The translations under genes and the position numbers were made by a program. Positions 1-64,000 of a DNA stretch of 64,000 nt are shown here, in pieces. The notes under the pieces were generated by a model, which was not told the origin of the DNA, did not search any database, and saw nothing but the letters and a program-made list of their open reading frames with translations. Positions within the stretch are counted from its first letter, which is position 1. Every line of letters starts with the position of its first letter. This DNA comes from a phage. Where the stretch lies: sequence record PZ445489.1, one strand, 5' to 3'.

Positions 1-573
1 ACTTTCGTTGATAGATGTAAATAAGAACTTGATTTGACCCTGAGTTACTTTAACATTAGATTCTAGTATTAAGTGCATTCGGATACCTGGTTTTAGCCCA
101 GCCGAAGATGACGCATGAGCGATAAACCCTGCATCAAGAGGAAACATATCCTCACTAATACTATTTAACATCCTAATAATATGTCGAGCCATGCCAACAA
201 GATCAAACTTGTTACAACCTCCTGTATCTACAATACCATCCACATCCATTGCGATTATATGACTTGGATTAGATACATTAAAGTTGCCCTTCTTACGTCG
301 CACATTATTTTTAGGTGCAAGACATCGACCTCGTACCGCAACGATATGAGGGTCAGACGTTAAACGTCTCATAAGAGGAAGCATTTCTACTAGGGTTTGA
401 GGATCAACTTCATCAATTACATCAAACTTGAAGGGCATTGAAGCTGGTTTACCTTCAGGATGCTTTGAGGAAAATCTTTTAGCAAAAAGATAATCTTCTG
501 CTTTAACTTCTCGCCAATTGCCTGTGGCTAAATCGCGATGAAATCCTGCATGACCTTGTAGGATTGAAAACAC
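1..573 (-). CDS. hypothetical protein, 3' end truncated by window edge
   Basis: Open minus-strand frame running off position 1; GTG at 571-573 with AGGAG 7 nt upstream; absent from ORF track because incomplete. Confidence 0.45.
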   Translation of the reverse strand, partial: MFSILQGHAGFHRDLATGNWREVKAEDYLFAKRFSSKHPEGKPASMPFKFDVIDEVDPQTLVEMLPLMRRLTSDPHIVAVRGRCLAPKNNVRRKKGNFNVSNPSHIIAMDVDGIVDTGGCNKFDLVGMARHIIRMLNSISEDMFPLDAGFIAHASSSAGLKPGIRMHLILESNVKVTQGQIKFLFTSINES

Positions 574-1059
574 AACAATACTCCTGTATTGGAAATGAAA
601 TAAGTTTTCTTTAGGACTATTCAGAAAGAATAGAACAACTGTTACTGTCAATTTCTCAACAAATTAATCGCAAATACTGAAGGGGGGTGGCAACTTCCCC
701 TTTCACGCTACACTGCCGCTTCACTATACCGCACAAATCCTTGAGGATGGCCGCTAAGCCAGATTTGCTCACCTAATGCTTCATGTACTAGCTCATACTA
801 GATGTAGTATACCTTACGTCATCACTTCTCAGAGTTTTTCACTCTTCCCGTCTCACTTCACAACCACCTCACACTAGGTTGCTTCGAGGCCTTACCAGGG
901 TTCCTACGGGATGTAGATCGCTAAGTATTCTATTAACTATTTGTTTAAAAACTAACACGTAACAGTTAAAACAACCCTTAATGGGGCAGCCTAACTGTTC
1001 CGTATCGCGGATTGTAAACAAGAAAAATTAGCAAAATCAATTTTTACTAATGTCTCTCA

Positions 1060-1112
1060 ATTCAATATAAATATTATATCAAGATTTTGGGCATCATGCA
1101 AGTAAAATTTTC
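1060..1112 (-). promoter_or_regulatory. T5-type sigma70 promoter, minus strand
   Basis: On minus strand: TTGCAT (1096-1101), 17-nt spacer, TATAAT (1073-1078), conserved leader. Confidence 0.5.
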
Positions 1113-1139
1113 CGGATGGTGCTATCATTGGTCTTGAGT

Positions 1140-1172
1140 ACGGATAAAACCGAGCCAAAATGACTCGGTTAT
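1140..1172 (-). terminator. hairpin terminator downstream of 1178..1375
   Basis: Minus-strand hairpin aaccgagtcattttggctcggtt followed by T-rich run. Confidence 0.4.
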
Positions 1173-1177
1173 GTGGA

Positions 1178-1375
1178 TTAGACACTTAAAATACTTCTAA
1201 TCTCTTCTATATACTTATCTACTTTTTTAGCATCTACTTTATTTAGTTTTCCTATATCAAAACTAGGATCAGTAAACATTCTAGCTATCTCTATCTCTAG
1301 AGACTTACTAATTTTCCCTGTAGTATTCCACTTAGAAATCTTACCTTTTATTTTCCAAAATTCCTTATTCATCAT
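1178..1375 (-). CDS. hypothetical protein (65 aa)
   Basis: ORF; start overlaps stop of upstream gene (translational coupling). Confidence 0.4.
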   Translation of the reverse strand: MMNKEFWKIKGKISKWNTTGKISKSLEIEIARMFTDPSFDIGKLNKVDAKKVDKYIEEIRSILSV

Positions 1376-1757
1376 TTAATCCCGGAACATATATCCCAAC
1401 ACGGTTTAATTGTTCTTTAGCTTCTTTGAGAATATCTGGAGTGTACTCCCAAATATCATCTTCCACCTGTAAAAGATGGGGCGAACAACCATCATCAGGC
1501 ACACGACATATGGCAAAACCACGTGGATGGAACAAAGAGAAATTTAGTGCAACAATTAAACCCATAGCAGACAATTCATTCCAATCCAATTCCCATTCCC
1601 CAGCGTAGCCTGATAGGCAAACACCAATACAGGGATCGTCTATTTGCTGCTCCGGAAAAGTGAAGGAGACTTGTCTTACTCCCAACCAACGTTGTAGCAG
1701 CTTCTCCGCACGTTTCACCAAACTAGGGTCAATCTGACGCCAATATACTTGTTCCAT
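1365..1757 (-). CDS. hypothetical protein (130 aa), paralog of 1767..2195
   Basis: Shares motifs with neighbour: SF.F....ID.PCIG, W.EL..MGL..ALN..LF.P, G..IPGL. Confidence 0.55.
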   Translation of the reverse strand: MEQVYWRQIDPSLVKRAEKLLQRWLGVRQVSFTFPEQQIDDPCIGVCLSGYAGEWELDWNELSAMGLIVALNFSLFHPRGFAICRVPDDGCSPHLLQVEDDIWEYTPDILKEAKEQLNRVGIYVPGLNDE

Positions 1758-1766
1758 TCTGCCTCC

Positions 1767-2195
1767 TTAAGCAGTTAAACCTGGGATCATATACCCGAAA
1801 CGTCGAAGTTTCTGAATCCCCTCATTTACTTCTTCCGGTGAGTAAGACCAACCATAACGTTCATTAACCTGAAAACCAGGAGATTCACTAGTTTTATAGT
1901 TAACAACGAGGCGATGCTTAGCAGGCATAAACAGCTTATAGTTTAACGCAAAAACTAAGCCCATTTCATCTAACTCTTTCCAGCCAACAATTTCTTCAAG
2001 ACCATCTTCTACCTGCACAATTAAACCAATACAGGGGGCCTCATCAATATCATCTTTAAAAGCAAAGGAGATTTCATTATTCTCACACCATATTTTCAGA
2101 GCATTAATAGCCTCATTGTACAGGTTGGCTGGAAGAGTATGCCAAAAATTAACCAATATTGGGTTAGCTTCTTTAGAGAATACATTATTGAACAT
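1767..2195 (-). CDS. hypothetical protein (142 aa), paralog of 1365..1757
   Basis: Tandem duplicate of downstream gene by shared motifs. Confidence 0.55.
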   Translation of the reverse strand: MFNNVFSKEANPILVNFWHTLPANLYNEAINALKIWCENNEISFAFKDDIDEAPCIGLIVQVEDGLEEIVGWKELDEMGLVFALNYKLFMPAKHRLVVNYKTSESPGFQVNERYGWSYSPEEVNEGIQKLRRFGYMIPGLTA

Positions 2196-2197
2196 AT

Positions 2198-2704
2198 TTA
2201 CACCTTAAATTGTTGTAAGGATTTACACATTTCAAGATCTGGGCTAAATTCTAGCATATAGCTAACAGCTTTTAAATCTTGAAGATTTATTCCAGTTCTA
2301 CCATTGACTATAACTGTTGGATACTGATACATCATAGCACCAGCGTCATCCAGTACACACCAATGTTTGAGCTTATGCTTTTCAACGAAGCGAAGAACAG
2401 AATTACCCCTAGATAGCCCACCACCAGTAAAATCCGTTGTACCAAGAAAACGATCGATAAGACCTAATCCGGTCATAATCTGAACGTTCTCCATCTCATT
2501 CCTGACAGAGAACCATGAGGATACTCCAACAATCATTATCGGAGAAGGACGAATAAAGTCCTGAAAAGCCTTGAGAAGCGGTTTGAAAACCCAGTCACTT
2601 CCAAAGAAAATCTTTTCATCATCAGGTGCATGATGGTGGGAGATGCTCGAATTGAGCACCCCATCAATGTCTAGAAAAATAATTGGAGTATTACTTATTT
2701 CCAT
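2198..2704 (-). CDS. HAD-superfamily phosphatase-like protein
   Basis: N-terminal IIFLDIDGVLN resembles HAD motif I (DxDGT/V). Confidence 0.5.
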   Translation of the reverse strand: MEISNTPIIFLDIDGVLNSSISHHHAPDDEKIFFGSDWVFKPLLKAFQDFIRPSPIMIVGVSSWFSVRNEMENVQIMTGLGLIDRFLGTTDFTGGGLSRGNSVLRFVEKHKLKHWCVLDDAGAMMYQYPTVIVNGRTGINLQDLKAVSYMLEFSPDLEMCKSLQQFKV

Positions 2705-2873
2705 TTTTGTTCCTTTCTAAGAACGTATCATACTCAACCGTATTCACATATATAACACCATAGTCATCGGATTTATAGTCCATTTCCCACAACTCACAGC
2801 GATAGTACCAACTACCGTCCGCCCATACAAATATATCATCAGGGTGTGTATACACAGATTTAATTATGGACAT
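2691..2873 (-). CDS. hypothetical protein (60 aa)
   Basis: ORF with start/stop overlaps to neighbours in operon. Confidence 0.35.
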   Translation of the reverse strand: MSIIKSVYTHPDDIFVWADGSWYYRCELWEMDYKSDDYGVIYVNTVEYDTFLERNKNGNK

Positions 2874-3688
2874 ATTTGTTTCCCTGGCATATAAGGTCTA
2901 CCCTCTAGATGAGCTTCTACACGAGCAATAAAATCAGGGTCACTAAAAGCATCTACCGCACCTTTACTCCAGTAAGGAATACCACGATCTTCCAACTGGT
3001 ACATCTCACTACGAGTCATACCTTGATAGCCCGGTTCTGCCGCTAGGGCACTATCGTAGTAGTTAACTACCATTAATTTGGCAGCAGTCAAATTAAGAAC
3101 AGGAAATAATTCCCAGTAGAAGTTAATTACTTGGTTAGAACAACCAACCACAATGATCATATCTTGACTGGTAATATCATCAAAAACATTGTACATTTCT
3201 GTATATGCTGGAGCATGCTCACCAAAGAAGATTACATTAGGTTTAACCCATTTATAATCATCTGGGTCAATAGAGCTATACCCAACATCAATAATTCGTT
3301 TATTACTACTATTGTAGCTGTCAGCTACAACAACCTCTTTTAAATATCCGTGAATGTGCAGAATGTCACTATGTGGAACGCCAGCACGTTCAATAAGGTC
3401 ATCAACATTGGTAGTCAAGTTTACTACTTGACCTGGATATTGTTTATACCATTCACCAATACGCAAATGTGCAAGATTGGGTTCAACAGTTTTTAGCTCT
3501 TCACGACGCTTGTTGTAAAACATATGGGTTTTATGATAAAAATTACCACGAAAGGCATGAATATTACATACTTCTTCTAGATTATAATCATCCCACAATG
3601 CTTTACCACTAGCAGTATCAGTACGAAAAGCTCGTACACCACTTTCAACACTCAAACCCGCACCGCTAATAATAATTAATCTACGCAT
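2864..3688 (-). CDS. Sir2-family (sirtuin-like) NAD-dependent protein
   Basis: Motifs SGAGLSVESGVRAFR, TTNVDDLIERAG, ILHIHG, IVVGCS match sirtuin signatures. Confidence 0.7.
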   Translation of the reverse strand: MRRLIIISGAGLSVESGVRAFRTDTASGKALWDDYNLEEVCNIHAFRGNFYHKTHMFYNKRREELKTVEPNLAHLRIGEWYKQYPGQVVNLTTNVDDLIERAGVPHSDILHIHGYLKEVVVADSYNSSNKRIIDVGYSSIDPDDYKWVKPNVIFFGEHAPAYTEMYNVFDDITSQDMIIVVGCSNQVINFYWELFPVLNLTAAKLMVVNYYDSALAAEPGYQGMTRSEMYQLEDRGIPYWSKGAVDAFSDPDFIARVEAHLEGRPYMPGKQICP

Positions 3689-3902
3689 TTTTCACCTGTT
3701 CTCTGAAGTTTTGCCCAATACTGTCTAATAGCTCAGCTAATTCTTTATTGCCTTTCTCCATTAAGGTGTTAGCAATAACTTCTAGCATAGTAGCGCAGGA
3801 TTCAACCCCATCCTTATAGCCAGTTTCCCAGTGCTGCATTAATGCGTTTTCCAAAGCGGCGTTTAAACCCTTATCTGGTAGCATCGGCTTCGAGAATGCC
3901 AT
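3681..3902 (-). CDS. hypothetical protein (73 aa)
   Basis: ORF, overlapping start/stop in operon. Confidence 0.4.
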   Translation of the reverse strand: MAFSKPMLPDKGLNAALENALMQHWETGYKDGVESCATMLEVIANTLMEKGNKELAELLDSIGQNFREQVKNA

Positions 3903-4074
3903 AAAGTTTCTCCTCTAGTTCCATAACACGATTTTCATAAGAGGCACGCAACTTTTCAATTGCCAGTGCACGCACTGTAACCTCATTAGAATTAATAGCT
4001 AACTGGGCCAGATCTTCTGTTTCCATACGTCCGTTGTAAATTAAGCGATATTTAAGATGTTTTACGTTTTTCAT
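3871..4074 (-). CDS. hypothetical protein (67 aa)
   Basis: ORF in operon. Confidence 0.4.
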   Translation of the reverse strand: MKNVKHLKYRLIYNGRMETEDLAQLAINSNEVTVRALAIEKLRASYENRVMELEEKLYGILEADATR

Positions 4075-4083
4075 TCTTGTTCC

Positions 4084-4365
4084 TTAGTTCTGTACTGTAA
4101 ATTCATTCTTATCACAGTGAGCATAATAATACCCATACATACGATAAATTTTCACAGCCTTAGTAGACCCCTTCGATTCTTCATAATCAATCCAGAGCCA
4201 CTTGTCTTTACCTACATAATGTACCCGAAACTTCTTAGCTTTCTTATCATTCCATGTTGCAACAACACGACGATAATCAAATCCGCCCAACCAATCTAGA
4301 GCCTTACGTTCTTCACTAGGCTCTCCAAGATGGGAGACATCTACTTTAGGAAGCAATTCGCTCAT
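4084..4365 (-). CDS. hypothetical protein (93 aa)
   Basis: ORF immediately downstream of nrdD; no radical-SAM CxxxCxxC motif. Confidence 0.45.
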   Translation of the reverse strand: MSELLPKVDVSHLGEPSEERKALDWLGGFDYRRVVATWNDKKAKKFRVHYVGKDKWLWIDYEESKGSTKAVKIYRMYGYYYAHCDKNEFTVQN

Positions 4366-4399
4366 AGCTTTCTCCTCTCAAATTTATAAATCTATTATA

Positions 4400-4450
4400 T
4401 ATAAATTTTTGGCTGAAAGCAAATAAAATAAAAGCCAGGTCGACTAGCAA
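4400..4450 (-). terminator. candidate hairpin after nrdD
   Basis: Imperfect hairpin agccgggttgc..ctggct followed by T-rich run on minus strand. Confidence 0.35.
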
Positions 4451-4464
4451 CCCGGCTGATTAGC

Positions 4465-6339
4465 TTACTTAGCTCGAATATCCTGATGCTTCACTCTACC
4501 CATCACCTCGTGCTGTTTGCCAGGGTTAAATGGACGAGCACCCGGATTTCCAAGATACCCACAAACTCGACGAGTTACTTCAAGAGTTTCGGGGTCATGA
4601 TTACCACAGATAGGACACTTAAACCCATCTTCGGATGCTATTGTTTCACCTAAGAATCCGCATTTACCGCAAGAATCCACTGGAGTATTAATACCGAAGT
4701 AATGAACTTTACTAGCAGCATAATTAATAACCCATTCCAGTGCATCTGGGAATCGTTTCATATCCGGTAGTTCTACATAGGAAATGCACCCACCAGAAGC
4801 AATAGGCGTAAAGTTAGATTCATAATCAAATTTCACGTTAGGAGCAACTTTACGCTCTACATCAAGGTGGTGCGAGTTAGTGTAGTATCCTTTAGACAGA
4901 ATATCTTCATGCTCTGGGAAATATTCACGGTCTAAACGGCAAAACCTATCACATAGGGACTCTGACGGTGTAGCATACAGGCTATAACCTAACTTAGTCT
5001 CTTCCTTCTTCTGATCGACTCTATCTCGCATGTACTGCAATACACGCTGAACAAACTTGATGCAGGTCTCTGACATTGTGTCTACATCTTTGCCAAACAT
5101 GAACTGTAGCATTTCATGGCAACCAATATACCCTAGAGATACAGAAGCACGGTTATAGAAATGATCGAATACATATTCATCAGGCTCCAAGCGTAACCCA
5201 AAGGCTCCTGACATATAGAGGATGGGTGCAGCTTTAGCTTGGATGTATTTTAAGCGATCAACTCTCCACTCCAATGCTTTTAACGCTGTATCCACACGTA
5301 GCTCAAGCAAATCAAAGAATAGATCAATATTTCCTTCAGCTTCGATAGCAATTCTAGGCAAGTTTACAGAAACAACACCTAAGTTATTACGGCCAGCAGT
5401 TTCACCATCTTCTGCAGCAGCTAGGAATGAACGGCAGCCCATAGAAACTTTATAGTCTCCAGTAACTTCTACAACCTTGTCATAGCTGATATAATCTGGA
5501 TACATACGTTCAGCAGTACATTTCATAGCTAACTTCTTGATGTCATAATTAACATCTCCTGGTTTCATATTTACGCCATCGCGAAGTACAAATACCAGTT
5601 TCGGGAAGATAGCTGTACGTTTATTGATACCTAAACCATCCATGCGTACTTTCAGTATTGCTTTCTGTACTAGACGTGCTTCCCAGGAAGTTCCTAGACC
5701 AAAACCAAAGGTAATAAATGGACTCTGACCATTAGAGTTGAACATGGTATTGATTTCATATTCTAAACCCTGACAAGCGTCATAGACTTCTTTTTCAGTC
5801 ATCTCCGTAGCCATTACTGATGCTTTGGCTTCATCCTTAGTCCAACGTTTTGCAAACGCATGATTTTTGTCATAGGATTTACGAACATAAGGGGCTAATA
5901 CTTCATCAAGGCGATCTACAGAAGTACCACCGTACTGATGGGAGCTAACCTGAGTGATAATCTGAGCAGTAATAGCCGCCGCAGTAGTGATAGAGTTTGG
6001 AGTGCTAATTTCAGCATTACCAACCTTCATACCATTCTTCAACATATCTTCCAAAGCTACCAGACAACAGTTAGTCATGCCTAATGCAGCATAATCAGCA
6101 TCGTGGAAATGAATATCCCCAATCATATGAGCATTTCGAATCTGAATAGGCATTTCTTCTAGAATTAGATACTTACTCAATTCACCTGCAAGCATATCCC
6201 TTTGTGTAGGGAAACGTTCTGAGGGTTTATTGGCATTATTAAACAGCAGCTCTTCATCTGCTGACCCTTCGATAATCTCTTTGCAGTTTCTAATTAACGC
6301 CTGCATTTCTTTATACTTTAGTTCTTCATTACGATTCAT
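4465..6339 (-). CDS. nrdD: anaerobic ribonucleoside-triphosphate reductase (class III)
   Basis: 624 aa; C-terminal glycyl-radical motif RVCGYLG and Zn-ribbon CGKCG..CPICG. Confidence 0.9.
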   Translation of the reverse strand: MNRNEELKYKEMQALIRNCKEIIEGSADEELLFNNANKPSERFPTQRDMLAGELSKYLILEEMPIQIRNAHMIGDIHFHDADYAALGMTNCCLVALEDMLKNGMKVGNAEISTPNSITTAAAITAQIITQVSSHQYGGTSVDRLDEVLAPYVRKSYDKNHAFAKRWTKDEAKASVMATEMTEKEVYDACQGLEYEINTMFNSNGQSPFITFGFGLGTSWEARLVQKAILKVRMDGLGINKRTAIFPKLVFVLRDGVNMKPGDVNYDIKKLAMKCTAERMYPDYISYDKVVEVTGDYKVSMGCRSFLAAAEDGETAGRNNLGVVSVNLPRIAIEAEGNIDLFFDLLELRVDTALKALEWRVDRLKYIQAKAAPILYMSGAFGLRLEPDEYVFDHFYNRASVSLGYIGCHEMLQFMFGKDVDTMSETCIKFVQRVLQYMRDRVDQKKEETKLGYSLYATPSESLCDRFCRLDREYFPEHEDILSKGYYTNSHHLDVERKVAPNVKFDYESNFTPIASGGCISYVELPDMKRFPDALEWVINYAASKVHYFGINTPVDSCGKCGFLGETIASEDGFKCPICGNHDPETLEVTRRVCGYLGNPGARPFNPGKQHEVMGRVKHQDIRAK

Positions 6340-6426
6340 TATACTCTCCTTCTCTAACTAAGACTACTATTATAACTCATTCGAGGGCGGATGTCAACAA
6401 TATTTTACTATAAAGTTCTGTAACAT

Positions 6427-6480
6427 GATCTGAGTCAAAAAATTTTATTTGCCAATCTCTATTAAAAATTGTATAATCAC
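6427..6480 (+). promoter_or_regulatory. T5-type early promoter
   Basis: TTGCCA 6439-6444, 17-nt spacer, TATAAT 6462-6467. Confidence 0.6.
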
Positions 6481-6576
6481 GCACTCGTGCACGCGATATA
6501 AAATGATTATCTAGTATCACACATCTCACGTTAAAAGCAAGCAAATTTTTTATTTAAATGCAATATCATAGGCTTA

Positions 6577-6630
6577 TTTAAAATTGTAGTTGCTTTTTAC
6601 TGTATATATTGGTATAATATATTTGTAAGT
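6577..6630 (+). promoter_or_regulatory. T5-type early promoter
   Basis: TTGCTT 6589-6594, 17-nt spacer, TATAAT 6612-6617. Confidence 0.65.
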
Positions 6631-6691
6631 TGATAAACAAGATCTTTTTGTTGATCCTCTGTTAGCGAAGTACACTATAGGAGTGTTATTT

Positions 6692-7444
6692 ATGGGAAAA
6701 GCACGTCAAAAAAGAGAGAACCGCAATGGTTCAAGAAAGCGTGGCAACAAATATGAGAATAACGTAATTCAGGCTGATTTTTCTAATGATTACGCTAACC
6801 CAGTTGCTAAATCCCTAGTAGGTAAAAACCGCGAGCAAAAATCATATATCAATATGATCAAGAACAACACAGTGACTGTGGGTATCGGTGAGCCAGGTAC
6901 TGGTAAAACCTTTATTCCGTCCGTTCTTGCAGCTCAGGAACTAGTAGACATTCACTCAGATATTGAGCAAGTGATTCTCGTACGTCCTAATGAACCTCTA
7001 GGTAAGTCTCTTGGTATGCTTCCTGGTGATCTAGCGGAAAAGCTAGAGCCTTGGTTGGAGCCAATAGCTGATGGTATGAAATGGGCCATCGGCGATCATG
7101 CATATAAAGGATATGTCGAACGTCAGAAAATTAAATTTTTGGCTATCGAACATGCTCGTGGCAGAACTTTCAACAACTCCTATGTAATTGTCGACGAAGC
7201 TCAGAATATTTCCGTTGAGGCAATGATTTGTCTCCTAACTCGTGTAGGGCAAGACTGCCGTTTAATTATCTGCGGAGATATAGCTCAGAAAGACATTAAA
7301 GGTGACTCAGGTCTAGCACTCCTTCTGGAAGTCTATGAGAAATATGAAAATGCCCCATTCTCAATGATCGAATTGATTGATAACGTTCGTTCTGTTGAGT
7401 CTAAAGCATTCTATGACATTTTTAAAGACATGGGGAAGGTGTAA
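6692..7444 (+). CDS. phoH: PhoH-like ATPase
   Basis: Walker A GEPGTGKTF, Walker B VIVDEAQN; ATG 6692 after AGGAG (track start 6683 is GTG). Confidence 0.85.
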   Translation: MGKARQKRENRNGSRKRGNKYENNVIQADFSNDYANPVAKSLVGKNREQKSYINMIKNNTVTVGIGEPGTGKTFIPSVLAAQELVDIHSDIEQVILVRPNEPLGKSLGMLPGDLAEKLEPWLEPIADGMKWAIGDHAYKGYVERQKIKFLAIEHARGRTFNNSYVIVDEAQNISVEAMICLLTRVGQDCRLIICGDIAQKDIKGDSGLALLLEVYEKYENAPFSMIELIDNVRSVESKAFYDIFKDMGKV

Positions 7445-7445
7445 T

Positions 7446-7667
7446 ATGGGAAACGTCGTTCATCTGAGCCGTAAAACTAAAATACATCGTACTTCACTGA
7501 GTGCTGCTAATATGATTACACGTAAGGAAGGGGAAGAAAGTCCTAAGACAACCCTAGCGTGGAAAATTGTAACCTCAAACCCAAATAAACCATTCAATTA
7601 TAACGAGCTGAGCACCTCCATAGATATTCTATTAAAAGAAGTAGCTAGAGCTAAAGTAATTGAATAA
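7446..7667 (+). CDS. hypothetical protein (73 aa)
   Basis: ATG overlaps phoH stop (TAATATG); track start 7377 lies inside phoH. Confidence 0.45.
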   Translation: MGNVVHLSRKTKIHRTSLSAANMITRKEGEESPKTTLAWKIVTSNPNKPFNYNELSTSIDILLKEVARAKVIE

Positions 7668-7729
7668 GCTAAAAAGCTAGACTGGTAATATACAGGCCTG
7701 GGTATGAAAATACTCGGGCCTTTTCTATC

Positions 7730-7783
7730 AGAAAATTTTATTTGCCTAATGACCAATAATAATGTAGAATATTCCTTAAATCC
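7730..7783 (+). promoter_or_regulatory. T5-type promoter upstream of nrdA
   Basis: TTGCCT 7742-7747, 17-nt spacer, TAGAAT 7765-7770. Confidence 0.55.
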
Positions 7784-7808
7784 TGATAACTATAAAAAGG
7801 AAAGCCAA

Positions 7809-10139
7809 ATGAGCCATCGCATTGAAAAAGTAATTAAACGTGACGGTACTGTAGAAGACTTTGCTCCTGAAAAACTCAATGGTTGGGCAGAGTATGGTTG
7901 CAAAACAGTTGATGTAAGTTGGTCAGCCATTACTATGGCTGCTCAAAAAACTCTACCTAAAGGGGTTGTAGATTCCGACACTCTGATGGACGCATTAATT
8001 AAAGCTGCTGAAAGTCTTATCAAAGATAATCCAGCATACGATGTGCCAGCAAAGGAATTACGTCTTGCGCAAATGCGTAAACGCCTTTATGATTCTTTCG
8101 AACCACCCTCTCTACGCTTCTTCCATGACCATATGGTTAGCGTAGGTGCATGGGAAGACATGAGTGCATGGATTACCGATGAGCAATTTGAAGCTCTGAA
8201 TCAGGTTATAGACCACGATCGTGACCGTCTTTTTACTAGTGGTGGACTGAAGCAGTTCTTTGATAAGTATTCCCGTCGTAACATAGCCACTGGTGAAATT
8301 TACGAAACCCCGCAGTTTGCCTACATGGGTATGGCAATGGCGATGTTATCTCAACCTAACTGGACAATTCTAGATGCAATCGACCTCTACAACGCAATGT
8401 CACTCCACAAAATCAACGTTCCTACGCCGCCACTGGTTGGTCTGCGCTCTAGTGACCGTGGATTTGCTAGTTGCTGCCTCGTGGATTCCACTGACACGTT
8501 GGATTCAATCGACACCGCCGAGCACATCGTCTTCAAAATGGTCGCAGCCAGAGCGGGAATCGGGTATCATCTTGAAAGCCGATCAATTGCTGATCCGGTG
8601 CGAAATGGGGCATTCCCACATTCCGGAAAACTGCCATATTATCGACACATTGACCGCTCAGTAAAGGCCAATACTCAGCAAACTCGTGGTGGTTCTGCCA
8701 CAGTGTCTTATCCATACTTCGACCCTGAAATCATTCAATTGATGCAGGTTAAGCAACAACGTGCTACAGATGAGAATAAAATCGATAAGATGGATTATTC
8801 TCTGAGCTTTAACAATCTTTTGTTAAAACGTTATCTTAAAAACGAGGATATTACGCTAATGTCATACTTCTATGCTCCAGAAGTTCATGAAGCGTTTTAT
8901 AGTGATGACGAGGCTAAATTTGAAGAAATCTACGTGGCAGCGGAGAAACGTGTGGCATCTCTTACAAAGATCGACCACGAAGGAAAAACAGTTCCTGCAG
9001 CTCCTAAAGTCTCTGCAAAAGAAATCCTAGATACTTGGCTACGTATCCGAATGGAAACAGGACGTATGTATGCTCATCACATCGGGGAATCTAATCGTCA
9101 CGGTAACTTCCTTGATCCAATCCGTATGACAAACCTTTGTGTTGAAATTACTCAGCCTACGCGCCCGTTCCATCATATCACAGAACTGTATAAGACAAAA
9201 GAGCAGCTTGATCAAATGAAGCCGGAGGATATTGGTGAAGTATCTCTGTGTAACTTAGGTGGTGTTGTACTGGGGCGCATGGAATCTCTGGCTGAGTGGG
9301 AAAAAACTTGCTACATCCTCCTGAAATTCGTTGATACAATTATTGAAATTCAGGATTATCCGTTCCCAACTATGGAATATACGGCTAAGAAACGTCGTAA
9401 TGTTGGTATTGGCCTAATGAACGCAGCAGGTGCAATGGCAGCAGAAGGTCTGGCTTATGAAGGTATTGAAGCCCGTAACTGGATTCACCGTGAGGCTGAA
9501 AAACTGTCCTACTTCCTGCATAAAGCCTCTGTACGCCTAGCTAAAGAACAGGGTGCATGTGAGTGGTTTGATCGTACTAAACCATCTAAAGGAATTCTGG
9601 TAATCGACACGTACAAGAAAACTGTTGATGAACTGGTATCCGTAGGTCTAGAAATGGATTGGGAGTCTCTGCGTGCAGATATTCTGAAATACGGTATGCG
9701 TAACTCTGTTCTGACTGCTCAGATGCCAGGAGAAAGTTCTTCTGTTCTGTTAGGTGTTACTAATTCTATTGAACCGCCTCGTAAGATTGTATCTATCAAG
9801 GGTAGTGCAGTGAATAAAGTAATTGCAATTGCTCCGGGTGCAACCGATTGGGAAACGTTAATGAGCTATAAACTGGCTTATGATGTAGATCGTATCGAGT
9901 GGATCAAATGGGTAGCAACTATGCAGAAATTCTTCAGTCAGTCTATCAGTACGAATATGTACTATGACTACACCAAGTTTGAGAATGAAATCATTCCTGG
10001 TCCAGTAGTAGTTCGTGATTTCATGACTGCTGTTAAGTATGGGTGGAAGACTTTCTACTACGCAAACTTCAACACCGCTAATGGTGGTGGTGCAGGGGAA
10101 GAATCCGCAGGCTGCGCTTCTGGTGGTTGTACCATCTAA
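7809..10139 (+). CDS. nrdA: ribonucleoside-diphosphate reductase alpha subunit (class Ia)
   Basis: ATP-cone HRIEKVIKRDGT, NLCVEI active-site region, C-terminal CASGGC; start chosen at ATG 7809 after promoter and RBS. Confidence 0.9.
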   Translation: MSHRIEKVIKRDGTVEDFAPEKLNGWAEYGCKTVDVSWSAITMAAQKTLPKGVVDSDTLMDALIKAAESLIKDNPAYDVPAKELRLAQMRKRLYDSFEPPSLRFFHDHMVSVGAWEDMSAWITDEQFEALNQVIDHDRDRLFTSGGLKQFFDKYSRRNIATGEIYETPQFAYMGMAMAMLSQPNWTILDAIDLYNAMSLHKINVPTPPLVGLRSSDRGFASCCLVDSTDTLDSIDTAEHIVFKMVAARAGIGYHLESRSIADPVRNGAFPHSGKLPYYRHIDRSVKANTQQTRGGSATVSYPYFDPEIIQLMQVKQQRATDENKIDKMDYSLSFNNLLLKRYLKNEDITLMSYFYAPEVHEAFYSDDEAKFEEIYVAAEKRVASLTKIDHEGKTVPAAPKVSAKEILDTWLRIRMETGRMYAHHIGESNRHGNFLDPIRMTNLCVEITQPTRPFHHITELYKTKEQLDQMKPEDIGEVSLCNLGGVVLGRMESLAEWEKTCYILLKFVDTIIEIQDYPFPTMEYTAKKRRNVGIGLMNAAGAMAAEGLAYEGIEARNWIHREAEKLSYFLHKASVRLAKEQGACEWFDRTKPSKGILVIDTYKKTVDELVSVGLEMDWESLRADILKYGMRNSVLTAQMPGESSSVLLGVTNSIEPPRKIVSIKGSAVNKVIAIAPGATDWETLMSYKLAYDVDRIEWIKWVATMQKFFSQSISTNMYYDYTKFENEIIPGPVVVRDFMTAVKYGWKTFYYANFNTANGGGAGEESAGCASGGCTI

Positions 10140-10198
10140 TATTAACAAGGGGACATACGTCCCCTTTATTAGACCTTCTATGGCTGTAATTTTAAATT

Positions 10199-10681
10199 AT
10201 GGAAGAAAAATACAAAGAAATAGTGGGGTTATTTGATTATAATCCAGAAACAGGGATATTTACCCATAAAGCTAGAGAAGATAAATCCTTCAATACTAGA
10301 TTTGCTGGCAAAGAAGCTGGTTCTCTAGAAAAATGCTCTGGATATATTGTAATGCAAGTAAAAGGCACTAAGTATTACGCGCATATCCTAGCATTCCTTA
10401 TCGTTAATGGGTATATTCCAAAGGAAGTAGATCACGATAATAGAATACGGCACGATAACCGAGCTATTAATTTAAAGGCCTCTGACAGACACAGTAATGG
10501 TAAAAATGTCGGGGCGCACAAAGATAATAAATTAGGTATTAAAAATATTCACCAAAAAGCGAGTGGATCTTACCAGGTACAGATAGCCCGTAAAGGTGTA
10601 AAATATACTAAAACATTCAAAGAACTTGAGGATGCTATAGAGTGGCGCGATATGAAACTATTGGAGCTTGATAGTTTATAA
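10199..10681 (+). CDS. HNH homing endonuclease
   Basis: HNH-like VDHDNRIRHDNRAINL plus C-terminal AP2-like DNA-binding region; sits between nrdA and nrdB. Confidence 0.7.
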   Translation: MEEKYKEIVGLFDYNPETGIFTHKAREDKSFNTRFAGKEAGSLEKCSGYIVMQVKGTKYYAHILAFLIVNGYIPKEVDHDNRIRHDNRAINLKASDRHSNGKNVGAHKDNKLGIKNIHQKASGSYQVQIARKGVKYTKTFKELEDAIEWRDMKLLELDSL

Positions 10682-10729
10682 TTTTACTTGCTAATCGCTA
10701 CCAGATTTGCTATAATATTCCTGAAATAG
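10676..10729 (+). promoter_or_regulatory. T5-type early promoter
   Basis: TTGCTA 10688-10693, 17-nt spacer, TATAAT 10711-10716. Confidence 0.6.
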
Positions 10730-10747
10730 TGAGAAAGAGGAAAATCA

Positions 10748-11893
10748 ATGACTACTTTACTAAACCTGAATTGGGATCATACTAATGCTGACCTTTTCCT
10801 GGGAGATTCTCTCGGTATCGCAGATTATGTACGTGTAGCACATCCAGAACTAGAACGTCTGGCACTTCTGCAACGCTCTCAATTTTGGACTGAAACTGAG
10901 ATCAGTCTGGAAGCAGATAAGAAACAATGGCCTAACCTCCCACGGGAAATTCAGGAAATTACACTCCTGAACTTAGCATGGCAGACTCAAACAGACTCCT
11001 TTATCAGTCGTGCTCCTGAAGCAGCTATTATGCCACTTGTAAGTCGTCCAGAATTGGAAGGTATGCTCAAACAGTGGAGCTATTTTGAAGACCTGCATAG
11101 TCGTGCTTATAGCAATATTATTCGTAATGTGCTGACTGACCCAGCAGAATTTATTGATTCTGTAACCAAAAACCAAGAAGCATTCGCACGCATCGCTGAT
11201 TCTGTTGAACTATTCGATGAACTGTACCTGTTAGGTCAGTATTTCATTGCAGTACGCGATCATCGTGGCGACAATACATACCCAGAAACTGAGTTCCCTG
11301 AAGTTAAACGTGAAACTCAGGCTAAACTATTAGACGCTTACTTTGCGATCTACGGTCTGGAAGCAATGCAGTTTTACGCATCCTTTGCATGTACCTTTGC
11401 ATTAGCAGAGAATGATATTCTGCAAGGTATTGCTAAAAATCTGCAATTAATCGCTAAAGATGAAGCTCTGCATACTCAGATGTCCAAAGCAATCATCCAG
11501 ATTATGTTTCAGCAATTTGACAAAGATCTGGTAGATGAAGCAGTGGCTAAAGCACCAGCACAGCTCCTGAAAACTCTGAAAACTGAAATTGAATGGGGTC
11601 ATTTCATTTTCAAAGGTCGTAGTCTGATTGGCTTGAACGCAGAACTTCTAGAAGAATATCTGTACTTTGTGGGGCGTAATGCATTTATGCACATTGGTGT
11701 AGAATGGCCTAGTCACTTACCAGTAATCACCAAAAACCCTATTCCGTGGATCATGAACTGGTTGGATACTACTTCTCTACAGCCTGCTCCACAAGAAATT
11801 CAGATTGGTGCAGCTTACCGTGTAGGTCAGGTAACTGAGACATCTACTGATACTCTGAAAGATCTGGGTAATGAATTTGGAGATTTCTTATGA
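10748..11893 (+). CDS. nrdB: ribonucleoside-diphosphate reductase beta subunit
   Basis: 381 aa; di-iron ligand motifs EDLHSRAY and EALHTQ. Confidence 0.9.
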   Translation: MTTLLNLNWDHTNADLFLGDSLGIADYVRVAHPELERLALLQRSQFWTETEISLEADKKQWPNLPREIQEITLLNLAWQTQTDSFISRAPEAAIMPLVSRPELEGMLKQWSYFEDLHSRAYSNIIRNVLTDPAEFIDSVTKNQEAFARIADSVELFDELYLLGQYFIAVRDHRGDNTYPETEFPEVKRETQAKLLDAYFAIYGLEAMQFYASFACTFALAENDILQGIAKNLQLIAKDEALHTQMSKAIIQIMFQQFDKDLVDEAVAKAPAQLLKTLKTEIEWGHFIFKGRSLIGLNAELLEEYLYFVGRNAFMHIGVEWPSHLPVITKNPIPWIMNWLDTTSLQPAPQEIQIGAAYRVGQVTETSTDTLKDLGNEFGDFL

Positions 11894-12423
11894 TTACAGC
11901 AATGTATGCAGTTGGGCCGAATGGGGAGTTCGGCCTCCGCGGTAAACTTCCATGGGGTTCCTTCAAAGAAGAACTAGATGCTTTCTATTCTCAACTGGAC
12001 GTGTTGAATCCAGATAACATCATCATTGGTGCGGGTACTTATTTAGCTCTTCCATACGCCGTTAGAGAACGTATGATTGGAGCTTCTGACCTATTTATTC
12101 GTGCTGATCGTCCACTGCCAGACGATATTACACATGATATTTACACTCCAATTTCTAAGATTGGGGATGCTTTACCTACATTTCTGAAAGATCAGCAGAC
12201 AGTAGTTCTAGGTGGGGCTAACCTTCTTCTAGAAATGTATATTCATGGACATATTGAAAGTGCTTTTGTATCCACAATCTTTAGTGATCAAAAACTAGAG
12301 GCAGATGTACATCTGGATAATACGATTCTAGATTACAACTACGAATCTACTCGTTTAGTTTACGCAACTGGCGCAAACAGTGATAACAGCCTGCGATTTG
12401 TACAGGAATTGGTTACTTATTAA
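11890..12423 (+). CDS. frd: dihydrofolate reductase
   Basis: 177 aa; N-terminal motif ending LPW; position between nrdB and thyA. Confidence 0.7.
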   Translation: MITAMYAVGPNGEFGLRGKLPWGSFKEELDAFYSQLDVLNPDNIIIGAGTYLALPYAVRERMIGASDLFIRADRPLPDDITHDIYTPISKIGDALPTFLKDQQTVVLGGANLLLEMYIHGHIESAFVSTIFSDQKLEADVHLDNTILDYNYESTRLVYATGANSDNSLRFVQELVTY

Positions 12424-13262
12424 TGCAACAATACTTAAAAATTTTGACAGATGTAACTTTACTAGGTGAACCCCGTAATGACCGTACAGGAACGGGCACA
12501 GTTTCAATTTTTGATTCCTATGCTAAGTTCGACCTACGTGAGGGATTCCCGGCTGTAACTACTAAACGCCTGGCCTGGAAATCAGTAGTAGGAGAACTCT
12601 TATGGTTCTTGTCTGGTTCCACAAATCTCCATGATCTACGTGTATTCACATTTGGTCGTGACGAAGGACAGTGGACCATCTGGACTCCAAATTATGAAGA
12701 CCAAGCTATAAGTATGGGGTATGATAAGGGTAATCTAGGACCAGTATATGGTAAACAGTGGCGCAACTTTGGTGGGCGAGATCAGATTCTAGAACTTATT
12801 GAAGGACTCAAGAATAATCCTCATGGCCGCAGACATCTAGTTTCTGCATGGAACGTAGCTGAACTTGATAAAATGGCATTACCACCCTGTCACTACGGCT
12901 TCCAGTGCTATGTAAGCAACGATGGATACCTAGATCTTAAATGGACACAACGTTCTGTAGACTGTTTTCTAGGCCTACCTTTCAATATTGCTAGTTATGC
13001 TTTATTAACACATATCCTGGCAAAACTGACCGGGTTAAAACCTCGCTACCTTATCTTTAGTGGCGGTGATACTCATATCTATAATGACCATATGGAACAG
13101 GTAGAAGAACAGGTAAAACGTAAACCTCGTTCTTTACCAACTCTAGTAATGCCAGAATTTGTAGATCTCTACGATTTACTGGAGAATAATACTGCAGCTT
13201 GGTCATTCCATTTAGAGGGGTACGATCCTCACCCAGCTCTTAAAGCTAAGATGTCTTCTTAA
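12423..13262 (+). CDS. thyA: thymidylate synthase
   Basis: Active-site LPPCHYGFQ and GGDTHIYNDH. Confidence 0.9.
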   Translation: MQQYLKILTDVTLLGEPRNDRTGTGTVSIFDSYAKFDLREGFPAVTTKRLAWKSVVGELLWFLSGSTNLHDLRVFTFGRDEGQWTIWTPNYEDQAISMGYDKGNLGPVYGKQWRNFGGRDQILELIEGLKNNPHGRRHLVSAWNVAELDKMALPPCHYGFQCYVSNDGYLDLKWTQRSVDCFLGLPFNIASYALLTHILAKLTGLKPRYLIFSGGDTHIYNDHMEQVEEQVKRKPRSLPTLVMPEFVDLYDLLENNTAAWSFHLEGYDPHPALKAKMSS

Positions 13263-13267
13263 CTCAA

Positions 13268-13295
13268 ATAGCCCTTTCGGGGGCTATTATATTTA
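13268..13295 (+). terminator. hairpin terminator after thyA
   Basis: tagccctttcgggggcta hairpin then AT-rich run. Confidence 0.45.
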
Positions 13296-13345
13296 AATTT
13301 CATTTGCTTATTTAGTGAAATTTAAATATAATATATTTTATAAAT
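13292..13345 (+). promoter_or_regulatory. T5-type early promoter
   Basis: TTGCTT 13304-13309, 17-nt spacer, TATAAT 13327-13332. Confidence 0.6.
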
Positions 13346-13357
13346 TGGAGGTATACA

Positions 13358-13639
13358 ATGATTTCAGCCAAAGAAGCCCAAGAACTTGCAGGATTAACAG
13401 AAGTACCCGCATTTCTAAAGTTTATAGAAGAAAAGATTGTAGAAGCTGCTAAGTCTGGAAATACAGAAGTAATTATTCGAGATAATCCTTACGCTAGGTG
13501 GCTATATAATCCTAGAGAAATGCCAGGAGCAGCTAAATCGGTACTAAAAACCTTATCGGATAAGGGGTATCATCTCTCACAATACTACCGAGAAGCCGCC
13601 TTTGTAGACATGGGTCTTAAAATTAGTTGGGAGGTATAA
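13358..13639 (+). CDS. hypothetical protein (93 aa)
   Basis: ORF with GGAGG RBS after promoter. Confidence 0.5.
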   Translation: MISAKEAQELAGLTEVPAFLKFIEEKIVEAAKSGNTEVIIRDNPYARWLYNPREMPGAAKSVLKTLSDKGYHLSQYYREAAFVDMGLKISWEV

Positions 13640-14115
13640 TGTCGGTTTTCCACATTTATACAGATGGTGCTTGTAAGTCTAACCCAGGTCCAGGTGCCTG
13701 GGGTTTTATTGTCTATGATGATAACGACGATCGTTTAGGTTCTAAATCTGGTTATAATCCTAAAACTACAAATAATGAGATGGAACTCACAGCTATCGTA
13801 GAAGCCCTACGTTGGTCTGTTAAAAAAGATAATAGACCAATTGCTATCTATACTGACTCTGCTTATTGCAAAAATGGTATGGAAAGTTGGATGTTTTCTT
13901 GGCAAAGGAAAGGCTGGAAGAAAGCAGATGGTGAAGTTCCTCTTAATCTAGAACTTTGGCAGGAAGCATTTAAATTAACACAGCAGTATATCAACTTTCA
14001 TAATACTAATCCTACCTTTATTAAGGTTAAAGGACATTCTGGTATTAGTGGTAATGAAGCTGTAGATGCATTGTGTAACACAGTTATTACTGAGCAAGAA
14101 CTTGCCGAGATGTGA
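13639..14115 (+). CDS. rnhA: ribonuclease H
   Basis: YTDGACKSNPGPGAWG, TNNEMEL, DSAY motifs; ATG 13639 after GGGAGG (track start 13627 is TTG). Confidence 0.8.
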   Translation: MSVFHIYTDGACKSNPGPGAWGFIVYDDNDDRLGSKSGYNPKTTNNEMELTAIVEALRWSVKKDNRPIAIYTDSAYCKNGMESWMFSWQRKGWKKADGEVPLNLELWQEAFKLTQQYINFHNTNPTFIKVKGHSGISGNEAVDALCNTVITEQELAEM

Positions 14116-14123
14116 TAAATAAA

Positions 14124-14177
14124 TTAAAAATCTTCTTGCTTAAAGCCCTCTAATTTAGTATAATATTCGTATTGAAA
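14124..14177 (+). promoter_or_regulatory. T5-type early promoter
   Basis: TTGCTT 14136-14141, 17-nt spacer, TATAAT 14159-14164. Confidence 0.6.
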
Positions 14178-14191
14178 GTGAGGAGGGCTTT

Positions 14192-14470
14192 ATGCGAATT
14201 TATAACTCAAATTCATTAGGATTTAAACCGTTGAGAAAACGTGCACAATCACCTCGTCAAATAAGAAAGGCTAATATTGGTGAGCCAGAGACACGTCTTC
14301 CGCCTCCTCCAGAACAACGTTTAGTTTATCTGGACGAAGAGTTAGCTGAACGCGAAAGAAAAGCTCAAGAAGAGATTGAGCGTAAGAAAATGTGTACTGC
14401 TCCAGCGTATAATAAAGGAGCGTATCAATATGTTTCCGACGCAGAACAAGCTAAGATGGTTGGTAGATAA
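14192..14470 (+). CDS. hypothetical protein (92 aa)
   Basis: ORF with GAGGAGG RBS. Confidence 0.5.
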   Translation: MRIYNSNSLGFKPLRKRAQSPRQIRKANIGEPETRLPPPPEQRLVYLDEELAERERKAQEEIERKKMCTAPAYNKGAYQYVSDAEQAKMVGR

Positions 14471-14471
14471 T

Positions 14472-14535
14472 TTTTAAAAAATTCATTTGCTAAACGCTTC
14501 AAATTCTTGTATAATATACTTCATAAATTGATAAA
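14472..14535 (+). promoter_or_regulatory. T5-type early promoter
   Basis: TTGCTA 14487-14492, 17-nt spacer, TATAAT 14510-14515, leader CATAAATTGATAAAC. Confidence 0.7.
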
Positions 14536-14553
14536 CAAAAAGGAAAACAAATA

Positions 14554-15069
14554 ATGGCTAAGCAGAAAAACGCAAAAACTCAAGCAGCTACTACAGTTAA
14601 AACTTTCCCGCAGACTGAGGCTAACCGCAAAGCTCGTCTGGAACGCCACCTGCGCAAGCACCCTACTGATGCTCAAGCTGCACAGGCACTGAATCGTCCG
14701 GCTCCGATTCGTCAAAAGCCGAAGGCTAAGAACGCTACTCGTTCTGTAGCCCGCCTTGTGACCTATGTACAAGGTTATGGTCACAAATCTGTTCCAGTAA
14801 CACTGAGTTTCAATGCTGGTGCAGAATTGTTCCCTCGTAATGGCATGGCCATGAAAGATTACGAGAAAGCAGTTAACCAGAAACGCAAACCAACGGCAGA
14901 TGTACTGCGTGATGCTCGTGGACAGTTTGGTTCTGTTAAGCCAAATATCTTCGGTGTAGAGTATAGCAAAGATAACGTTCGTGCTCTGTGTTACGGTGTA
15001 GGCATTAAGTTCACGGGTGATTCTGCTCGTAAATCTGCTAAACCAGCTCGCAAGCGTAAAGCGAAGTAA
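14554..15069 (+). CDS. basic Lys/Arg-rich protein, possible nucleic-acid binding (171 aa)
   Basis: Lys/Arg/Ala-rich composition, host-like codon usage. Confidence 0.5.
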   Translation: MAKQKNAKTQAATTVKTFPQTEANRKARLERHLRKHPTDAQAAQALNRPAPIRQKPKAKNATRSVARLVTYVQGYGHKSVPVTLSFNAGAELFPRNGMAMKDYEKAVNQKRKPTADVLRDARGQFGSVKPNIFGVEYSKDNVRALCYGVGIKFTGDSARKSAKPARKRKAK

Positions 15070-15072
15070 TAG

Positions 15073-15100
15073 ATAAGTAGGGGCGAAAGCCCCTACAATC
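15073..15100 (+). terminator. hairpin gtaggggcgaaagcccctac
   Basis: GC-stem hairpin right after stop; weak T-run. Confidence 0.4.
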
Positions 15101-15133
15101 TACTAATTCTCTAACTAATCAAGGATATTTTTT

Positions 15134-15349
15134 ATGTTCTCTAAGAAACCACGTTCTGTTACTGAAATCGTTGCTTCCTTTACCACTATCACTGATGAGC
15201 TTCAAGCTCGTATTGAGGCTGATCAAAAAATCGCAGCTGATATTCAGAAACAGCAGGAAGAACTCGCTTTAAAGTTGGCTGAAACTAACAAGAGTGAAAA
15301 GTCTGCCCAAACTATTATGGAAAATATCCTTAAACTGCTGGGCAAGTGA
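15134..15349 (+). CDS. hypothetical protein (71 aa)
   Basis: ORF. Confidence 0.45.
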   Translation: MFSKKPRSVTEIVASFTTITDELQARIEADQKIAADIQKQQEELALKLAETNKSEKSAQTIMENILKLLGK

Positions 15350-15355
15350 TTTAAA

Positions 15356-15385
15356 TCAGGGGGCGAAAGCCCCTCTTATTTGGAG
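15356..15385 (+). terminator. hairpin agggggcgaaagccccct
   Basis: Hairpin right after stop, followed by TTATTT. Confidence 0.4.
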
Positions 15386-15390
15386 AAACT

Positions 15391-15627
15391 ATGCGTAATT
15401 TTGTAGCAAAGAATGATTTTAACCGTGCTAGCACCCATAAGTCCACTAGAGATTATACACGACTTTCTAGTCATGAGGTAATGGATACCTGTTATGAAGA
15501 GCTGGAAGGTAGCTGGAATGAATGGCCTGACTTTTCTATGGAAGAGAACTGGGATGTCAGTGAGGATATGCTTCCTGGTTTTAAAGACCCCAAGAAGTGG
15601 GAGTCTATTAAAGAGACAGCTCTTTAA
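15391..15627 (+). CDS. hypothetical acidic protein (78 aa)
   Basis: ORF. Confidence 0.45.
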   Translation: MRNFVAKNDFNRASTHKSTRDYTRLSSHEVMDTCYEELEGSWNEWPDFSMEENWDVSEDMLPGFKDPKKWESIKETAL

Positions 15628-15655
15628 TAGTTTTCTACACAATAAAGGATAAGTT

Positions 15656-16357
15656 ATGAAAGTAAAACCATTTGGTATGCTAGATATTGAATCTCTAGGA
15701 ACTCCGGGAGATTGTGGTACTACTCATATTGTAATGCCTTCTTTCGCTTTTGTGGCTATGCATGGGATTGATAAAGACCCTGATCTAGTGTTTGTTACTT
15801 TAGATGTACAAGATCAGCTTAATTCTGGAGCTAAAGTTACGGCATCTACTCTAGCATTCTGGATGGATCAAGCTAAACATAGCCCGTCTGCTATCCACAT
15901 TATGGAAGCTATGAAGGAACGTAATCCAAAACTGATTGCCTTCCAAAATGGTAAACATCATTGCACTAATAAACTCGGCTCTAACTATGCTGCCTTCTCT
16001 ATGGCTAAAAACATTATGGAATTGGCTCTAGGCGACAATGCTTTGTACTATGGCAATGGCCCAGAGTTTGATATGACTATCTACTCTGCAAATACGTTCC
16101 ATGCTGGAACCAATGAAGAGGTAGTTCCGTGGAAATTCTGGAATTTGGGCAATGTTCGATCTCTTCGTAATCTCTGGATGCAAGCTGGATACAGTTATAA
16201 GGCTCTAGAGACCGAAGGTATTAGCTGGGCAATAGCTAAAATGGAGAAGATGGACACTATTCGTTATGGGATCTATCCGGTTAAGCATGATCCTGCATTT
16301 GATGCCTTAGTTGAAAGCTATTGTGTTGCAGCTATGATCGAAAAAATGAAAATTTGA
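15656..16357 (+). CDS. DEDD-type 3'-5' exonuclease-like protein
   Basis: N-terminal LDIESLG (DxE) and C-terminal HDPAFDAL resemble DnaQ-like exonuclease motifs; weak. Confidence 0.4.
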   Translation: MKVKPFGMLDIESLGTPGDCGTTHIVMPSFAFVAMHGIDKDPDLVFVTLDVQDQLNSGAKVTASTLAFWMDQAKHSPSAIHIMEAMKERNPKLIAFQNGKHHCTNKLGSNYAAFSMAKNIMELALGDNALYYGNGPEFDMTIYSANTFHAGTNEEVVPWKFWNLGNVRSLRNLWMQAGYSYKALETEGISWAIAKMEKMDTIRYGIYPVKHDPAFDALVESYCVAAMIEKMKI

Positions 16358-16405
16358 TTTGCTTCCGGCCCCAAAATTCTGTATAATATATTCATAAATT
16401 TGAGA
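16345..16405 (+). promoter_or_regulatory. T5-type early promoter (overlaps 3' end of previous CDS)
   Basis: TTGCTT 16359-16364, 17-nt spacer, TATAAT 16382-16387. Confidence 0.6.
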
Positions 16406-16427
16406 AAACAATAAAAGGAAAACAAAT

Positions 16428-16610
16428 ATGCCAGTATCTAAAAATGTTCGTAAAAATGGTAAGAAAGCTACTCGTAATCTGGGTATCCGTCGTATGGCTG
16501 AACGTCAATCAGGTATCCAGAAAATCTTTGATCTGCTAAATCGTGCTAATCCTAAAATTGATAACAGTAACGATACTGTTCTGCGCACTCTGCTGGCAAT
16601 TGGTCTGTAA
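16428..16610 (+). CDS. hypothetical basic protein (60 aa)
   Basis: ORF after promoter. Confidence 0.4.
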   Translation: MPVSKNVRKNGKKATRNLGIRRMAERQSGIQKIFDLLNRANPKIDNSNDTVLRTLLAIGL

Positions 16611-16663
16611 TAGACCAAATTTAAACAAATTCAAATCTCAAACTTCATATAAGGAAGCAAATA

Positions 16664-17302
16664 ATGACTACTCGTATCTCTAAAACTCGCGCTCTGGCAA
16701 CTATCAAATCTCTGGAAGCTAAAATCCGTAAAGCTACTGAACAACAGCTTCTGATCGCTGTTGGTGAAGGTAAGGATAAAAATAAGGTTGTAGTTGGCGC
16801 TGCAATCGAAGTAGACGATCTATCTGCTCGTATTAAGGCAGATTTCCAGTCTCTGCTGGATATGATGTCCCAGCGTGATCGTATCAAAGCTGCTCTGATT
16901 AAGAGCAATGCGGAAACAATCGTTGAGATTGGCTCTCGTAAGATGACTGTTGCGGAAGCAATTGAAGCTAAGCGTTCTATGGAACTTAAAGCTCAACTGC
17001 TGGCTAACATGCGTAAGCAGTTCCATGCTGCTACGGTTAAGTTTAACACGCAGAAAGTACAGTTTGATGCTAAATATGAGCGTTTGCAGGATAGCATGGC
17101 TACCCGCGATAAGAAAACTTCCGAAGATGAAGTTAAAATGCAGCTCAACCTGCTGGAACTCAAGAATACTCCATTCTTGATTGATCCGCTGGAACTGGAG
17201 AAGCTGATTAAGCAGCATGACGAGGAATATCAGGACTTTGCAACAAATGTTGACTTTGTTCTGTCCGAGTCTAACGCCTCTACCTTCATTGAAGTAGAGT
17301 AA
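16664..17302 (+). CDS. hypothetical coiled-coil protein (212 aa)
   Basis: ORF with host-like codon usage. Confidence 0.55.
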   Translation: MTTRISKTRALATIKSLEAKIRKATEQQLLIAVGEGKDKNKVVVGAAIEVDDLSARIKADFQSLLDMMSQRDRIKAALIKSNAETIVEIGSRKMTVAEAIEAKRSMELKAQLLANMRKQFHAATVKFNTQKVQFDAKYERLQDSMATRDKKTSEDEVKMQLNLLELKNTPFLIDPLELEKLIKQHDEEYQDFATNVDFVLSESNASTFIEVE

Positions 17303-17671
17303 TAATTTAAAAGCTAGTAAATCGGTAGACGAAAGCCCAAGCATCTTACCTCGCAGCAGCGGTTGAAATACGAGGTTAAATAAGACCGCTGACCATACTA
17401 TAAGGTATAATCTATTGGAGATTATGTTTATTACATCAGACATTTAATCTGACACGTAAAAACAAAGCGTCGTTGATATTACCGACACAACTTCAAAGAT
17501 CAACATTTAAGTATGAAAGCTGAAAAGTTTAAAGAACTCAAACTTCTAAACTTCTAAAGCTAAAAGATGCAAAGTATTCGTTGATGATTCAAACCCTAGA
17601 TCAAAGGTACATGGCTCATAAGATATGGCCTGTGGCGCCTCTAGGCTGTTTATCGGTTTACTAGTTTCACA

Positions 17672-17732
17672 ATTTAAAAATGTATTTGCTAATTTACTAA
17701 ATTATATGTATAATATATTTTTAAATTGATGA
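17672..17732 (+). promoter_or_regulatory. T5-type early promoter
   Basis: TTGCTA 17686-17691, 17-nt spacer, TATAAT 17709-17714. Confidence 0.65.
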
Positions 17733-17744
17733 AACGAGGCTATT

Positions 17745-18062
17745 ATGACTTTTCATATTTTGATTGATGATGTGCGTAATCTTCACGGAATGGACATTAT
17801 CATTCGAACCCCAGAAGCCGCTGTCGAGTTTCTGAATAAAACTGATACCACAGGCCACTTCGTTTATATGGATAATGACTTGGCTGTAGATGGTATGGAA
17901 GGTTATCAAATTCTTCGTTTACTCTTAGAATTTGGGCAGAGACCAAAGAAAGTGGTACTAGTAACCTCGAACCCAGTAGCTAAGCAACATATGCGTAATG
18001 ATTTGCTTGACTTAGGGTACAAAGAAAACCCCAATCGTGTTGAATATGATTGGCAGGAGTAA
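17745..18062 (+). CDS. hypothetical protein (105 aa)
   Basis: ORF after promoter. Confidence 0.5.
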   Translation: MTFHILIDDVRNLHGMDIIIRTPEAAVEFLNKTDTTGHFVYMDNDLAVDGMEGYQILRLLLEFGQRPKKVVLVTSNPVAKQHMRNDLLDLGYKENPNRVEYDWQE

Positions 18063-18067
18063 AAAGA

Positions 18068-18517
18068 ATGAAGGCAGCTTTGCTTTTAGTAGCTGCCCTT
18101 ACCTTCAGCTTTAGTAGTCAGGCATCGCACGATGCAAAAGAAATAGATTGCATTGCTAAAAATATCTATTTCGAAAGTCGTGGTGAGGGCATAAAGGGAA
18201 TGACGGCGATTGCACACGTTACTAAAAACCGTGTAAACTCCGGTAAATTCCCAGATTCCTACTGTAAAGTAGTATATCAGTCTAACCAGTTCTCTTGGGT
18301 ATCTAAGAGACCAAAAGTTGATAAAACTGATGAGGCTTGGCAAACCGCTAAGAATTTAGCTAGAGTGATATACTACGTTGATTTACCACAAGATCCTACA
18401 CATGGAGCACTATACTTCCATAGTGGTAAAGATAAACCTTACTGGACAAAGAAGTTTAAGAAAACAACTAAGATTAAGGGACATACGTTTTATAAACCTG
18501 TTGTCACTAAAACTTAA
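18068..18517 (+). CDS. secreted cell-wall hydrolase (SleB/CwlJ-like)
   Basis: Signal peptide MKAALLLVAALTFSFSSQA, then hydrolase-like region IAKNIYFESRGEG..AIAHVTKNR. Confidence 0.6.
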   Translation: MKAALLLVAALTFSFSSQASHDAKEIDCIAKNIYFESRGEGIKGMTAIAHVTKNRVNSGKFPDSYCKVVYQSNQFSWVSKRPKVDKTDEAWQTAKNLARVIYYVDLPQDPTHGALYFHSGKDKPYWTKKFKKTTKIKGHTFYKPVVTKT

Positions 18518-18572
18518 AAATTTACTTGCTTAAATACTTAAATTTCCGTATAATACTTCCATAAATTAATGA
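18512..18572 (+). promoter_or_regulatory. T5-type early promoter
   Basis: TTGCTT 18525-18530, 18-nt spacer, TATAAT 18549-18554. Confidence 0.6.
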
Positions 18573-18585
18573 GAGGAAGCGAAAT

Positions 18586-18756
18586 ATGAAATCAGTTGTA
18601 ATTATTGGTGTTAACACTCGCGGTATTCGTACTACGAAAATTGTTAAAACTTCTAACGTTGCTGAGATCACTACGAACCCTAAAAAGTTTGATTTCGCCA
18701 AAGTCTCAGCAGTTATGACAGAACAATCTTTTAACCAAGCGTTAGGAATGAAATAA
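18586..18756 (+). CDS. hypothetical protein (56 aa)
   Basis: Small ORF with GAGAGGAAG RBS after promoter; below ORF-track cutoff. Confidence 0.4.
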   Translation: MKSVVIIGVNTRGIRTTKIVKTSNVAEITTNPKKFDFAKVSAVMTEQSFNQALGMK

Positions 18757-19199
18757 TGGAAGAGAATATTTTAGATGTTTTGCGTAGAGCTTTGCAGGAT
18801 TCTAAGTTTAATGGTTCTGATAAAGAAGTCGCTAAAAGCTATCAGACCATAATCGGGGATCTTCAGCGTATTAATAAAGATTTCATCACTTCTGAACAAT
18901 TTGTGTCTTATCTCAAAGCTCAACTAAAAAGCATTAACCAGATGAAAGCTAAACTTCATGGTCAAGATCTTGATAGTTATAGCTTGCAGTCCGCTCAGTA
19001 TGAGTACATTCTAAATAAGTGGTTGCAGGAGTATCTGCCCCCTCAGTTATCTGATACTGAGATTCGTAAATACTTTGCAGAATTAGTTAAGCTAAACCCT
19101 GGAATTACAAAAGGTATGCTGATGAAAGCGATTAAGGAAGAATTTCCTGGGCGTTATGATGGTGGTACTGCTGCTCAGATTGCTGGTGAATTTAATTAA
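18756..19199 (+). CDS. GatB/YqeY-domain protein
   Basis: C-terminal EIRKYFAELVKLNPGITKGMLMKAIKEEFPGRYDG resembles YqeY domain. Confidence 0.5.
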   Translation: MEENILDVLRRALQDSKFNGSDKEVAKSYQTIIGDLQRINKDFITSEQFVSYLKAQLKSINQMKAKLHGQDLDSYSLQSAQYEYILNKWLQEYLPPQLSDTEIRKYFAELVKLNPGITKGMLMKAIKEEFPGRYDGGTAAQIAGEFN

Positions 19200-19254
19200 A
19201 AATTTATTTGCTAAATGCTTATAAATTCTGTATAATATATTCATAAATTAGAGA
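19196..19254 (+). promoter_or_regulatory. T5-type early promoter
   Basis: TTGCTA 19208-19213, 17-nt spacer, TATAAT 19231-19236. Confidence 0.65.
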
Positions 19255-19255
19255 A

Positions 19256-20048
19256 CAGCGAGCCGATTACGCTGAACTTGTCTTAATGTAAGATGCGTCG
19301 AGCACTAAGATTCGTTGAATAGAGTCGGTAGGTTAGTTGTAAAACTAGTACACAGGGGGCGGCAATCCCGGTTAGTGGCTAGAACGTGTAAAATGAGGCG
19401 TCTGAAACCTCTCCCCTAAACTCTTCTCTAATTTATAAATAGTGGGGTGTGGAAATCACTTATGTAGTAACACTGCCGTCCTAGTATAATTGGTATTATC
19501 AAGCCGTAACTGGTGGAAGATATAGATTCGAATCCTACGGTCGGTAAGAACTGGATAACTGATGCTTTTAACGTAAAAGCTTCCGAGGTTAGTTGCGCAC
19601 TGCCTAAACCACGCGGTAGTTGGTTCCAGGCTAACCAACCAGTCTGCTGAATAGTTTTATTACGATTTAACTATGTCCAGGCTAAAGAAGAACTTTAGAA
19701 GGTATTCTAGGATAGTGAAGTTTTTTCTCCATATCGGAGTAGTTTTTCAAGCTATCCACAAAGTGGGAAATGCTGACATGAGAGATGTCACTAATGGTGC
19801 ACAATAGCACAGGTAATTCGCGATAACTCCTGTTGAGTAGCAGCAAAAGGCGGGAAGTCATGACCCCAAGCCTAACCGAGTCCTCAATATACCGCAGGAC
19901 ATAACCACTAAGTCACCCTGACTTAAACTGGAAAATAATAGACGTTACTGTATTTTGTCTTGAAATACTTAATGAGTGAGACTTATGACTCTCCCGGTAT
20001 CGTCTGTATTTTTAAGAGTTTTTACGAGAGTTCTTAAAAATATTTAAA
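19256..20048 (+). ncRNA. promoter-driven ORF-free structured region (function unknown)
   Basis: About 790 nt with no ORF over 10 codons with RBS on + strand; hairpins and a T-loop-like GATTCGAATCC; precedes tRNA-Arg. Confidence 0.3.
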
Positions 20049-20123
20049 CGGGGTGTAGTCTAAGGGAGAGGCAGGAGTCTTCTAAATTCCTTTATGCAGG
20101 TTCGAATCCTGTCACCTCGGCCA
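20049..20123 (+). tRNA. tRNA-Arg (anticodon TCT)
   Basis: Hand-folded cloverleaf: acceptor cggggtg/cacctcg, anticodon loop CTTCTAA, T-loop TTCGAAT, encoded CCA. Confidence 0.7.
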
Positions 20124-20157
20124 ATTTTATTAACTGTAACTAAAACAAAGGAAATAT

Positions 20158-21105
20158 ATGTTTAATACTAAAAATATGAAAGAACTGACTTCTGAGCAGA
20201 AAGTAATTCGTACTATTAAACGTTGGGGTATTGGTGCTGTAGTTGGTTTAGCAGGCTTGATTCTAGCCTTTAATTCATATACTATTGTTTCTGATGGTAC
20301 GGTTAAAACCCAAACATTTCTGGGTAAAGTAGATCCTAACCCAGTATTACCAGGTTTCCATCTTGTAAACCCATTTGCATCTTTCGACACTTTTAGTACA
20401 AAAGATATTGCTGTAAAATTAGATAAACTTCAGGTTCCTAGCCAGGATAAGTTTAAATCCACTGTTGACCTGACTGTTATGTTGCAGTTTGATGGTTCTA
20501 AGGCACCAATTAACCGTATTAACGCAGGTACTCAGGATCAAGCGTTAGACAAATATGTAACTGAAAAATTACTGTCTACTATTCGTGAGTTTGGTAAGTC
20601 TGTACCTAAAGCACAAGATTTGTTTGATGCTAAAATTCAGGCTCAATTGCAAACTGCAATTCAACAGGAAGTTGAAGAGTATGCACGCCCATATGGTTAC
20701 ACAGTTAAGCAGGTATTCCTTCAGGATATTACTTTGCCACCGGTAATCATGGAACAGGTACAGAATACCAAAGTTCGTGAAGAACAGGTTAATGCTGCTA
20801 AAGCTGAATTAGCTCGTGTTGAACAGGAAGCACAGCAAAAAGTTAAACAAGCAGAAGCAGATCGTGAAGCTCGCAACAACCAAGCTATCGCTAATGAACG
20901 TGACGCAGATGCTAAACTGTACGCAGCTAAGAAAGAAGCTGAAGCTAACGCCGCACTGCAACGTACCATTACTCCTGAGATGATTCGTTGGAAACAACTG
21001 GAAGTCGAAATGATTCGTGCTCAGAAATATCAAGGTGGTGTACCACAGACTGTGGTAGGTACTGGCTACGATGGTCAAATGATCATGGATATGCGTAATA
21101 AATAA
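20158..21105 (+). CDS. SPFH/band-7 (prohibitin/HflC-like) membrane protein
   Basis: N-terminal TM helix then SPFH-like region and Ala/Gln/Glu-rich coiled coil. Confidence 0.7.
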   Translation: MFNTKNMKELTSEQKVIRTIKRWGIGAVVGLAGLILAFNSYTIVSDGTVKTQTFLGKVDPNPVLPGFHLVNPFASFDTFSTKDIAVKLDKLQVPSQDKFKSTVDLTVMLQFDGSKAPINRINAGTQDQALDKYVTEKLLSTIREFGKSVPKAQDLFDAKIQAQLQTAIQQEVEEYARPYGYTVKQVFLQDITLPPVIMEQVQNTKVREEQVNAAKAELARVEQEAQQKVKQAEADREARNNQAIANERDADAKLYAAKKEAEANAALQRTITPEMIRWKQLEVEMIRAQKYQGGVPQTVVGTGYDGQMIMDMRNK

Positions 21106-21127
21106 TATCCGCATGTAACATCTGAAG

Positions 21128-21170
21128 TAAGCCCTGCGTTCCCTGGAGAGCGCAGGGCTTTTCTTTTATC
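21128..21170. terminator. rho-independent terminator
   Basis: agccctgcg..cgcagggct stem followed by TTTTCTTTT. Confidence 0.6.
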
Positions 21171-21180
21171 TTAAATACAG

Positions 21181-21220
21181 AAAAGCCCCTAAGTCTTTCG
21201 ACTAGGGGCTTTATTGTTTG
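21181..21220. terminator. rho-independent terminator between convergent genes
   Basis: aaaagcccctag..ctaggggcttt stem with A/T runs on both sides. Confidence 0.6.
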
Positions 21221-21225
21221 GTTCT

Positions 21226-21420
21226 TCAGAACCACACTCTCGGTGTACAGCAACCACCCATACGGGAGGCCAATCTTGACTGAAAATCTACTCTAGGGGG
21301 CAGGATAAGAGTAGGCTTAAAGGCAAAGGGATTGAACGCCGGTATTTGTGTAAACATTGCTGGAGAGCAACAACGTGCTACAGGCATTGGGCAGCACGAA
21401 ACAGGTTTTCTGCAACACAT
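21226..21420 (-). CDS. Cys-rich small protein (64 aa)
   Basis: Strong RBS AAGGAG 5 nt before ATG; four CC pairs. Confidence 0.4.
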   Translation of the reverse strand: MCCRKPVSCCPMPVARCCSPAMFTQIPAFNPFAFKPTLILPPRVDFQSRLASRMGGCCTPRVWF

Positions 21421-21429
21421 AATTTCTCC

Positions 21430-21846
21430 TTAGGAGTTATTACCACCATTTTGAGCTTTTGCAACTTGGCTTTGGCAGAAGCTATTAAACTTACCCATAA
21501 GTGATACAAGCTGCTTCCCATCCTCTGTCTTTGCGAAGTCTTCGAAAAGGGCTAGTACTGCCTGTCCTTCCGCAGAAACCTGCGGTTGTTGGGTTTGCTG
21601 CTGAACTTGCTGCTGCGGCATCTGTTGTTGCATTTGTTGAGGCATTTGCGACTGCCCGCTCATTTGCTGCATCATTTGCATAGGACTCACACTTCCAGGG
21701 TTTTGCTGGAGTTGTTGTTGCATCTGTTGCGCTTCTGCTAAACGCTGTTGCAATTGTTGTAAGTAGGGGTTATCCAGACCCGGAATGGGCTGCTGGGAGC
21801 CCATACTTTGATTAAGTCCGTTATTTACAAAACCATATTTACTCAT
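21430..21846 (-). CDS. Gln-rich low-complexity protein (138 aa)
   Basis: ORF with poly-Q/M repeats and structured C-terminal segment. Confidence 0.5.
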   Translation of the reverse strand: MSKYGFVNNGLNQSMGSQQPIPGLDNPYLQQLQQRLAEAQQMQQQLQQNPGSVSPMQMMQQMSGQSQMPQQMQQQMPQQQVQQQTQQPQVSAEGQAVLALFEDFAKTEDGKQLVSLMGKFNSFCQSQVAKAQNGGNNS

Positions 21847-21867
21847 AATGGGCTCCTCCCCTTAATA

Positions 21868-22860
21868 TTAAGCCGGCAGTTTAGCCTGCAGACCAGCCAG
21901 AGTCTGAGTGATAGCACCAAGACTTACAGCGATTTGATTAATTACCTGACCGTTAGCACCGTTACCCGCAGCGATTGCTTCACGTAGGCGACATGCATCT
22001 AACTCATCCTGAATACGAGCAGTAGTTACACCAGCGATAGCAGTCTGAAGTTCACAGCAACATTCAGCGATCTGACGTTCCAGAGAGTTCTGGTTAGCAC
22101 ACATCTGAGCCTGAACAGCGGCAAACTGGTTATTAGTTTGTAAAGTCTGCTGGAAAGCGATCTGTGCAGAATCAAACTTATCTTGTGCACGAGCTATCTG
22201 ATTAGCTGCGAAAGATTGATCAATCTGGCGAGAAAGATCGAACTGACCCTGAATAACGTTGCGAGTTTCCTGACAGATCTGATTAGACAGATTAGCACCT
22301 GTACCATAGATCGTAGTTAGTACAGACTGAGTATCACGGCTCTGGTTTTGGGATGTCTGGCTAAACCCATTGTTAACTGCGCTTAAAACAGCTCCAGTAC
22401 CCTGGTTAGCTTCTGTACGAGTAGTGTTAATAGCTGCTAGAATACTAGCGGTATCTTGGTTCTGAAGTACTGCATCAACTGCGGTACCATCACCAACTAC
22501 ACCACGTCCACCGAATCCACCGAAACCACCGAATCCGCCTGTTAATAGAGCACCGATTAGGATAGCTCCGAATAGTCCCATACCTTCACCACCGAAAGCA
22601 CCTGCGTTTGCTGGGTAACCACCCAGTAGGCCAGGGAAGCCACTAGTAAATACGTTTACTGGTTCTTGCATTTTATGTTTTCCATATTTATGACAATGTT
22701 CATCGTCATCTTCTTCATCATCGTGTTCACGATGTTTTTCTTCGTAGGCTCTGACCTTCTCCCACTTTTTCTTATCTGATTCCTCGTGACGGTGCAGTTC
22801 TGCTGCAACGCTAGCGACGGTCTCAGGACTCTTAGCTACTTCTTCTGTCATTTTTGACAC
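21868..22860 (-). CDS. membrane protein with His/acidic N-terminus, Gly-zipper TM segment and Q/N/T-rich domain
   Basis: GLFGAILIGALLTGGFGGFGGFGG hydrophobic Gly-rich segment; ECCCELQ cluster; RBS GGAGG. Confidence 0.55.
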   Translation of the reverse strand: MSKMTEEVAKSPETVASVAAELHRHEESDKKKWEKVRAYEEKHREHDDEEDDDEHCHKYGKHKMQEPVNVFTSGFPGLLGGYPANAGAFGGEGMGLFGAILIGALLTGGFGGFGGFGGRGVVGDGTAVDAVLQNQDTASILAAINTTRTEANQGTGAVLSAVNNGFSQTSQNQSRDTQSVLTTIYGTGANLSNQICQETRNVIQGQFDLSRQIDQSFAANQIARAQDKFDSAQIAFQQTLQTNNQFAAVQAQMCANQNSLERQIAECCCELQTAIAGVTTARIQDELDACRLREAIAAGNGANGQVINQIAVSLGAITQTLAGLQAKLPA

Positions 22861-22912
22861 CTCCTAGTATATAGAAAATGTGTGTCTCTTTGATCACTCA
22901 TCCATAACATAT

Positions 22913-22942
22913 ACTTTACACTACCCCAGCGAAAATGTCAAG
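22913..22942 (-). promoter_or_regulatory. candidate sigma70 promoter for leftward operon
   Basis: Minus strand TTGACA (22936-22941), 16-nt spacer, TAAAGT (22914-22919); not the T5 early consensus. Confidence 0.3.
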
Positions 22943-23043
22943 GGGTCTTTAAAAATTGCCCCTGAATTTTTAGTGGGGTCACAAATTTTGGTCCTCACCA
23001 CTTATCTGCTATCCTTAAGTGCCCTATGATTTTCCTCTAAAAA

Positions 23044-23104
23044 GTTAAAAAATTTGATTGCTTGAATGCTAAATTCTCTGTATAATATATCTATAAATTT
23101 GAAA
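23044..23104 (+). promoter_or_regulatory. T5-type early promoter
   Basis: TTGCTT 23058-23063, 17-nt spacer, TATAAT 23081-23086. Confidence 0.65.
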
Positions 23105-23116
23105 GAGGAACCAAAT

Positions 23117-23635
23117 ATGAATGTTGATGAGCTAACACAGCACCTCTTATCTAGAGGATTTGATACAGATAAATATCATTGCTGGTTAAGTCCGGAAGGA
23201 TGGCTAACAGTCCCGTTGTATGACTTCTCTGGGATGTTGAGGGGCTATCAAACTTATAATCCTTCTGCTCCAAAAGGTCATGGTAAGTGCCCCTTTGAAG
23301 CTAAATACTTTACTTATTCTACTACCCAGTGTGTATGGGGACTAGAAACTCTCAATGGAGATGAAAAAGTAGTATTGATTGCTGAATCTGTATTTAAGGC
23401 AGTTGCGTTACATAATGCTGGTTATCCAGCCCTAGCAATGTTGGGTTCTTCTCCAGGAAAAGCGTTATTAAAGCAACTGAAATTACTACCTTTTAAATTG
23501 GTAGCTGTCGGAGATAATGATCCTGCGGGTGAAAAATTTGCTAGAAAATTAAACGGCTTTGTTTCTCCCGTAGATGTGGATGAGATGTCTACCGAAAACT
23601 TGAAAAATTTTCTTGCTATGAAGCTAAATTTCTAA
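23117..23635 (+). CDS. Toprim-domain-like protein (172 aa)
   Basis: VVLIAESVFKAVAL..LVAVGDNDPAGEKFARKL resembles Toprim acidic motifs; ATG 23117 after GAAAGAGG. Confidence 0.45.
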   Translation: MNVDELTQHLLSRGFDTDKYHCWLSPEGWLTVPLYDFSGMLRGYQTYNPSAPKGHGKCPFEAKYFTYSTTQCVWGLETLNGDEKVVLIAESVFKAVALHNAGYPALAMLGSSPGKALLKQLKLLPFKLVAVGDNDPAGEKFARKLNGFVSPVDVDEMSTENLKNFLAMKLNF

Positions 23636-23655
23636 TATAATATATCTTATAAATT
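23600..23655 (+). promoter_or_regulatory. T5-type promoter inside 3' end of CDS, upstream of tRNAs
   Basis: TTGCTA 23613-23618, 17-nt spacer, TATAAT 23636-23641. Confidence 0.55.
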
Positions 23656-23656
23656 C

Positions 23657-23745
23657 GGAAGAATAGCATAACGGTATTGCAGCAGATTGCTAATCTGTCG
23701 GTTTGAAATATAGCCTTGTGGGTTCGATTCCCGCTTCTTCCGCCA
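23657..23745 (+). tRNA. tRNA-Ser (anticodon GCT)
   Basis: Acceptor ggaagaa/ttcttcc, anticodon loop TTGCTAA, 19-nt variable arm, T-loop TTCGATT, CCA. Confidence 0.7.
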
Positions 23746-23751
23746 AATTCT

Positions 23752-23829
23752 GGTTCTCAAGCTCATATGGTATGAGCACCCGGCTCATAACCGGAAGGTA
23801 CGTAGGTTCGAATCCTCGGGGAGCCACCA
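23752..23829 (+). tRNA. tRNA with anticodon CAT (Met, fMet or Ile2 undetermined)
   Basis: Acceptor ggttctc/gggagcc (2 G-U), anticodon loop CTCATAA, T-loop TTCGAAT, CCA; T-stem has 2 mismatches. Confidence 0.55.
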
Positions 23830-23848
23830 AATTAAATAGAGGTCACAA

Positions 23849-24037
23849 ATGGATCTATATATAGTTTATGTTGTGTTTATCCAAGATAGAGAATACCCGG
23901 ATGAATATAAAAAAGGATATAGGTTAGCCAGAGCTACCTCTGAAGCCCAAGCTATGGATAAAGTGGCAGATTATATGATTACGGTAGAAAACATACACTA
24001 TATCGACTACCTTGAAGCCTCAAAAGTAATTGACTAA
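23849..24037 (+). CDS. hypothetical protein (62 aa)
   Basis: ORF with GAGG RBS. Confidence 0.4.
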   Translation: MDLYIVYVVFIQDREYPDEYKKGYRLARATSEAQAMDKVADYMITVENIHYIDYLEASKVID

Positions 24038-24046
24038 GGAGACTAT

Positions 24047-24232
24047 ATGTCTAAGTTTCAAGAACTCAAGCAAGAGCTAGAAGAATGTGCCTGCCCTGAG
24101 TGTAGAGGAATTGGTGAAAGTTCTGATGCAGAAGCAGGAGATACTTTTTGCAATATCTGGGTTTGCCCAAATTGCAATGGTACAGGTATTAATCCTAACT
24201 GTGGTATTTCCCTAGATATTGAACGAGGATAA
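24047..24232 (+). CDS. Cys-rich zinc-ribbon-like protein (61 aa)
   Basis: CACPECRG...CPNCNG paired CxxC motifs. Confidence 0.4.
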   Translation: MSKFQELKQELEECACPECRGIGESSDAEAGDTFCNIWVCPNCNGTGINPNCGISLDIERG

Positions 24233-24333
24233 TACCTGTAAAACTAAAAGATTATTATATTGGTTGGTTTGTGGGACTAGTAGTAGGATTTTCACTAGGC
24301 TATAATATGTATCAACTAATAAACTGATTACAC

Positions 24334-24410
24334 GGGGGTGTAATCGAATTGGCATAGGTACTGGACTTAAAATTCAGGTTTTGTGGGTTCGAATCCCACC
24401 ACCCCTACCA
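24334..24410 (+). tRNA. tRNA, anticodon TAA (Leu codon UUA) with short variable loop
   Basis: Acceptor gggggtg/cacccct, anticodon stem ctgga/ttcag, loop CTTAAAA, T-loop TTCGAAT, CCA. Confidence 0.55.
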
Positions 24411-24425
24411 AACTAAGGAAATAAG

Positions 24426-24593
24426 ATGTATAGACATCCACCTCCGCCAACACGTCGTTCTAGAGAAGTTATCCTCATGGAATTGACTAAAAACTTCAAG
24501 GCAACTCTTGAAGATAGAGATCTAGGTACAGATGAAGACGTTGATTTCATTTGTAAACTATTAAAAATGAAGCTGGAGAAACATCATGGCTAA
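24426..24593 (+). CDS. hypothetical protein (55 aa)
   Basis: ORF with AAGGAA RBS; stop overlaps next start. Confidence 0.4.
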   Translation: MYRHPPPPTRRSREVILMELTKNFKATLEDRDLGTDEDVDFICKLLKMKLEKHHG

Positions 24594-24792
24594 CCGTGAA
24601 ATTACTATGCAACGAATCATGACTAAAGGCATGATAGCCGAGGCAGGTATTGAACAAGAAGTAAAAGGCTATTACGAACAGATTAAGACTATTATAGACT
24701 CTGCTAAAAACACCGGAGAAAAAGAACACGGTGCAGCAATTATGGCTATAACTCTTATTAGCCTAGACTTAGCTGAAGAATCTGGAGTTTAG
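24586..24792 (+). CDS. hypothetical protein (68 aa)
   Basis: ORF, ATGGCTAA overlap with upstream ORF. Confidence 0.45.
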   Translation: MANREITMQRIMTKGMIAEAGIEQEVKGYYEQIKTIIDSAKNTGEKEHGAAIMAITLISLDLAEESGV

Positions 24793-24809
24793 CTCCTCCA
24801 AACAGAATT

Positions 24810-24868
24810 TTTAAAAATGTACTTGCCTTTTGCTTTAAATTTCTGATATAATAGTTGTATAAATTGAT
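24810..24868 (+). promoter_or_regulatory. T5-type early promoter
   Basis: TTGCCT 24823-24828, 18-nt spacer, TATAAT 24847-24852. Confidence 0.6.
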
Positions 24869-24882
24869 GAAGGAGTTAACGA

Positions 24883-25158
24883 ATGCAAAATCGTGTTGTA
24901 GCAACTGGTATTGAAAGTGCAATCTGCAAATCCTGGGAAGACTGGGAAGGTGAGATTGAGTGGCTCTATCTCTATAACGTAGATCTTCTACCGGAGGTTA
25001 AAGCTAAATGTATTGAAGCTGGCATGGCTCCAGATGCAAAAGCTGATATTGATATTTCAATGTCTGAACTTAAAGGTCGTGTAATTACTGTTAGTGATGA
25101 GGGCGAAGAAGTTTTCGAACTTCCGTTCTCCTTAACTGTCACTCCTAAGTTCGACTAA
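24883..25158 (+). CDS. hypothetical protein (91 aa)
   Basis: ORF with AAGGAG RBS. Confidence 0.5.
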   Translation: MQNRVVATGIESAICKSWEDWEGEIEWLYLYNVDLLPEVKAKCIEAGMAPDAKADIDISMSELKGRVITVSDEGEEVFELPFSLTVTPKFD

Positions 25159-25181
25159 CTAATACAGCACTGAGCAAGTTC

Positions 25182-25238
25182 TTTAAAATTTGACTTGCTC
25201 AGTGCCTTAAAACTTGGTATAATATTTACCTAATTTGG
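25182..25238 (+). promoter_or_regulatory. T5-type promoter upstream of tRNA block
   Basis: TTGCTC 25195-25200, 16-nt spacer, TATAAT 25217-25222. Confidence 0.55.
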
Positions 25239-25288
25239 AAACATATTTAAAAGTGTTTAAATGAGAATTTTTGAATACTTCTAAATAT

Positions 25289-25379
25289 GTTGGATTAGTA
25301 TCGTAGAGGTAGCGAAGCAGACTGTAAATCTGCCGACTCGGAAGGGTCTCGGGTGGTTCGACTCCATCATCCAACACCA
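25289..25379 (+). tRNA. tRNA-Tyr (anticodon GTA)
   Basis: Acceptor gttggat/atccaac, anticodon stem gcaga/tctgc, loop CTGTAAA, 18-nt variable arm, T-loop TTCGACT, CCA. Confidence 0.7.
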
Positions 25380-25386
25380 AATTTAA

Positions 25387-25463
25387 GTCCTGTTAGACAA
25401 ACTGGTAAAGTCACTACCCTTTCAAGGTAGGATTTGCGGGTTCGATCCCCGCACAGGACGCCA
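25387..25463 (+). tRNA. tRNA-Glu (anticodon TTC)
   Basis: Acceptor gtcctgt/acaggac, anticodon stem ctacc/ggtag, loop CTTTCAA, T-loop TTCGATC, CCA. Confidence 0.7.
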
Positions 25464-25471
25464 ATTTCTGC

Positions 25472-25548
25472 ATTCCTAGAGTGTTACTGGACAGCATGTC
25501 GGTCTCCAAAACCGTACGGTCTAGGTTCGAGTCCTAGTAGGTTTGCCA
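25472..25548 (+). tRNA. tRNA-Trp (anticodon CCA), possibly degenerate
   Basis: Perfect T-arm ctagg-TTCGAGT-cctag, anticodon loop CTCCAAA, CCA; acceptor stem has two U-U mismatches. Confidence 0.5.
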
Positions 25549-25554
25549 AAATTT

Positions 25555-25629
25555 GCACCTTTAGCTGAGATGGATTAGCGCTTGCCTGAAGAGCTTGAGA
25601 GGTTCGTTCGATACGAACAGGGTGCACCA
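25555..25629 (+). tRNA. tRNA-Phe (anticodon GAA)
   Basis: Acceptor gcacctt/agggtgc, T-arm gttcg-TTCGATA-cgaac, loop CTGAAGA; anticodon stem has 2 mismatches. Confidence 0.5.
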
Positions 25630-25646
25630 AATTGAAGGAGCTGCTG

Positions 25647-25919
25647 ATGCATCCTGAAAACTTCTTTATTTACTGCGCTGATAAGTCGCTAAAACGTAGA
25701 ATTAACAAAGTCTACCATTATCGTGCTAGTCAACAGCCTTATGTATATGCTTTTGACGGTGATCACATTCCATTAGAACAATTATCTTGTGATTACATGA
25801 TATTAAAGAACTTTGACGAGACGAAGATCTCAAGCGTTCACAATCGGCAGAATCCATTAACGTGGAAATATAAGAAGAAAAAGAAAGGCATCAAATTCTT
25901 AAAAAATATAGTTGCTTAG
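25647..25919 (+). CDS. hypothetical protein (90 aa)
   Basis: ATG 25647 after AAGGAG RBS (track start 25632 is TTG). Confidence 0.5.
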   Translation: MHPENFFIYCADKSLKRRINKVYHYRASQQPYVYAFDGDHIPLEQLSCDYMILKNFDETKISSVHNRQNPLTWKYKKKKKGIKFLKNIVA

Positions 25920-25955
25920 TTTCCAAAAGTTCTGTATAATAATTACATAAATTGA
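25898..25955 (+). promoter_or_regulatory. T5-type promoter
   Basis: TTGCTT 25912-25917, 17-nt spacer, TATAAT 25935-25940. Confidence 0.55.
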
Positions 25956-25988
25956 ACTGGAGAAGCAACATGACAGAACAAGATAAAC

Positions 25989-26064
25989 CGACCGTTGGCT
26001 GAATGGCTTAGGCGAAGGATTGCAAATCCTTTTTATGTGAGTTCAAATCTCATGCGGTCGTCCA
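25989..26064 (+). tRNA. tRNA-Cys (anticodon GCA)
   Basis: Acceptor cgaccgt/gcggtcg, anticodon stem aagga/tcctt, loop TTGCAAA, T-loop TTCAAAT, CCA. Confidence 0.65.
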
Positions 26065-26071
26065 AATTTTA

Positions 26072-26154
26072 GGGTCGTTAGCCAAGCGGTTTGGCGGTGG
26101 ACTGTTAATCCATGTCGAAAGACAACGTAGGTTCGAATCCTACACGGCCCGCCA
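26072..26154 (+). tRNA. tRNA-Asn (anticodon GTT) with 13-nt variable hairpin
   Basis: Acceptor gggtcgt/acggccc, D-stem gcca/tggc, anticodon loop CTGTTAA, variable gtcGAAAgac, T-arm gtagg-TTCGAAT-cctac, CCA. Confidence 0.6.
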
Positions 26155-26256
26155 AATTCTGTGTAGAGTTAAGTAAACCGGTAGCCAACCAGCTATCATT
26201 GCTGACATCGAATTCAGCCACAGATACCATTTTCATTAATAACTGAGGAAACAAGC

Positions 26257-26442
26257 ATGTCCAAGAATGTAATTGCGCAGCTAGAAGTTCATCGTGATAG
26301 CACTATCAACAATATTGAAGTTGAAAAGAAATACATCGAAGAACTTAAACATGATATACTAGTGAGTCTCAACCGTCTTAATGTACGAAAAGAGTTTCTT
26401 AAAGAACTTAATGCAGCTATTGAAAAACTCAAAGCTGAGTAA
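26257..26442 (+). CDS. hypothetical protein (61 aa)
   Basis: ORF with GAGGAA RBS. Confidence 0.45.
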   Translation: MSKNVIAQLEVHRDSTINNIEVEKKYIEELKHDILVSLNRLNVRKEFLKELNAAIEKLKAE

Positions 26443-26451
26443 ATGAATTAT

Positions 26452-26528
26452 GCGACCGGGGCTGGCTTGGTAATGGTACTCCCCTGTCACGGGAGAGAAT
26501 GTGGGTTCAAATCCCATCGGTCGCGCCA
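26452..26528 (+). tRNA. tRNA-Asp (anticodon GTC)
   Basis: Perfect acceptor gcgaccg/cggtcgc, anticodon stem ctccc/gggag, loop CTGTCAC, T-loop TTCAAAT, CCA. Confidence 0.75.
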
Positions 26529-26554
26529 AATTAATTTAGTATGAGAAATATGCT

Positions 26555-26902
26555 ATGATTAATGCTAAAGAAGAATTGTTACTTGCCCTAAAGAATACTA
26601 ATTCTGAAGTTAAGTGTATTAAGATAGAATTCGGTTATTATGGAGACAAAGAAGTTTGGGTATTACCCGTAGGTTATACAGAAAAAGATATTGAAGATTT
26701 TCTAAATAATCTAGACTTTAAATATGATTCTGGTTTCGGTGGACAATTGCTTTATGGTAACGTATGGTTTACTGATGGAACTTGGTTAGAACGTGGTGAA
26801 TATGATGGTTCTGAATGGTGGGAATATAAGACTACACCAGCAATTCCAGAGGAATGCCGAACAATTAATGGTGAAGTAGATCGTACTTTACTATTAAATT
26901 AA
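26555..26902 (+). CDS. hypothetical protein (115 aa)
   Basis: ORF. Confidence 0.5.
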   Translation: MINAKEELLLALKNTNSEVKCIKIEFGYYGDKEVWVLPVGYTEKDIEDFLNNLDFKYDSGFGGQLLYGNVWFTDGTWLERGEYDGSEWWEYKTTPAIPEECRTINGEVDRTLLLN

Positions 26903-27024
26903 CAAAATCTCAGTGCAGAACACGGAGCTAGCAATTCGGAAGTGCTGACTCATGATAAGCTGCCTATGTACTTGCGAAGCGGTCGTGTCCAAGACTCGGA
27001 CTCTTGCACTGAAAACAATCAAAC

Positions 27025-27145
27025 ATTCTAGCGTGGTTGATGGGGAAACCAGCTTGGCTAGGGCAGAAGCTCGTTCGATTCGAGTGAAAGAATGGTTCTC
27101 GTAAGTCCGCACAAGTGATAGCAGGTTCGAGTCCTGTCTAGAATG
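27025..27145 (+). ncRNA. tRNA-like RNA with about 50-nt internal expansion (about 121 nt)
   Basis: Perfect 7-bp acceptor pairing attctag/ctagaat 113 nt apart, canonical T-arm gcagg-TTCGAGT-cctgt, D-arm-like hairpin; no normal anticodon arm. Confidence 0.35.
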
Positions 27146-27334
27146 ACATATTCTGGAGGTTTTGTGAATTACAAAGAATTAGATCTTTTAGCAAATAAAT
27201 TCACAGAGCTATCTGATAACGTTGTATCAAAGGACTCCAACATAGATAATTTTATTACTGAATATCGTGATGGTATAATCTCTAAACAAGAGTTGTTAGA
27301 TAAAACGTATAAATATTTAAAGGGGTTCAGCTAA
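27143..27334 (+). CDS. hypothetical protein (63 aa)
   Basis: ORF; start overlaps end of tRNA-like element; weak RBS. Confidence 0.35.
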   Translation: MTYSGGFVNYKELDLLANKFTELSDNVVSKDSNIDNFITEYRDGIISKQELLDKTYKYLKGFS

Positions 27335-27631
27335 ACGGTTAAGCACTGTCCTACTTCGGACAGAGGGAGTAACACGTAGTCTCCCAAACTCCCCCAAATT
27401 TAGATTTCTGCTTCCTAGAGAACGGACTTCTGAATAAACAAGGCGATGAAGTTTCCGGCCGGTTCTAGTCGCTAAAGTCCCTCTAACGGGGCGTAAGTAA
27501 ATGAAAGTTTACTTATTATGTAGGTTCCGATAGATCGGCGGGTCTATTCTGGCATTTAAGAGAGGTCTCGCAAACTTCTTTGTCAGCCGTGGGGTTGGTA
27601 GCCTCCAGGTGGCCTACACAATAAGTAAATT

Positions 27632-27692
27632 TATTAAAAATTCATTTGCTATTCTGCTATATTATCTGTATAATATATTTTATAAAGTGAAG
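27632..27692 (+). promoter_or_regulatory. T5-type early promoter
   Basis: TTGCTA 27646-27651, 17-nt spacer, TATAAT 27669-27674. Confidence 0.65.
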
Positions 27693-27706
27693 AGAAGGAA
27701 AGCAAA

Positions 27707-27865
27707 ATGAAACACAAGATAGCTCAAGTTTTTATGACATTATGGTGTATGCCAATAGCTATAACAGCATTTAATCTAGATACTTTTACTATAGAAGAAA
27801 AATGTATCGGATTAGTTAGCGGCTTTAGTATGCTGGGCTTATCTTTGTTGTGGTTGAAGAAATAA
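27707..27865 (+). CDS. small hydrophobic membrane protein (52 aa)
   Basis: ATG after GAAGGAAAG RBS and promoter; below ORF-track cutoff. Confidence 0.4.
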   Translation: MKHKIAQVFMTLWCMPIAITAFNLDTFTIEEKCIGLVSGFSMLGLSLLWLKK

Positions 27866-27868
27866 TAT

Positions 27869-27946
27869 TCTCCGTGTAGCTCAGTTTGGCCAGAGCGTTT
27901 CGTTTGGGGCGATAGGGTCGGGGGTTCAAATCCTCCCACGGAGACC
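27869..27946 (+). tRNA. tRNA-Pro (anticodon TGG)
   Basis: Acceptor ctccgtg/cacggag, D-arm TAGCTCAGTTTGGCCAGAGC, loop TTTGGGG, T-loop TTCAAAT, CCA. Confidence 0.65.
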
Positions 27947-27952
27947 AAACAA

Positions 27953-28030
27953 TTGCGGGTTAGATCTCTGGTAGAGATCGCTAGTCTCATAAGCTAGAAA
28001 GAGGTAGGTTCGATTCCTGCACCCGCTTCC
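27953..28030 (+). tRNA. tRNA with anticodon CAT (Met, fMet or Ile2 undetermined)
   Basis: D-stem gatc/gatc, anticodon stem ctagt/gctag, loop CTCATAA, T-loop TTCGATT, CCA; position 1:72 is U-U. Confidence 0.6.
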
Positions 28031-28220
28031 ACTTTAATAGAGGATTTCGAAATGAAAGTATTTCGATTAGTAGTAAGTGACAAACGTTTAGGTAATAATA
28101 CCTCAAGATCCTTACTTGCACATTATGGTAAAAATTGGGATGAAGTAATGGCAGAGTTTAATACTAATCACCCTTACTTGAAAGTTCACTCTATTAAAGA
28201 GGTATATAATGGTTACTAAT

Positions 28221-28298
28221 AGATCGCTAGCTCAACTGGATAAGAGTAGCGGACCTTTAATCCGTCAGTTCTGGGTTCGAATCCCAGGCGATCTACCA
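28221..28298 (+). tRNA. tRNA-Lys (anticodon TTT)
   Basis: Acceptor agatcgc/gcgatct, D-arm GCTCAACTGGATAAGAGT, loop CCTTTAA, T-arm ctggg-TTCGAAT-cccag, CCA. Confidence 0.65.
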
Positions 28299-28302
28299 AA
28301 TT

Positions 28303-28376
28303 GCTCGGTTAGTTTAATGGGAGAACCCCGTCTTTACACGGCGGTTGTGATAGTTCGATTCTATCACCGAGTACCA
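28303..28376 (+). tRNA. tRNA-Val (anticodon TAC)
   Basis: Acceptor gctcggt/accgagt, anticodon stem ccgtc/ggcgg, loop TTTACAC, T-arm gatag-TTCGATT-ctatc, CCA. Confidence 0.65.
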
Positions 28377-28395
28377 ATTAACTCAAAATAAGGAA

Positions 28396-28764
28396 TTGCA
28401 AATGCAATTATCAAACAAGATTCAAGGTTATTTCGGTCATGTGACAATGGAGTTCGCATTGCAGCATGGCTGGGATATGGAAAAAGATCTATCGGAATTT
28501 TATGAGTCTCATAAAGAGATTGATCTTAGTTCTGTCTATTTGGGATTATCTACTGGTCAAGAACTTACAGAATATGATGTATTCAAGGCAAGTCAAGGTG
28601 AGATAACACCTAGTTTTGCCGAGTTCTGGCTAGGAATTACCTTGAAGGATAATGCACCAGATGAAGGTGTGGTTATGCAAAGTATGCACTCTGGAAGCTC
28701 TGATTACCTTTACGTTCGTGATGTAAAGGAACTACAGGAAATCGCTAAAAATGTACTTGCTTAA
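28396..28764 (+). CDS. hypothetical protein (122 aa)
   Basis: ORF with AAGGAA RBS. Confidence 0.5.
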   Translation: MQMQLSNKIQGYFGHVTMEFALQHGWDMEKDLSEFYESHKEIDLSSVYLGLSTGQELTEYDVFKASQGEITPSFAEFWLGITLKDNAPDEGVVMQSMHSGSSDYLYVRDVKELQEIAKNVLA

Positions 28765-28803
28765 TGCTTAATTTCTTGTTATAATATTTATATAAATTGA
28801 TGC
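28743..28803 (+). promoter_or_regulatory. T5-type promoter (overlaps 3' end of CDS)
   Basis: TTGCTT 28757-28762, 17-nt spacer, TATAAT 28780-28785. Confidence 0.6.
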
Positions 28804-29124
28804 GAAAATAGCTGCCTAGATACCAGGTGTATGACGTCTACACTAGCAGAGCTACCGAAAAAGAGATCCTCAGGATAAACGTCGTAGCAAAATTAGTCTG
28901 GTATCCATCAATTTAGTTCACTAAGGTATTAGCTCGACCTAGGACTGGCTGCCAAAAAGCACGATCCCTACAATTCGGGAGAAGTTCTAGATTAGTCCAC
29001 TAGATTCAGCGGCAACTGAATAGTGTATCGGGTTTGCGAGATGACGCAGTTCCTTCCGCTCGAAGCGAAGGTGCTGTAGTTACGCCGAGCTAATAGCCTT
29101 AGTAAACTTACAGGGGTTAACGCA

Positions 29125-29511
29125 GTGTGTACAAAAACATGTAGAGCCTGTGGGAATGAATATCCGTTAACAACCGAATATTTTTATTCGAATGGATTTA
29201 CTCCTAATGGCACAAAGAAGTGGAAGCCAACATGTAAAGCATGTGAAAAAGCTGAACGAGTAGCTGGACATGAAGAATTAATTAAAGAAGTATTTCCTGT
29301 ATTAGAATGTAGTATTTGTGGATATAATAGGTGTAAACAAGCCCTAGATTTCCACCGTACTAATCCAGAAGAAAAGGAATACTCCATTGCAAGGTTTAGA
29401 ACTTCTCGTAGAAACAGAGAAGTAGTAATAGCAGAACTTAAAAAGTGCGTACTATTATGCTCTAACTGCCATAGAGAAGTACATGCTGGATTAATAAATT
29501 TGGGCGAATAG
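29125..29511 (+). CDS. HNH endonuclease
   Basis: C-terminal LLCSNCHREVHAG HNH motif plus CxxC pairs; GTG start; stop codon lies inside tRNA-Ala acceptor stem. Confidence 0.6.
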   Translation: MCTKTCRACGNEYPLTTEYFYSNGFTPNGTKKWKPTCKACEKAERVAGHEELIKEVFPVLECSICGYNRCKQALDFHRTNPEEKEYSIARFRTSRRNREVVIAELKKCVLLCSNCHREVHAGLINLGE

Positions 29512-29577
29512 TGTCAGCGGGAGCACACCAGACTTGCAATCTGGTAGGGAGGGTTCGAGTCCCTCTTTGTCCACCAA
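29503..29577 (+). tRNA. tRNA-Ala (anticodon TGC)
   Basis: Acceptor gggcgaa/tttgtcc (2 G-U), anticodon stem ccaga/tctgg, loop CTTGCAA, T-arm gaggg-TTCGAGT-ccctc, CCA. Confidence 0.7.
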
Positions 29578-29582
29578 ATACG

Positions 29583-29659
29583 CGTGATTGATGGAATTGG
29601 CATACATACCGTCCTTAGAAGTCGGGTTTTGAGGGTTCGAATCCCTTGTCACGCACCAA
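29583..29659 (+). tRNA. tRNA, anticodon TAG (Leu codon CUA) with short variable loop
   Basis: Acceptor gcgtgat/gtcacgc, D-loop AATTGGCAT shared with tRNA at 24334, loop CTTAGAA, T-loop TTCGAAT, CCA. Confidence 0.55.
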
Positions 29660-29771
29660 ATTTGATGGTCAGAGTAAATTAAACCTACTATCTCGGTTGA
29701 GCTGTTTTAATGGGTTCGAATCCCAGCGAGGCGTAACTGCCTGGTGTGATAGAGGCATCATCTTATTATTG

Positions 29772-29862
29772 GAAGAGCAAATCGAATTGGCGACGAAAAC
29801 CGCTTGGAAAGTGGCTGACTGGTAAAACGGCTTGAGAGTTCAAATCTCTCCTCTTCCGCCAA
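29772..29862 (+). tRNA. tRNA-Ser (anticodon GGA)
   Basis: Acceptor ggaagag/ctcttcc, anticodon loop TTGGAAA, 18-nt variable arm, T-arm gagag-TTCAAAT-ctctc, CCA; architecture parallels E. coli tRNA-Ser. Confidence 0.65.
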
Positions 29863-29868
29863 ATAATA

Positions 29869-29958
29869 GAAGATAGGACGTAGTGGTACGTAACTGGTCT
29901 TGAAAACCAGCCCGCTGTAGCGATACGGTGATGGTTCGACTCCATTATCTTCTGCCAA
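29869..29958 (+). tRNA. tRNA-Ser (anticodon TGA)
   Basis: Acceptor agaagat/atcttct, perfect anticodon stem ctggt/accag, loop CTTGAAA, 19-nt variable arm, T-loop TTCGACT, CCA. Confidence 0.7.
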
Positions 29959-29977
29959 TTAGCTATAAGGAAACCTT

Positions 29978-30151
29978 ATGAGCAAAACAGTTACTGTAAC
30001 AATGAAGGATGGCAAAAAATTTAAAGCATGTCTTCATGAAACAGATAAGGGATGGATGGCTTACTTGCCACACCTAGATTCCACCGGGTATGGAATGACC
30101 CAACGTGAAGCTATTGTTGATGCTTTAAATGAGGCTTCTGCTGGTTTATAA
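29978..30151 (+). CDS. small protein (57 aa), possible HicB-like fold
   Basis: ATG after AAGGAAACC RBS; KDGKKFKACLHETDKGWMAYLPHLDSTGYG loosely recalls HicB-type antitoxin N-termini; unverified. Confidence 0.3.
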   Translation: MSKTVTVTMKDGKKFKACLHETDKGWMAYLPHLDSTGYGMTQREAIVDALNEASAGL

Positions 30152-30520
30152 AAAATTCTTGAAGTATGCCGGAATCGGTAGACGGGGCTGCCTAAAAGGT
30201 TTATAGGGAACATCCACTCCCTGCAACATACCTCATAAAGCGGCTGAGATAAATGGTCTATCTCGTGAAGGTTCAAGTCCTTCTGCTTCTTGATACATCT
30301 ATGGCTCAAAGTGTAACGGTGCTATTTGATGCTCTTGGTAAGACTTCCCCGACATGCGTTCGGGAGTAAGCTGCTAAGACTAGAGTAGAAGAGTTTCTGA
30401 GAGCCGCCACAATTGAAAATTCGTACTCGTCTTGAGCTGCGTGCAATAGGAGATAACTTGATTAGTATTCTAGAACATGCTAATTGAGGAAGGTTTCGCT
30501 AACCCTGCGAGTTTTCAATT

Positions 30521-30597
30521 GTGGCTATATCATAATTGGTTAATGATCCTGATTGTGAATCAGGCCTATGTGGATTCGAATTCCACTAGCCACCCCA
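30521..30597 (+). tRNA. tRNA-His (anticodon GTG)
   Basis: Acceptor gtggcta/tagccac, D-stem tcat/atga, perfect anticodon stem cctga/tcagg, loop TTGTGAA, T-arm gtgga-TTCGAAT-tccac, CCA. Confidence 0.75.
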
Positions 30598-30622
30598 AAT
30601 TAACTTAAATAGGAAATAAAAT

Positions 30623-30829
30623 ATGGCTGATTTCTGCAAACAATGCTCCATTGATATGTGGGGCAGAGATACTGGTGATCTTTCTGGTTTGATTACAGAA
30701 GCTGAGGTCAAAGAAGGTTATGGTGTAGTTGTGGTTTGCGAAGGGTGCGGAGTTATTCGAGTAGATCATGAAGGCAAACGTTTAGAAGATCCAAAAAGTA
30801 TTAAGAAGAAGGTTAGCCAAGTCGGTTAA
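30623..30829 (+). CDS. Cys-rich small protein (68 aa)
   Basis: CKQCS...CEGCG motifs; 3' end overlaps tRNA-Gln by about 23 nt. Confidence 0.4.
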   Translation: MADFCKQCSIDMWGRDTGDLSGLITEAEVKEGYGVVVVCEGCGVIRVDHEGKRLEDPKSIKKKVSQVG

Positions 30830-30882
30830 GGCTGGGGTCTCTGAAACCCCGATCAGTGGTTCGAACCCACTACCTTCTGCCA
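30807..30882 (+). tRNA. tRNA-Gln (anticodon CTG)
   Basis: Acceptor agaaggt/accttct, perfect anticodon stem ggggt/acccc, loop CTCTGAA, T-arm agtgg-TTCGAAC-ccact, CCA. Confidence 0.7.
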
Positions 30883-30888
30883 AACAGT

Positions 30889-30966
30889 TGGGGATTAGCT
30901 TAGCCTGGTCTAAAGCTTCGGCCTTTGAAGTCGAGATCATTGGTTCAAATCCAATATCCCCTGCCA
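30889..30966 (+). tRNA. tRNA-Gln (anticodon TTG)
   Basis: D-stem gctt/aagc, anticodon loop CTTTGAA, T-arm attgg-TTCAAAT-ccaat, CCA; position 1:72 is U-U. Confidence 0.6.
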
Positions 30967-30974
30967 AACAATAA

Positions 30975-31050
30975 GCGGTTAAGCACACGGGTTGTGTCGC
31001 AGGCCTTCCAAGCCTCGCTGAGTAGGGTTCGATTCCCTCTAGCCGCTCCA
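30975..31050 (+). tRNA. tRNA-Gly (anticodon TCC)
   Basis: Acceptor gcggtta/tagccgc, anticodon loop CTTCCAA, T-loop TTCGATT, CCA. Confidence 0.6.
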
Positions 31051-31066
31051 ACTTTAAGGGAACATT

Positions 31067-31288
31067 ATGCACGTTTTTGAGTTTCGTAATAAAAGTACTG
31101 ATAAACGAGTTATTGTTATTGGGGAAACATACCGAGCATACGAACAAACTGACGGTTCTGTTATCCTGAATGATGAGAAAGGAGGTTTTAGCTTTTATCC
31201 CAAAGAAACTTACGAAGAATTTCGTACAAAGTTTCTTCTACCAGACTGGCTAGAAGTAGCGCAGCAACGAGAACCCGAAGATGGCTGA
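31067..31288 (+). CDS. hypothetical protein (73 aa)
   Basis: ORF. Confidence 0.45.
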   Translation: MHVFEFRNKSTDKRVIVIGETYRAYEQTDGSVILNDEKGGFSFYPKETYEEFRTKFLLPDWLEVAQQREPEDG

Positions 31289-31445
31289 CAACCTAAAAGT
31301 CAAGATCGATAAACAAAAGAAACGTGTAGAAGTAGAGATTGGTGAAGAACGTGTAGCCTTCACCTTTGAATTTCTACAACAAATGGCAATGACAGTTATG
31401 ACTGATAAGTCTCCTGTTATTGAAAAAGAAATCCCGTTGAAATAA
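31281..31445 (+). CDS. hypothetical protein (54 aa)
   Basis: ATGGCTGA overlap with upstream stop; below ORF-track cutoff. Confidence 0.3.
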   Translation: MADNLKVKIDKQKKRVEVEIGEERVAFTFEFLQQMAMTVMTDKSPVIEKEIPLK

Positions 31446-31455
31446 CGGGATCATC

Positions 31456-31530
31456 GCTCCTAAAGCATTGCTGGCGATGCAGTTGCCTTGTAAGCATCTG
31501 AACCGGGTTCGATTCCTGGTGGGAGCACCA
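31456..31530 (+). tRNA. tRNA-Thr (anticodon TGT)
   Basis: Acceptor gctccta/tgggagc, D-stem gcat/atgc, anticodon loop CTTGTAA, T-loop TTCGATT, CCA. Confidence 0.65.
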
Positions 31531-31531
31531 A

Positions 31532-31592
31532 ATTTAAAAATTCATTTGCCTTCTCTCTTATTTCTTGTTATAATATCTATATAAATTAATGA
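31532..31592 (+). promoter_or_regulatory. T5-type early promoter
   Basis: TTGCCT 31546-31551, 17-nt spacer, TATAAT 31569-31574. Confidence 0.65.
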
Positions 31593-31604
31593 GAGGGAAA
31601 CCAA

Positions 31605-31895
31605 ATGAAACGTTATCTTTCTGTAGTATTCCAAACTGGTGGTCAAAGATATACCTATGAATTTCCATCTTCTTGGAAAATCAAAGAAGGTGATCAAGTA
31701 GTAGTGTTAACACCGCGTGAAGGATATAAAGTAGTAACGGTTAAACAAGTATTCCCAAAAGATCATGAACCAGCTAAAGGCATTCGCTATAAGATGATTC
31801 ATGGTGTGGTTCGTCAAGTACCACGAACTGAGGTAGAAGTAGATAAGACTGGAGAAGCTAAATTCCATTATACTTCTTACTTAGACAGTGTATGA
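31605..31895 (+). CDS. hypothetical protein (96 aa)
   Basis: ORF with GAGAGGGAAA RBS. Confidence 0.5.
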   Translation: MKRYLSVVFQTGGQRYTYEFPSSWKIKEGDQVVVLTPREGYKVVTVKQVFPKDHEPAKGIRYKMIHGVVRQVPRTEVEVDKTGEAKFHYTSYLDSV

Positions 31896-31910
31896 TGTAA
31901 ATATTCTAAT

Positions 31911-31987
31911 ACTTCGGTAGCTTAGCGATCTAAAGCACTCGGCTGATAACCGAGAGATCGGGGGTTTAAATCCCTCCCGGAGTACCA
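31911..31987 (+). tRNA. tRNA-Ile (anticodon GAT)
   Basis: Acceptor acttcgg/ccggagt, D-stem gctt/aagc, perfect anticodon stem ctcgg/ccgag, loop CTGATAA, T-loop TTTAAAT (atypical), CCA. Confidence 0.65.
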
Positions 31988-32083
31988 AATCTAGGAATTA
32001 AGACTATGCGTCCAGGAAAGTTTAAAAAAGCTAATTGGTCTAAAGAGTATAAAGAATACTTACTTAGTCTAGTAAAACATAAC

Positions 32084-32159
32084 AGTTAGTTGGCAGAGTG
32101 GTTATGCACCTCCTTCATACGGAGCGACTACAGTGGTTCAAATCCACTACTAACTACCA
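32084..32159 (+). tRNA. tRNA with anticodon CAT (Met, fMet or Ile2 undetermined)
   Basis: Perfect acceptor agttagt/actaact, anticodon loop TTCATAC, T-arm agtgg-TTCAAAT-ccact, CCA. Confidence 0.6.
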
Positions 32160-32196
32160 TTAAAAGAGCTAGAGATAGCTAAATATAGGAGCAATT

Positions 32197-32391
32197 ATGT
32201 TAACAGTTAAAATAATGTCCACTGATGGTGGTGAGCAGATTCATGTTGGTAAAAGCGTAGGGTTTAATCCCAGAAATAAAAGCATAGCTATTTCTGGAAT
32301 AGATCAAGCAATCTTCTTAAAAGAAGATGAAGTAGCATACGTTATGAACCAAACTGGTAAGACAGTTTCTGTATATCGTGGTAAACTATAG
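32197..32391 (+). CDS. hypothetical protein (64 aa)
   Basis: ORF with AGGAG RBS. Confidence 0.4.
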   Translation: MLTVKIMSTDGGEQIHVGKSVGFNPRNKSIAISGIDQAIFLKEDEVAYVMNQTGKTVSVYRGKL

Positions 32392-32433
32392 ACAATAAAG
32401 AGCTGAGCCAAATTCTAACATCAGGGAGATCTA

Positions 32434-32802
32434 ATGAAAGCATATCAAAATCTTAAGTCTGGCGTAATTAACCTTGTTCATGAAAATCAGATTATTCAGC
32501 TATACTCCGACAATGGTGAACTTAAACAGAAAGTTCTAGTTGAAGATCTAGAAGGTATCACACCACAATTCGATCCCGAAGCCTTCCGTGAAGTTAAGGT
32601 GGAAGTCGCCCCTCAAATCGAAGGTGGTCAGCACCTAAATGTCAATGTGTTAAGCCGTGATCAGCTTTTGGATGCGCAGAAACATCCTGAAAAATATCCT
32701 CAGTTGACCATCCGTGTCTCTGGCTACGCTGTTCGATTTAATGCACTGACTCGTGAACAACAGAACGACGTTATTAGTCGTACATTTACTCAGGCGATGT
32801 AA
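32434..32802 (+). CDS. grcA: autonomous glycyl-radical cofactor (GrcA/YfiD-like)
   Basis: C-terminal [34 protein letters not shown] closely matches the E. coli GrcA glycyl-radical region as I recall it. Confidence 0.8.
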
Positions 32803-32883
32803 TGGGGTTTGGATACGATTTCTCCCAGCTACGCAAGGTAGTCGAGCAAACTCCGTTTATCTCCCAAGTTTTAGGAGAAATGT

Positions 32884-33198
32884 GTGGATCGAGCATTAAG
32901 ACGCCATCACCGGCAACGTGTGAAGAACAACCGCAAGAAGTATTGGACAGTCTTCCCACATGAAGAAAGCCCTAAGCGGTTAGGTATTATCACTACTACT
33001 CCTTGCATCTGTTCTTGTTGGATGTGCGGGAACCCTCGCAAATATTATAAGAATAGTAAAGCAGGCATGAAAATTTCGGAGATTAGGAAAATGGAAGCAA
33101 TGATTATGGGCATCTCAAATGATGAATTTGATGGCTTTGTAGGATTCGGAGAAGGAATTAGCTCAGGCTGTTTCGAAGATGAACGCCCCGATCTGTAA
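32884..33198 (+). CDS. hypothetical Cys-containing basic protein (104 aa)
   Basis: ORF. Confidence 0.4.
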   Translation: MDRALRRHHRQRVKNNRKKYWTVFPHEESPKRLGIITTTPCICSCWMCGNPRKYYKNSKAGMKISEIRKMEAMIMGISNDEFDGFVGFGEGISSGCFEDERPDL

Positions 33199-33202
33199 TT
33201 AA

Positions 33203-33243
33203 TAACAAACCCCAGCTATTGAATAAGTAGTCTGGGGTTTTTC
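33203..33243 (+). terminator. rho-independent terminator
   Basis: ccccag...ctgggg stem followed by TTTTTCTG. Confidence 0.55.
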
Positions 33244-33319
33244 TGTATAAAGGTACATAATATATGTATAACAAAATTCATCCACATTAGGTTAATTTAA
33301 AAGACTTAATGGAGGTAAT

Positions 33320-33667
33320 ATGAGCCGTACTTATCGTAAACAATCTGGTGATCAGTGGTGGAAGTCTAAAGAACAATTCTCTCAAGAATATTCTTTCATC
33401 AAAGAAAATGGCTACTGGATTCGTGTTATTTATGCTAAATCCTGGGATGATGTAGAACAGGAAATGAAGGAAGCAACCATTCGTAATGAGAAAAAGGATG
33501 GTTATAACTGGAATTCTATTAGTAAGAATGTTAAGTGGCATTCTAATAAAATGGTTCGTCAAGGGAATCGTCAAGAACTCCACCGCGTGATGAAAGATCC
33601 AGAAAATTATGATTATAATCGCGATCATGACATGCGTAAGCGTGGATTATGGTGGTGCTATGACTAA
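33320..33667 (+). CDS. hypothetical Trp-rich protein (115 aa)
   Basis: ORF with GGAGG RBS. Confidence 0.5.
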   Translation: MSRTYRKQSGDQWWKSKEQFSQEYSFIKENGYWIRVIYAKSWDDVEQEMKEATIRNEKKDGYNWNSISKNVKWHSNKMVRQGNRQELHRVMKDPENYDYNRDHDMRKRGLWWCYD

Positions 33668-33670
33668 ATT

Positions 33671-33731
33671 CTGAAATAATTCATTTGCTAAACCTCTCTT
33701 TTCTTGCTATAATATATTTATAAATTGATGA
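33671..33731 (+). promoter_or_regulatory. T5-type early promoter
   Basis: TTGCTA 33685-33690, 17-nt spacer, TATAAT 33708-33713. Confidence 0.65.
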
Positions 33732-33743
33732 GAGAGGTTTGAA

Positions 33744-34025
33744 ATGAAAACTCGTCTAGACTGTGCTGTTCATGTTCTTGAACATGATGTTGTGGGAACC
33801 TGTATGTCTTATCACGAAGCAGGTCGTTTAATTAAAGAACGTGTGGCAGATGTGTGCGGATTGAAGATTACTGCTGAGGAAGCTGATGATCTTTTAGGTC
33901 AAGCACTAGAGAAAACCGAAATGTTTCTCTGCGATTCTTGTTCTTGGTGGTGTGAAGCTCACGAACGTTCTTTCAACGATTATGATGTATGTCGTGATTG
34001 TAGTGGGGAGGATGAAGATGAATAA
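33744..34025 (+). CDS. Cys-rich acidic protein (93 aa)
   Basis: CDSCSWWCEAHE..CRDCSG motifs. Confidence 0.5.
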   Translation: MKTRLDCAVHVLEHDVVGTCMSYHEAGRLIKERVADVCGLKITAEEADDLLGQALEKTEMFLCDSCSWWCEAHERSFNDYDVCRDCSGEDEDE

Positions 34026-34317
34026 GTTTATTATTGCACTGATGATCTCCACAGTTAGTTTCGGTTCTCTGGCATCTATCAAAGTTTCTATGAAAAATGG
34101 TAATGTTAAAGTCCAACAGAACGGCATTATTACCGAGTATGGTAAAGTTCGTGATGTTAAGGAACGTAATGGTAAAGTAGAAATATATACTAATAAAAAC
34201 TTCTCTACTCCAGCCGTTACTATTAGCAAACGCGGTGAAATAACCACTCAACGTACTAATAGCTCCAGTTCTTTTACTTGTCGTTATGATTGCGACTTTG
34301 AAGGTGAAGATGAATAA
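34018..34317 (+). CDS. secreted small protein (99 aa)
   Basis: Signal-peptide-like MNKFIIALMISTVSFGSLAS; ATG overlaps upstream stop. Confidence 0.45.
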   Translation: MNKFIIALMISTVSFGSLASIKVSMKNGNVKVQQNGIITEYGKVRDVKERNGKVEIYTNKNFSTPAVTISKRGEITTQRTNSSSSFTCRYDCDFEGEDE

Positions 34318-34729
34318 TTTAGACCCTAGAATTAAATTTGCAATTACAGAAATCCAAGATCAAATTGATGAGGATTTCACTGTTTGGTCAAGATCTGGTA
34401 ATGGAGAATATTGCCAGCTTTATAGCATGAAAATGGGTATCTCAATTGATCTTAATATCAACTCTGAAGGTAGAGTGGAAGCCCAACCCATGTTCAGTGT
34501 TCCAGGCTTCTCTGGATTTGTTGCAGGTATAAAATTGTGTCTACCAAATAACCATCTTCATCGAGTTATTTGTCAGCTAGAGACTATTAAGCATTTCTTG
34601 CCAGAAGGTAACATTAATGACTACTACCATGAAGTTGTAGCAGCTCATATGATGAAAGAATGCAAACGTAGGAGAGAAGAACGTGAAAAAGCTAAACATC
34701 AACAGCACGGTGCAGATTCCAGCAACTAA
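34310..34729 (+). CDS. hypothetical protein (139 aa)
   Basis: ATG overlapping upstream stop. Confidence 0.45.
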   Translation: MNNLDPRIKFAITEIQDQIDEDFTVWSRSGNGEYCQLYSMKMGISIDLNINSEGRVEAQPMFSVPGFSGFVAGIKLCLPNNHLHRVICQLETIKHFLPEGNINDYYHEVVAAHMMKECKRRREEREKAKHQQHGADSSN

Positions 34730-34979
34730 GGATGTTTTAACATTCCTACGTAGTGAGAATACCCAGTTTTGGCATGACTATATTCAGGAAAATAAAAATA
34801 ATCCAGATGTAGTTGCCTTTGCCAAAAAACGTATCGAAGAATATAAAGATCCAGAGATTAAAGATGGGATGATCACTATGCAGCTGTGGGTAGCTATGAA
34901 TACGTTTGGACCTGCTATGAGTCTAGGGGTTATTCCACTGTTTACTAATATTCTAATTAATGAAAAGGATCTGAAATGA
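34683..34979 (+). CDS. hypothetical protein (98 aa)
   Basis: ORF. Confidence 0.45.
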   Translation: MKKLNINSTVQIPATKDVLTFLRSENTQFWHDYIQENKNNPDVVAFAKKRIEEYKDPEIKDGMITMQLWVAMNTFGPAMSLGVIPLFTNILINEKDLK

Positions 34980-35260
34980 TTATCTCTCCATTTGCTCTTT
35001 GGTTCGTCATTGGATCTATAGTAGCTATTTACAGCTTGGTTGATGATCTGTATATTTCTAAGAATAAAGATGTAATATTATACGTTATACATAAAACTCG
35101 ACCGTTAGATCTGCCTCCTCTTGATGATAAAACATTACTCAGATGTGCTAGATCTATGATATTTATTGTGGATATTCTTCTAGGCCCAACATCTGTGTTT
35201 TTCTTTTATAGAAAGACTCGTAATATGAAAAAATTTAAAGCTGAAATGCAGAATACCTAA
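34976..35260 (+). CDS. small membrane protein (94 aa)
   Basis: Hydrophobic N-terminus; ATGA overlap with upstream gene. Confidence 0.45.
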   Translation: MIISPFALWFVIGSIVAIYSLVDDLYISKNKDVILYVIHKTRPLDLPPLDDKTLLRCARSMIFIVDILLGPTSVFFFYRKTRNMKKFKAEMQNT

Positions 35261-35370
35261 AGAACTCGCGTAGGACCGAGTTGCGTCACCTGCAACTGTT
35301 ACGGATAAGGGAGTCGTGCCCCTTAGTGCGGTAAGTGGTGAGTTGGTCGCTGACCTTAACTGGAGATTAT

Positions 35371-35715
35371 ATGACTATAATACTAATTCTTGTTACCACT
35401 TGGTTTTTAATTGGCGCTGGGTATGCAGTAGCTATACTTAGACACTTAGATGAATATTCTGCTGAATGGTTCATTAAACACCTTCGTATAGACAACAAGG
35501 AGCACGAGTTTGAAAACGAAAAACAAAGAAAAGCAGTTGAAGAAATGACAGGCGAAGAATGCTTGTTCTATATGCGTGCAATAGGATTCTTAGGGTTATT
35601 TAGTGCTGGCCCACTAGGTTTTACCATAGCTCCTTATAAAGAAACAGTAGACGATATTAAGTTATGGAGAAATGCAGGGGTACTACGCAAAGCTAGAGAA
35701 ACTAATATTACATAA
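35371..35715 (+). CDS. membrane protein (114 aa)
   Basis: ATG after GGAG RBS; two hydrophobic segments. Confidence 0.45.
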   Translation: MTIILILVTTWFLIGAGYAVAILRHLDEYSAEWFIKHLRIDNKEHEFENEKQRKAVEEMTGEECLFYMRAIGFLGLFSAGPLGFTIAPYKETVDDIKLWRNAGVLRKARETNIT

Positions 35716-35754
35716 GATTGACACTAAGTCAACTTACTAGCAAAAGCAAATAAT

Positions 35755-35795
35755 GACAAAGCCCAGCACGCACTTTTGCGACTGGGCTATTTTTA
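35755..35795 (+). terminator. rho-independent terminator
   Basis: gcccag...ctgggc stem followed by TATTTTTAT. Confidence 0.55.
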
Positions 35796-35856
35796 TAATA
35801 AAATTTTAGTTGCTTAGATGCCCAAACTTTTGTATAATATGTTTATAGATTGAGGC
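35796..35856 (+). promoter_or_regulatory. T5-type early promoter
   Basis: TTGCTT 35810-35815, 17-nt spacer, TATAAT 35833-35838. Confidence 0.65.
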
Positions 35857-35869
35857 AAGAGGATTAAAT

Positions 35870-36568
35870 ATGAGGATTATTTCTAAGTTCGCCGATGTGT
35901 ATGATTTGCAGAACAGTTTGTTCGACCCCGATCGTGTTTGGGAGCGTAAAACTGAAGAGCTACTGGTTAAGGTAACTGATGATGCAGAAAAGAACATTGT
36001 GCATACTCGCCAAGTATTTCGGGATGGTTCACTATCTTTCCGTGGCGACTTCGAATACTTTGTAAACCCACTGTTTGTTGCAGGTGAAGTTTACTGGTTA
36101 CACGAGCTGTACTGCTGGCATCCAGCATTTAGCTTCAAAACGTTTAATCTCGACACTATGTTTGATAAAATGGAAGAGATGGGATTACATGCTCGCTCTT
36201 ACTTAATGGATAAGAGTCGTGGAGATGTTCGTGAAACAATGCGTGATCTGCTCGCTGAAGCAAAACCTAAAGCAGAACGTATCTTATCCGAACTGCGTGT
36301 ACCAATTGCATATGTGAAAGGTATTAAAAAGAACGATAACGATGATGTTCGTAACTTCGTAATTCAGACTAACATTCGTTTCCATCAGTCCGGTATTCCG
36401 TGGCAGGAAATTGAAAGTAACTTATACCGTTTACACCAAGTTCTCGAACAGTATATCTTCGGTGTACTAGGAACTGGTGAGCCTGATATGATTAAAGTAT
36501 CAGATAAAGACAGGTTAGCAGCGCATGGATTTGATACAAAAACTTCTTTCAGGAATATGGCACGGTAA
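35870..36568 (+). CDS. hypothetical protein (232 aa)
   Basis: ORF with GAGGATT RBS and host-like codon usage. Confidence 0.55.
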   Translation: MRIISKFADVYDLQNSLFDPDRVWERKTEELLVKVTDDAEKNIVHTRQVFRDGSLSFRGDFEYFVNPLFVAGEVYWLHELYCWHPAFSFKTFNLDTMFDKMEEMGLHARSYLMDKSRGDVRETMRDLLAEAKPKAERILSELRVPIAYVKGIKKNDNDDVRNFVIQTNIRFHQSGIPWQEIESNLYRLHQVLEQYIFGVLGTGEPDMIKVSDKDRLAAHGFDTKTSFRNMAR

Positions 36569-36974
36569 GTGGTGTATCCTGGGAGCAGGTCTAGCGATAG
36601 GCATCGGGTTCGGTGCTTATCACTTAGTAGATAAAGTGGAGACTTTAGCGGGTGATCTTGCGGTAGCTACTAAAAAGATCTCTTCTCTAGAAACTTCCTT
36701 GAATAATGTAAAAGTTGAGAGTGAACGTCGTGAGACACGCATGAATCAATATTTTACACTGAATAATGTATCTCAAGCAGATCTAGACAAAAAGATTAAG
36801 CAGCTAGATAAAGCTCTTAGTCGCCAAGATGTTATCGCTGCAAAGCCTGGATTGGTAACATTAATTGCTAAAAAGCAGAATAAAGAGTTCGAGGAAAGAT
36901 TAGCGTGTTTAACTGGAAACTTGGAGTACTGCTCGCAGCCACAATCACAATCACAGGCTGTGCAGAAGAAATAA
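36525..36974 (+). CDS. membrane-anchored coiled-coil protein (149 aa)
   Basis: N-terminal hydrophobic segment then heptad-like region. Confidence 0.45.
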   Translation: MDLIQKLLSGIWHGKWCILGAGLAIGIGFGAYHLVDKVETLAGDLAVATKKISSLETSLNNVKVESERRETRMNQYFTLNNVSQADLDKKIKQLDKALSRQDVIAAKPGLVTLIAKKQNKEFEERLACLTGNLEYCSQPQSQSQAVQKK

Positions 36975-37258
36975 AACCAGAGCCATCTCATGAGTTAAAG
37001 CAAGCTCATGTAGACTGGCCTAAAGGACTTCAACCTTGTAGCTTTGACTTTAAGTTTGAAAAGAAATTAGCTACAAATGGAGAAGATGGCGTAGTAGTTG
37101 TTGTACCGTATAAAGATTGGAATGCAAAAGCAAAATGTGAGGAAGCAGTTTACTCTTACATTTCACGACTGACTGGTATGGTTTGCTTCTATCGCCAAGA
37201 TTTACAAGAAAAACGTTGCTTAGTTTACTATCCACCAATTAACAATAGGAAAGATTAA
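36905..37258 (+). CDS. putative lipoprotein (117 aa)
   Basis: Signal peptide with lipobox-like ITGC; GTG start. Confidence 0.45.
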   Translation: MFNWKLGVLLAATITITGCAEEIKPEPSHELKQAHVDWPKGLQPCSFDFKFEKKLATNGEDGVVVVVPYKDWNAKAKCEEAVYSYISRLTGMVCFYRQDLQEKRCLVYYPPINNRKD

Positions 37259-38010
37259 TGTCAGTATTAGTCGGTTTACATGGTGAAGCTGGTTCGGGAA
37301 AAGATACCGTTGCAAAATTAATTATCGATTGGTGTAATGACACGTATCCAACGTGTTTATCCCGTCGTTATAGTTTTGCTAAGCCCGTTTATGAACTTGC
37401 ATCCGTAATCCTCGGTGTAACTCCAGAGTTTTTAGGAGAGCGCAGGGGAAAAGAGATTGACCAATGGTTTACGGTCACACAATCTCAATTGGAGCGAGCC
37501 AGAGATGTGTGGTTTAAGTACGGTATCGATAAGTTTGAAGACTTCTCGTACGTTTGGCCTATTTTTGAGGAAAAATATCTTAATCCTCAACAACTTATCT
37601 CAGAGAATAAAGAAGACGGACTTTATAGTTTATTTAGTTCTCCGAGAAAAATGTTACAGCTCATAGGGACAGAGCTAGGAAGGCAGCTGGTGCATGAACG
37701 CATTTGGCTCATAATTCTGGAGCAATCCATCGCTAAAGACGACCCAGACGTCGCCGTAATAACAGATGTTAGATTCCCCAATGAAGGAGAGTTACTCAGA
37801 GAAACAAACCATTTAGATATGGATTCTTTGATAGTAAATGTAGTACCCGCTGAGCAGAAGTTCACTATTAAATCAGATCATCCATCTGAAAGTGGTATTC
37901 CTGCAAAATATATTACTCACGAATTAGTTAATAAATTCGATGGTATCAATAACCTTAAACTAGAAGTTTATAACTTCTGTGACTTAGAGCTAGAACCACT
38001 AGTTGGATAA
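37258..38010 (+). CDS. dnk: deoxynucleoside monophosphate kinase-like P-loop protein
   Basis: P-loop GEAGSGKDT near N-terminus; 250 aa matches the T5 dNMP kinase size as I recall it. Confidence 0.6.
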   Translation: MSVLVGLHGEAGSGKDTVAKLIIDWCNDTYPTCLSRRYSFAKPVYELASVILGVTPEFLGERRGKEIDQWFTVTQSQLERARDVWFKYGIDKFEDFSYVWPIFEEKYLNPQQLISENKEDGLYSLFSSPRKMLQLIGTELGRQLVHERIWLIILEQSIAKDDPDVAVITDVRFPNEGELLRETNHLDMDSLIVNVVPAEQKFTIKSDHPSESGIPAKYITHELVNKFDGINNLKLEVYNFCDLELEPLVG

Positions 38011-38022
38011 TCAAGGATCGCT

Positions 38023-38622
38023 ATGACTAATAAAAAAGAAGAAAAGACTAACCTGTTTCACTCCATTCGCCAATCTAATGAGTATACCTTTTTCTTTGAT
38101 GAAGAATTAGGCCCGCCGGATGAATACCGTGATTTATCAATGGTACTTATGCAAGCAAATGAGGACGACGAAATTAATCTGATGATTAATGGCCCGGGTG
38201 GTTATGTTGATACTGCTGCACAGTTATCTAACTTAATTGCTAATTGCCGTGGAACAGTTATAGGGCATCTGATTGGTCCTAGTGCTTCTGCTTACTGCAC
38301 AATTTTCCTATCTTGCCATGGATGGGTAGTACATCCACATGCTACGCTAATGGGACACACGTTCTCTGGCGGGTTCTGTGAGAAAGGTCAAGAAATCAAG
38401 AAAGCCTATGAATCTTACAACAAGTTTGTAGAAGATATGATGCTAGATGTCTACTATCCGTTCTTCTCAATAGATGAAATCGACGAGATGGTAAAAGACA
38501 ACAAAAATATCTATCTAGATAGCAAGGAAATCCGTAAGCGTATTGAAATCTTGGCAAAATATCGATCTGAGCAATATAATAAAGCCCAGTTACCTCAATC
38601 AGAGGAGCATAACGAAGAGTAA
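38023..38622 (+). CDS. ClpP-like serine peptidase
   Basis: INGPGGYVDTAAQL resembles the ClpP INSPGG motif region. Confidence 0.5.
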   Translation: MTNKKEEKTNLFHSIRQSNEYTFFFDEELGPPDEYRDLSMVLMQANEDDEINLMINGPGGYVDTAAQLSNLIANCRGTVIGHLIGPSASAYCTIFLSCHGWVVHPHATLMGHTFSGGFCEKGQEIKKAYESYNKFVEDMMLDVYYPFFSIDEIDEMVKDNKNIYLDSKEIRKRIEILAKYRSEQYNKAQLPQSEEHNEE

Positions 38623-38624
38623 GT

Positions 38625-38660
38625 AATTTTAAGCCAGGGTTTAACGACCCTGGCTTTTCT
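38625..38660 (+). terminator. rho-independent terminator
   Basis: agccagggt...accctggct stem followed by TTTCTTTTAT. Confidence 0.55.
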
Positions 38661-38713
38661 TTTATCTAAAATTCTTCTTGACAACGACAAAATTTTATGC
38701 TCCAGAAGTGATC

Positions 38714-38768
38714 TTTAAAAACACATTGTAATTTTCCTCCAAAATTAGTATAATGGTATTGGTTAGAG
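38714..38768 (+). promoter_or_regulatory. sigma70 promoter upstream of lysis genes
   Basis: TTGTAA 38726-38731, 17-nt spacer, TATAAT 38749-38754; an additional TTGACA at 38678. Confidence 0.5.
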
Positions 38769-38778
38769 GAGGTTACAA

Positions 38779-39435
38779 TTGGAAAAGTTCTTACAATTAT
38801 TAACGGTACTGCTCCAAGAAGCGAAAGATCCAGCATCGCTTCTTAAACGTCTGCTAACTATCTTAGTTGCTGTCATTATTTTCTTATTTGTTAGTAATAC
38901 TAGCGAGGTGATGTCATTCTTAAAGACTTTCTCCACGTCTGCGGTTCTACAGGATGTTCAAACTCAAAGGATAGATAACTTTCCTAATGTAGCTAGAGAA
39001 AAGAGCATGGTACTCTTTTCTCAAACGGGTGCGGATGCTGTTTTTGTCGTCAAGTATAAACCCGATGCCATTAATGATTATTCTAACATTATTGCATGGG
39101 AAAGCAATGCGCAATTAGATAGGGCTGACTTGGCCGATAAAGCGGTAAATAAAACGTCTGAGCTATATAGACGTCACTTGGAAGGCTTTAACTACGCATC
39201 GGATTTAAGTGTAAAAGTAAATAAATACATGGGGTTAAATATACCTGCGTTTAAGAACGTTACTTTTAATTACATATACACTTGTCCGTATTTCAATCTA
39301 AACAATATCTATGCTGGATATATTGGTATTGCTTGGAAAGATAACCCTGTAGATGCAGCCGATTCTGAGAAATTTAAGGAATATTTAACAAAGCTCTGTT
39401 CACCACAACAGAGATCTTTAGGTAGATCAATATGA
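38779..39435 (+). CDS. putative holin (218 aa)
   Basis: N-terminal TM helix LLTILVAVIIFLFV; sits directly upstream of endolysin with 4-nt overlap; TTG start after AGAGGAGG. Confidence 0.45.
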   Translation: MEKFLQLLTVLLQEAKDPASLLKRLLTILVAVIIFLFVSNTSEVMSFLKTFSTSAVLQDVQTQRIDNFPNVAREKSMVLFSQTGADAVFVVKYKPDAINDYSNIIAWESNAQLDRADLADKAVNKTSELYRRHLEGFNYASDLSVKVNKYMGLNIPAFKNVTFNYIYTCPYFNLNNIYAGYIGIAWKDNPVDAADSEKFKEYLTKLCSPQQRSLGRSI

Positions 39436-39845
39436 GTTTTAAATTTGGTAAAAATAGCGAAAAACAATTAGCTACCGTCAAGCCAGAGCTACAAAAAGTA
39501 GCTCGTAGAGCTTTAGAATTATCTCCATATGATTTTACGATCGTACAGGGTATTCGTACAGTAGCACAAAGTGCCCAGAATATTGCTAATGGTACTTCAT
39601 TTTTAAAAGATCCTAGTAAAAGTAAGCATATTACTGGGGATGCTCTTGATTTTGCTCCATACATTAATGGCAAAATTGATTGGAATGATTTAGAAGCATT
39701 TTGGGCAGTTAAGAAGGCTTTTGAACAAGCTGGTAAAGAGCTAGGCATTAAACTTCGTTTTGGTGCTGATTGGAATGCTTCGGGAGACTATCACGATGAA
39801 ATAAAACGTGGTACCTATGATGGCGGTCATGTCGAACTAGTTTAA
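39432..39845 (+). CDS. lys: endolysin, L-alanyl-D-glutamate peptidase (M15-like)
   Basis: 137 aa; HITGDALDF ... DGGHVEL zinc-peptidase motifs; same size as the T5 endolysin as I recall it. Confidence 0.8.
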   Translation: MSFKFGKNSEKQLATVKPELQKVARRALELSPYDFTIVQGIRTVAQSAQNIANGTSFLKDPSKSKHITGDALDFAPYINGKIDWNDLEAFWAVKKAFEQAGKELGIKLRFGADWNASGDYHDEIKRGTYDGGHVELV

Positions 39846-39851
39846 TTAATA

Positions 39852-39880
39852 ACTTAGGCGGGAGTATTCCCGCCTTTTTA
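39852..39880 (+). terminator. rho-independent terminator
   Basis: ggcgggagtattcccgcc hairpin followed by TTTTTAGG. Confidence 0.55.
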
Positions 39881-39923
39881 GGCAAAGGGGGCTTTAATAA
39901 TTTTTTGAAGATAGGAGAAAGCC

Positions 39924-40340
39924 ATGTTTGCAGAACTATTCACTATGATGCTGCTAGGTATCTGGAAAATAAGTCTAGTAGTATTCGTTTTAATGATAGT
40001 CTTTACTATCATTGCATTAACTACCCGAAATAGCTTATTAATAAAGGTTATTCACGGACTAGAGTATATAATTATGGGTTCATTCGGCGTTTGTAAATGC
40101 AATTGCCATAGAGATACGAAATATTGTTGGTTATGGATGGAACTAGAGAATCCTATATCCATAGCTTTGGCTGTTTCATTCGGCATGATTCTTATGGCCC
40201 TTACTCTAGCATTAATACCTTTGATGTTAGCTGGGGGAGTTACAGCGTATTTCACCCTTTTCTCCCCGATACTTATGTACTCAATTTACCCAATAACTAT
40301 GTATCTAGTTAGGAAAAGATTTATACATGCAGTAGATTAA
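39924..40340 (+). CDS. polytopic membrane protein (138 aa)
   Basis: Four hydrophobic segments; just downstream of lysis genes. Confidence 0.45.
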   Translation: MFAELFTMMLLGIWKISLVVFVLMIVFTIIALTTRNSLLIKVIHGLEYIIMGSFGVCKCNCHRDTKYCWLWMELENPISIALAVSFGMILMALTLALIPLMLAGGVTAYFTLFSPILMYSIYPITMYLVRKRFIHAVD

Positions 40341-40400
40341 GATAAAAAAGTAGTTGACTTTTAGCCCTAGTTATTATATAATATATACATAAATTAGTTA
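40341..40400 (+). promoter_or_regulatory. T5-type early promoter
   Basis: TTGACT 40354-40359, 17-nt spacer, TATAAT 40377-40382. Confidence 0.6.
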
Positions 40401-40415
40401 AGAGAGGTATATAAT

Positions 40416-40847
40416 ATGTCTGATCGTTTCTACACTCAAATGGCGGAACATTTTCGTATACCACATTACGAGCTAAACATTGCACTCCGCGATCATGACT
40501 CTCCTGAGTACAAAAAGCTCGAAAAGAAAGCGGAAAAATCTATTGATACAAAGGTAGGTGCATCTATGTCTAAGGGCAAAAAGTTAACTCGTCTTGATCT
40601 TAATAAAATTTTAACTGAACTTTTGGGTACTGATATTGAGGGTGCTAAATTACCGCTTCTTGTACTAGAGACTATGATTAAAAAGGTCAAAAATAAAGAA
40701 TATAAGAAGGTAGAAGTCCCAGAAGGCAGATTAAAGGCTCCTTATCAGGAAGCATTAACCGAGTGTTTGGGTGTAAATCTTGATCTGAGCACCGCAACCG
40801 TAAAAACTATGAAAAACTTCTTAGAGGCCATTAATAACTATGAGTAA
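40416..40847 (+). CDS. hypothetical protein (143 aa)
   Basis: ORF with GAGAGG RBS. Confidence 0.5.
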   Translation: MSDRFYTQMAEHFRIPHYELNIALRDHDSPEYKKLEKKAEKSIDTKVGASMSKGKKLTRLDLNKILTELLGTDIEGAKLPLLVLETMIKKVKNKEYKKVEVPEGRLKAPYQEALTECLGVNLDLSTATVKTMKNFLEAINNYE

Positions 40848-41130
40848 ATTAGTATATCTATTGAAAGGTTCTACTTGCAATCCTTGCAAAATGTTTGAGC
40901 CAGTATTTGATAAAGTAGTCAATGACTATAATTTGGAAGTCCATAAAGAGACTGATAATACAGAATTAATGCAGAAATTTGGTGTACGCCAAGTTCCTGT
41001 AGTAGTTCTAGCGGATCGCTTACCTAATGGTCGAGTAGAAGCTAATCATATTTTGATTGGACGCCAGCTTCGTAAAGAAACTATGCACGAAGCTATTAAA
41101 AATTTCCTGGATGATAATCCAGAGGATTAA
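40840..41130 (+). CDS. thioredoxin/glutaredoxin-like protein
   Basis: CNPC CxxC motif near N-terminus and RQVPVVVL beta-strand typical of the Trx fold. Confidence 0.5.
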   Translation: MSKLVYLLKGSTCNPCKMFEPVFDKVVNDYNLEVHKETDNTELMQKFGVRQVPVVVLADRLPNGRVEANHILIGRQLRKETMHEAIKNFLDDNPED

Positions 41131-41137
41131 TAAACCA

Positions 41138-41168
41138 AGCCTGATCTTAGCGGATCAGGCTTTTATTT
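41138..41168 (+). terminator. rho-independent terminator
   Basis: agcctgatc..gatcaggct stem followed by TTTTATTTT. Confidence 0.55.
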
Positions 41169-41218
41169 TACTTGCTTTTTGCTAAAAATTTTGGTATAAT
41201 AATTATATAAATTGATAA
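41160..41218 (+). promoter_or_regulatory. T5-type early promoter
   Basis: TTGCTT 41172-41177, 17-nt spacer, TATAAT 41195-41200. Confidence 0.6.
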
Positions 41219-41257
41219 GAAGGCTATCTACACACTACAAGAAATAGGGGTATTCCA

Positions 41258-41635
41258 ATGAACTATGCATATCTAATTATTAATAATAACGTAGTTTGTG
41301 GTACTCGCGCTGTTGAGATGGGTATTACAGAAGAAAAGTATAAGTCACTTCCAGAAAAGGAACAACAATATTATGTTGAAGAAGCTGCTTGGGAGTATGC
41401 TGAGGTTTATCCCGAAGAACGTGAAGATTGTCTTACTCTTGTTGTGTCTCTGGGTTTGGTTGGCTGTGATACCGAAGTTGATACAGACCTAGAGACTTTA
41501 GAGGAGTGGGAAGAGTTAGATATTTCAGCTAAAAACTCCTTAATCCGTGAAGCCTTTTGGGAAGCTGTAGATTGCCACGTAGTATTTGAACCTAATGATG
41601 AAGAGGCTGAAAAACATACTAACCATTGGGGATAA
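41258..41635 (+). CDS. acidic protein (125 aa)
   Basis: ORF; Glu/Asp-rich. Confidence 0.45.
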   Translation: MNYAYLIINNNVVCGTRAVEMGITEEKYKSLPEKEQQYYVEEAAWEYAEVYPEEREDCLTLVVSLGLVGCDTEVDTDLETLEEWEELDISAKNSLIREAFWEAVDCHVVFEPNDEEAEKHTNHWG

Positions 41636-41639
41636 TTAA

Positions 41640-41885
41640 ATGTTAGCAGAACAAGCAAAACGTTTAGCTAGAATAAATAGAGCTGCACTCCTTAAGAGCC
41701 GAAAGAAGCCGTATAGATACGTTAAAAGACGGATTCTAGCTTCTGTAGAGGCTGGGGGTTCTTTTATACAATTTAATCGTGATGAAATTAGTTATGAAGC
41801 TATAAAAGCCCTCTATAAAGATGGTTATACTCTAAAACTATCAAATAATTATGGTACAACTATTTTAAATGTTATTTGGGAATAA
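41640..41885 (+). CDS. hypothetical protein (81 aa)
   Basis: ORF. Confidence 0.4.
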   Translation: MLAEQAKRLARINRAALLKSRKKPYRYVKRRILASVEAGGSFIQFNRDEISYEAIKALYKDGYTLKLSNNYGTTILNVIWE

Positions 41886-41887
41886 TT

Positions 41888-42751
41888 ATGAAAAAAGAAT
41901 TTAATGTGCATAAAACACTAGTAGTACCTGATGACGTTAATTTATTCTTTGTTGGTGATATTCATGGATGCAACGATTTACTAGAAGATGCACTACAATT
42001 AGCTGGCTATAACGGCAAGAAAGACTGCGTTGTATGCGTGGGGGATTTAATTGATCGAGGCACGCAGAACCTACAAGTTTTAGCCAAATTCCTGTATAAT
42101 CCACGCTTTATCAGTGTCCGTGGTAATCATGACCAATTTATGATTGTGGGAGATTGGGCTAACTGGATGTATAACGGTGGTATGTGGGCCATGAATGAAC
42201 TAGATGCAGATACCATTAAAAATATTGCTGAAGACATGGCTGAAAAAATGCCAGTATTTCTGACTGTATTGCATCGTGGTAAAAAGTATGGTGTTGTTCA
42301 TGGTGGTGTACCTTTTACGTACAAAGAATGCGGTAACGAAGTAGAAACCCCAGTATGGGATAGTCTTATTGCACAAGTAGAAGCAGCTAAGGAAGACCCC
42401 CATGACCATCCTGGATACCATGTTGAGCCATACTTATGGGATCGAGATGTAATCCAAGAAATAGGTTTTCACTTAGCTAAAAATGGTGAAGAACACTCAT
42501 ATTTCCAGCGTTATGCAGGGTTTAAAGAGAAATACATGGTAGAAGTACCTCCAGTTAAAGGTGTAGATTTCGTGTTTCACGGACATACTGGAGTTCCTTA
42601 CCCACTTCTTTATAAGAACCGTGTTTATCTTGATACTGGCGGTGTTTTCAACGGGCAGTTGACGGTTGCGCAGGTTAACGATGAAACTGGCAAAATCACC
42701 ACATTTACCACAGACAAAAATGATAGCTGCGGTGTACAGAGGATCCTTTAA
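41888..42751 (+). CDS. Ser/Thr protein phosphatase (PPP family, calcineurin-like)
   Basis: GDIHGC, GDLIDRG, RGNHD signature motifs; ATG 41888 (track start 41876 is TTG). Confidence 0.8.
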   Translation: MKKEFNVHKTLVVPDDVNLFFVGDIHGCNDLLEDALQLAGYNGKKDCVVCVGDLIDRGTQNLQVLAKFLYNPRFISVRGNHDQFMIVGDWANWMYNGGMWAMNELDADTIKNIAEDMAEKMPVFLTVLHRGKKYGVVHGGVPFTYKECGNEVETPVWDSLIAQVEAAKEDPHDHPGYHVEPYLWDRDVIQEIGFHLAKNGEEHSYFQRYAGFKEKYMVEVPPVKGVDFVFHGHTGVPYPLLYKNRVYLDTGGVFNGQLTVAQVNDETGKITTFTTDKNDSCGVQRIL

Positions 42752-43050
42752 TGAATGATAGAATGAAAGAAGTACAAGAAGAATTACGAGCAATGCGTAT
42801 TGATGCCCTTCGTTGGAGGGCATTAGTTAATGCTTTCGTCAAAGGAGACACCGGAGTAATATATTCTGGAATAGCAGTCAATTTTTGTTTTAATTCTCCT
42901 GCTGAAATAGAGATAGAAACAAGGCTTACTACCTACCTTAATGAGGTAGATCTTAAGGAAGGAGAGACTCCCGAGGAGTTTAAAACCAAAGTGTTAACCT
43001 CTTGGGTTGATAGTTTAATACAGAATAAGGAAAAGAGTAATGAAAGTTAA
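42751..43050 (+). CDS. hypothetical protein (99 aa)
   Basis: ORF. Confidence 0.45.
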   Translation: MNDRMKEVQEELRAMRIDALRWRALVNAFVKGDTGVIYSGIAVNFCFNSPAEIEIETRLTTYLNEVDLKEGETPEEFKTKVLTSWVDSLIQNKEKSNES

Positions 43051-43630
43051 ATTCTGGTCAGACTTGCATCTAGACCACCCTGGAGCGTTACGTTTCCGTC
43101 CGTGGTTTAAGAACATGAAAGAGCACGATGAGTATATTCTAGATACTTTGTCTAAGCATATTGGTAAACGAACAAAACTTATTTTGCTAGGAGATATTGC
43201 AGTAGGTCGTGAAGGTCTAACCAAATTAAAGTCGGTTATCCACAATGTCCCTAATCAACTTATTATGGGTAATCATGATGCGGAACGTCAAGGACTGAGC
43301 ATCAGGGATTTAGCGGAAGTTTATGACGATATCCAGGCTCTAGGTAAACAGACTGGAGGCGGCAAAAAGTTTTGGCTATCTCACTGCCCTTTGCACCCTA
43401 ATGAACTTCGTGGCAAACTAAATATTCACGGACATGTACATACTACTTCTCTACGTGATCCACGTTATATTAATGTCTCATTTGAAATGAGTAAAACTCC
43501 AATCCCACTGGAGGATATTGTATCTGGTAAGTTTACTAGCTATGATAGAGTAGTTAATTGTACTACCGGCGAAGTATTACAAATAGGGGAAGATGTAGCT
43601 GCCGTATTGCGTGGAGATATAAATGTCTAA
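43040..43630 (+). CDS. metallophosphoesterase
   Basis: DLHLDHP, LGDIAVGREG, MGNHD motifs. Confidence 0.6.
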   Translation: MKVKFWSDLHLDHPGALRFRPWFKNMKEHDEYILDTLSKHIGKRTKLILLGDIAVGREGLTKLKSVIHNVPNQLIMGNHDAERQGLSIRDLAEVYDDIQALGKQTGGGKKFWLSHCPLHPNELRGKLNIHGHVHTTSLRDPRYINVSFEMSKTPIPLEDIVSGKFTSYDRVVNCTTGEVLQIGEDVAAVLRGDINV

Positions 43631-43716
43631 GTATATAGCTGAGGCTATTATTAAACGAATCATACAAACAGTAGCAATACTTATAATCATTTGTATTGCT
43701 ATTGGCACAGGATTAG

Positions 43717-43777
43717 GCATTTTAACTAAAAGTTTTATTTGCTAAAATGCTTAAGTTTCTGTATAATTACTTTATAA
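43717..43777 (+). promoter_or_regulatory. T5-type early promoter
   Basis: TTGCTA 43731-43736, 17-nt spacer, TATAAT 43754-43759. Confidence 0.65.
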
Positions 43778-43797
43778 ATTGATGAGAAGGAATCAAA

Positions 43798-44229
43798 ATG
43801 AACAAAGTTGATAAAGCTCTAGTTTTCGCAGCAGCAGATAAGTTTGAACAAGTTAAGGCAACTTTCCGAACCCTGTTTCAGTCTTACGTTCAGGATAAGT
43901 CTAATCCTATTTCTGAACGCTTGATGGTTTGGGAGTGTCATGCTTGCAATGCCCTATTAATTGCGGATTATCGTAGCGATATAGATAAAGATCTTTGTGA
44001 AATCCTTATCCCCGAGGAAGCAGAACGTTATCAGCTAATCTCTTTCCAAGATTTGGCGGAGCACATCATCCCCGATGATCTTTGGGATAAATACTATGGT
44101 GATCCTGAAGATGAAGGAATGACTCCAGAAGCATGCATTGAGCTGATCTGCAAAGATCATCCTGAAATTACAGAGAAATTTGAAAAAGTTTTTGCTTCTG
44201 AGTTCTCCGGCGTTGTTAATGATTGGTAA
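43798..44229 (+). CDS. hypothetical protein (143 aa)
   Basis: ORF. Confidence 0.5.
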   Translation: MNKVDKALVFAAADKFEQVKATFRTLFQSYVQDKSNPISERLMVWECHACNALLIADYRSDIDKDLCEILIPEEAERYQLISFQDLAEHIIPDDLWDKYYGDPEDEGMTPEACIELICKDHPEITEKFEKVFASEFSGVVNDW

Positions 44230-44232
44230 GTA

Positions 44233-44293
44233 ATTAAAAAATTCAGTTGCTTTAAGCCTTAAAATTCTGTATAATAAGTTCATAAATTAATGA
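44233..44293 (+). promoter_or_regulatory. T5-type early promoter
   Basis: TTGCTT 44247-44252, 17-nt spacer, TATAAT 44270-44275. Confidence 0.65.
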
Positions 44294-44307
44294 GAGAGGA
44301 AATTCTA

Positions 44308-44559
44308 ATGGAAAACATGACTAAAAATGAAATGGCTAACGTTCTGGCAATTCTCCTCGACATGCAGGGTTTTGAGGGTCAGCTCATGAAGATGTCTATT
44401 CCGGCAATGAAAAAGATGTATGATTCTCTGAATAAGAATGCTATGGCATTCAACCTTGCAAAACAGGAAGCACGTTTTGCTAAAGAGCATCAAGCGACTG
44501 CCGAACGTCGTGCAGCATCTTTTGAGCGTGAAGTTAAGCAACTGAAAGGTAAGAAATAA
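44308..44559 (+). CDS. hypothetical protein (83 aa)
   Basis: ATG 44308 after GAGAGAGG; track start 44290 lies in promoter leader. Confidence 0.5.
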   Translation: MENMTKNEMANVLAILLDMQGFEGQLMKMSIPAMKKMYDSLNKNAMAFNLAKQEARFAKEHQATAERRAASFEREVKQLKGKK

Positions 44560-44723
44560 TGGAAAGAGTATCAATTTCAATACTGTCATTCCTTATAGGA
44601 ATACTAATATATAATATGGTTTCTCTTAACATACGCTTAACTGAAGTAGACAAGTCTCTTCATGAGCTAAACGTAGAGATTTGCAAAGTAACGCCAAATA
44701 ACGAAAAATGTAGGGGCATTTAA
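44559..44723 (+). CDS. small membrane protein (54 aa)
   Basis: TAATG overlap with upstream gene; hydrophobic; below ORF-track cutoff. Confidence 0.35.
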   Translation: MERVSISILSFLIGILIYNMVSLNIRLTEVDKSLHELNVEICKVTPNNEKCRGI

Positions 44724-45004
44724 TGTTAACTGAAATTCTCATTGGATTGCTAGTGCTTATGACACTAGTAGCGATTGGCGGGATTATTGGTATTGTAAGC
44801 ATGCGAAAAAATATAGAGAGTATGCTTACTACTAATAGTGGACTTCACTGCCGCTTAATAGAACAAGAACAAGATATTGAACTAGCACAGAGACGCTCAG
44901 ATATTCTAAAAGAAAAACTAAATAATATTGAAGCAATAGCTGGGAATACAAAATTACCTAATAAAGTAATGCGTGCACAGATAATTACGGAGATTAAAAA
45001 ATGA
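44723..45004 (+). CDS. membrane-anchored protein (93 aa)
   Basis: TAATG overlap; N-terminal TM segment. Confidence 0.45.
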   Translation: MLTEILIGLLVLMTLVAIGGIIGIVSMRKNIESMLTTNSGLHCRLIEQEQDIELAQRRSDILKEKLNNIEAIAGNTKLPNKVMRAQIITEIKK

Positions 45005-45246
45005 TGATGTTTATTCTAGCGTTTTATCTAATTGTGGTTGGTGTACTGGTTACCAAGTACCACACATGGACGCCAAAGAATGTTGTTAAGGTAGCTTTAT
45101 TTGTTATTCCAGTCCCACTTATTATATTTTCTATGTTACTGGTGATGTTAATCGGTAGAGTGACGAAGACCGATATTAAGCGCATTGCTGACGAATTGCA
45201 ACAGTCCTGTGATATGGTTGAGGATATTCTTAAAGATGAAGCTTAA
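45001..45246 (+). CDS. membrane protein (81 aa)
   Basis: ATGA overlap; two hydrophobic segments. Confidence 0.45.
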   Translation: MMMFILAFYLIVVGVLVTKYHTWTPKNVVKVALFVIPVPLIIFSMLLVMLIGRVTKTDIKRIADELQQSCDMVEDILKDEA

Positions 45247-45562
45247 TTTTAATGAATTAAATACCTTACATGAGATATTACAGTTTGTGAATAATAATAT
45301 TAGTATTCCAGATGATACACTAGAAGTCCTCATGGTAATCGAGAAAAAGGTAGGAATTGAGATTGAGGACTTCTGGAAACCGCTTTCTGTATTAACACCT
45401 CTTAATATGAAAGTGATAGTTAAAAATATCGATACTGGTGAAGAATGTAAGATGATTCGTAAAGAGCTAGCTGATAGCTATTCACCAAAGTCTGTAGTAA
45501 TGTATCATGATGACACACCTAAGGTTCTACAGACAGCTAATTACGTATGGCGTCTCCCATGA
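45236..45562 (+). CDS. hypothetical protein (108 aa)
   Basis: ATG overlapping upstream stop; track start 45185 is upstream in-frame. Confidence 0.45.
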   Translation: MKLNFNELNTLHEILQFVNNNISIPDDTLEVLMVIEKKVGIEIEDFWKPLSVLTPLNMKVIVKNIDTGEECKMIRKELADSYSPKSVVMYHDDTPKVLQTANYVWRLP

Positions 45563-45661
45563 TTGATTTAGTACCAATTACTGCGGGGCTAATAGCACTA
45601 TTAGTGCTCGCAGTTTTCATTATTGTGGAGCAGGCCAAAGTAATAAGGAGACTTAAAAACA

Positions 45662-45862
45662 ATGATAAAACGTCTTGTTTATCGGGCACCAAAGATTGTA
45701 ACTGAGTATTTTGTATTACTGCCCCAGATTGTATTTCTAACAGCATTATTTAATATACTTTTTCGACATCTAGGAATAACGGAAAATATCTTCTACACTT
45801 CTGAACTACTTCCTTTTATGTATGAAGGCATCATCGTGGCAATTAACGGAGTTCGTAAATGA
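45662..45862 (+). CDS. hypothetical protein (66 aa)
   Basis: ATG after AAGGAG RBS. Confidence 0.45.
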   Translation: MIKRLVYRAPKIVTEYFVLLPQIVFLTALFNILFRHLGITENIFYTSELLPFMYEGIIVAINGVRK

Positions 45863-46320
45863 CAGCACTACAACAACTACAGAATTACTGGTTTGATAAC
45901 CAATTTAACGATCTTTTCATCCAGTTGTTTGTCGAAACGAACGGACGCTTCAACTACCGATTCTTTAATAAGTTTCACGAAACAAAATTCTCGCATACAG
46001 AAATTAATGCAGCGATCCAAGACCTAACTGGTTCTAAAGTAGTTCAATATCGTGAAGTAGACTTTACACCAGATTGTTTTGGGTTTGAATTGTTTAAGAA
46101 AGCATATAAATTTGGTAAGTTTGAGGATGCTCGTCAATGGGTTCATGATTTCTGGTACAACACTGATATTGTTCCTAGTCGTGTACTGATTCTTAGCTGG
46201 ATTGCTAAACAACATCCGCCTAAAGCTCAATCATCCTTCTTACCGACTGACACAGGAAACCTCTACCATGACAGAAAAGAAAAATCCATTATTGGAGCAG
46301 ATGAAGGAGTGGGAGAGTAA
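45859..46320 (+). CDS. hypothetical protein (153 aa)
   Basis: ORF, ATGA overlap. Confidence 0.5.
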   Translation: MTALQQLQNYWFDNQFNDLFIQLFVETNGRFNYRFFNKFHETKFSHTEINAAIQDLTGSKVVQYREVDFTPDCFGFELFKKAYKFGKFEDARQWVHDFWYNTDIVPSRVLILSWIAKQHPPKAQSSFLPTDTGNLYHDRKEKSIIGADEGVGE

Positions 46321-46639
46321 TATTGAATCTGGTCTAATAGATGGTGAAGATATTGTTAACTCCATGCTAGAAGTAACAGTAGATAATATTAATCCTATTC
46401 TGGCTGGAGAAACCTCAGATCTTATAGGACTCTCTAGCACATTTGATTCTTTGGCTAAATTAGCCTTAGACGATGAAGAGATAACCAAAGAAGATCTCGC
46501 TACAGCTATGAATATGGCTATTAACGCTTACATTGGTAAACGTACCGATGAACTCGGTAAACAGATCAATAAGCGTGATACTACGCTAGGTCTTATGGAA
46601 ACGGCCACTATGTTAAGAAGTGGTAAACAACTTCATTAA
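46268..46639 (+). CDS. hypothetical acidic protein (123 aa)
   Basis: Internal ATG chosen to minimise overlap with upstream ORF. Confidence 0.45.
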   Translation: MTEKKNPLLEQMKEWESNIESGLIDGEDIVNSMLEVTVDNINPILAGETSDLIGLSSTFDSLAKLALDDEEITKEDLATAMNMAINAYIGKRTDELGKQINKRDTTLGLMETATMLRSGKQLH

Positions 46640-46641
46640 TT

Positions 46642-46680
46642 TTAAGGGGCCAGGACTTAGTTGTTCTGGCCTTTTGTGCT
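46642..46680 (+). terminator. rho-independent terminator
   Basis: ggccag...ctggcc stem followed by TTTTGTG. Confidence 0.5.
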
Positions 46681-46694
46681 TCAAGGAACTTCAA

Positions 46695-46898
46695 ATGCAA
46701 GTATATGTCCTTACTAGAGATATAAATGAGTATAATCAGGATGGTGAGTATTTTGTAAAAGTATTCGCTGAAAAGCCAAGTAAACAACAATTATTAGATG
46801 CTGGAGTACCGGAAGACCAAGCTAAGTGTTTACTGCAGGATAAAGAGTTTACTGGGGATGCTTACGAATGTTTCTACCTTAACTGTGAGACTATTTAA
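46695..46898 (+). CDS. hypothetical protein (67 aa)
   Basis: ATG after AAGGAA; follows terminator. Confidence 0.45.
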   Translation: MQVYVLTRDINEYNQDGEYFVKVFAEKPSKQQLLDAGVPEDQAKCLLQDKEFTGDAYECFYLNCETI

Positions 46899-46899
46899 T

Positions 46900-47346
46900 A
46901 TGAGAGAGAAAGTAAATGAATTATTAATCGAGGAAGCTAACAACTTTCCAATAAATAGGTTCATTAAATCGGATGGATCTATTAATAGAACTAAGATTAA
47001 GCAGCTACACCCCGACTTTCAACAAGAAGCACTAAACCTTATATTTATCAAGAAAGCCGTTGCAGCTCACGGGGCTTTCTTCGGATATGAGCGTGTAAAT
47101 TATAAAACAATGCAGCAGCAAGTCGAGATTTATTGTCCAGATCATGATGGTTATTACTGGCAGACTGCTAGATCTCATTTAGAAGGGCATGGTTGTCGAC
47201 TGTGTGCACACAAGGTTGTGCAGCGCGTCACGGATTATGGAACTTATACCGTACCAGCATGTTACCATAAATTTGTGATTGACGATAATCATATAGTTTG
47301 GTATAATAAGTTTTCAAAGCTAAGAATGGAGATAAATAGTGAGTAG
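46900..47346 (+). CDS. hypothetical Cys/His-containing protein (148 aa)
   Basis: CPDHDGYYWQ..HGCRLCAH cluster suggests metal binding. Confidence 0.45.
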   Translation: MREKVNELLIEEANNFPINRFIKSDGSINRTKIKQLHPDFQQEALNLIFIKKAVAAHGAFFGYERVNYKTMQQQVEIYCPDHDGYYWQTARSHLEGHGCRLCAHKVVQRVTDYGTYTVPACYHKFVIDDNHIVWYNKFSKLRMEINSE

Positions 47347-47629
47347 CTATATTGTATGGTCAAACCCACTAGCAGCACTTAGTAACAAACTATTTAAAAC
47401 AACGTGGGGATATAATGAGATAGACTTAGGTAGTCGCCCAATACCAAACAAACACCCCTTAGTTCCAGAGCTGTATAGGGTAGTAATAAATGGCGCAGAG
47501 TATTTGGTTGATAAATTTGACAGAAAACGTTTACTAGAGGGTATCTACGATAATTCTACATCAATAAATGAATTAGTAGAACATGCTCAAATATATGATA
47601 AAAGCTGGATGTTAATATGGAGATCATAG
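47339..47629 (+). CDS. hypothetical protein (96 aa)
   Basis: ORF; GTG start. Confidence 0.45.
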   Translation: MSSYIVWSNPLAALSNKLFKTTWGYNEIDLGSRPIPNKHPLVPELYRVVINGAEYLVDKFDRKRLLEGIYDNSTSINELVEHAQIYDKSWMLIWRS

Positions 47630-47850
47630 TAATTATTTTAGCAGTTATGTTATTTATTGTAACATTTGTATCATTTGCTATTATGCGCAGAGCTAGAGAA
47701 CTAGCGGAAGATATAACAAAATTACGTGGTGAGTTAGCTGCTCTTAAATTACAGCGTGAGGCTTTAAAGTTGTTTGTGGTTCAGGGTAGCGTAGAACATA
47801 CAACAGAAGACTTCATCACGTATCTCAAACGTTACATGGGAATTAAATAA
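47617..47850 (+). CDS. membrane-anchored protein (77 aa)
   Basis: N-terminal TM segment. Confidence 0.45.
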   Translation: MEIIVIILAVMLFIVTFVSFAIMRRARELAEDITKLRGELAALKLQREALKLFVVQGSVEHTTEDFITYLKRYMGIK

Positions 47851-48035
47851 TGGAAACTCTTTTTCTTTTAATGCTCGTAGGTTCCCTGCTAGTTATACTA
47901 GCACTTCTACTAATCTGTAATATTCTTAATAATAAGAATTTAGAGTTAAAGTGTGAGAACCAAATCCTTAACCGTGAACTTAAACAATATAACCTAGCAG
48001 CTCATAAGCTGTTAGACAAACTGGAGAATAAATAA
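47850..48035 (+). CDS. membrane-anchored protein (61 aa)
   Basis: N-terminal TM segment; ATGG overlap. Confidence 0.45.
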   Translation: METLFLLMLVGSLLVILALLLICNILNNKNLELKCENQILNRELKQYNLAAHKLLDKLENK

Positions 48036-48655
48036 TGACTTTATATGCACAACAATCTATTCAAGTAGTACCAGAGCATGAACTGAATACATGGGATTAT
48101 AGCTTTAAAGATTTAACTGCTACTGTACAATTCAAATCTATGAAGCTAACCTTTGCACACACTAGTATTAAAGCATGTAAAGATCTTGAAGGTAAGCTCG
48201 AAGATGCTCGCAAGATTTTTGGTACGGCTCGCATCCCGGCGGATAACCTGATTAATGCACTGATCGATGCAGGGTACAAACTTGTGAAGACTGAGGTGAA
48301 CCGCCCCAGTACTCCAGTGACTATTAGAGATCCGTGGCAGTCAGGGACAATCTCAATGCTGAATAACTCCGATAAAAGATTAATGTCGGATATGCACAAT
48401 GTTCCTTGTGGGGGTGTGGTAAGTAGTACGAAGTCATATAAGTTTGGGGAAGATTACGGCCCTTCTGTACAGTTGAAACATACCCAAGAAGCTTTTGAAT
48501 CTGATATGCGAAGCGTAGCACCTGTGGATGCTGGAGTTTCTAGGAGTTCTGTTTGTACTATTCATTTTAATAATCCTAGTAAACATGGAAGTCTAGAAGA
48601 TGCAATTATGGAAGCACTGGGAGCTGTTATTAATGAAGATAAGAGGGGTAATTAA
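48035..48655 (+). CDS. hypothetical protein (206 aa)
   Basis: ORF. Confidence 0.5.
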   Translation: MTLYAQQSIQVVPEHELNTWDYSFKDLTATVQFKSMKLTFAHTSIKACKDLEGKLEDARKIFGTARIPADNLINALIDAGYKLVKTEVNRPSTPVTIRDPWQSGTISMLNNSDKRLMSDMHNVPCGGVVSSTKSYKFGEDYGPSVQLKHTQEAFESDMRSVAPVDAGVSRSSVCTIHFNNPSKHGSLEDAIMEALGAVINEDKRGN

Positions 48656-49386
48656 TGAAAGATTTGGCAGTAAAATTTAAGAATATTCTAGCCCTCGCTA
48701 AGGGGGCTGATCATCGCTGTTTCTCTGATCTAACTGCTCAAGAGAAACATGCAGTAATGTTTGTTTGTGAGATGTTCCCAGCTAGGTGGGAAGGTGGTAA
48801 GATTAAGTATGATAACAAAGCTGCAAAAGCTGACCTTGCTTACTCTTATGTTGATATGAATAAACTTCTCAAGTCTTTAGATCCAACTGCTAAAGGTCAC
48901 ATGGGAAACTATATTCATGTTATTATTGATGAACCTCTCCCAGCGTATAGAGAAACATCCGCTAGAGAAGCGTTAGAAGCGTATCCTGAGCAACTTCTTA
49001 TCCCACCTAAGAAATGTAAGTTCGATCATCTTCCAGCATTAGCTTTTGAAACTAGCATTACGTTTGAAGATATTTATAGAACGATTGGAGCTGTAGTAGC
49101 ACGGATTGCAGTGGCACATCATCGTGATATAGAACTAACTACAGCGGAAGATTACATTCTATATGCTATCCACGATGAAAAGGACTCCTTCAAACGTTTA
49201 ATGGATGCGCTAGGATTAGGTAGTCTCACTGCACTTGTGCTTAACCAGGCTCCTAGAACTAAGCGTTATGCAAAAGGATCTATTACTCTTGAAGAAACAG
49301 GATCTACATCTTCATTCCTTGCTACGTATATTTATCTAGCATCTAAAGGAATCTATCTAAAGGCTAGAAAGAATGTCACTATATAA
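48655..49386 (+). CDS. hypothetical protein (243 aa)
   Basis: ORF. Confidence 0.5.
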   Translation: MKDLAVKFKNILALAKGADHRCFSDLTAQEKHAVMFVCEMFPARWEGGKIKYDNKAAKADLAYSYVDMNKLLKSLDPTAKGHMGNYIHVIIDEPLPAYRETSAREALEAYPEQLLIPPKKCKFDHLPALAFETSITFEDIYRTIGAVVARIAVAHHRDIELTTAEDYILYAIHDEKDSFKRLMDALGLGSLTALVLNQAPRTKRYAKGSITLEETGSTSSFLATYIYLASKGIYLKARKNVTI

Positions 49387-49729
49387 AGTATATATTCTTG
49401 CAAATAGGGATCTGACGAAGATCCCTAAGAGAACAAAGATCGGTATTAGTATGAATCCACATAATAGGATTCAAACACTAAACTTAGATAAGATAGTTTA
49501 TCGTGGTTTTGACGATTTATACGTGTATGGGATCTATGAAACCCATAATCCTAGAGATCTAGAAGCCGCTGCACATATCTACTTTAAGAAATACCGCTGT
49601 AATTTAAAGGGATTCGAAGGATGCACAGAGTTCTTTGATATTCACCCACAACTTGCAGAACGATTCCTATTAAATACAGGAGCCAAGAAGATTTACGACC
49701 CCAATATCAATCTCGAAGGAGATGTATAA
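49373..49729 (+). CDS. GIY-YIG-like nuclease domain protein (118 aa)
   Basis: YKVYIL...KIGISMNPHNRIQTL resembles the GIY-(N10)-YIG-..R..N pattern; weak. Confidence 0.4.
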   Translation: MSLYKVYILANRDLTKIPKRTKIGISMNPHNRIQTLNLDKIVYRGFDDLYVYGIYETHNPRDLEAAAHIYFKKYRCNLKGFEGCTEFFDIHPQLAERFLLNTGAKKIYDPNINLEGDV

Positions 49730-49734
49730 ACGTT

Positions 49735-49790
49735 AACAAAATCTTCTTGACAACTCATTGCGGAACATGTTATAATAATCTCATAGATTA
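49735..49790 (+). promoter_or_regulatory. near-consensus sigma70 promoter with no downstream ORF
   Basis: TTGACA 49747-49752, 18-nt spacer, TATAAT 49771-49776. Confidence 0.5.
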
Positions 49791-49815
49791 AAAACAACTC
49801 TTGTTTTGAACTCTA

Positions 49816-49911
49816 GGGGCGATGATTATTACACTTAGTATTACGTCTATACGTTGCGACAGCACGAGTATAGATCTAATTACTAAGTCTTCCGTAATAC
49901 TCACGCGCCCC
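49816..49911. repeat. imperfect nested palindrome (about 95 bp)
   Basis: ggggcg..gtattacg..ctatac..gtatag..cgtaatac..cgcccc. Confidence 0.5.
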
Positions 49912-50224
49912 ACGAGGAATCTCACATGAAATGGGGGTATATTTACTTTTAAATAACTAAAAATATTTAAAGGCAATATCTGTGTTCAAGATGATACACC
50001 TGTTGCCGCTCATCTGCTAGGATGGCACAACACTTTCTAGTAGACTCCTAAGTTTCTAGGAATAGTTGAGCACTAACTCTAGAGTTTACATTAAACTTTA
50101 AATCTGTTTCTCTAGCCAACTCAGGCGGTTTTCATTGTTCCTAGAAACTCTAGCAATAGGCGGTTATAGGGAGGGCGGTTATTTCTAGAAGACATTTTTT
50201 GAAAACACATTTCCAGAAATTACT

Positions 50225-50825
50225 GTCGGATTTGCACACTGCATTTCTAGAAATTTATGGTCGGATTTGCACAAACGCCTAAGTTTTTAGGGACACATAA
50301 TCTCCTGAAAATAGCAGCATTATTTCGGGCCGAAGGCCCATGATTGCCTGAGTTTTTAGAGCCACAGAAATTTTCACTTGTCAAGCTATTTTGCCCCGTT
50401 TAGCTAATAAAATTTTACTTTTTCTGCACCTATCTCAAATTAACCCAAATTATCTCACATCTTCCCCAAAATCCCCGCAAATCAGGTGCTCCGCACCAAA
50501 CATGCGCCCCATCCTTCTAGCCTCCCAAATTTCTCTCACTCTCTCATCTTCTCCTCAAACCCACACAATCACACACCCTCCAATCGAAGTCACAAAAATC
50601 TTGTCGGATTCGCACAAATAAACCCATGTCGGATTTGCACATATTCTAGCTAATTCCACAGGATTGATGCGCAGCATCGGATTGCTGGAGTTTTTGGGAA
50701 AATTCATTGTCGGATTTGCACACTATAAAAATTTTTCGGGTCGGATTTGCACACTACCAAAAATTGTCGGATTCGCACATACATGCCCGCACGTAACACC
50801 CGTGGAGCAATGTCGGATTTGCACA
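50225..50825 (+). repeat. eight direct copies of 14-bp box GTCGGATT(T/C)GCACA
   Basis: Copies at 50225, 50260, 50603, 50628, 50709, 50740, 50766, 50812, all same orientation. Confidence 0.8.
50510..50585 (+). other. G-free C/T/A tract on + strand (about 75 nt)
   Basis: cctcccaaatttctctcactctctcatcttctcctcaaacccacacaatcacacaccctc has no G. Confidence 0.7.
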
Positions 50826-50871
50826 AAAGCGCAGGGCAATTGCCCTGCTAGCCTGAATGCGAATGATAATA

Positions 50872-51000
50872 AGAATCATTATCATTTAAAAAGCGAAATG
50901 AGAACTATTCAAAAAGTGAAATGATTCTCATTTAGGAAAGGAAATGATTATCGGTTAGAAAGTGAAATGCGAATGAGAATAATTCTCATTTAAGAATGGA
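50872..51000. promoter_or_regulatory. cluster of palindromic AATGAGAAT-N-ATTCTCATT-type operator-like boxes
   Basis: Palindromes at 50872-50896, 50928-50943, 50982-51000 plus GAAATGA half-site repeats. Confidence 0.55.
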
Positions 51001-51023
51001 AGTGAGAAACACTGTTATTTAAG

Positions 51024-51105
51024 TTATCCACAGACTTATTAACAGCACGATTTGACTTGACAGAATCCTAGCCATTTTGAGGCGTTATTAACAGACTTAT
51101 CCACA
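51024..51105 (+). promoter_or_regulatory. two DnaA-box-like TTATCCACA sites
   Basis: TTATCCACA at 51024-51032 and 51097-51105. Confidence 0.5.
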
Positions 51106-51129
51106 GCTTATCCTACTGTATAAATATAC
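51094..51129. repeat. 36-bp inverted repeat, left copy (partner 54637-54672)
   Basis: gacttatccacagcttatcctactgtataaatatac; 34 of 36 match reverse complement of right copy. Confidence 0.7.
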
Positions 51130-51327
51130 AGTATTCCTACGTAGTGAATAATTCTAATATACCGCTAAAACGTCCTAGATCGCATTCTAACGCGTTTAAT
51201 TTTGGTGGGGATACTAAAACAAGGGCAAAATTGGAGGAGGCTTAAAAATTAGTTAGCCCGCTAACGATCACACAAGTCGACACGTAACACCCTAATCATT
51301 AGCAGGCTAACCATCGCGGGCGCGCTC

Positions 51328-51348
51328 AAATGAGAATGATTCTCATTT
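51328..51348. promoter_or_regulatory. palindromic operator-like box AAATGAGAATGATTCTCATTT
   Basis: 10-bp arms, same family as the 50.9-kb boxes; just beyond 3' end of leftward operon. Confidence 0.5.
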
Positions 51349-51389
51349 GAGAATTGGGGGCACTCCCTGGTAGTTGCGCCCCGTTATTA

Positions 51390-51584
51390 TTAATCCGGTA
51401 ATTGATGCGTGATCTTCTCCTCTTCCCCATAGGAATCGACCAAATGCTGATAATAACCATCGGCATCATAAATAACGCTATCATATTCCCCCCGCTCGAC
51501 CGCTTGCCGGTTTTCCGGCGTATCGGGCACGTAAAAAACATCAACCATTGTACTGATTTTGGTTACAACAATTTTATTGCTCAT
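51390..51584 (-). CDS. hypothetical pre-early protein (64 aa)
   Basis: ORF, last gene of leftward operon; ATGA overlap with upstream gene. Confidence 0.45.
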   Translation of the reverse strand: MSNKIVVTKISTMVDVFYVPDTPENRQAVERGEYDSVIYDADGYYQHLVDSYGEEEKITHQLPD

Positions 51585-51925
51585 TGCGCCACCTTTCGAA
51601 ACGCTGTTTCAATACTATCCGCAGTGGATTGAATATACGCGCCTTTCATTACTAGGCGCTCGGTGCATACCTTGCGGAAAATATTAATAAAATCATCTTC
51701 ATTTTCTGCAATTAATGCTTCACCCATAACCTGAACGTCACAAGATGCAAAGGTCAAAAATTGAAACGCTAGTTCACGGGCAACGACCGCATTAATCTTA
51801 TAATGCGCTTTGCCCTCATAAATATTAATAACGCCCTTATAAGCTGGTGAAAGCTGGTTTAAATAGTTTGCTAACAATGCCGGGCGGCAATTAGCAACAA
51901 AGCGGTTGCCCTCATAAATAACCAT
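51581..51925 (-). CDS. hypothetical pre-early protein (114 aa)
   Basis: ATG after GGGAGG RBS (track start 51940 is upstream in-frame). Confidence 0.5.
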   Translation of the reverse strand: MVIYEGNRFVANCRPALLANYLNQLSPAYKGVINIYEGKAHYKINAVVARELAFQFLTFASCDVQVMGEALIAENEDDFINIFRKVCTERLVMKGAYIQSTADSIETAFRKVAQ

Positions 51926-51926
51926 T

Positions 51927-52052
51927 TTATAACCTCCCAATCAGATAGCCAGATAAAAGCATAAAAACCCCCAGTAAAAGGGGATCATTCTTAAATAGGG
52001 TGGCGGTAAAACCGCCAACCATTGCAAGGATAATAATAATAACGCTTTTCAT
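51927..52052 (-). CDS. small hydrophobic membrane peptide (41 aa)
   Basis: Single TM helix; stop overlaps next start; below ORF-track cutoff. Confidence 0.3.
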   Translation of the reverse strand: MKSVIIIILAMVGGFTATLFKNDPLLLGVFMLLSGYLIGRL

Positions 52053-52261
52053 AGTACCCCACGAAACGCAGCGTAAAAGGTGGCAAAGTGTTTAACCGTT
52101 TCAGCGATCACGTTGCCGCGCTTGTCAAATTTCTTTTCTGTAACACGAAAGGCATTCTTATTACGTGCTACATATTCGATTTTACAATCTTCACGCTCGA
52201 ACGTGTTAACATCCACCAGCTTAAAGCCTTTCGAACGGGCAAGGGAAACATTGCGGATCAT
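52049..52261 (-). CDS. hypothetical pre-early protein (70 aa)
   Basis: ATG after AAGGAG RBS. Confidence 0.5.
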   Translation of the reverse strand: MIRNVSLARSKGFKLVDVNTFEREDCKIEYVARNKNAFRVTEKKFDKRGNVIAETVKHFATFYAAFRGVL

Positions 52262-52263
52262 TT

Positions 52264-52419
52264 TTATTCTCCTTTACTAGTCATGCAGCCCAGCAGATAA
52301 GAAAATGCAGCGATACCTGCGCCAATAATAACCGCGTGAACGCCGAAAGCTATTGCAAACAACGATAAAATAGCGCCCAAGATACCCGCTAAAATAGCTC
52401 GAAAAATAACCATTTTCAT
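52264..52419 (-). CDS. small hydrophobic membrane peptide (51 aa)
   Basis: Single TM helix; below ORF-track cutoff. Confidence 0.3.
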   Translation of the reverse strand: MKMVIFRAILAGILGAILSLFAIAFGVHAVIIGAGIAAFSYLLGCMTSKGE

Positions 52420-52460
52420 TCCCCCTAGTTAGTGGGGCGAAAATAACGCCCCGTTATTAA

Positions 52461-52769
52461 TTACATTAAAACAATTTTAGCCGCTTGTTTTTTGGTGCAA
52501 TGTTCTGCTTTCAGGGTATCCAGCAAAAAGCCCGCCGTTTGCTGATCGATTTGATCATTATCATAAAGCGCCTGAATGGTAGTGTATGTTTTAGCAATGC
52601 CATATTCTTGCACCATTTCGTGAATAATAACGCGGTTAGATACCCAGCCTTGAGCGGTGAACAGATGACTAGCAGAAGAATAAGCAACCATTTTAAGCCT
52701 CCAATTTTTGGGAAAATTTTCAACCGTCCTCAAACGGTGTAAAGGCATTATAACAAAAAAGGCCACCAT
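52461..52769 (-). CDS. hypothetical pre-early protein (102 aa)
   Basis: ORF. Confidence 0.5.
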   Translation of the reverse strand: MVAFFVIMPLHRLRTVENFPKNWRLKMVAYSSASHLFTAQGWVSNRVIIHEMVQEYGIAKTYTTIQALYDNDQIDQQTAGFLLDTLKAEHCTKKQAAKIVLM

Positions 52770-52796
52770 AAAAGGCGACCTTTACAAAACTTTACA

Positions 52797-53291
52797 TTAG
52801 ACTACTTGTAGGGATTCAATATTGAAACATCGTTTCAATTCGTCATGCAAAACAGCATATTCATCCCATCGGGTACTATCAGGAATATAAACAAGCTGTT
52901 TTAATCGATTTGCGTATATTACCGCTTTGTTACCAACTATCTCGACGCCACCATATTTAATAATTAATCTCATGACGGAATTAATAGGATCGCCGCCGTT
53001 TACATATGTGCCGGATTTACTTAATTGATAATGATAAAGGCTTGCATATACGTTTTCATTTTCATACCATTCGCCAGTTTCTTCGTCTTCGTAACCATCG
53101 CTACCAAAACGAGAAGCATTATCAATAGCCATTTCCTGAGCGAAAGCGTCCAGATTACAGCCAGCTGGAACAAAATGTTCCTCCGTCCAACCTTCCCCGC
53201 AATAGCCAGTATGACAATCGACCAAAATGATCATATCATGTTTTGCCATGCTCACTTCTCCCAGTGAGAAGCCATATTTTTCATCAGCCAT
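52797..53291 (-). CDS. hypothetical pre-early protein (164 aa)
   Basis: ORF with GGAGG RBS. Confidence 0.55.
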   Translation of the reverse strand: MADEKYGFSLGEVSMAKHDMIILVDCHTGYCGEGWTEEHFVPAGCNLDAFAQEMAIDNASRFGSDGYEDEETGEWYENENVYASLYHYQLSKSGTYVNGGDPINSVMRLIIKYGGVEIVGNKAVIYANRLKQLVYIPDSTRWDEYAVLHDELKRCFNIESLQVV

Positions 53292-53356
53292 TTATTAGCC
53301 TCCTATTAATTAACAAGGGAATACTAAAGCGGGGTAACAATCCCCGCTTAGTATTA

Positions 53357-54367
53357 TTACTCGCTTTCGGTGTTAGTAGTAAAAGTAGAAATATCAATAC
53401 CTTTTACCATTTCATCAATCATTTCAGCGATGTTAAAACTTTGCACCATTTCTAACATAGCCGCTTCCATAGCCGCGCCTGCTACCGCTTTCGCTTTCTG
53501 GTTACTCGGGGCATACTGGTCAACCGCTACACTCAGCAGGTTGGCAATCACTACCCGACCAATCGGTGTATCAATATAACCTTTGATCATAAACGGTGCT
53601 TTTTTAGCCGCTACTTTCGTGATTTGAGTCAATGCAATTTTACCTGCTTCCAGTTTTGCAGCATTTACAACAGCGGATTTATTAGCGGCAACAATATTAG
53701 CGATCTTGGTCATGGTGTTTTTTCCTTTGTTTTCAGTAGTTTGAATTTTAACGCTTTGAGTGTTAGAATTTACAGCATGGTTTTCTACGCTGTCAATAAT
53801 CTGATCTTCATCTTTCCAGAAAGAAAAACCAGCGCTTTCTATATCCCCATCATAAATATATGGGTATAGCTCCCGTGGTAACAAAAAATTACCGTCGCCA
53901 TCAAAAGCCATTATACCGGTATATTGAGATCCGTCGTTATCCGGCTTATGCCATCCAGCCGGTAAATACTTCCAGATAACATCTAAAAATCCCTCAATAC
54001 TAGAAAGTCCGTTTATCAGATCAAGCCCAATAAGCTCAAAACCATTTATATTAAATGATTGACGGCCTGAATTGCTATGATACGCAACAATATTATTACC
54101 CTGTGCAACAATAAAATCGGTATCCGGCCCCGCTCCCCTGCCAGTAAAGATATGGCAATCACGGTTATATAAAACTAGCGTTGCCCCGTACTTATATAAT
54201 GGCAAAAAACCTTCCATATCATAGGCGTCATAGTCATCAAAAAAGTTTTGATGAATAGTTTCAGCCTTGTTAATAAAATGTTTAATGCTGGTTGACTTGC
54301 TACCGTCCAGCAGGTTACGCAGCGCACCTTTTAAGACGGTAGCATTATCAGGTTTATACAGCCTCAT
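53357..54367 (-). CDS. hypothetical pre-early protein (336 aa)
   Basis: First and largest gene of leftward operon; RBS GGAGG. Confidence 0.55.
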   Translation of the reverse strand: MRLYKPDNATVLKGALRNLLDGSKSTSIKHFINKAETIHQNFFDDYDAYDMEGFLPLYKYGATLVLYNRDCHIFTGRGAGPDTDFIVAQGNNIVAYHSNSGRQSFNINGFELIGLDLINGLSSIEGFLDVIWKYLPAGWHKPDNDGSQYTGIMAFDGDGNFLLPRELYPYIYDGDIESAGFSFWKDEDQIIDSVENHAVNSNTQSVKIQTTENKGKNTMTKIANIVAANKSAVVNAAKLEAGKIALTQITKVAAKKAPFMIKGYIDTPIGRVVIANLLSVAVDQYAPSNQKAKAVAGAAMEAAMLEMVQSFNIAEMIDEMVKGIDISTFTTNTESE

Positions 54368-54636
54368 TTGTTCGGCCTCCCTCGTTAATCGGTGAGTGAA
54401 TGATATAGATATTTTCTTTCTAGGGGCAAATATTATTTTACCTTTTTATTTTCCTTGCCTAGCGCCTAGTTTTATGCTAACCGCGCAGCGGTGCAATAAA
54501 GAGCAAAACACGGCGAAGCCCCCAGGGCGACGGGTGAAGGCTTTACTTTAATATTACCCCACCGCATTTAGCTCGTTAGAAAGCGTTTTAGGCCGCTTAA
54601 AATTGATTGCAGTTGTTAACACTACCTTTTTACCTT

Positions 54637-54672
54637 GTATATTTATACAGTAGGATAACATGTGGATAAGTC
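54637..54672. repeat. 36-bp inverted repeat, right copy (partner 51094-51129)
   Basis: gtatatttatacagtaggataacatgtggataagtc. Confidence 0.7.
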
Positions 54673-54742
54673 TGTGGATAAGCCCTTATATCGCCGCCTA
54701 TTGTGTCAAATCATTTTGTGCTGTGGATAACGTTGTGGATAA
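54661..54742 (-). promoter_or_regulatory. cluster of four DnaA-box-like sites
   Basis: TGTGGATAA on + strand at 54661, 54673, 54722, 54734 (TTATCCACA on minus). Confidence 0.55.
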
Positions 54743-55025
54743 CTTAAATGATAGTGGTTCTCACTTAGGCCGATAGTTTCTTATAGTTATTATTTCTATT
54801 GGTTACGATTTCTTATAATTATTATTTCTCATTAATTTATATGTATATTATATATCATGAAATAGTTAGTTGGCTAATGAGATTTTCCGTGATTAATAGT
54901 CTGCTAATAATTTAAGCCGTTACAATCCACCAGCACGATTATCATCCTAGCAATTATAAGCCTGCTATTCTCCCAATACACACTAACAAACAAAAGTCAA
55001 TTAATTTATTTCATAAAATAAGTAG

Positions 55026-55058
55026 TTATCCACTGGAAAATAAAAGTCAAGTGGATAA
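55026..55058. promoter_or_regulatory. inverted pair of DnaA-box-like sites
   Basis: agttatccact and agtggataact, 11-bp arms 14 nt apart. Confidence 0.5.
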
Positions 55059-55459
55059 CTAGGAAAATTTCATTTTTGCTTTTTGGGGATAAGTTATCAA
55101 CAAGGCTAGAATGCGCCTAAAACGCCCTAGAACGCGATGAAAGTTTTAGCCATGCCATTGCATTGCCTACCCTCGTTTATCGCTGCCACGAGCTTTTTAA
55201 GTTTTGTCAATACCCCCAAAGCAAATATAGATGAAAAAATTACTTGCCAACCTGCTGGGTTTTATGGTATTCGCGCGCCCGTTTCTTTTAATTTTAGTGC
55301 GGCGCGCCCAGGTCGCCGCACGCCGTCCGGTTAATCGTGTCTTTACGTTTCTTTACAAAAATAAGGTTGCGCCATTTTTGGTATTTGCTATTATTTACCA
55401 CGTAGGGCGGCAATGACGAACTACACGGCGGGAAGTTTACCGCCGCGCTCTTTAAAAAT

Positions 55460-55483
55460 TGGGTACATCTTAAAGCCTATCGG
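55460..55483. repeat. 24-bp perfect inverted repeat, left arm
   Basis: tgggtacatcttaaagcctatcgg; exact reverse complement at 55729-55752. Confidence 0.8.
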
Positions 55484-55516
55484 CGGTAAACTTATTCATT
55501 ATAAGGAATCGACGAT

Positions 55517-55720
55517 ATGAAACAAACTTTATTGATCACTGGTAAACCTAGCAAGGCACTGGACAGCAAAACAAAAAATTTGTTGACAGTAGCGCAAAGA
55601 TCGGTAAAATATCGATTTAAGCAGTACAAGAAAGGCCGCCAGCAAGGTCTGGAAATGATCTGGCGTAATATTATGATTGACTTAAAAGAAAATCATAAAA
55701 AACTGCAAAAAATTGTTTGA
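55517..55720 (+). CDS. small basic protein (67 aa) bracketed by 24-bp inverted repeat
   Basis: ATG with weak purine-rich RBS (GGAATCGACGAT upstream); Lys/Arg-rich. Confidence 0.45.
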   Translation: MKQTLLITGKPSKALDSKTKNLLTVAQRSVKYRFKQYKKGRQQGLEMIWRNIMIDLKENHKKLQKIV

Positions 55721-55728
55721 CACCCTAG

Positions 55729-55752
55729 CCGATAGGCTTTAAGATGTACCCA
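55729..55752. repeat. 24-bp perfect inverted repeat, right arm
   Basis: ccgataggctttaagatgtaccca. Confidence 0.8.
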
Positions 55753-55947
55753 GTTCGATAAGAGCGATAACTTGATAAAATTTGACGGTCGGCACTTACC
55801 ATAATGTGCCCCGCCCCCTAACTGGGATATAGCGGCCTGCGTGGAGTTCTTTAAATTGATTATATTGGCGAGCGGATTGTTGCTTATTACCTGCTAGAAA
55901 GTAGCAGGTAATGCGGAACAATCCCCTAAATAACTGGAGTTTATACT

Positions 55948-56199
55948 ATGCAAAACGTTATCATTACGCCGAAAGTTGGTCAATCCGTTTTTATTCCTTT
56001 CGTTACTAAAACGGATGAATTAACCGGAAAGGCCGAACGCATTAAAGGCGCGGCGCTTATGCCGTTCGATACAATCGACGCGGTATACGCTGAAACGGAA
56101 CGGAGTAACAACGGCAAAACCGTTTTTAGCGTTCGCGTTAAATCCGGCGACGTTGTAAAGGTTGTCCAGCGTAACGAAAAATGGGAAGCTGTAGCGTAA
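55948..56199 (+). CDS. hypothetical pre-early protein (83 aa)
   Basis: ATG after GGAG RBS. Confidence 0.5.
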   Translation: MQNVIITPKVGQSVFIPFVTKTDELTGKAERIKGAALMPFDTIDAVYAETERSNNGKTVFSVRVKSGDVVKVVQRNEKWEAVA

Positions 56200-56300
56200 T
56201 ATAGTGTTAACTTTATATTCCTCTGAAATATGGGGAATATAATGATTAACATTAAGTTAATCATTAAATCCCTTAAATTAAACTAACAGGAGCTACAATC

Positions 56301-56708
56301 ATGACTAACGTTAAAACCGCAAAATTCTCATGGAATGAAGAAAACACCCAAAAAGCTGTTACCATGTACCAGCAGTTAATTAATGAAAACGGTTTAGATT
56401 TCGCAAATAGCGACGGCCTGAAAGAGATTGCAAAAGCAGTTGGCGCGGCCTCCCCCGTGTCCGTTCGCTCAAAATTGACCAGCGCGAAAGCGTATCAGAA
56501 AAGCGATAAGCCGCGCAAAGTTGGCGGCGGTAGCTCAATCCGCAAAGCGCATTATGTGCGCGTTATTGCAAAACACGCTATCGATTCCGGCATTATCAAA
56601 GACGCCGACGATCTGGCATCACTGGAAAGCGCAAAACTGGAAACGCTGGACGCCGTGGCGCAACTGTTAGGCGTTGCCGATGAAGTGAAACAAGCCGCAG
56701 GCGAATAA
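56301..56708 (+). CDS. A2: pre-early protein, A2-like by size and position
   Basis: 135 aa, AGGAG RBS, directly upstream of A1-like gene; assignment by synteny and size only. Confidence 0.4.
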   Translation: MTNVKTAKFSWNEENTQKAVTMYQQLINENGLDFANSDGLKEIAKAVGAASPVSVRSKLTSAKAYQKSDKPRKVGGGSSIRKAHYVRVIAKHAIDSGIIKDADDLASLESAKLETLDAVAQLLGVADEVKQAAGE

Positions 56709-56765
56709 ATTTAATTAGTGGGGAATATTCCCCACTATAATTTCCCTTTGACTGGAGTTATTAAA

Positions 56766-56963
56766 ATGATCTTTTACCCTACTGAATCCTTAATTCTAGG
56801 CTTATTTATTATGGCGGCCTCATTACTATTCGCTTATTTTCAAAATGATTTAGATTCATATTATTTTAAACGTAAATCTAAGTTAGCAAAGCGTTTAGGT
56901 CTGATTTGTTTTATTGCCGCCGTTGTTTGTGGTGTTAGTTCTAGCCTTATGCCTTTAAATTAA
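56766..56963 (+). CDS. small membrane protein (65 aa)
   Basis: ATG after GGAG RBS; two hydrophobic segments (track start 56718 is upstream). Confidence 0.45.
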   Translation: MIFYPTESLILGLFIMAASLLFAYFQNDLDSYYFKRKSKLAKRLGLICFIAAVVCGVSSSLMPLN

Positions 56964-57060
56964 TGTTGCAAATTATAACGCCTCAAATAATAGGCGTTAT
57001 ATTTGGCAATATTTGCCAATAACAAACGTTTTTTAATCCCTTTAATGGAGTTTTATTACT

Positions 57061-58725
57061 ATGATTATTTCCGCAGAAAAACAAACCGTTATCCTGAAAA
57101 TGGCCGCTGACTTTAATTTCTACGGTAAACGTCTGCGCGCTACTAAACTGGAGGTCTGCGACGATATATCAAAAGCGGTTTACGATACTCCAAAACATTC
57201 CACCGCTATTTGTGATTGGCTGGAAGCAAATAAACCAGCGAAACCGAAAGCGGCGAAAGTAGCAAAAGCCATTAAAAACGATGAGCGCCCAGAAGCGGCG
57301 GGGATTGTTTCTAGCACGGTGGAAAGCTGGGAAGTAAAACAAGGCAAACGCTTTATTATTACATCGATTCAGAATAATACGTTCCCGCATAAAAACTTTT
57401 TAGCCTCACTGGAGCAATTTGCTAAATATATCGGCGCTGATTTGCTGGTTAGCAAGTATATTTATAATAAAAACGGATTCCAAAATGGCGAGGGCGCGGA
57501 TGGAATAAAATATGATTCCGCGTTCGATAAATATATTTGCAGCAAAAACGTGTTTTTGAATAATCGCCGTTTTGCTTTCATGGCTGAAATTAATGTTTTG
57601 CCCACCGCAGATTATCCGCTTTCTGGATTCGCTGAAACTGCAACCGCGCTTAATCTGGAAGGTCTGGCAATTGGTCACGCTAAAATCACCGCCGAAAGCG
57701 TGCCAGCTTTAAAAGGTGAAGTAGTGCGCCGCATGTATTCAACTGGCACGGCAACGCTTAAAAATTACATCCAGCAGAAAGCAGGACAGAAAGCGGAAGC
57801 ACTGCATAACTTCGGTGCGCTGATTGTTGAGTTCGACGAAGACGGTGAGTTTTTTGTTCGCCAGCTTGAAACAATGGACGAAAGCGGGGTGTTTTATGAT
57901 CTGAATGTTTGCGCTACTCCCGCCGGATGCTATGAAACATCGGGGCATGTTTTAGGCTTACAATACGGCGATATTCACGCAGAAAAATTAGATGAAGAGT
58001 GCGCCGCCGCGTCATGGGCTGGCGAAAATAGCTTGCTTGATATTCTTAAACCAAAATATCAGTTTATCCATGACGTTCACGACTTTACATCACGCAACCA
58101 TCACAACCGCGCTTCGGGTGTATTCCTAGCAAAACAATACGCCGCCGGACGTGATAAAGTTCTGGATGATCTTATCGATACCGGTCGCGTGCTGGAATCA
58201 ATGGAACGTGATTTCTCGCAAACAATCATTGTTGAATCTAATCACGATCTGGCGCTATCCCGTTGGCTGGATGATCGTAATGCTAACATTAAAGACGACC
58301 CCGCAAACGCGGAACTATATCACCGCCTTAATGCCGCGATTTATGGCGCTATTGCAGAAAAAGACGATACTTTCAACGTGCTAGATTATGCGCTGCGTAA
58401 GGTTGCAGGTTGCGAGTTTAACGCCATTTTCCTAACGACTGACCAATCATTTAAAATTGCAGGCATTGAATGCGGCGTACACGGTCACAATGGCATAAAC
58501 GGCAGCCGTGGCAATCCGAAACAGTTTAAGAAATTGGGCAAATTAAACACGGGGCACACTCATACCGCCAGCATTTACGGCGGGGTATATACCGCTGGCG
58601 TGGCTGGTAGTCTGGACATGGGTTACAACGTTGGCGCGTCAAGCTGGACACAAACGCATTTAATTACCTATGCAAATGGTCAGCGTACTTTGATCGACTT
58701 TAAGAACGGTAAATTTTTTGCGTAA
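57061..58725 (+). CDS. A1: pre-early protein A1-like with calcineurin-like phosphoesterase motifs
   Basis: 554 aa; GDIHAE, ESNHD and GHTHTAS resemble Mre11/SbcD-type metallophosphoesterase motifs; size matches T5 A1 as I recall it. Confidence 0.55.
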   Translation: MIISAEKQTVILKMAADFNFYGKRLRATKLEVCDDISKAVYDTPKHSTAICDWLEANKPAKPKAAKVAKAIKNDERPEAAGIVSSTVESWEVKQGKRFIITSIQNNTFPHKNFLASLEQFAKYIGADLLVSKYIYNKNGFQNGEGADGIKYDSAFDKYICSKNVFLNNRRFAFMAEINVLPTADYPLSGFAETATALNLEGLAIGHAKITAESVPALKGEVVRRMYSTGTATLKNYIQQKAGQKAEALHNFGALIVEFDEDGEFFVRQLETMDESGVFYDLNVCATPAGCYETSGHVLGLQYGDIHAEKLDEECAAASWAGENSLLDILKPKYQFIHDVHDFTSRNHHNRASGVFLAKQYAAGRDKVLDDLIDTGRVLESMERDFSQTIIVESNHDLALSRWLDDRNANIKDDPANAELYHRLNAAIYGAIAEKDDTFNVLDYALRKVAGCEFNAIFLTTDQSFKIAGIECGVHGHNGINGSRGNPKQFKKLGKLNTGHTHTASIYGGVYTAGVAGSLDMGYNVGASSWTQTHLITYANGQRTLIDFKNGKFFA

Positions 58726-58781
58726 ATAATTAATACCCTAGCGGCTTGAAATATAGCCGCTATTATAGGAGCTAAATTAGA

Positions 58782-59039
58782 ATGAAAGTTACATTACCCA
58801 AAACGCTGGACGAAAAAGCATTTATTTCACCGGATGAAATGGAATCCGATAAAGTTTACAGCTTCGGGCCTATCCTAGCCGCCAAAACTAATACGGATGG
58901 GATTATTACGGTCGATTATCGTGATAATGATATTATCCCTTTTGACGATGATGACGCTTTTTATGAGTGGCTAAGCGATAATAATTTACCCGTAAATGGT
59001 GAATTAACGCCGTATCAAATGCAGATTATTATCAAGTAA
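58782..59039 (+). CDS. hypothetical pre-early protein (85 aa)
   Basis: ATG after AGGAG RBS. Confidence 0.5.
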   Translation: MKVTLPKTLDEKAFISPDEMESDKVYSFGPILAAKTNTDGIITVDYRDNDIIPFDDDDAFYEWLSDNNLPVNGELTPYQMQIIIK

Positions 59040-59079
59040 ATTAAATACCCTTTATTAAATTAATTGGAGTTTTATAAAT

Positions 59080-59472
59080 ATGAAAAAGCAAAATATCCCA
59101 TTCGATCGCGCTCAATCTTCCATTGTTCTGGTTTATTCTAATGGTGAACGTTACCACGTCGAGGCGGGGCACGTTATTGATGAGCTATTGGACTTTAACG
59201 ACGCTTTGCAGGTTACTACCTTTGCCTATACGCAAGGTAAACTAACTAGCCATATTAAAGCAAAAGGTGTTTATGTTGACACTGTGAAACAAGAAACGAT
59301 TATCATCGACGCCGTAAAATCCGGCCTAGCCTTTGCAGTTGTCGCGCCTTGCCCCGCTTGCCTCGATGATCAATTGACCAGCGCAAAGGTATATACCTGC
59401 GCGGGCATTCGTTCCGGTGTATCTGGTGAAGATATTAGTTTTATTGCTGATGCGTTGGCGTATGGTCTTTAA
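59080..59472 (+). CDS. hypothetical pre-early protein (130 aa)
   Basis: ATG after GGAG RBS. Confidence 0.5.
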   Translation: MKKQNIPFDRAQSSIVLVYSNGERYHVEAGHVIDELLDFNDALQVTTFAYTQGKLTSHIKAKGVYVDTVKQETIIIDAVKSGLAFAVVAPCPACLDDQLTSAKVYTCAGIRSGVSGEDISFIADALAYGL

Positions 59473-59552
59473 TAGTTAATTTATTATTACCCGCTTATAA
59501 ATAGCGGGTAATGCTGAATTAATCTAATCCCTTAAATGGAGAACGTAACAAA

Positions 59553-60287
59553 ATGAATCAAGTTAAAACGAATATTACCCGTAATTTCCCGCATATTTCC
59601 CGCGTCATGATTTGGGATCTGGACGGAACTATCATTAATTCTTTCCATCGCGTAGCGCCTTGCTTTGATAGCGAGGGCAATTTAGATTTAAATAAGTATA
59701 AAAATGAAGCATGTAAACATGATTTAATAATGCAAGATACACTATTGCCGCTTGTTACATATATGCGCCAGTGCATGAATGATGTTAGTACGTTAAACAT
59801 TATTTGCACCGCTCGACTGATGAGCAAGTCGGACTATTATTATTTGCGCAAACAAGGATTGCGAGGGCGTGGGGATAGTAATATCCGTGTATTTTCCCGC
59901 GATACACTACACAAATATTTTGAGGCTGATAAAGTTAGCGAGATATACCACAGCAAAGACGCTATTTATAAAAGCCATTACTTTGAGTTATTTAAACAAT
60001 TATATCCGAACGCTGATTTCACGATGATTGATGATCATAAAGGCGTGCTATCAGCGGCGGCGTCATACGGATTTAAAACGCTGGACGCGCAAGCCGTTAA
60101 CGATATTCTATCGATTGGGGTTACATTGATAGGTGAAACCTTTATCGATGAATCTCTTGAGGATGATAATGATTATCAGTTCCTAGCCGACCGCCTGCAA
60201 TTATGTTGGGAAGGTATGACCGAAGAAGAACGCGCAGAATATAGTTGCAGCCCGCAACAATATATTGAGAAATTAAAAGTTGCGTAA
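59553..60287 (+). CDS. dmp: HAD-family 5'-deoxyribonucleotidase-like protein (Dmp-like)
   Basis: 244 aa; HAD motif I IWDLDGTIIN; size and position match T5 dmp as I recall it. Confidence 0.55.
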   Translation: MNQVKTNITRNFPHISRVMIWDLDGTIINSFHRVAPCFDSEGNLDLNKYKNEACKHDLIMQDTLLPLVTYMRQCMNDVSTLNIICTARLMSKSDYYYLRKQGLRGRGDSNIRVFSRDTLHKYFEADKVSEIYHSKDAIYKSHYFELFKQLYPNADFTMIDDHKGVLSAAASYGFKTLDAQAVNDILSIGVTLIGETFIDESLEDDNDYQFLADRLQLCWEGMTEEERAEYSCSPQQYIEKLKVA

Positions 60288-60299
60288 TAATTAAAGTTG

Positions 60300-60345
60300 A
60301 AATAGTCACGGTGTGTAATGATAACATGCCGTGACTATTAGCCTG
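60300..60345 (+). terminator. hairpin after dmp-like gene
   Basis: agtcacggtgtgtaatgataacatgccgtgact stem-loop; no clear T-run. Confidence 0.35.
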
Positions 60346-60438
60346 CTAAGTACCGGGCGGTAATGAGACTCATTCTCATCTGGAGGGCCACTGGACACAC
60401 CTCCATGTGTAATCTTATGAAATTTGGCAAAAAGTCAA

Positions 60439-60684
60439 TTAGCGCATAGAAGGGTCATCAAAACGATGTTCAGGTTTAAACTCACGAAATCTCTTCCGCG
60501 ACGCCCGAGATCCATCCGACCATTCTCGCTCAAACTCCGCACGTTTCTCGTCAAACTTCCGCTCCCTATCCGCAATCTCCCGCGTCACTCCCGCAATATA
60601 TTTACGATGCTTGTTGATTGCCGCAGTTGTCCCGAAAACCCCCGCGAGTATCCCGATAATAAAAGCAATTACAATACTAAACAT
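60439..60684 (-). CDS. small membrane protein (81 aa)
   Basis: N-terminal TM helix then charged tail. Confidence 0.45.
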   Translation of the reverse strand: MFSIVIAFIIGILAGVFGTTAAINKHRKYIAGVTREIADRERKFDEKRAEFEREWSDGSRASRKRFREFKPEHRFDDPSMR

Positions 60685-60871
60685 CTAATTCCCTCTCAAT
60701 TTGCAGAATACGGGTACTATCACAACGTTGCAGTAGTGCTAGCTTTTCTAGAGTAACTTGTTGTTGTTTTACCTGAGCTTCTAGCGTTTTTAGGCGAACG
60801 TACACGGTGTAAGAAATAATGAAAACTGCCCAGACTAGTATTACTGTTAGTGTAGCTACTACCTCCATCAT
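60677..60871 (-). CDS. small membrane protein (64 aa)
   Basis: N-terminal TM helix; overlaps downstream gene start. Confidence 0.45.
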   Translation of the reverse strand: MMEVVATLTVILVWAVFIISYTVYVRLKTLEAQVKQQQVTLEKLALLQRCDSTRILQIERELDV

Positions 60872-60974
60872 TTACATTTCTCCGATAGTAAGGTTTCGAT
60901 TCTAGCTAAGTGATTATCTAAGATACATTGCCCAATAATCACAATCCCTAGTAATGCAATAATTACCCATTCCA

Positions 60975-61160
60975 TTAAATCCATCCCGCCATAGCTGCTA
61001 ACCAAAAACCTACGAAGATTAGGAATAATACAAAACCAAATCCGTAAATATTAATCCACTCTTCGTACACCTCTCCGCGTCTGTTCTTTCTTTTGTTGCC
61101 GTTTGACATGTCTTTCATACTCCCGTAAATGTGGTATTTGGAATATTCTAGCAATTGCAC
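60975..61160 (-). CDS. small membrane protein (61 aa)
   Basis: C-terminal TM helix. Confidence 0.4.
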   Translation of the reverse strand: MQLLEYSKYHIYGSMKDMSNGNKRKNRRGEVYEEWINIYGFGFVLFLIFVGFWLAAMAGWI

Positions 61161-61272
61161 AAGTCATAACATTTTATCTTATATGATGTTCTGAATGACC
61201 TCAATTGCATTGTGAACTAGTTTTGACCTAGGATCCACCCTAAGTGGCATGGGTTTATGGGAGGGATTCTCC

Positions 61273-61506
61273 TCAGAAAACTCCTTCACATGTATTCCCC
61301 TCGGTAAAGTAGCTTACTGGAGCCCAGAAAGATCCATAGGCCATGATTGGTGCCACCAGGAACATATCCCCTTTTCTATCAAAAACATTAGCCTTATATT
61401 TCACATGATCTTGTACATAGTAGGCCTCACATTTAATATCTTTAGGCCCAAAAGTAGAGCAAGCCGAAAGAAGTACCACTGCCATAGCTAAAAATAATTT
61501 TTTCAT
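61273..61506 (-). CDS. llp: lytic-conversion lipoprotein Llp-like
   Basis: 77 aa; signal peptide with lipobox LSAC; AGGAG RBS; divergent from pb5-like gene as in T5. Confidence 0.75.
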   Translation of the reverse strand: MKKLFLAMAVVLLSACSTFGPKDIKCEAYYVQDHVKYKANVFDRKGDMFLVAPIMAYGSFWAPVSYFTEGNTCEGVF

Positions 61507-61585
61507 TTACATTCTCCTCTGTTTAATTTATAATACTATTATACAGAATTATAGCAACATAAGCAATTAAATTTTTGGAGAACTT

Positions 61586-63508
61586 ATGAGTTTTTTCGCT
61601 GGCAAGCTAAATAACAAATCTATACTCTCTCTACGCAGGGGTAGTGGCGGAGATACTAATCAACATATTAATCCTGACTCTCAGACCATATTCCATTCAG
61701 ATATGCCCCATGTTATCATAACAGAAACTCACTCCACAGGGTTGAGGCTAGATCAAGGTGCTGGAGATTACTACTGGTCTGATATGCCTAGCAGAATTAC
61801 CCAGTTACATAATAATGATCCTAATAGGGTTGTGCTGACAGAGATTGAGTTCTCAGATGGCTCTAGACATATGCTATCTGGCATGTCTATGGGGGTAGGA
61901 GCTAAAGCGTATGGAATTATAAATCCGCAGGTCATGTCTCAAGGTGGTTTAAAAACACAAATAACAGCTAGTGCTGATCTATCTCTTGATGTAGGCTATT
62001 TTAATAGTGGTACTAGCGGTACGATCCCCCAGAAGCTTAGAGATGGTACTGGATGTCAGCATATGTTTGGAGCCTTTAGTGGGCGTAGAGGATTTGCATC
62101 TAGTGCAATGTACTTAGGCGGTGCCGCTCTTTACAAATCTGCCTGGGATGGTTCAGGATATGTAGTGCCGGATTCAGGAACTCTAACTATCCCTAGCGAC
62201 TACGTTAGGCATCCAGGAGCTAGAAACTTTGGATTTAACGCCATATATGTTCGTGGTAGGTCTTGTAATAGAGTTCTTTATGGTATGGAAGGGCCCAACT
62301 ACACCACTGCTGGAGCTGTACATGGGGCGTCGAGTTCAGGGGCTCTTAACTTTATGTCTAATCCTAGCAATCCCTCGGCTCCTAAGTACTCTGTAGGTTT
62401 CGCACGTGCTGATCCCACTAACTATGCGTATTGGGAAAGTATGGGTGATCCGAATGATGCTGCTAATGGGCCCATAGGTATATATAGTGAGCACCTCGGT
62501 ATTTATCCATCTAAAATTACCTGGTATGTTACTAACTTAGTGTATAATGGTTCAGGTTATAGTATTGATGCTGGATTATTTACAGGTAATGATATAAAAT
62601 TAAGCCCCACTGAATTTATTATTAAAGGTATTAACGTTAATAATACATCTTGGAAGTTTATCAACTTTGTTGAGAAAAACTTTAATGTAGGGAGCAGAGC
62701 TGATTTTCGTGATGTTGGGTGTAACTTGAGTATGGGTGGCCCCTCTACTGGGATCTCTGGCATAGCAACATTTGGACTACCAACCACAGAAAGCAATAAC
62801 GCACCAAGTATTAAGGGTGGTAACGTTGGTGGTTTAAATACTAATGTAGTTAGTATTTATAACTTTTTACCTTCAGCATCTTGGTATGTTTCTAGTAATC
62901 CTCCAAAAATAGGGAGTAATTATGGGGACGTTTGGAGTGAAAATCTTCTACCTTTAAGACTTCTAGGTGGTAGCGGAAGTACTGTACTATCTGGTAACAT
63001 AGTATTTCAGGGTAATGGTTCCGTGCATGTTGGTACCGTGGGACTAGATCTTAATAGTAGTAGAAATGGTGCAATTGTATGTACTATGGAGTTCCTAGAT
63101 GACACATGGTTGTCTGCAGGAGGTATTGGCTGCTTTAATCCTACGGAAATGCTATCTAAAGGCGCTGAATATGGCGATAGTAGGTTTAGAATGGGTGGCA
63201 ATACTATTGATAAAAAACTTCACCAAATATTGTCCCTACCTGCAGGAGAATATGTACCATTTTTTACTATTAAAGGTACTGTAGTAAATGCTTGTAAATT
63301 ACAGGCTGCTGGGTATACTCCAACTCCGTACTGGGTATCTGGGTTGCCAGGATCCGTAGGTCAAACGGGTTACTATACTCTAACATACTATATGAGAAAT
63401 GATGGAAATAATAATATCTCTATTTGGTTAGAATCCTCTATGAGCAATATAATTGGCATGAAAGCATGCTTACCAAATATTAAACTTATAATTCAACGCC
63501 TTACCTAA
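61586..63508 (+). CDS. oad: receptor-binding tail protein pb5-like
   Basis: 640 aa, the size of T5 pb5 as I recall it; Gly/Ser/Asn-rich; adjacent and divergent to llp-like gene. Confidence 0.65.
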
Positions 63509-63518
63509 AGGAGGAAAT

Positions 63519-64000
63519 ATGGCAAATGATGTATTAGTACCAGATCTTATGTCCCCTGAAGGGATGGATGTAATTGAAGCTTATTTACAGTGCGGCAGCG
63601 ATGTGCCTTCTGCCGCACGTAGTCTTGGAATGTCCGAAATTGCTTTCCGAGATATTATGAATCGTAGTGAGGTTAAGAACTACTTAAATGGTATTTTTAT
63701 GGAGAGTGGTTTCCGTAATAGGGATCGTTTATTTGGTGTTCTGGATGAAGTTATTAAGCGTAAGCTGGAGGAACTAGAAGAAACTGGCATGGGTTCTGAC
63801 CAGGATATTATGGATATTCTCTGGAAAGCACACAAAATGAAGATGGAAGAAATGAAGATGATGGTGGAGTTAGAAAAAGCTAAAGCTGCCATCCGAGCTC
63901 CTGCTAATCAGACTAATATCCAGAATAACATTATTGCTGGAGCCGGGGATCAAAACTACATGGATTTAATTACTTCCCTAGCTACTGGAGGTAAGAAGTA
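63519..64000 (+). CDS. late-region protein with HTH-like N-terminus, possibly terminase small subunit; 3' end beyond window
   Basis: Open frame from ATG 63519 to window end; RBS AGGAGG; [16 protein letters not shown] helix-turn-helix-like segment. Confidence 0.35.

What the first reader, a model, noticed from the sequence alone, without database searches (positions are those of the whole stretch)
51094..54672. 36-bp inverted repeats with DnaA-box-like sites bracket a 3.5-kb leftward operon of small pre-early genes
Two 36-bp segments (51094-51129 and 54637-54672) are reverse complements at 34 of 36 positions and each contains TTATCCACA. Further DnaA-box-like copies cluster beside both (51024; 54661, 54673, 54722, 54734; 55026/55051). 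Between them lie eight minus-strand ORFs (51390-54367), including two tiny TM peptides. The layout could be an invertible or mobile cassette, an origin-like or host-DnaA-titrating locus, or the boundaries of a regulatory domain in the first-step-transfer DNA. I have no way to tell which from sequence alone.
Basis: partly seen in the sequence, partly recalled or inferred. Interest (0 to 1): 0.65.

Follow-up and report, generated by a model that had tools for sequence, protein, structure and literature searches.

The report
Known T5 inverted repeats with DnaA boxes
The two inverted segments are the already described 131-bp "IRC/IRD" repeats of phage T5 and its relatives, non-coding arrays of host DnaA-binding sites (and, as I found, a near-perfect LexA site) that flank a block of pre-early genes next to the point where T5 pauses DNA injection; their function is still untested.

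Summary
The window is a T5-like phage (Tequintavirus) terminal repeat read in reverse. The 36-bp repeats (34/36) are the cores of 131-nt arms (51000-51130 and 54636-54766, 103/131). These arms are T5's IRD'-spacer-IRC' and IRC-spacer-IRD, named by Wang 2005 and analysed by Davison 2020, who proposed that their eight DnaA boxes form part of the injection stop signal. That function has not been tested.

I confirmed four box slots per arm at fixed offsets, with mirror polarity, across seven genera. The arms are not a switch, transposon or origin:
- No recombinase or transposase lies between them.
- A synthetic inversion-isomer junction matched 0 of 535 phage records.
- The two arms are not homogenised.
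- No unwinding element is conserved beside them.

Three points go beyond the papers I could read:
1. Each arm ends in a LexA-type SOS operator. The copy at 51114-51133 scores 26.4 bits, above all 18 authentic E. coli boxes.
2. The gene block between the arms is inverted in Sugarlandvirus and Myunavirus, while the arms keep their polarity.
3. The A2-proximal arm is dispensable. It is deleted naturally in JLBYU43, and my primer mapping places it inside the deletion of the viable T5 ΔLΔR mutant.

The parts
51000..51130 (.). iss-proximal arm, equivalent to T5 IRD'-spacer-IRC' (NC_005859 9411-9541)
   Evidence: Inverted repeat I1. It aligns to T5 at 93% over positions 1-123. Synteny with T5 is shown. 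Davison 2020 describes the element.
54636..54766 (.). A2-proximal arm, equivalent to T5 IRC-spacer-IRD (NC_005859 6098-6228)
   Evidence: It is 103/131 identical to the reverse complement of the other arm.
51024..51044 (+). DnaA-box pair 1 of the left arm: TTATCCACA, a 3-bp gap, then TTATTAACA (variant)
   Evidence: The box offsets are fixed in 36 unique orthologous arms.
51085..51105 (+). DnaA-box pair 2 of the left arm: TTATTAACA (variant), a 3-bp gap, then TTATCCACA
54661..54681 (-). DnaA-box pair of the right arm: two exact TTATCCACA boxes 3 bp apart
54722..54742 (-). Second DnaA-box pair of the right arm: two exact TTATCCACA boxes 3 bp apart
51114..51133 (.). LexA-type SOS-box palindrome TACTGTATAAATATACAGTA at the operon-facing end of the left arm
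   Evidence: It has 1 mismatch to the consensus, and shuffles gave no match. It scores 26.4 bits on a PWM built from 18 authentic E. coli boxes, above all of them. It is conserved in 36 of 36 unique iss-proximal arms at >=22.6 bits.
54633..54652 (.). Weakened copy of the same palindrome (CTGT-N8-ACAA) at the operon-facing end of the right arm
   Evidence: It scores 16.7 bits. The family consensus at this position keeps ACAG.
54400..54429 (-). Promoter-like site for the enclosed operon (TTGCCC, 18 nt spacer, TATCAT), at the position of T5's annotated promoter upstream of T5.011
   Evidence: One search found the site. The T5 annotation at 6411-6489 maps here through. This is a consensus match only.
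53357..54367 (-). First gene of the operon, a T5.011 homologue (DUF7566, 336 aa)
52797..53291 (-). 164-aa gene (phrog_6741); absent from T5, present in BF23, Sepoy and My1
52461..52769 (-). T5.012 homologue (the PHROG profile covers residues 27-102)
52264..52419 (-). 51-aa hydrophobic peptide (T5.013 homologue)
52049..52261 (-). 70-aa Ung-dependent nickase of abasic sites (100% identical to the T5 protein)
51927..52052 (-). 41-aa hydrophobic peptide (phrog_19184)
51581..51940 (-). 119-aa gene (homologue of the T5 8300-8644 product)
51390..51584 (-). 64-aa last gene of the operon (T5.017 homologue)
51300..51382 (-). Two strong hairpins downstream of the last gene, including the 21-bp palindrome AAATGAGAATCATTCTCATTT; no U-tract follows
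   Evidence: (MFE -38.8 kcal/mol, z = -3.8).
55026..55102 (.). Four further 8-of-9 DnaA-like boxes in two facing pairs, outside the right arm (T5 'repeat region 1' side)
   Evidence: They are conserved in BF23 and absent in T5.

Best explanation
The two segments are the IRD'-spacer-IRC' and IRC-spacer-IRD inverted repeats of the T5-family terminal repeat. Each 131-bp arm is a non-coding module with four DnaA-box slots, arranged as two head-to-tail pairs 3 bp apart with the pairs 61 bp start-to-start. Each arm ends in one LexA-type palindrome. The two modules sit in mirror image on either side of the second pre-early transcription unit.

[quoted passage not shown] DnaA was proposed by Davison; LexA is my addition. 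The copy next to the injection-stop region marks or anchors the end of the first-step-transfer DNA while transfer is paused. The A2-proximal copy is an accessory.

What is shown:
- the identity of the element;
- its anatomy;
- its family-wide conservation;
- the dispensability of one arm.

What is inferred:
- that DnaA and LexA bind;
- that binding contributes to the pause.

My estimates: identity about 0.97; DnaA and/or LexA occupancy in vivo about 0.6; a causal role in the injection pause about 0.35.
For: Identity:
- Window 50000-56000 is the reverse complement of T5-type LTR coordinates ~4300-10400.
- The arms are 131 nt, as in T5.
- The T5 record annotates 9140-10149 as the injection stop signal.
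- Davison 2020 describes the 131-bp pair, the eight boxes in pairs 3 bp apart, and the membrane-DnaA stop model.

Constraint:
- The arm occurs in 543 phage records.
- The box slots sit at identical offsets in 36 + 33 unique arms.
- Box polarity (+ in the iss arm, - in the A2 arm) holds in Tequinta-, Epseptima-, Sugarland-, Myuna-, Novosib-, Pogseptima- and Thalassavirus, where A1 is only 30-74% identical.
- The genes in between are variable.
- The two arms evolve as separate orthologous lineages: iss-iss identity 83%, a2-a2 79%, own-pair 73%. The shared blocks are therefore kept by selection and not by exchange between arms.
- Canonical host consensus sequences are retained across deep phage divergence. 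This favours host factors over co-evolving phage proteins, but it is an inference.

LexA:
- The site scores 26.4 bits, above every authentic E. coli box, and all 36 iss arms score >=22.6 bits.
- The composite motif occurs only in T5-sized viral contigs and essentially never in 596 Gb of bacterial genomes.
Against: - No binding or genetic test of the boxes exists. The BF23 paper says experimental studies are lacking, and the 2026 papers still call the mechanism unknown.
- A protein bound to DNA that is already inside the cell does not obviously stop pressure-driven entry.
- One arm is dispensable, so the pair cannot be an obligatory unit.
- Half of the slots in the iss-proximal arm hold variant boxes (TTATTAACA, TTATCAACA) of unknown affinity.
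- Aeromonas phage AhSzw-1 has boxes but no LexA-type site.
- All hosts are Gammaproteobacteria and share the same DnaA and LexA specificities, so host-motif co-variation cannot be used as a test.
Confidence: 0.45

Rival explanations
1. The arms are recognition sites for phage proteins and not for host proteins. The dimeric DNA-binding protein A2, alone or with the A1 phosphoesterase, binds the palindrome and boxes. This would restart transfer, cut the DNA, or join the two terminal repeats.
For: [quoted passage not shown] A2 is a DNA-binding dimer with no known site. Davison proposes A1/A2 cleavage at a palindrome in this region. A2 co-occurs with the arms in every genus examined.
Against: The sites keep the exact host consensus (TTATCCACA; CTGT-N8-ACAG) while A2 diverges to 39% identity. 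Co-evolving phage protein-site pairs usually drift. The A2 model shows two three-helix bundles with no significant fold match and nothing LexA-like, so this is uninformative.
Confidence: 0.2
2. The arms are transcriptional insulators. Protein-loaded box arrays on both sides stop RNA polymerase from running out of, or into, the very strongly transcribed pre-early unit, and in particular into DNA still threaded through the tail.
For: The arms bracket exactly one unit, from the promoter-like site at 54400-54429 to the hairpins at 51300-51382. The mirror polarity of the boxes is kept relative to the outside even where the operon inside is flipped. Orientation-dependent transcription blocks by DnaA-box complexes are established knowledge (asnC/dnaA work of Messer's laboratory; cited from memory, not checked here).
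Against: The hairpins lack U-tracts, and the scans are no better than shuffles. Loss of one arm is tolerated. No transcript maps were available to me.
Confidence: 0.15
3. The arms form a replication origin or a datA-like DnaA sink.
For: Each arm holds four boxes in a helically phased array. An AT-rich 16-bp x3.3 tandem repeat lies 35 bp outside the right arm.
Against: The 13-mer unwinding motif is not enriched: 38 matches against 49 expected. The AT-rich repeat varies from 3 to 0 copies among close relatives. T5 origins were mapped near the genome centre, and the replication genes are not yet in the cell during the pause. Eight sites on a single-copy DNA cannot compete with the host chromosome.
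Confidence: 0.05
4. The segment is a programmed invertible or mobile cassette that flips or moves between the arms.
For: Homologues of T5.011, the 164-aa gene and T5.017 lie in reversed order on the other strand in Sugarlandvirus and Myunavirus. The arms, A2/A1 and the early genes keep their orientation there.
Against: None of the eight genes is a recombinase or transposase. A synthetic inversion junction covers >=80% in 0 of 535 records, against 176 of 544 for the native junction. All 30 Tequinta/Epseptima loci have one orientation and all 6 Sugarland/Myuna loci the other. The arms are not homogenised, and their longest exact shared run is 23 bp.
Confidence: 0.03

Closest known systems
T5 IRC-spacer-IRD / IRD'-spacer-IRC' (repeat regions 2 and 3 of the T5 left terminal repeat; Wang et al. 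2005 nomenclature; Davison 2020, bioRxiv 10.1101/866236)
   Same: The arm length (131 nt), the position relative to A2/hdi, T5.011-017 and the injection-stop region, the paired DnaA boxes 3 bp apart, and the sequence (93% for the iss arm) all match.
   Different: This phage has all eight slots filled, six of them exact. T5 has seven boxes or variants, only three of them exact. This phage lacks the hegG homing-endonuclease insertion, and its inter-arm block is 3505 nt with a different gene set.
E. coli DnaA-box clusters (oriC, datA)
   Same: Both have arrays of TTATCCACA-type 9-mers in one orientation at short fixed spacing, with strong sites next to weaker ones.
   Different: No conserved unwinding element lies beside the arms. 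The gap between paired boxes is 3 bp; from memory it is 2 bp in the oriC arrays. No replication or DnaA-inactivation role is known.
LexA SOS operators of E. coli (for example umuDC, sbmC, tisB/istR2)
   Same: The arms carry a 20-bp palindrome TACTG-(AT-rich 10)-CAGTA. The window site differs from the tisB/istR2 box by one base and outscores all 18 authentic boxes.
   Different: The site is not placed over a recognisable promoter. It sits in non-coding DNA of a virulent phage, next to DnaA boxes. Binding is untested.
Invertible DNA segments (Hin, Gin, Cin; shufflons)
   Same: Inverted repeats flank a gene block that exists in both orientations among related genomes.
   Different: There is no invertase, no mixed orientations within a lineage, and the arms are long and divergent instead of short crossover sites.

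Membership tests
T5-family IRC/IRD inverted-repeat pair (injection-stop-associated) | Two ~131-bp arms in inverted orientation inside the long terminal repeat | tested here: met
   The arms are 51000-51130 and 54636-54766, 131 nt each, 79% complementary. The region maps to T5 LTR coordinates.
T5-family IRC/IRD inverted-repeat pair (injection-stop-associated) | One arm lies between the A2/hdi side and the T5.011 operon; the other lies downstream of the last pre-early gene, at the start of the non-coding iss repeat region | tested here: met
   Synteny with NC_005859. The DRD-type repeats (GTCGGATTTGCACA x8) follow at 50217-50827.
T5-family IRC/IRD inverted-repeat pair (injection-stop-associated) | Four DnaA or variant boxes per arm, in pairs separated by 3 bp, at fixed positions | tested here: met
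   Offsets 38/50/99/111 are found in all 36 + 33 unique arms, including this one.
T5-family IRC/IRD inverted-repeat pair (injection-stop-associated) | Sequence homology to the T5 arms | tested here: met
   93.5% over 123 nt for the iss arm; 92% over the two end modules for the other arm.
T5-family IRC/IRD inverted-repeat pair (injection-stop-associated) | Acts in cis to arrest DNA transfer at ~8% | not testable with these tools
   This is only proposed in the literature.
Site-specific invertible segment | A recombinase encoded in or next to the segment | tested here: not met
   All eight enclosed genes match PHROGs of unknown or other function. The only Pfam hit is DUF7566. The neighbours are A2, A1, DUF7177 and DUF7416.
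Site-specific invertible segment | Both orientations present within a population or among close relatives | tested here: not met
   0 of 535 records carry the inversion junction. Orientation is fixed within genera. Minor isomers in stocks were not testable.
Composite transposon / insertion sequence | A transposase plus terminal inverted repeats with target-site duplication | tested here: not met
   There is no transposase. By eye-2 sequence, the flanks outside the arms (TTAAGAATGG and the right-hand flank after 54766) share no direct repeat. The position is syntenic in all relatives.
DnaA-dependent replication origin | A DnaA-box array next to a conserved AT-rich unwinding element | tested here: not met
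   The array is present, but the 13-mer motif is not enriched. The adjacent AT-rich 16-bp repeat is not conserved.
LexA (SOS) operator | A palindrome CTGT-N8-ACAG that fits the E. coli box profile | tested here: met
   51114-51133 scores 26.4 bits, against 6.6-24.5 for authentic boxes and a shuffle maximum of 20.2. The right-arm copy scores 16.7 bits and has a broken half-site.
LexA (SOS) operator | Overlaps a promoter and represses it; bound by LexA | tested here: inconclusive
   No convincing sigma-70 promoter overlaps the site (and my reading of the flanks). Binding is not testable here.

The most novel reading that the evidence does not exclude
LexA, together with DnaA, is a host component of the T5 pause-and-restart switch. 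On this reading each arm is a composite landing pad whose strongest element is a better-than-natural SOS operator. The arrested first-step DNA would then be held or marked by a host nucleoprotein complex. That complex could be remodelled when A1-driven destruction of the host chromosome activates RecA and removes LexA. This would link host DNA degradation to resumption of transfer.
Probability: 0.1. Interest if true: 0.8.

Novelty: already known. Interest (0 to 1): 0.3.

Why it matters
How T5 stops injecting its DNA after 8% and restarts a few minutes later has been open for about sixty years. These repeats are the leading candidate for the cis-acting signal, yet nobody has tested them.

The finding itself adds nothing to what Wang 2005 and Davison 2020 described. 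The follow-up gives three concrete handles for experiments that are now feasible with the published T5 engineering methods:
- a LexA-type operator of exceptional quality, conserved in several genera;
- evidence that only the arm next to the stop region can be indispensable;
- evidence that the arms work independently of the orientation of the genes they enclose.

Tried and rejected
- Rfam scan of 49500-56500: only sub-threshold chance hits.
- Sigma-70 and terminator consensus scans: no better than shuffles. They were used only to place T5's annotated promoter.
- DUE 13-mer search: fewer matches than expected.
- The AT-rich 16-bp repeat beside the right arm looked origin-like, but its copy number varies from 3 to 0 among relatives.
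- Fur-box resemblance of the AATGAGAATnATTCTCATT palindromes: one site has 2 mismatches. I did not pursue this further.
- A2 structure, predicted from a single sequence (pLDDT 75): two three-helix bundles with no significant PDB match (best E = 0.35). It is neither LexA-like nor informative.
- Pfam and PDB sequence searches of A2 and A1: nothing.
- Literature searches linking LexA or the SOS box to T5-like phages, or dnaA host-factor screens to T5: nothing relevant in the held library.
- Davison 2015 (Bacteriophage 5:e1086500) was not held. Wang 2005 and Heusterspreute 1987 were not looked up, so an earlier mention of the LexA-type site cannot be excluded.
- Concerted evolution of the arms: rejected.
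- A bacterial chromosomal origin of the composite motif: rejected. The only hit was a single 3-kb MAG contig.


Full report
**Observation.** The two 36-bp segments agree at 34 of 36 positions when one is reverse-complemented. They are the best-conserved cores of a longer inverted repeat. The arms are 51000-51130 and 54636-54766, 131 nt each, identical at 103 of 131 positions and 3505 nt apart.

Exact TTATCCACA occurs seven times in the 64-kb window, and six of those lie in the two arms. With one mismatch allowed the window holds 33 copies against 18.9 +/- 4.1 expected, and none of 100 shuffles reached 33. The excess is concentrated at 51.0-55.1 kb.

The eight minus-strand ORFs are genuine, because each matches a PHROG family. 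One is the Ung-dependent abasic-site nickase. The first is a DUF7566 protein homologous to T5.011.

**What the locus is.** Window 50000-56000 matches 473 phage records, nearly all Tequintavirus or Epseptimavirus. It is the reverse complement of T5-type left-terminal-repeat coordinates ~4300-10400. A2 and A1 lie at 56301-58725 on the plus strand. The repeat's left terminus maps near 60.4 kb, and the sequence beyond it is the right end of the unique region. The assembly therefore holds a single, collapsed copy of the terminal repeat.

In T5 (NC_005859) the same arms lie at 6098-6228 and 9411-9541. The record annotates 9140-10149 as the injection stop signal.

Davison's 2020 preprint (10.1101/866236) describes these arms as IRC-spacer-IRD and IRD'-spacer-IRC', 131 bp each, using names taken from Wang et al. 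2005. It reports eight DnaA or variant boxes in pairs 3 bp apart. It credits the first DnaA box to a 1987 paper. It proposes that membrane-bound DnaA holds the first-step-transfer DNA at these sites. Later papers repeat this as an untested idea. The finding is therefore a rediscovery.

**Anatomy.**
- *Box slots.* Each arm has four box slots at fixed offsets: two head-to-tail pairs with a 3-bp gap, and the pairs 61 bp apart start-to-start.
- *Left arm.* The slots read TTATCCACA, TTATTAACA, TTATTAACA, TTATCCACA, all on the plus strand.
- *Right arm.* All four slots are exact TTATCCACA, on the minus strand.
- *Palindrome.* The operon-facing end of each arm is a palindrome. It reads TACTGTATAAATATACAGTA at 51114-51133, with a weakened copy at 54633-54652.
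- *Inside the right arm.* A promoter-like site lies at 54400-54429, at the position of T5's annotated promoter for T5.011.
- *Inside the left arm.* Two strong hairpins without U-tracts follow the last gene.
- *Conclusion.* The arms bracket one complete pre-early transcription unit.

**Comparative evidence.**
- The arm is found in 543 phage records, usually at two places per terminal-repeat copy.
- I collected 36 unique iss-proximal and 33 unique A2-proximal arms from 47 loci. The four slots never move, and the palindrome is the most conserved block.
- Box polarity (plus in the iss-side cluster, minus in the A2-side cluster, in window orientation) holds in Tequinta-, Epseptima-, Sugarland-, Myuna-, Novosib-, Pogseptima- and Thalassavirus. 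In these genera A1 falls to about 30% identity, and the enclosed genes are unrelated.
- The arms are not being homogenised. Identity between a genome's own two arms (73%) equals iss-versus-A2 identity between different genomes (72%). Orthologous arms are closer: 83% for iss-iss and 79% for A2-A2. In 32 of 33 genomes the nearest relative of an iss arm is another iss arm.
- The shared blocks are therefore kept by selection on the sequence, not by exchange between arms.
- The composite motif (box, TTAT-C, palindrome) occurs in 43 stretches of IMG/VR, all from contigs of 104-123 kb.
- In 596 Gb of bacterial genomes it occurs once, on a 3-kb MAG contig.

*Invertible or mobile cassette.* Nothing between or beside the arms resembles a recombinase or transposase. 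I built the junction that an inversion between the arms would create. No record out of 535 covers 80% of it, while the native junction is covered in 176 of 544.

An inversion did happen in evolution, however. In Klebsiella Sugarlandvirus and Pectobacterium Myunavirus the homologues of T5.011 (36% identity, E = 2e-45), the 164-aa gene and T5.017 lie in reversed order on the other strand. The arms, A2/A1 and the early genes keep their orientation. All 30 Tequinta/Epseptima loci from IMG/VR show one arrangement and all 6 Sugarland/Myuna loci the other. [quoted passage not shown] The collinear protein homology shows that it is a block inversion.

It follows that whatever the arms do does not depend on the direction of the genes inside. 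The arms are the obvious substrate for the inversion, but the breakpoints cannot be resolved.

*Origin or DnaA sink.* The oriC 13-mer is not enriched. An AT-rich 16-bp x3.3 repeat sits beside the right arm, but it varies from three copies to none among close relatives. T5 origins were mapped elsewhere.

**One arm is dispensable.** Phage JLBYU43 lacks the A2-proximal arm: 632 bp of the window (54487-55118) are replaced by about 64 bp, and the operon promoter is retained. This corresponds to Davison's 'type 4'.

A 2026 preprint (10.64898/2026.04.02.716235) reports a viable, small-plaque T5 ΔLΔR mutant deleted from hegG to 017. I mapped its published primers onto NC_005859. This places the deletion at 5394-9160, which removes IRC-spacer-IRD (6098-6228) and leaves the iss-proximal arm. 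Three points about this mapping:
- The primers matched with 0-3 mismatches in the stored text.
- The junction is my inference from the primer design.
- The authors do not discuss the repeat.

The 'knot' formed by both arms in Davison's model cannot be essential for growth. Whether the pause survives is unknown.

**A LexA-type operator.** The palindrome differs from the E. coli SOS-box consensus TACTG(TA)5CAGTA at one position, and shuffles gave no match even with three mismatches allowed.

I built a profile from the 18 authentic boxes listed in PMC3009722:
- The window site scores 26.4 bits. This is above every authentic box in leave-one-out scoring (6.6-24.5) and above the best of 50 shuffles (20.2).
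- All 36 unique iss-proximal arms score at least 22.6 bits.
- 28 of 33 A2-proximal arms reach the median authentic score.
- The same element follows the box cluster in Proteus and Vibrio phages.

Davison 2020 does not mention LexA, and I found no paper in the held library that links LexA to T5-like phages. Wang 2005 and Heusterspreute 1987 were not looked up and Davison 2015 is not held, so priority is uncertain. No promoter overlaps the site, so it is not an ordinary SOS-regulated gene.

**Mechanism.** The best-supported reading is that the arms are cis-acting pads for host DNA-binding proteins that are present before any phage protein is made. The copy beside the stop region would take part in holding or marking the end of the first-step DNA.

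The strongest argument is an inference: the exact host consensus sequences are preserved across phage divergence deep enough to erase the neighbouring genes. Against this reading, nothing has been tested, and a cytoplasmic protein bound to entered DNA does not obviously oppose capsid pressure.

The rivals are:
- recognition by A2 or by the A1-A2 complex;
- transcriptional insulation of the unit;
- an origin or DnaA sink (much less likely);
- an active switch (much less likely).

My attempt to learn something from an A2 structure model was uninformative.

**Verdict.** This is a real, strongly conserved and already described element whose function is still open. The finding itself scores low for novelty. 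The LexA-type operator, the inter-genus inversion and the dispensability of one arm are modest additions that make the old question easier to test.

Noticed in passing
window 50217-50827: Eight copies of GTCGGATTTGCACA-centred 24-nt direct repeats (T5 'DRD' repeats) fill the non-coding stretch between the left arm and the end of the terminal repeat. Their binding partner is unknown.
   Followed up: no
window 50865-51005, 51329-51347, 60362-60380: A family of AATGAGAATnATTCTCATT palindromes. One copy (50865-50883) is 2 mismatches from the E. coli Fur-box consensus GATAATGATAATCATTATC. Another lies about 40 bp from the terminal-repeat terminus. T5 uses the Fur-regulated FhuA receptor, so the resemblance may be worth a look.
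   Followed up: partly
window 54777-54829: An AT-rich 16-bp tandem repeat (TTTCTTATAGTTATTA, 3.3 copies; local GC 27%) lies 35 bp outside the right arm. BF23 has three copies, Sepoy one and T5 none.
   Followed up: yes
window 55446-55484 and 55728-55766: A separate 39-nt inverted repeat (87% complementary, 243 nt apart), equivalent to T5 4669-4707/4951-4989. It flanks the hdi gene region, which holds the strong pre-early promoters.
   Followed up: no
window 51161-51209 and about 54549-54600; also 55115-55141: A weaker third layer of inverted similarity lies just inside both arms (GCCTAAAACGC...TCTAACG...GGTGGGG), with another copy outside the right arm. It is also visible in Klebsiella phage KpnLmqsRe28-2 (L007 9187-9234 and 12828-12875).
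   Followed up: partly
window 50400-50600: A sharp strand-composition anomaly (GC skew -0.72 over 200 nt) near where the T5 terminal repeat ends. It is unexplained.
   Followed up: no
window about 50370 and about 60410: The window holds one copy of the terminal repeat, joined on one side to left-end unique genes and on the other to the right-end unique region (llp, receptor-binding protein, small terminase). The source assembly is therefore collapsed or circularly permuted and does not represent the true linear ends.
   Followed up: partly
window 52797-53291 and about 54830-54996: Gene content differs from T5. A 164-aa gene (phrog_6741) is present here, in BF23, Sepoy and My1 but not in T5. 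T5.016 and the hegG homing endonuclease of T5 are absent here.
   Followed up: yes
L004 (phage JLBYU43) 9258-10248: The T5.011 homologue is split by a frameshift and annotated as two 'DNA N-6-adenine methyltransferase' genes. This is very likely a mis-annotation.
   Followed up: no

Follow-up and report, generated by a model that had tools for sequence, protein, structure and literature searches.

An eight-gene pre-early block of a T5-like phage as the very probable counterpart of T5 genes 011-017, with a candidate gene nested in the 011 orthologue

In phage T5, the genes T5.011-T5.017 occupy the slot of the left terminal repeat (NC_005859, 6495-9157) that extends from the IRC/IRD inverted repeats to the injection-stop signal. 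The pre-early genes of BF23 are arranged in two units of opposite orientation (PMC10644984), and for the Tequintavirus Bas33 pre-early transcripts as well as ten pre-early proteins have been detected (PMC13250531). Among the T5 products, 008, 011, and 015 were found to be toxic and 015 was described as an Ung-dependent AP-site nickase by biochemical and genetic assays of host Ung binding, nicking of abasic sites, and loss of toxicity in an ung deletion host (PMC8201957), with 013 not being found toxic by the same authors, Mahata et al. A further study reported toxicity of 011, 013, and 015 when expressed alone, expression of 013 leading to a lysis-like loss of cell integrity (bioRxiv 10.64898/2026.04.02.716235); disturbance of nucleoid organisation by the toxic 011 is documented as well (bioRxiv 10.64898/2026.04.02.716235; PMC8201957). 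T5 without hegG-017, and also without dmp, 002, 003, 005, and 007, is viable on a laboratory host (bioRxiv 10.64898/2026.04.02.716235), on which deletion of the whole block has no separate phenotype. The gene numbers of both publications (PMC8201957 and bioRxiv 10.64898/2026.04.02.716235) appear to follow the NC_005859 numbering.

We analyzed a stretch of phage DNA of 64,000 nucleotides (PZ445489.1, hereafter the window) and compared its block of leftward genes at 51390-54367 with these systems. With high confidence, the block represents that pre-early transcription unit of a T5-like phage (Tequintavirus) which lies proximal to the injection stop, and it is the counterpart of T5 genes 011-017. 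Six of its eight ORFs (O1 to O8) are orthologous to annotated genes of the T5 left terminal repeat, with the gene order kept and protein identities of 64.5-100%, T5.013 being the most diverged of the shared orthologues (64.5%). Tequintavirus genomes are 92-97% identical to the window across the stretch of the block. Homology to the annotated T5 repeat and to that of phage Elw (9,935 bp) places the block inside a terminal repeat of ~9.9 kb (window ~50360-60295), which bears out its earlier assignment to first-step-transfer DNA. The orientation relative to A2-A1-dmp is the same as in T5, the unit being divergent from the hdi-A2-A1-dmp unit, and the T5 promoter and terminator are conserved in the window. 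The eight genes are flanked by injection-stop-type repeats and by 131-nt inverted repeats with paired DnaA boxes, whose distal arm (Davison's IRD'-spacer-IRC', 51000-51130) and proximal arm (IRC-spacer-IRD, 54636-54766) bracket the entire block (bioRxiv 10.1101/866236). Directly 3' of O8, two hairpins or palindromes on the minus strand (51325-51382) mark where the unit ends and the injection-stop repeat region begins. In contrast to T5, the accessory genes O2 (164 aa) and O6 (41 aa) are added between 011 and 012 and between 014 and 015, respectively, whereas T5.016 and the neighbouring HNH gene hegG are missing.

Exactly eight minus-strand ORFs tile 51390-54367, as called in the first-pass annotation. 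They are real genes and not chance ORFs, since each of them has a Shine-Dalgarno motif and a PHROG family match (E<=1e-25), and in every ORF shared with T5 the codon changes are more often synonymous than nonsynonymous. The series starts with O1 (53357-54367; 336 aa), the T5.011 orthologue (89.6% identity) carrying Pfam DUF7566, and continues with the acidic O2 (52797-53291; 164 aa; pI 4.5; phrog_6741; absent from T5), O3 (52461-52691; 76 aa; T5.012 orthologue, 89.5%), and O4 (52264-52419; 51 aa, or 49 if translated from M3; T5.013 orthologue, 64.5%). These are followed by the basic O5 (52049-52261; 70 aa; pI 10), with the same protein sequence as its orthologue T5.014, the hydrophobic peptide O6 (51927-52052; 41 aa; phrog_19184; absent from T5), O7 (51581-51925; 114 aa; T5.015 orthologue, 93%), and the acidic O8 (51390-51584; 64 aa; pI 4.4; T5.017 orthologue, 90.6%). 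Two alternative starts were rejected: the mechanically assigned start that would give O3 102 aa falls within the stem of a terminator hairpin, with the PHROG profile beginning at M27, and for O7 the ATG start and not the TTG start (119 aa) fits T5.015 and the PHROG coordinates. Though not found in T5, O2 is present in 345 phage records, and its family shows invariant Cys/Gly motifs as well as a Zn-ribbon-like insert in some homologues. O6 occurs in 160 phage records including BF23 and is lacking in T5, oldekolle, and Elw. When the eight proteins were scanned against Pfam, NCBIfam, and PADLOC, the sole match was DUF7566 for O1. PDB sequence searches (O1, O2, O5, and O7) and profile searches (O2 and the O1 C-domain) returned nothing useful except a HIRAN structure, a match that arose via fused relatives in the profile.

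Upstream of O1, a promoter scan together with T5 homology predicts a host sigma-70-type promoter on the minus strand (54400-54429; TTGCCC, 18 nt, TATCAT) with an A/T-rich stretch upstream. Alignment of the 103 nt preceding O1 with T5 6392-6494, the region containing the annotated promoter 6411-6489, gives 95/107 identical positions, and the promoter upstream of 011 has been characterised experimentally in T5 (Annor et al. 2026). Gaps of 65 nt (O1 to O2), 105 nt (O2 to O3), and 41 nt (O3 to O4) each host a stable minus-strand hairpin. The one 3' of O1 (53327-53349; dG -18.9 kcal/mol) has no U-run, the one 3' of O2 (52758-52783) is terminator-like with a U-run and has its T5 homologue in the terminator annotated at 7534-7559, and the third, read from the sequence between O3 and O4, is a small GC hairpin (52434-52452; GGGGCG/CGCCCC). 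The junctions from O4 to O8 range from -4 to +2 nt, two ATGA overlaps among them. Translational coupling, previously assumed for all eight genes, can thus be retained for O4-O8 and not for O1, O2, and O3 with their hairpin-bearing gaps, and because of the terminator-like hairpin with U-run after O2, the presumed single operon of eight may consist of perhaps two or three nested transcripts. The higher GC content brought forward earlier (40.5% vs 38.3% in the adjacent early region) is marginal and a weak argument, ranking at the 72nd percentile of stretches of the same size in the window. Upon infection, the terminal repeat would be the first DNA to enter the cell, and host sigma-70 RNA polymerase would initiate in front of O1 at the conserved promoter and transcribe towards the injection-stop repeats. 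Expression would probably be graded by the hairpins after O1, O2, and O3, with O4-O8 being translated as one tightly packed set; we infer the early timing as well as this gradation.

The products of the block would act as accessory host-takeover effectors and not as essential functions. A takeover role had already been proposed on the basis of position, and it fits the published toxicity of T5 011, 013, and 015 expressed alone. The designation of all eight genes as uncharacterised is outdated, as a biochemical mechanism is known for the T5.015 orthologue and phenotypes have been described for 011 and 013. Following the T5 data, O1 (011) would perturb the nucleoid, O4 (013) would be a small membrane-damaging protein, and O7 (015) would bind the host uracil-DNA glycosylase and nick the resulting abasic sites. 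Our analysis establishes the position and orthology of the genes, the homology of promoter and terminator, and the constraint on the coding sequences; toxicity, the Ung mechanism, and dispensability come from T5 experiments on orthologues, which assign an activity to O1, O4, and O7 of the eight, and we infer that the orthologues act alike in this phage. O4 is a hydrophobic membrane protein with two segments (GRAVY 1.58) and hydrophobic windows over most of its length. It is the counterpart of the small two-TM membrane toxin T5.013, its putative lytic activity being an extrapolation because the identity is only 64.5%. Since the literature already covers this block and where it lies, as well as three of the products, the finding is real and mostly ordinary.

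The nickase requires a closer look, considering that the name belonging to T5.015 is attached to the neighbouring gene in public annotation. RefSeq gives it to YP_006842.1 (T5.014) and many of its orthologues, and phrog_4227 bears the same name, which would make the 70-aa O5 and not O7 the Ung-dependent enzyme. The basic, lysine-rich composition of O5 and its extreme constraint (19 synonymous and 0 nonsynonymous codon differences to T5.014) would suit binding to a conserved host enzyme and to DNA. However, this assignment is unlikely in the light of the numbering used in the experimental work. Mahata et al. covered 13 unknown genes and skipped 001, 004, 006, and 010, which are dmp, A1, A2, and hegG in NC_005859; this fits the numbering of that record, by which their T5.015 would be the 114-aa protein. 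Annor et al. likewise followed NC_005859, with 013 being the two-TM protein, and reproduced the toxicity of 015, while 014 was not toxic. Moreover, in UniProt it is the cluster of the 114-aa protein, and not the 70-aa one, that is named “DNA-(apurinic or apyrimidinic site) endonuclease,” and another T5 record names the 70-aa protein “ORF015,” an obvious source of an off-by-one error. O7 is 93% identical to T5.015 (Mahata et al. 2021, PMC8201957) over all 114 residues and holds the same place in the operon, and we consider it most likely to be the Ung-dependent abasic-site nickase; Pfam and PDB searches revealed no recognisable nuclease motif or solved relative for it. The RefSeq/PHROG label on the 70-aa O5/T5.014 is probably misplaced by such an off-by-one error, by which the wrong gene would have come to be called the Ung-dependent nickase in both resources. 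O5 itself, a 70-aa basic protein with zero amino-acid change between this phage and T5, is worth following up, as are O2, O3, O6, and O8.

Regarding the block as a whole, it could alternatively serve primarily as an anti-defence cassette against restriction-modification, methylation, or other immunity of the host during the time the naked first-step-transfer DNA waits in the cell, with toxicity being a side effect of over-expression. T5-like phages resist type I, II, and III restriction and avoid host methylation, the pre-early genes responsible being unidentified (PMC10644984), and the T5 genes for restriction insensitivity and methylation avoidance must lie within this repeat. The mosaic gene content among close relatives, with O2, O6, and 016 coming and going, is what arms-race loci typically show, O2 and O8 are small and strongly acidic as are DNA mimics, and T5 can do without the block on a laboratory strain poor in defences (bioRxiv 10.64898/2026.04.02.716235). 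Nevertheless, beyond DUF7566 the eight proteins lack any Pfam, NCBIfam, or PADLOC family match, with no ORF matching Ocr, ArdA, or similar anti-restriction families in these general collections, and no solved-structure relatives were found. Furthermore, no experiment ties these genes to restriction evasion, and the demonstrated activity of 015 is aimed at host DNA instead. We therefore rate a primarily anti-defensive purpose as rather unlikely. Far less probable still is a mobile or recombination cassette set by the 131-nt inverted repeats and filled largely with selfish passengers lacking a role in infection, even though the two arms enclose exactly these genes, the gene content is variable, and the distance between the arms varies widely across T5-like phages (bioRxiv 10.1101/866236). 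Such passengers are at odds with the strong purifying selection on O5 (see above) and on the O1 C-domain, which has 1 nonsynonymous change among 24. In addition, the block contains neither a transposase nor a recombinase, and the 131-nt repeats carry DnaA boxes and have been proposed to take part in the injection stop. Accessory host takeover stays our preferred interpretation of the block.

Its largest member, O1, is covered along its whole length by Pfam DUF7566 (PF24450; E 3e-113), scoring 379 bits where the gathering cut-off is 27 and aligning to positions 5-336 of the 336-position profile, and is composed of a variable, acidic N-domain (1-~190), a low-confidence linker (184-217), and a conserved helical C-domain (219-336). 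The C-terminal ~118 residues constitute the DUF7566 core common to 683 representative clusters, which in other phages is fused to HIRAN, fused to more than 50 other N-termini, or encoded as a standalone gene. According to Pfam, HIRAN is present in 22 of 146 other family members. Like O1, the other DUF7566 proteins, HIRAN-DUF7566 fusions included, are found in virulent phages; in contrast to the fusions, O1 carries an N-domain that bears no relation to HIRAN. Pfam finds no HIRAN in O1, and a divergent HIRAN was rejected on the basis of an hhalign probability of 0.1% against a cluster of 26 members presumed to be HIRAN N-domains, a presumption made without mapping them to the 22 Pfam matches. 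Judged from neighbours such as T4_Y16D, NAMPT, RNR, and PolA, other family members reside in regions that are early or devoted to DNA replication/recombination, in the genomes of large virulent phages. Structure prediction, which the first-pass annotation had suggested as one option for every ORF, was run for O1: the AF2 model of the 118-aa C-domain reached a pLDDT of 84.2, whereas the full-length model, built from a shallow alignment of 22 sequences, was poor (pLDDT 54.5) and was kept out of the fold search. A BFVD search returned only uncharacterised family members. A weak LAMTOR2/roadblock match (E 0.8) was taken as chance, and the label “DNA N-6-adenine methyltransferase” on the homologue in phage JLBYU40 was dismissed, being without domain support.

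The domain boundary of O1 coincides with a candidate nested gene (53357-53713, minus strand), in which translation from an in-frame ATG (M219), separated by 9 nt from an upstream AAAGGA, would yield the 118-aa C-domain alone. An SD-like motif is found 5-10 nt upstream of the boundary Met in 9/9 lineages, compared with 4.9% of codon positions; a tenth lineage, PR1, has GAGGA 10 nt upstream, and an eleventh, L012, is without the boundary Met. A DNA-level element or recent recombination as the reason for the near-invariance of the C-domain was rejected because 23 of the 24 codon differences to T5 are synonymous. The conserved internal SD and ATG, possibly together with a promoter, suggest that the C-module is also made separately, a gene-within-a-gene layout that would be previously unreported. 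Tentatively, O1 can be read as a two-in-one gene with an autonomous C-module and an internal start, the core being an effector or assembly module combined with differing N-terminal heads that target host DNA or the nucleoid; we see this as a possible arrangement and not yet as the favored one. It would explain why attempts to clone wild-type T5 011 failed and a synonymously recoded copy was cloned. The toxic 011 would then combine a head that appears exchangeable with a conserved tail, common to many virulent phages and probably expressed on its own as well, an architecture offering a concrete handle on a protein said by the T5 community to resist functional prediction.

Nested in-frame phage genes, in which a long ORF gives rise to a second C-terminal product, are exemplified by lambda C/Nu3. 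The candidate in O1 resembles this pair by its internal SD and ATG and by a putative second product corresponding to the C-terminal part. The likeness is an analogy, as the two share neither sequence nor function, and internal initiation in O1 is suggested by sequence conservation. As a lead, a candidate internal promoter was noted within O1 (53767-53796, minus strand; TTGACA, 18 nt, TAAATT). Its TTGACA is retained in 6/7 Tequintavirus and Epseptimavirus sequences compared, oldekolle having TTGGCA, and the codon preceding it varies between I, V, and L while always ending in TT.

Analysis of the minus-strand stretch at 51390-54367 confirmed the eight consecutive ORFs proposed by the first-pass annotation (O1 to O8, from the promoter-proximal to the injection-stop-proximal end), and they are genuine genes. 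After correction of two mechanical start calls, they cover 53357-54367 (O1, 336 aa), 52797-53291 (O2, 164 aa), 52461-52691 (O3, 76 aa), 52264-52419 (O4, 51 aa), 52049-52261 (O5, 70 aa), 51927-52052 (O6, 41 aa), 51581-51925 (O7, 114 aa), and 51390-51584 (O8, 64 aa). A Shine-Dalgarno (SD) motif is found upstream of all eight starts, every product matches a PHROG family (E<=1e-25), and codon comparison with T5 revealed more synonymous than nonsynonymous differences in every shared gene (O1 59/35, O3 14/8, O5 19/0, O7 26/8, O8 10/6).

Many Tequintavirus genomes match the stretch at 92-95% identity, and the block is the already described pre-early unit 011-017 of T5-type phages, here in a form carrying two accessory ORFs. 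The respective T5 counterparts (NC_005859 numbering) are T5.011 for O1 (89.6% identity), T5.012 for O3 (89.5%), T5.013 for O4 (64.5%), T5.014 for O5 (100%), T5.015 for O7 (93%), and T5.017 for O8 (90.6%). O2 has no T5 counterpart and is found in 345 phage records across Demerecviridae; O6 is present in 160 records, BF23 among them, but is missing from T5, oldekolle, and Elw. No T5.016 counterpart was found in the block, and 54780-55520 lacks the HNH endonuclease gene hegG, by which repeat regions 1 and 2 are split in T5. The presence or absence of O2, O6, T5.016, and hegG therefore shows a mosaic gene content of this slot even between near-identical phages. The block itself is already known and the finding as given adds little; the remaining interest lies in the architecture of O1, the extreme constraint on O5, and a probably misplaced nickase annotation.

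When widened to 15 kb, the comparison gave 96.8% identity with Escherichia phage vB_EcoD-Elw, whose matching DNA falls within an annotated 9,935-bp terminal repeat. By homology, the terminal repeat of the window covers ~50360-60295, with its inner end near 50360. In T5 (NC_005859), the homologous genes are found immediately upstream of the injection stop signal, inside the left terminal repeat, which carries the annotation first-step-transfer (FST) DNA. The DNA directly downstream of O8 contains several AAATGAGAAT...ATTCTCATTT palindromes (50870-51355), eight copies of the repeat GTCGGATTTGCACA / GTCGGATT(T/C)GCACA (50225-50830), and DnaA boxes; the repeats and palindromes at 50225-51355 are a non-coding region of the injection-stop type. 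A 131-nt inverted repeat (arms 51000-51130 and 54636-54766, 79% complementary) containing paired DnaA boxes (TTATCCACA) encloses O1-O8 exactly. It is the counterpart of the IRC-spacer-IRD / IRD'-spacer-IRC' pair of Davison, likewise with paired DnaA boxes, for which a role in injection stop was proposed (bioRxiv 10.1101/866236). On the other side of the block, the plus strand carries hdi, a T5.007 homologue, A2, a membrane protein, A1, and dmp. The pre-early genes of BF23 form "two inversely oriented transcriptional units" (PMC10644984), and the O1-O8 block is one of two such oppositely oriented units. Based on the repeat homology to T5 and Elw, the flanking repeats, and the divergent A2-A1 unit, the earlier placement in FST DNA was thus right.

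Between the divergent units, 54780-55520 is continuous intergenic DNA with several further DnaA-box-like sites. At the boundary of early region and repeat lies a 118-aa ORF (49373-49729, plus strand); in related phages, the genes next to it bear GIY-YIG or homing endonuclease annotations. The divergent layout is not universal in Demerecviridae, since Klebsiella phage Sugarland (NC_042093), belonging to a more distant genus, has its O1 and O2 homologues co-directional with A2-A1.

In terms of transcription, the 103 nt upstream of O1 share 95/107 identity with the T5 region holding the annotated promoter upstream of T5.011, described as experimentally characterized by Annor et al. (bioRxiv 10.64898/2026.04.02.716235). 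The block had been regarded as translationally coupled throughout. This is valid for the five genes O4 to O8, which are tightly packed with junctions of -4 to +2 nt including two ATGA overlaps, but not for the looser junctions O1-O2, O2-O3, and O3-O4, where gaps of 65, 105, and 41 nt each contain a stable hairpin. The O2-O3 hairpin includes a U-run and corresponds by homology to the T5 terminator annotated at 7534-7559; what was called one operon may in fact be a set of nested transcripts. The reported higher GC content was reproduced (40.5% versus 38.3% in the adjoining early region), yet it is not distinctive, ranking at the 72nd percentile among same-size windows.

The designation of all eight genes as uncharacterized no longer fits three of them, as T5 011, 013, and 015 have published phenotypes. 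In expression tests of 13 functionally unassigned T5 genes, Mahata et al. observed toxicity for 008, 011, and 015, and showed 015 to bind host uracil-DNA glycosylase and to nick the abasic sites made by that enzyme (PMC8201957). Annor et al. reported toxicity of 011 (uneven, disorganized nucleoids), 013 (a two-TM protein, causing lysed-looking cells), and 015 (elongated cells with condensed or guillotined nucleoids); furthermore, a viable T5 mutant retains only 009, hdi, A2, and A1, and A1 alone suffices to explain host DNA degradation (bioRxiv 10.64898/2026.04.02.716235). Pre-early transcripts and proteins were detected for Tequintavirus Bas33 (PMC13250531). Together, these expression, deletion, and detection data identify the block as a known accessory host-takeover unit. 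Most likely, early transcription by host RNAP would provide a set of accessory effectors, which would perturb the nucleoid, damage membranes, and nick DNA in an Ung-coupled manner. The block may have an anti-defence role, as suggested earlier; scans of Pfam, NCBIfam, and PADLOC matched none of the eight ORFs to a described defence or anti-defence family.

Which gene encodes the nickase is in conflict between sources. RefSeq and PHROG (phrog_4227) assign the name [quoted passage not shown] to the 70-aa T5.014, corresponding to O5. We consider this assignment improbable, as three points argue that the experiments concerned the 114-aa T5.015, to which O7 is orthologous. The 13-gene list of Mahata et al. 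skips exactly 001, 004, 006, and 010, which are dmp, A1, A2, and hegG in NC_005859 numbering; Annor et al. used the same numbering (013 being the two-TM protein) and reproduced the 015 phenotype (bioRxiv 10.64898/2026.04.02.716235); and the 114-aa protein is listed in UniProt under the name "DNA-(apurinic or apyrimidinic site) endonuclease". An off-by-one naming error has probably spread to many phage records, its likely source being another T5 record in which the 70-aa protein is named "ORF015". O5 itself encodes a basic protein (pI 10) and is under the tightest constraint of all genes in the block, with zero amino-acid changes versus T5.014 despite 19 synonymous differences.

O1 is a two-part protein. 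Among T5-like phages, its residues 219-336 (C-module, the core of Pfam DUF7566) are near-invariant and the N-terminal 190 residues variable. Only one of 24 codon differences versus T5 within codons 225-336 is nonsynonymous; the invariance reflects constraint at the protein level. Among 1.84 billion representative proteins searched, 683 relatives were found, only ~15 of which align over the full length, the others matching residues ~200-335 only. The module is always found at the extreme C-terminus, preceded by one of >50 mutually unrelated regions or by nothing; true standalone genes were also identified, preceded by in-frame stops at distances of 2 and 12 codons. DUF7566 was matched in all 146 scanned members, accompanied by a HIRAN domain in 22 and an ExoX-like C-domain in one. 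The N-domain of O1 showed no resemblance to HIRAN on comparison, and a HIRAN-like assignment was rejected. Relatives occupy early small-ORF regions and DNA replication/recombination modules of large virulent phages, e.g., between PolA/ligase and PDDEXK/AAA_24/DUF669 or beside PIF1, SNF2, RNR, and Thy1. An AlphaFold2 model of the C-module (81-sequence alignment) predicts a confident helical bundle (pLDDT 84.2, pTM 0.68), for which structure search gave no specific match in PDB or annotated viral models. The O1 homologue of Escherichia phage JLBYU40 (OK272480; 1735-2745 of the locus compared) is annotated as "putative DNA N-6-adenine methyltransferase"; the O1 family has no detectable methyltransferase domain, only DUF7566.

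At the domain boundary, O1 contains an in-frame ATG (M219, 53713-53711, minus strand) preceded by AAAGGA. An SD-like motif lies 5-10 nt before the boundary Met in nine of nine further lineages having this residue, and in PR1, the tenth, GAGGA is present at a distance of 10 nt; the Met was not found in one lineage, L012. The background frequency of the motif is 4.9% of codon positions and 3/68 other in-frame Met codons, and the peptide encoded there varies by lineage (ENKGKNT, ESGVLQ, TKEETSK, TKPREIT, NQKENN). A promoter-like TTGACA-18 nt-TAAATT is located ~55 nt upstream on the same strand. Its -35 box, TTGACA, is retained in 6/7 Tequintavirus and Epseptimavirus sequences compared (oldekolle: TTGGCA), and the preceding codon keeps a final TT although it encodes Ile, Val, or Leu. 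The internal promoter is only a lead, as conservation of the -10 box is inseparable from that of the protein and chance matches are common (24 consensus promoters found by scan versus 20 expected). From these sequence features we tentatively propose, with the balance somewhat against it, that the 118-aa C-module may also be made on its own from a gene nested in O1, which together with the promoter-like site would fall within 53357-53800. Wild-type T5 011 was not clonable while a synonymously recoded gene was (Annor et al., bioRxiv 10.64898/2026.04.02.716235), which would fit such separate production.

In a locus of the metagenome assembly GCA_040384165.1 (3119-4384 of that locus), a 127-aa "standalone" DUF7566 call represents an internal start, the ORF remaining open for 294 codons further upstream and encoding two HIRAN-like segments in this part. 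Some short DUF7566 members in databases are thus truncated calls, because gene finders choose an internal SD and ATG.

What the first reader, a model, noticed from the sequence alone, without database searches (positions are those of the whole stretch)
55460..55752. Perfect 24-bp inverted repeat bracketing a 67-aa basic ORF
tgggtacatcttaaagcctatcgg (55460-55483) is the exact reverse complement of 55729-55752, enclosing ORF 55517-55720 and its RBS. In RNA this would form a 24-bp stem sequestering the whole cistron; in DNA it resembles a miniature inverted-repeat element or recombination target.
Basis: seen in the sequence. Interest (0 to 1): 0.5.

Follow-up and report, generated by a model that had tools for sequence, protein, structure and literature searches.

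The report
Conserved RNA stem bracketing phage hdi
The repeat is real: it is the already-catalogued but unexplained 'IRA/IRA′' inverted repeat of T5-like phages, it flanks the host-division-inhibitor gene hdi, its downstream arm is the core of a strong early promoter, and its evolution suggests it acts as a long-range RNA helix and not as a mobile DNA element.

Summary
A perfect inverted repeat lies at 55460-55484 / 55728-55752. As RNA it extends to a 28-bp helix plus a 7-bp outer helix.

The window is the pre-early terminal-repeat region of a T5-like phage. The enclosed 67-aa ORF is Hdi (T5.008), a published FtsZ inhibitor. By position, the repeat corresponds to T5's 'IRA/IRA′' in Repeat Region 1, which has no assigned function in the papers I could read.

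Findings here:
- The right arm covers positions about -24 to +1 of the promoter TTGACA-N17-TAAGAT (P_D/E20). Spacer bases inside the repeat are conserved; those outside it vary.
- All 55 distinct Tequintavirus and Epseptimavirus relatives keep the bracket. Single representatives of four other Demerecviridae lineages have one with different arm sequences but preserved complementarity.
- One-sided differences are mostly G·U on the + strand (81 cells against 3 A·C), with no background mutational bias.
- The enclosed genes vary, the orientation never flips, and the motif occurs nowhere else.

Best reading: a selected long-range helix in read-through pre-early mRNA. RNase III-type processing is an untested guess. 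MITE, invertible switch and recombination target are not supported.

The parts
55367..55394 (+). Candidate upstream promoter ('P_009'): -35 TTGCGC 55367-55372, 16-nt spacer, -10 TATTAT 55389-55394; predicted start about 55400-55402. It would give the only transcript that carries both arms and hdi.
   Evidence: Both hexamers are conserved across relatives while the spacer between them is hypervariable, which is the usual signature of a promoter. It scores 8/12, below the scan threshold. There is no experimental evidence.
55426..55445 (+). GC hairpin in the leader: CGGCGG / GAAGTTTA / CCGCCG.
   Evidence: Predicted in the minimum-free-energy fold. It is present as its exact reverse complement in L003 and L018. 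The scan does not call it a terminator.
55447..55459 (+). Conserved motif GCTCTTTAAAAAT directly 5' of the left arm.
   Evidence: The GCTCTTTAA core lies just 5' of the left arm in KEY, IME260, Sugarland, My1 and the Proteus phage. In most of these a second direct copy follows the right arm. Function unknown.
55446..55452 (+). Outer helix, 5' strand (CGCUCUU), pairing with 55760-55766.
   Evidence: It is 89% paired across 40 sequences and is clade-specific.
55457..55484 (+). Left (5') arm of the long-range helix; the perfect part is 55460-55484.
55433..55493 (+). Alternative 13-bp pairing 55433-55445 / 55481-55493, which places the left arm in a 35-nt loop.
   Evidence: I10. T5 has a 12-nt equivalent. 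The pairing is lost in L003/L018 and in L079-type phages. Its significance is unresolved.
55503..55508 (+). Shine-Dalgarno sequence AAGGAA of hdi.
   Evidence: Read from the sequence. RNAalifold places part of it in a weak 5-bp hairpin next to the helix.
55517..55720 (+). hdi (T5.008 orthologue), 67 aa, host division inhibitor acting on FtsZ.
   Evidence: 88% identical to T5.008. Syntenic with T5.008. Matches phrog_4718 at E = 2e-40. Function from PMC10714956 and bioRxiv 10.64898/2026.04.02.716235.
55583..55610 (+). Promoter P_H22 inside hdi: TTGACA-N16-TAAAAT.
   Evidence: 11/12 consensus match. Aligns with the T5 annotation of P-H22 at 4799-4873.
55717..55745 (+). Promoter assigned to P_D/E20: -35 TTGACA 55717-55722 (overlaps the hdi stop codon), 17-nt spacer, -10 TAAGAT 55740-55745; start about 55752-55753.
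   Evidence: 10/12 consensus match. The -35 and -10 are conserved in all relatives. A preprint states that P_D/E20 partly overlaps hdi.
55728..55755 (+). Right (3') arm of the helix. It covers promoter positions about -24 to +1/+4 of P_D/E20.
55760..55766 (+). Outer helix, 3' strand (AAGAGCG).

Best explanation
The two arms are the strands of a selected long-range RNA helix in the sense-strand pre-early transcript that starts upstream of hdi.

Proposed sequence of events (inferred):
1. Transcription starts at the candidate promoter at 55367-55394 and produces a structured leader, the left arm, the hdi message and then the right arm.
2. Once the right arm is made, it pairs with the left arm. 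The result is a helix of about 28 bp, plus 7 outer bp, that closes the small-gene cassette into a 243-nt loop.
3. The right arm coincides with positions -24 to +1 of the strong internal promoter P_D/E20. Transcripts initiated at P_D/E20, which serve T5.007, A2 and A1, therefore lack the arm. Transcripts from P_H22 carry only the right arm. Only the cassette-encoding read-through RNA can form the helix.
4. A perfect duplex longer than two helical turns is the standard substrate of host RNase III. The most likely consequence is cleavage within the helix, or end protection by it. Either would separate the fate of the cassette mRNA (stability, amount of toxic Hdi) from that of the essential downstream mRNA.

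Shown: the repeat, its conservation, its compensatory evolution, the strand asymmetry, and the overlap with the promoter.
Inferred: co-transcription of both arms.
Guessed: RNase III involvement and its direction of effect.
For: 1. The helix dominates the predicted + strand fold of 55400-55800: -131.8 kcal/mol against -83 for shuffles, z = -10. RNAalifold recovers it unaided from 14 diverse sequences.
2. All 55 distinct Tequintavirus and Epseptimavirus sequences carry it. This includes DT571/2, where hdi is replaced by another ORF, and phages with an extra 52-aa ORF inside.
3. On 40 distinct arm pairs the core helix is 98.6% paired. Seven pairs vary on one side only and stay paired as G·U. Four pairs changed on both sides. 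No shuffle out of 500 reached the observed pairing or covariation score. Phage L020 carries a matching 1-nt insertion in both arms.
4. Strand asymmetry in the core: 81 G·U cells against 3 A·C cells. By site this is 8 against 3. For sites seen in two or more distinct sequences it is 6 against 0 (p = 0.016). The + strand RNA is 96.7% paired and the - strand 90.4%. Transitions outside the arms show no matching bias: 89 against 99.
5. Spacer bases of P_D/E20 inside the repeat are conserved. The 5 spacer bases outside it, and the whole spacer of the upstream promoter, vary freely. Promoter function alone therefore does not explain the conservation.
6. Single representatives of other Demerecviridae lineages (Erwinia KEY, Sugarlandvirus, Pectobacterium My1, Proteus Novosibvirus) have a bracket in the same place with different arm sequences but preserved complementarity. 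Duplex energies are -30 to -64 kcal/mol, against -9 to -13 for shuffled arms. In these, the right arm again covers the spacer and -10 of a TTGACA/TTGCAA promoter, and the left arm has no -35.
7. The T5.009-like ORF across the left arm is frameshifted or lacks an ATG in many relatives. The region therefore behaves as a leader, not as coding sequence.
Against: - No transcript data were available. The upstream promoter is only a prediction (8/12 consensus match), and co-transcription of both arms is not shown.
- The asymmetry test is modest when counted by independent sites (8 against 3, p = 0.11). The related sequences are not independent.
- Among the distant lineages, KEY's single mismatch is C·A and not G·U.
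- DT571/2 tolerates two A·C mismatches.
- Nothing found in the searchable literature links T5 pre-early RNA to RNase III.
- hdi is dispensable for T5 in the laboratory (PMC10714956), so a regulatory element devoted to it need not be strongly selected. Yet the repeat is better conserved than the gene.
- The hairpin-plus-GCUCUUUAAAAAU element upstream could reduce read-through into the left arm.
Confidence: 0.55

Rival explanations
1. DNA-level operator pair. The two arms are inverted binding sites for one protein, for example a pre-early regulator such as A2, or A1 with RNA polymerase. That protein occupies the -10 and spacer of P_D/E20 and a second site 270 bp upstream, loops out P_H22, and contributes to the known A1-dependent shut-off of pre-early transcription.
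For: The right arm lies exactly over the core of P_D/E20. Pre-early shut-off needs A1, and A2 binds double-stranded DNA. Arm sequences differ between genera, as would be expected if sites co-evolved with a diverging protein.
Against: Protein sites do not need base-for-base identity over 25-28 contiguous positions, and non-contacted positions should drift independently in each arm. The excess of + strand G·U over A·C (81 against 3 cells) has no explanation at the level of duplex DNA. Each arm lacks the internal dyad symmetry usual for dimeric binders (sequence). The left arm overlaps no promoter.
Confidence: 0.15
2. Inverted duplicate of a promoter core. The left arm is, or was, a leftward promoter sharing the -10 and start region of P_D/E20. 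It would give antisense or divergent transcription toward the DnaA-box repeat region.
For: On the - strand the left arm carries the same TAAGAT hexamer. In Vibrio phage D30 a sequence with the -10-like hexamer TAGAAT occurs three times, and the inverted copy sits at the point where the two operons diverge.
Against: No - strand promoter was called at the left arm. The position where a -35 should lie reads ATAAGT (2/6), and no -35 is present next to the left arm in KEY, IME260, My1 or the Proteus phage, whereas every right arm has TTGACA or TTGCAA. A decaying duplicate would not keep complementarity through changes on both sides across genera. The G·U bias points to the + strand.
Confidence: 0.08
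3. Mobile or rearranging DNA: a miniature inverted-repeat element, an invertible promoter segment, or a site-specific recombination cassette whose arms are recombinase targets.
For: Arms of 24-39 bp flank about 245 bp. The enclosed genes differ between phages: hdi alone; a 52- to 55-aa ORF plus hdi; a different 56-aa ORF in DT571/2; My1_014 in My1. The flank outside the right arm occurs in three alternative versions, with breakpoints at the arm. This suggests that the conserved arms serve as junctions for homologous exchange.
Against: There is exactly one pair per terminal repeat, and no copy anywhere else in the viral, metagenome or genome collections. The five stray single hits are on unrelated contigs. 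The window shows no target-site duplication. No relative has an empty site. The orientation of the enclosed genes is the same in all 55 distinct sequences. No recombinase or transposase is annotated nearby.
Confidence: 0.05

Closest known systems
Inverted repeats IRA/IRA′ in 'Repeat Region 1' of the phage T5 left terminal repeat (named by Wang et al. 2005 as cited by Davison; Davison, bioRxiv 10.1101/866236)
   Same: Same locus and nearly the same sequence. T5 has the pair at 4669-4707 / 4951-4989 with one T·G difference, flanking T5.008. [quoted passage not shown]
   Different: The literature I could read lists it only as a conserved repeat and dismisses it as a candidate injection-stop signal. 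No function, RNA reading, promoter overlap or covariation is described.
Long-range RNase III processing stems that flank 16S and 23S rRNA in bacterial rrn operons (textbook knowledge)
   Same: Two distant complementary segments on one transcript pair to enclose a functional RNA in a loop. The helix exceeds two turns and is conserved by compensatory change.
   Different: Here the loop is a 0.2-0.6 kb protein-coding cassette. RNase III cleavage is untested. The 3' strand doubles as the core of an internal promoter.
RNase III sites of phage T7 early mRNA, and lambda sib retroregulation of int (textbook knowledge)
   Same: Host RNase III acts on double-stranded elements in phage early polycistronic RNA to set the stability of individual messages. 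In lambda sib, only read-through transcripts form the full site, much as only upstream-initiated RNA carries both arms here.
   Different: Those sites are local hairpins with internal loops, not arms 245-640 nt apart. No experimental link to T5 was found. A local 26-nt imperfect hairpin of the T7 type does exist nearby at 55871-55927.
Miniature inverted-repeat transposable elements (MITEs)
   Same: Short terminal inverted repeats flank a segment of a few hundred bp.
   Different: Single fixed locus, no dispersed copies, no target-site duplication, no empty sites.

Membership tests
T5 IRA/IRA′ (Repeat Region 1 of the T5-like terminal repeat) | Inverted repeat at the homologous position of the T5 left terminal repeat, within 4682-5310, between A2/T5.007 and the DnaA-box repeats | tested here: met
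   The T5 pair lies at 4669-4707 / 4951-4989. Synteny with T5.007, A2 and A1 is kept. The name assignment is inferred from coordinates.
Hdi (T5.008) protein family, for the enclosed ORF | Sequence homology and synteny with T5.008 | tested here: met
   88% identity to T5. phrog_4718 at E = 1.7e-40 over the full length. Same neighbours. FtsZ inhibition itself was not tested for this orthologue.
Sigma-70 promoter P_D/E20, for the right arm | -35 and -10 hexamers at 17-nt spacing, conserved in relatives, at the position reported for P_D/E20 | tested here: met
   TTGACA-N17-TAAGAT, 10/12. The hexamers are conserved in all relatives. A preprint states that P_D/E20 partly overlaps hdi. Caveat: GenBank NC_005859 annotates 'P-D/E 20' at 4338-4664, which lies just downstream of these hexamers.
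RNase III processing helix | Continuous double-stranded RNA of about 20-22 bp or more | tested here: met
   28 bp with one G·U in the window. Other lineages have 25-38 nt arms; the Proteus phage helix is weaker, about 17-18 bp.
RNase III processing helix | Both strands present on RNA made in the infected cell | tested here: inconclusive
   A conserved promoter-like element lies upstream and no terminator was called between it and the right arm. No transcript data were available.
RNase III processing helix | Staggered cleavage by RNase III, dependent on rnc | not testable with these tools
   Needs in vitro cleavage, or end mapping in rnc+ and rnc- hosts.
Structured cis-regulatory RNA, generic | Compensatory base changes and strand-specific G·U tolerance | tested here: met
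   Four pairs changed on both sides and seven changed on one side only, all to G·U. 0 of 500 shuffles reached the observed score. G·U against A·C is 81 to 3 cells. Arms are fully diverged but still complementary in other genera. There is no Rfam match.
MITE / transposon remnant | Multiple dispersed copies | tested here: not met
   There are two matches in the window, which are the two arms. The collections hold only this locus of T5-like phages, plus five unrelated single hits.
MITE / transposon remnant | Target-site duplication and occupied/empty site polymorphism | tested here: not met
   The flanks AAAAAT / GTTCGA and CCGCCG / ATAACT are not direct repeats. The bracket is present in every relative examined.
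Invertible DNA switch (hin/gin/fim type) | Both orientations of the enclosed segment are found, and a recombinase is encoded nearby | tested here: not met
   The orientation is the same in 55 distinct sequences. No recombinase is annotated in the T5 or Elw terminal repeats.
Intrinsic terminator | Stem followed directly by a U-tract | tested here: not met
   No terminator was called at either arm. The right arm is followed by GUUCGAUAAGAGCG.

The most novel reading that the evidence does not exclude
The bracket may be a family-wide 'cassette expression module' of Demerecviridae. In this reading, a leader segment is kept complementary to the core of the next strong promoter, so that only read-through RNA forms a double-stranded clamp around interchangeable host-takeover genes such as hdi. 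The clamp, through RNase III or another double-strand sensor, then sets the dose of these toxic accessory proteins independently of the essential A2 and A1 genes. A more radical variant is that the left-arm RNA acts on the promoter itself, because it is complementary to the non-template strand of P_D/E20 from -24 to +1.
Probability: 0.12. Interest if true: 0.75.

Novelty: new member of a known kind. Interest (0 to 1): 0.5.

Why it matters
T5 is a classic model phage, and its first-injected 8% of the genome controls host takeover. The repeat regions there have been catalogued but, in the papers I could read, not explained.

If the reading is right, it would matter for three reasons:
- It gives one of those repeats a testable role: a selected RNA helix that overlaps the core of P_D/E20, a strong promoter.
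- It suggests a way in which these phages might dose toxic accessory proteins such as the FtsZ inhibitor Hdi separately from the essential A2 and A1 genes.
- It gives phage engineers a defined boundary for swapping genes in and out. Workers have reported being unable to clone or delete this locus.

It would also add T5-like phages to the list of phages whose early mRNAs depend on double-stranded RNA processing. If the RNA is never made, or the helix has no effect, the feature remains a well-conserved curiosity.

Tried and rejected
- Chance: rejected. Shuffles expect 0 matches, and no other repeat in the 64 kb is both long and perfect.
- Dispersed element: a degenerate arm motif was scanned against IMG/VR, metagenomes and 185,579 genomes. 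It found only this locus, plus five unrelated single hits.
- Known RNA family: Rfam gave nothing relevant.
- Terminator: not called at either arm.
- Leftward promoter at the left arm: no -35 in any lineage examined.
- Mutational strand bias as the cause of the G·U excess: background transitions are balanced, 89 against 99.
- Coding constraint from the T5.009-like ORF as the cause of left-arm conservation: that ORF is frameshifted, truncated or lacks a start codon in many relatives.
- Promoter function as the sole cause of right-arm conservation: spacer bases just outside the repeat vary, and the upstream promoter's spacer is hypervariable.
- An independent replicate of the G·U test in Sugarlandvirus failed. 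The arms are invariant in the five genomes fetched, and IMG/VR held too few relatives.
- Literature: Davison 2015 could not be retrieved and Wang 2005 was not consulted, so the name IRA/IRA′ is assigned from coordinates. No paper on RNase III and T5 pre-early RNA, and no T5 transcription start-site map, was found.

Full report
**1. Observation**

The 24-mer TGGGTACATCTTAAAGCCTATCGG lies at 55460-55483. Its exact reverse complement lies at 55729-55752. There are no other matches in the window at up to three mismatches, and none is expected in shuffles.

The perfect repeat is actually 25 nt (55460-55484 / 55728-55752). It extends imperfectly to 39 nt (55446-55484 / 55728-55766). A scan of the whole 64-kb window for inverted repeats of 20 nt or more found six pairs. 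Of the other five, the best are 90% complementary over 21 nt, and one is a 131-nt, 79% pair at 51000-51130 / 54636-54766. The ORF 55517-55720 and its Shine-Dalgarno sequence lie between the arms.

**2. Where this is**

The region is 90-95% identical to the terminal repeat of many T5-like phages (Tequintavirus, Epseptimavirus). Annotated relatives, and T5 itself, give this + strand gene order: T5.009-like ORF, T5.008, T5.007, A2, T5.005, A1. This is the pre-early, first-step-transfer operon.

The 131-nt repeat pair carries DnaA boxes (TGTGGATAA) and matches in length the IRCspacerIRD / IRD'spacerIRC' pair that Davison describes in the T5 first-step-transfer region.

The enclosed 67-aa ORF is 88% identical to T5.008 and matches phrog_4718 over its full length. 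T5.008 is Hdi, a host division inhibitor. It destabilises FtsZ rings, is toxic when expressed alone, is dispensable in the laboratory, and confers a competitive advantage (PMC10714956; bioRxiv 10.64898/2026.04.02.716235).

T5 has the same inverted repeat at 4669-4707 / 4951-4989, with a single T·G difference. Davison's comparison of 25 T5-like phages lists a 'Repeat Region 1' at T5 4682-5310. [quoted passage not shown] By coordinates, the finding is IRA/IRA′. I could not retrieve Davison's 2015 paper to confirm the name, and I did not consult Wang et al. 2005.

**3. Anatomy**

Two strong sigma-70 promoters are called on the + strand:
- TTGACA-N16-TAAAAT at 55583-55610, inside hdi. This aligns with the T5 annotation of P-H22.
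- TTGACA-N17-TAAGAT at 55717-55745. Its -35 overlaps the hdi stop codon.

A 2026 preprint states that P_H22 lies fully within hdi and P_D/E20 partly overlaps it, and that these promoters made the locus unclonable. I therefore assign the second promoter to P_D/E20. One caveat: GenBank NC_005859 places 'P-D/E 20' at 4338-4664, which starts just downstream of these hexamers.

The right arm (55728-55752) covers twelve spacer bases, the -10 hexamer and the bases up to the predicted start, that is about -24 to +1. Transcripts initiated at P_D/E20 therefore lack the arm. Transcripts from P_H22 carry only the right arm. Only RNA started upstream of hdi can contain both.

Such an upstream start is plausible. 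TTGCGC (55367-55372) and TATTAT (55389-55394) are conserved in relatives, while the 16-17 nt between them are hypervariable. That pattern is typical of a promoter. The element scores only 8/12 and is not experimentally supported.

The T5.009-like ORF that would run across the left arm is frameshifted, truncated, extended, or lacks an ATG in many relatives. The region is better read as a leader. No terminator is called between this promoter and the right arm, and no - strand promoter is called at the left arm.

**4. Conservation and covariation**

I collected the locus from IMG/VR, GenBank phages, metagenomes and genome bins. This gave 55 distinct sequences. Every one has the bracket.
- The distance between the arms ranges from 217 to 404 nt.
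- The content varies: hdi alone; a 52-aa ORF plus hdi; frameshifted hdi; and, in DT571/2, a different 56-aa ORF.
- The orientation of the enclosed genes is the same in all.

On 40 distinct arm pairs:
- The core helix is 98.6% paired.
- Seven pairs vary on one side only, and all of these remain paired as G·U.
- Four pairs changed on both sides (U-A to A-U, C-G to U-A twice, U-A to C-G).
- None of 500 column shuffles reached the observed pairing or covariation score.
- Sliding the partner by 1-3 columns drops pairing to 28-45%.

Phage L020 has a matching one-base insertion in both arms. phiR201 has one-base insertions at the same position in both arms. RNAalifold, given 14 full-length sequences and no hint, returns the long-range helix as the main consensus element.

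**5. RNA or DNA?**

The non-Watson-Crick cells are strongly asymmetric:

| Measure, core helix | G·U on + strand | A·C (G·U on - strand) |
|---|---|---|
| Cells | 81 | 3 |
| Sites | 8 | 3 |
| Sites seen in two or more distinct sequences | 6 | 0 (p = 0.016) |

Over all 36 pairs (both helices), the + strand RNA would be 96.7% paired and the - strand RNA 90.4%. Transitions outside the arms show no corresponding bias: 89 of the type that would be tolerated against 99 of the other type. Mutational strand bias is therefore not the cause.

Duplex DNA, a cruciform or a protein operator gives no reason for this asymmetry. A + strand transcript does.

A second argument comes from the promoter spacer. 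The five bases between the -35 and the arm vary freely (CCCTA, ACCTA, CGCTA, CACCA and others), while the twelve bases inside the arm are conserved. Promoter function alone does not explain the conservation.

The evidence is good but not decisive. Counted by independent sites the test is modest (8 against 3, p = 0.11), and related sequences are not independent samples.

**6. Deeper relatives**

Single representatives of more distant Demerecviridae lineages, located through the T5.007 and A2 proteins, have an analogous bracket with different arm sequences:

| Phage | Arms | Enclosed genes |
|---|---|---|
| Erwinia phage KEY | 25 nt, one C·A | two small ORFs |
| Sugarlandvirus (IME260, Sugarland and three others) | 28 bp, one G·U, one bulge; identical in all five | a 55-aa ORF plus an hdi homologue |
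| Pectobacterium phage My1 | 38 nt, 84% complementary | My1_014; an hdi-like gene lies just outside |
| Proteus Novosibvirus phage | about 17-26 nt | two ORFs upstream of A2 |
| Vibrio phage D30 | 26 nt, 92% complementary; a third copy further downstream | one gene |

In every case except the Vibrio phage, the right arm covers the spacer and -10 of a TTGACA or TTGCAA promoter, and the left arm has no -35. Duplex energies are -30 to -64 kcal/mol, against -9 to -13 for shuffled arms.

Between T5 and Sugarland the -10 changed from TAAGAT to TATTAT, and the left arm changed with it. Conservation of complementarity together with loss of sequence identity is the strongest evidence that pairing itself is selected.

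With 217-640 nt between the arms, cruciform extrusion from duplex DNA is implausible (general knowledge of cruciform kinetics). That leaves RNA as the pairing medium.

**7. Mechanism**

Shown:
- a selected helix of 25 bp or more on the sense strand;
- the right arm coincides with the promoter core;
- the enclosed genes vary.

Inferred: the helix forms on read-through RNA from the upstream promoter and closes the cassette into a loop. The ribosome-binding site lies 19 nt inside that loop and is not itself sequestered. RNAalifold predicts only a weak 5-bp hairpin touching it.

Guessed: a perfect duplex longer than two turns is the canonical substrate of E. coli RNase III (textbook knowledge). 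The nearest precedents are the long-range stems flanking rRNAs, the RNase III sites of T7 early mRNA, and lambda sib, where only read-through RNA forms the site. I therefore propose RNase III-type processing or end protection that separates the fate of the toxic-cassette mRNA from the essential A2 and A1 message.

A further imperfect 26-nt hairpin just before T5.007 (55871-55927), conserved in T5 with a different loop, fits a processed operon.

My confidence that a functional + strand RNA helix exists is about 0.7. My confidence that RNase III is the effector is about 0.35-0.4. No paper in the searchable library addresses this.

**8. Rivals**

- An operator pair for a pre-early regulator remains possible (0.15). 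It does not explain base-for-base complementarity or the G·U asymmetry.
- A leftward duplicate promoter is unlikely (0.08), because no lineage examined has a -35 beside the left arm.
- A mobile, invertible or site-specific recombination element is unlikely (0.05). There is one fixed locus, no other copies in any collection, no target-site duplication, no empty sites and no inverted forms.

One point in favour of the last rival deserves mention. The conserved arms do coincide with mosaic junctions: the genes inside and the flank outside the right arm occur in alternative versions. The arms probably serve as points of homologous exchange. That would be a consequence of their conservation, not necessarily its cause.

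**9. Verdict**

The feature is real, non-random, and already catalogued as a repeat in T5. The ORF is a known gene. What appears to be new is the evidence for three things: the repeat is a selected RNA helix; its 3' strand is the core of a strong promoter; and the arrangement extends across Demerecviridae with fully diverged sequences.

It is best filed as a new member of a known kind, namely cis-acting long-range mRNA helices that are candidate RNase III sites. Interest is moderate. It gives a testable function to one of the unexplained repeat regions of a classic phage, but the mechanism is unproven and the enclosed gene is dispensable in the laboratory.

Noticed in passing
window 55447-55459; also L151 992 and 1397; L152 892 and 1380; L153 (- strand) 6260, 6739, 7043; L154 1295 and 1782; L156 1862, 2037, 2756, 2843 and inverted at 1448: A motif GCTCTTTAA[A/C]AAT sits directly 5' of the left arm in every Demerecviridae lineage examined. 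In most lineages a second direct copy follows the right arm by 4-12 nt. In Tequintavirus the second copy is inverted and forms the outer helix. It lies in the 5' leaders of pre-early transcripts, and its function is unknown.
   Followed up: partly
window 55426-55445; L003 and L018, homologous position: The GC hairpin CGGCGG-GAAGTTTA-CCGCCG in the leader occurs as its exact reverse complement (loop TAAACTTC) in two relatives. This is a clean hairpin inversion that keeps the stem.
   Followed up: no
window 55433-55445 / 55481-55493: A perfect 13-nt inverted repeat encloses the left arm in a 35-nt loop and overlaps its inner end by 4 nt. It is a possible competing structure. It is present in T5 and most relatives, but lost in L003/L018 and L079-type phages.
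   Followed up: partly
window 55871-55896 / 55902-55927: A 26-nt imperfect hairpin with an internal loop lies just upstream of the T5.007 ribosome-binding site. T5 keeps the stem with a different loop (T5 4507-4561). Erwinia phage KEY has a similar 26-nt hairpin after its T5.007 homologue. It resembles the RNase III sites of T7 early mRNA.
   Followed up: no
window 55413-55520: The T5.009-like ORF (35 aa), annotated in T5 and in several relatives, is not conserved as an ORF. Its length ranges from 16 to 56 aa, it carries frameshifts, and it has no ATG in several Epseptimavirus-type relatives (for example L034, L072, L087). It is probably a leader RNA and not a gene.
   Followed up: partly
L002 (T5 NC_005859) 4338-4664 versus about 4690-4720: The GenBank feature 'promoter P-D/E 20' covers 327 bp that do not include the TTGACA-N17-TAAGAT hexamers. 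A 2026 preprint places P_D/E20 partly over hdi. The database annotation appears to be displaced.
   Followed up: partly
window 51000-51130 / 54636-54766, and DnaA boxes at 54661-54742 and 55023-55108: The 131-nt inverted repeat pair (79%) matches in length Davison's IRD'spacerIRC' / IRCspacerIRD, proposed as part of the injection-stop signal. It carries DnaA boxes (TGTGGATAA), and further boxes lie at 55023-55108. No HNH endonuclease gene (hegG) separates the repeat regions in this phage, unlike in T5.
   Followed up: no
L058/L090 (DT571/2), L074/L075, L152, L153: The genes inside the bracket are interchangeable: a 52- to 55-aa ORF family (phrog_21018, phrog_25172) ahead of hdi; an unrelated 56-aa ORF that replaces hdi in DT571/2; and My1_014 (phrog_7884) in My1, with an hdi-like gene outside the bracket. 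All are of unknown function.
   Followed up: partly
L155 (Vibrio phage D30) 1727-1752, 2037-2062, 2502-2520: There are three copies of GCTTAGAATNGCTTACAGG. One is inverted and lies at the point where the two operons diverge. The left copy could therefore pair with either of two downstream copies. Homology to the T5 bracket is not established.
   Followed up: no
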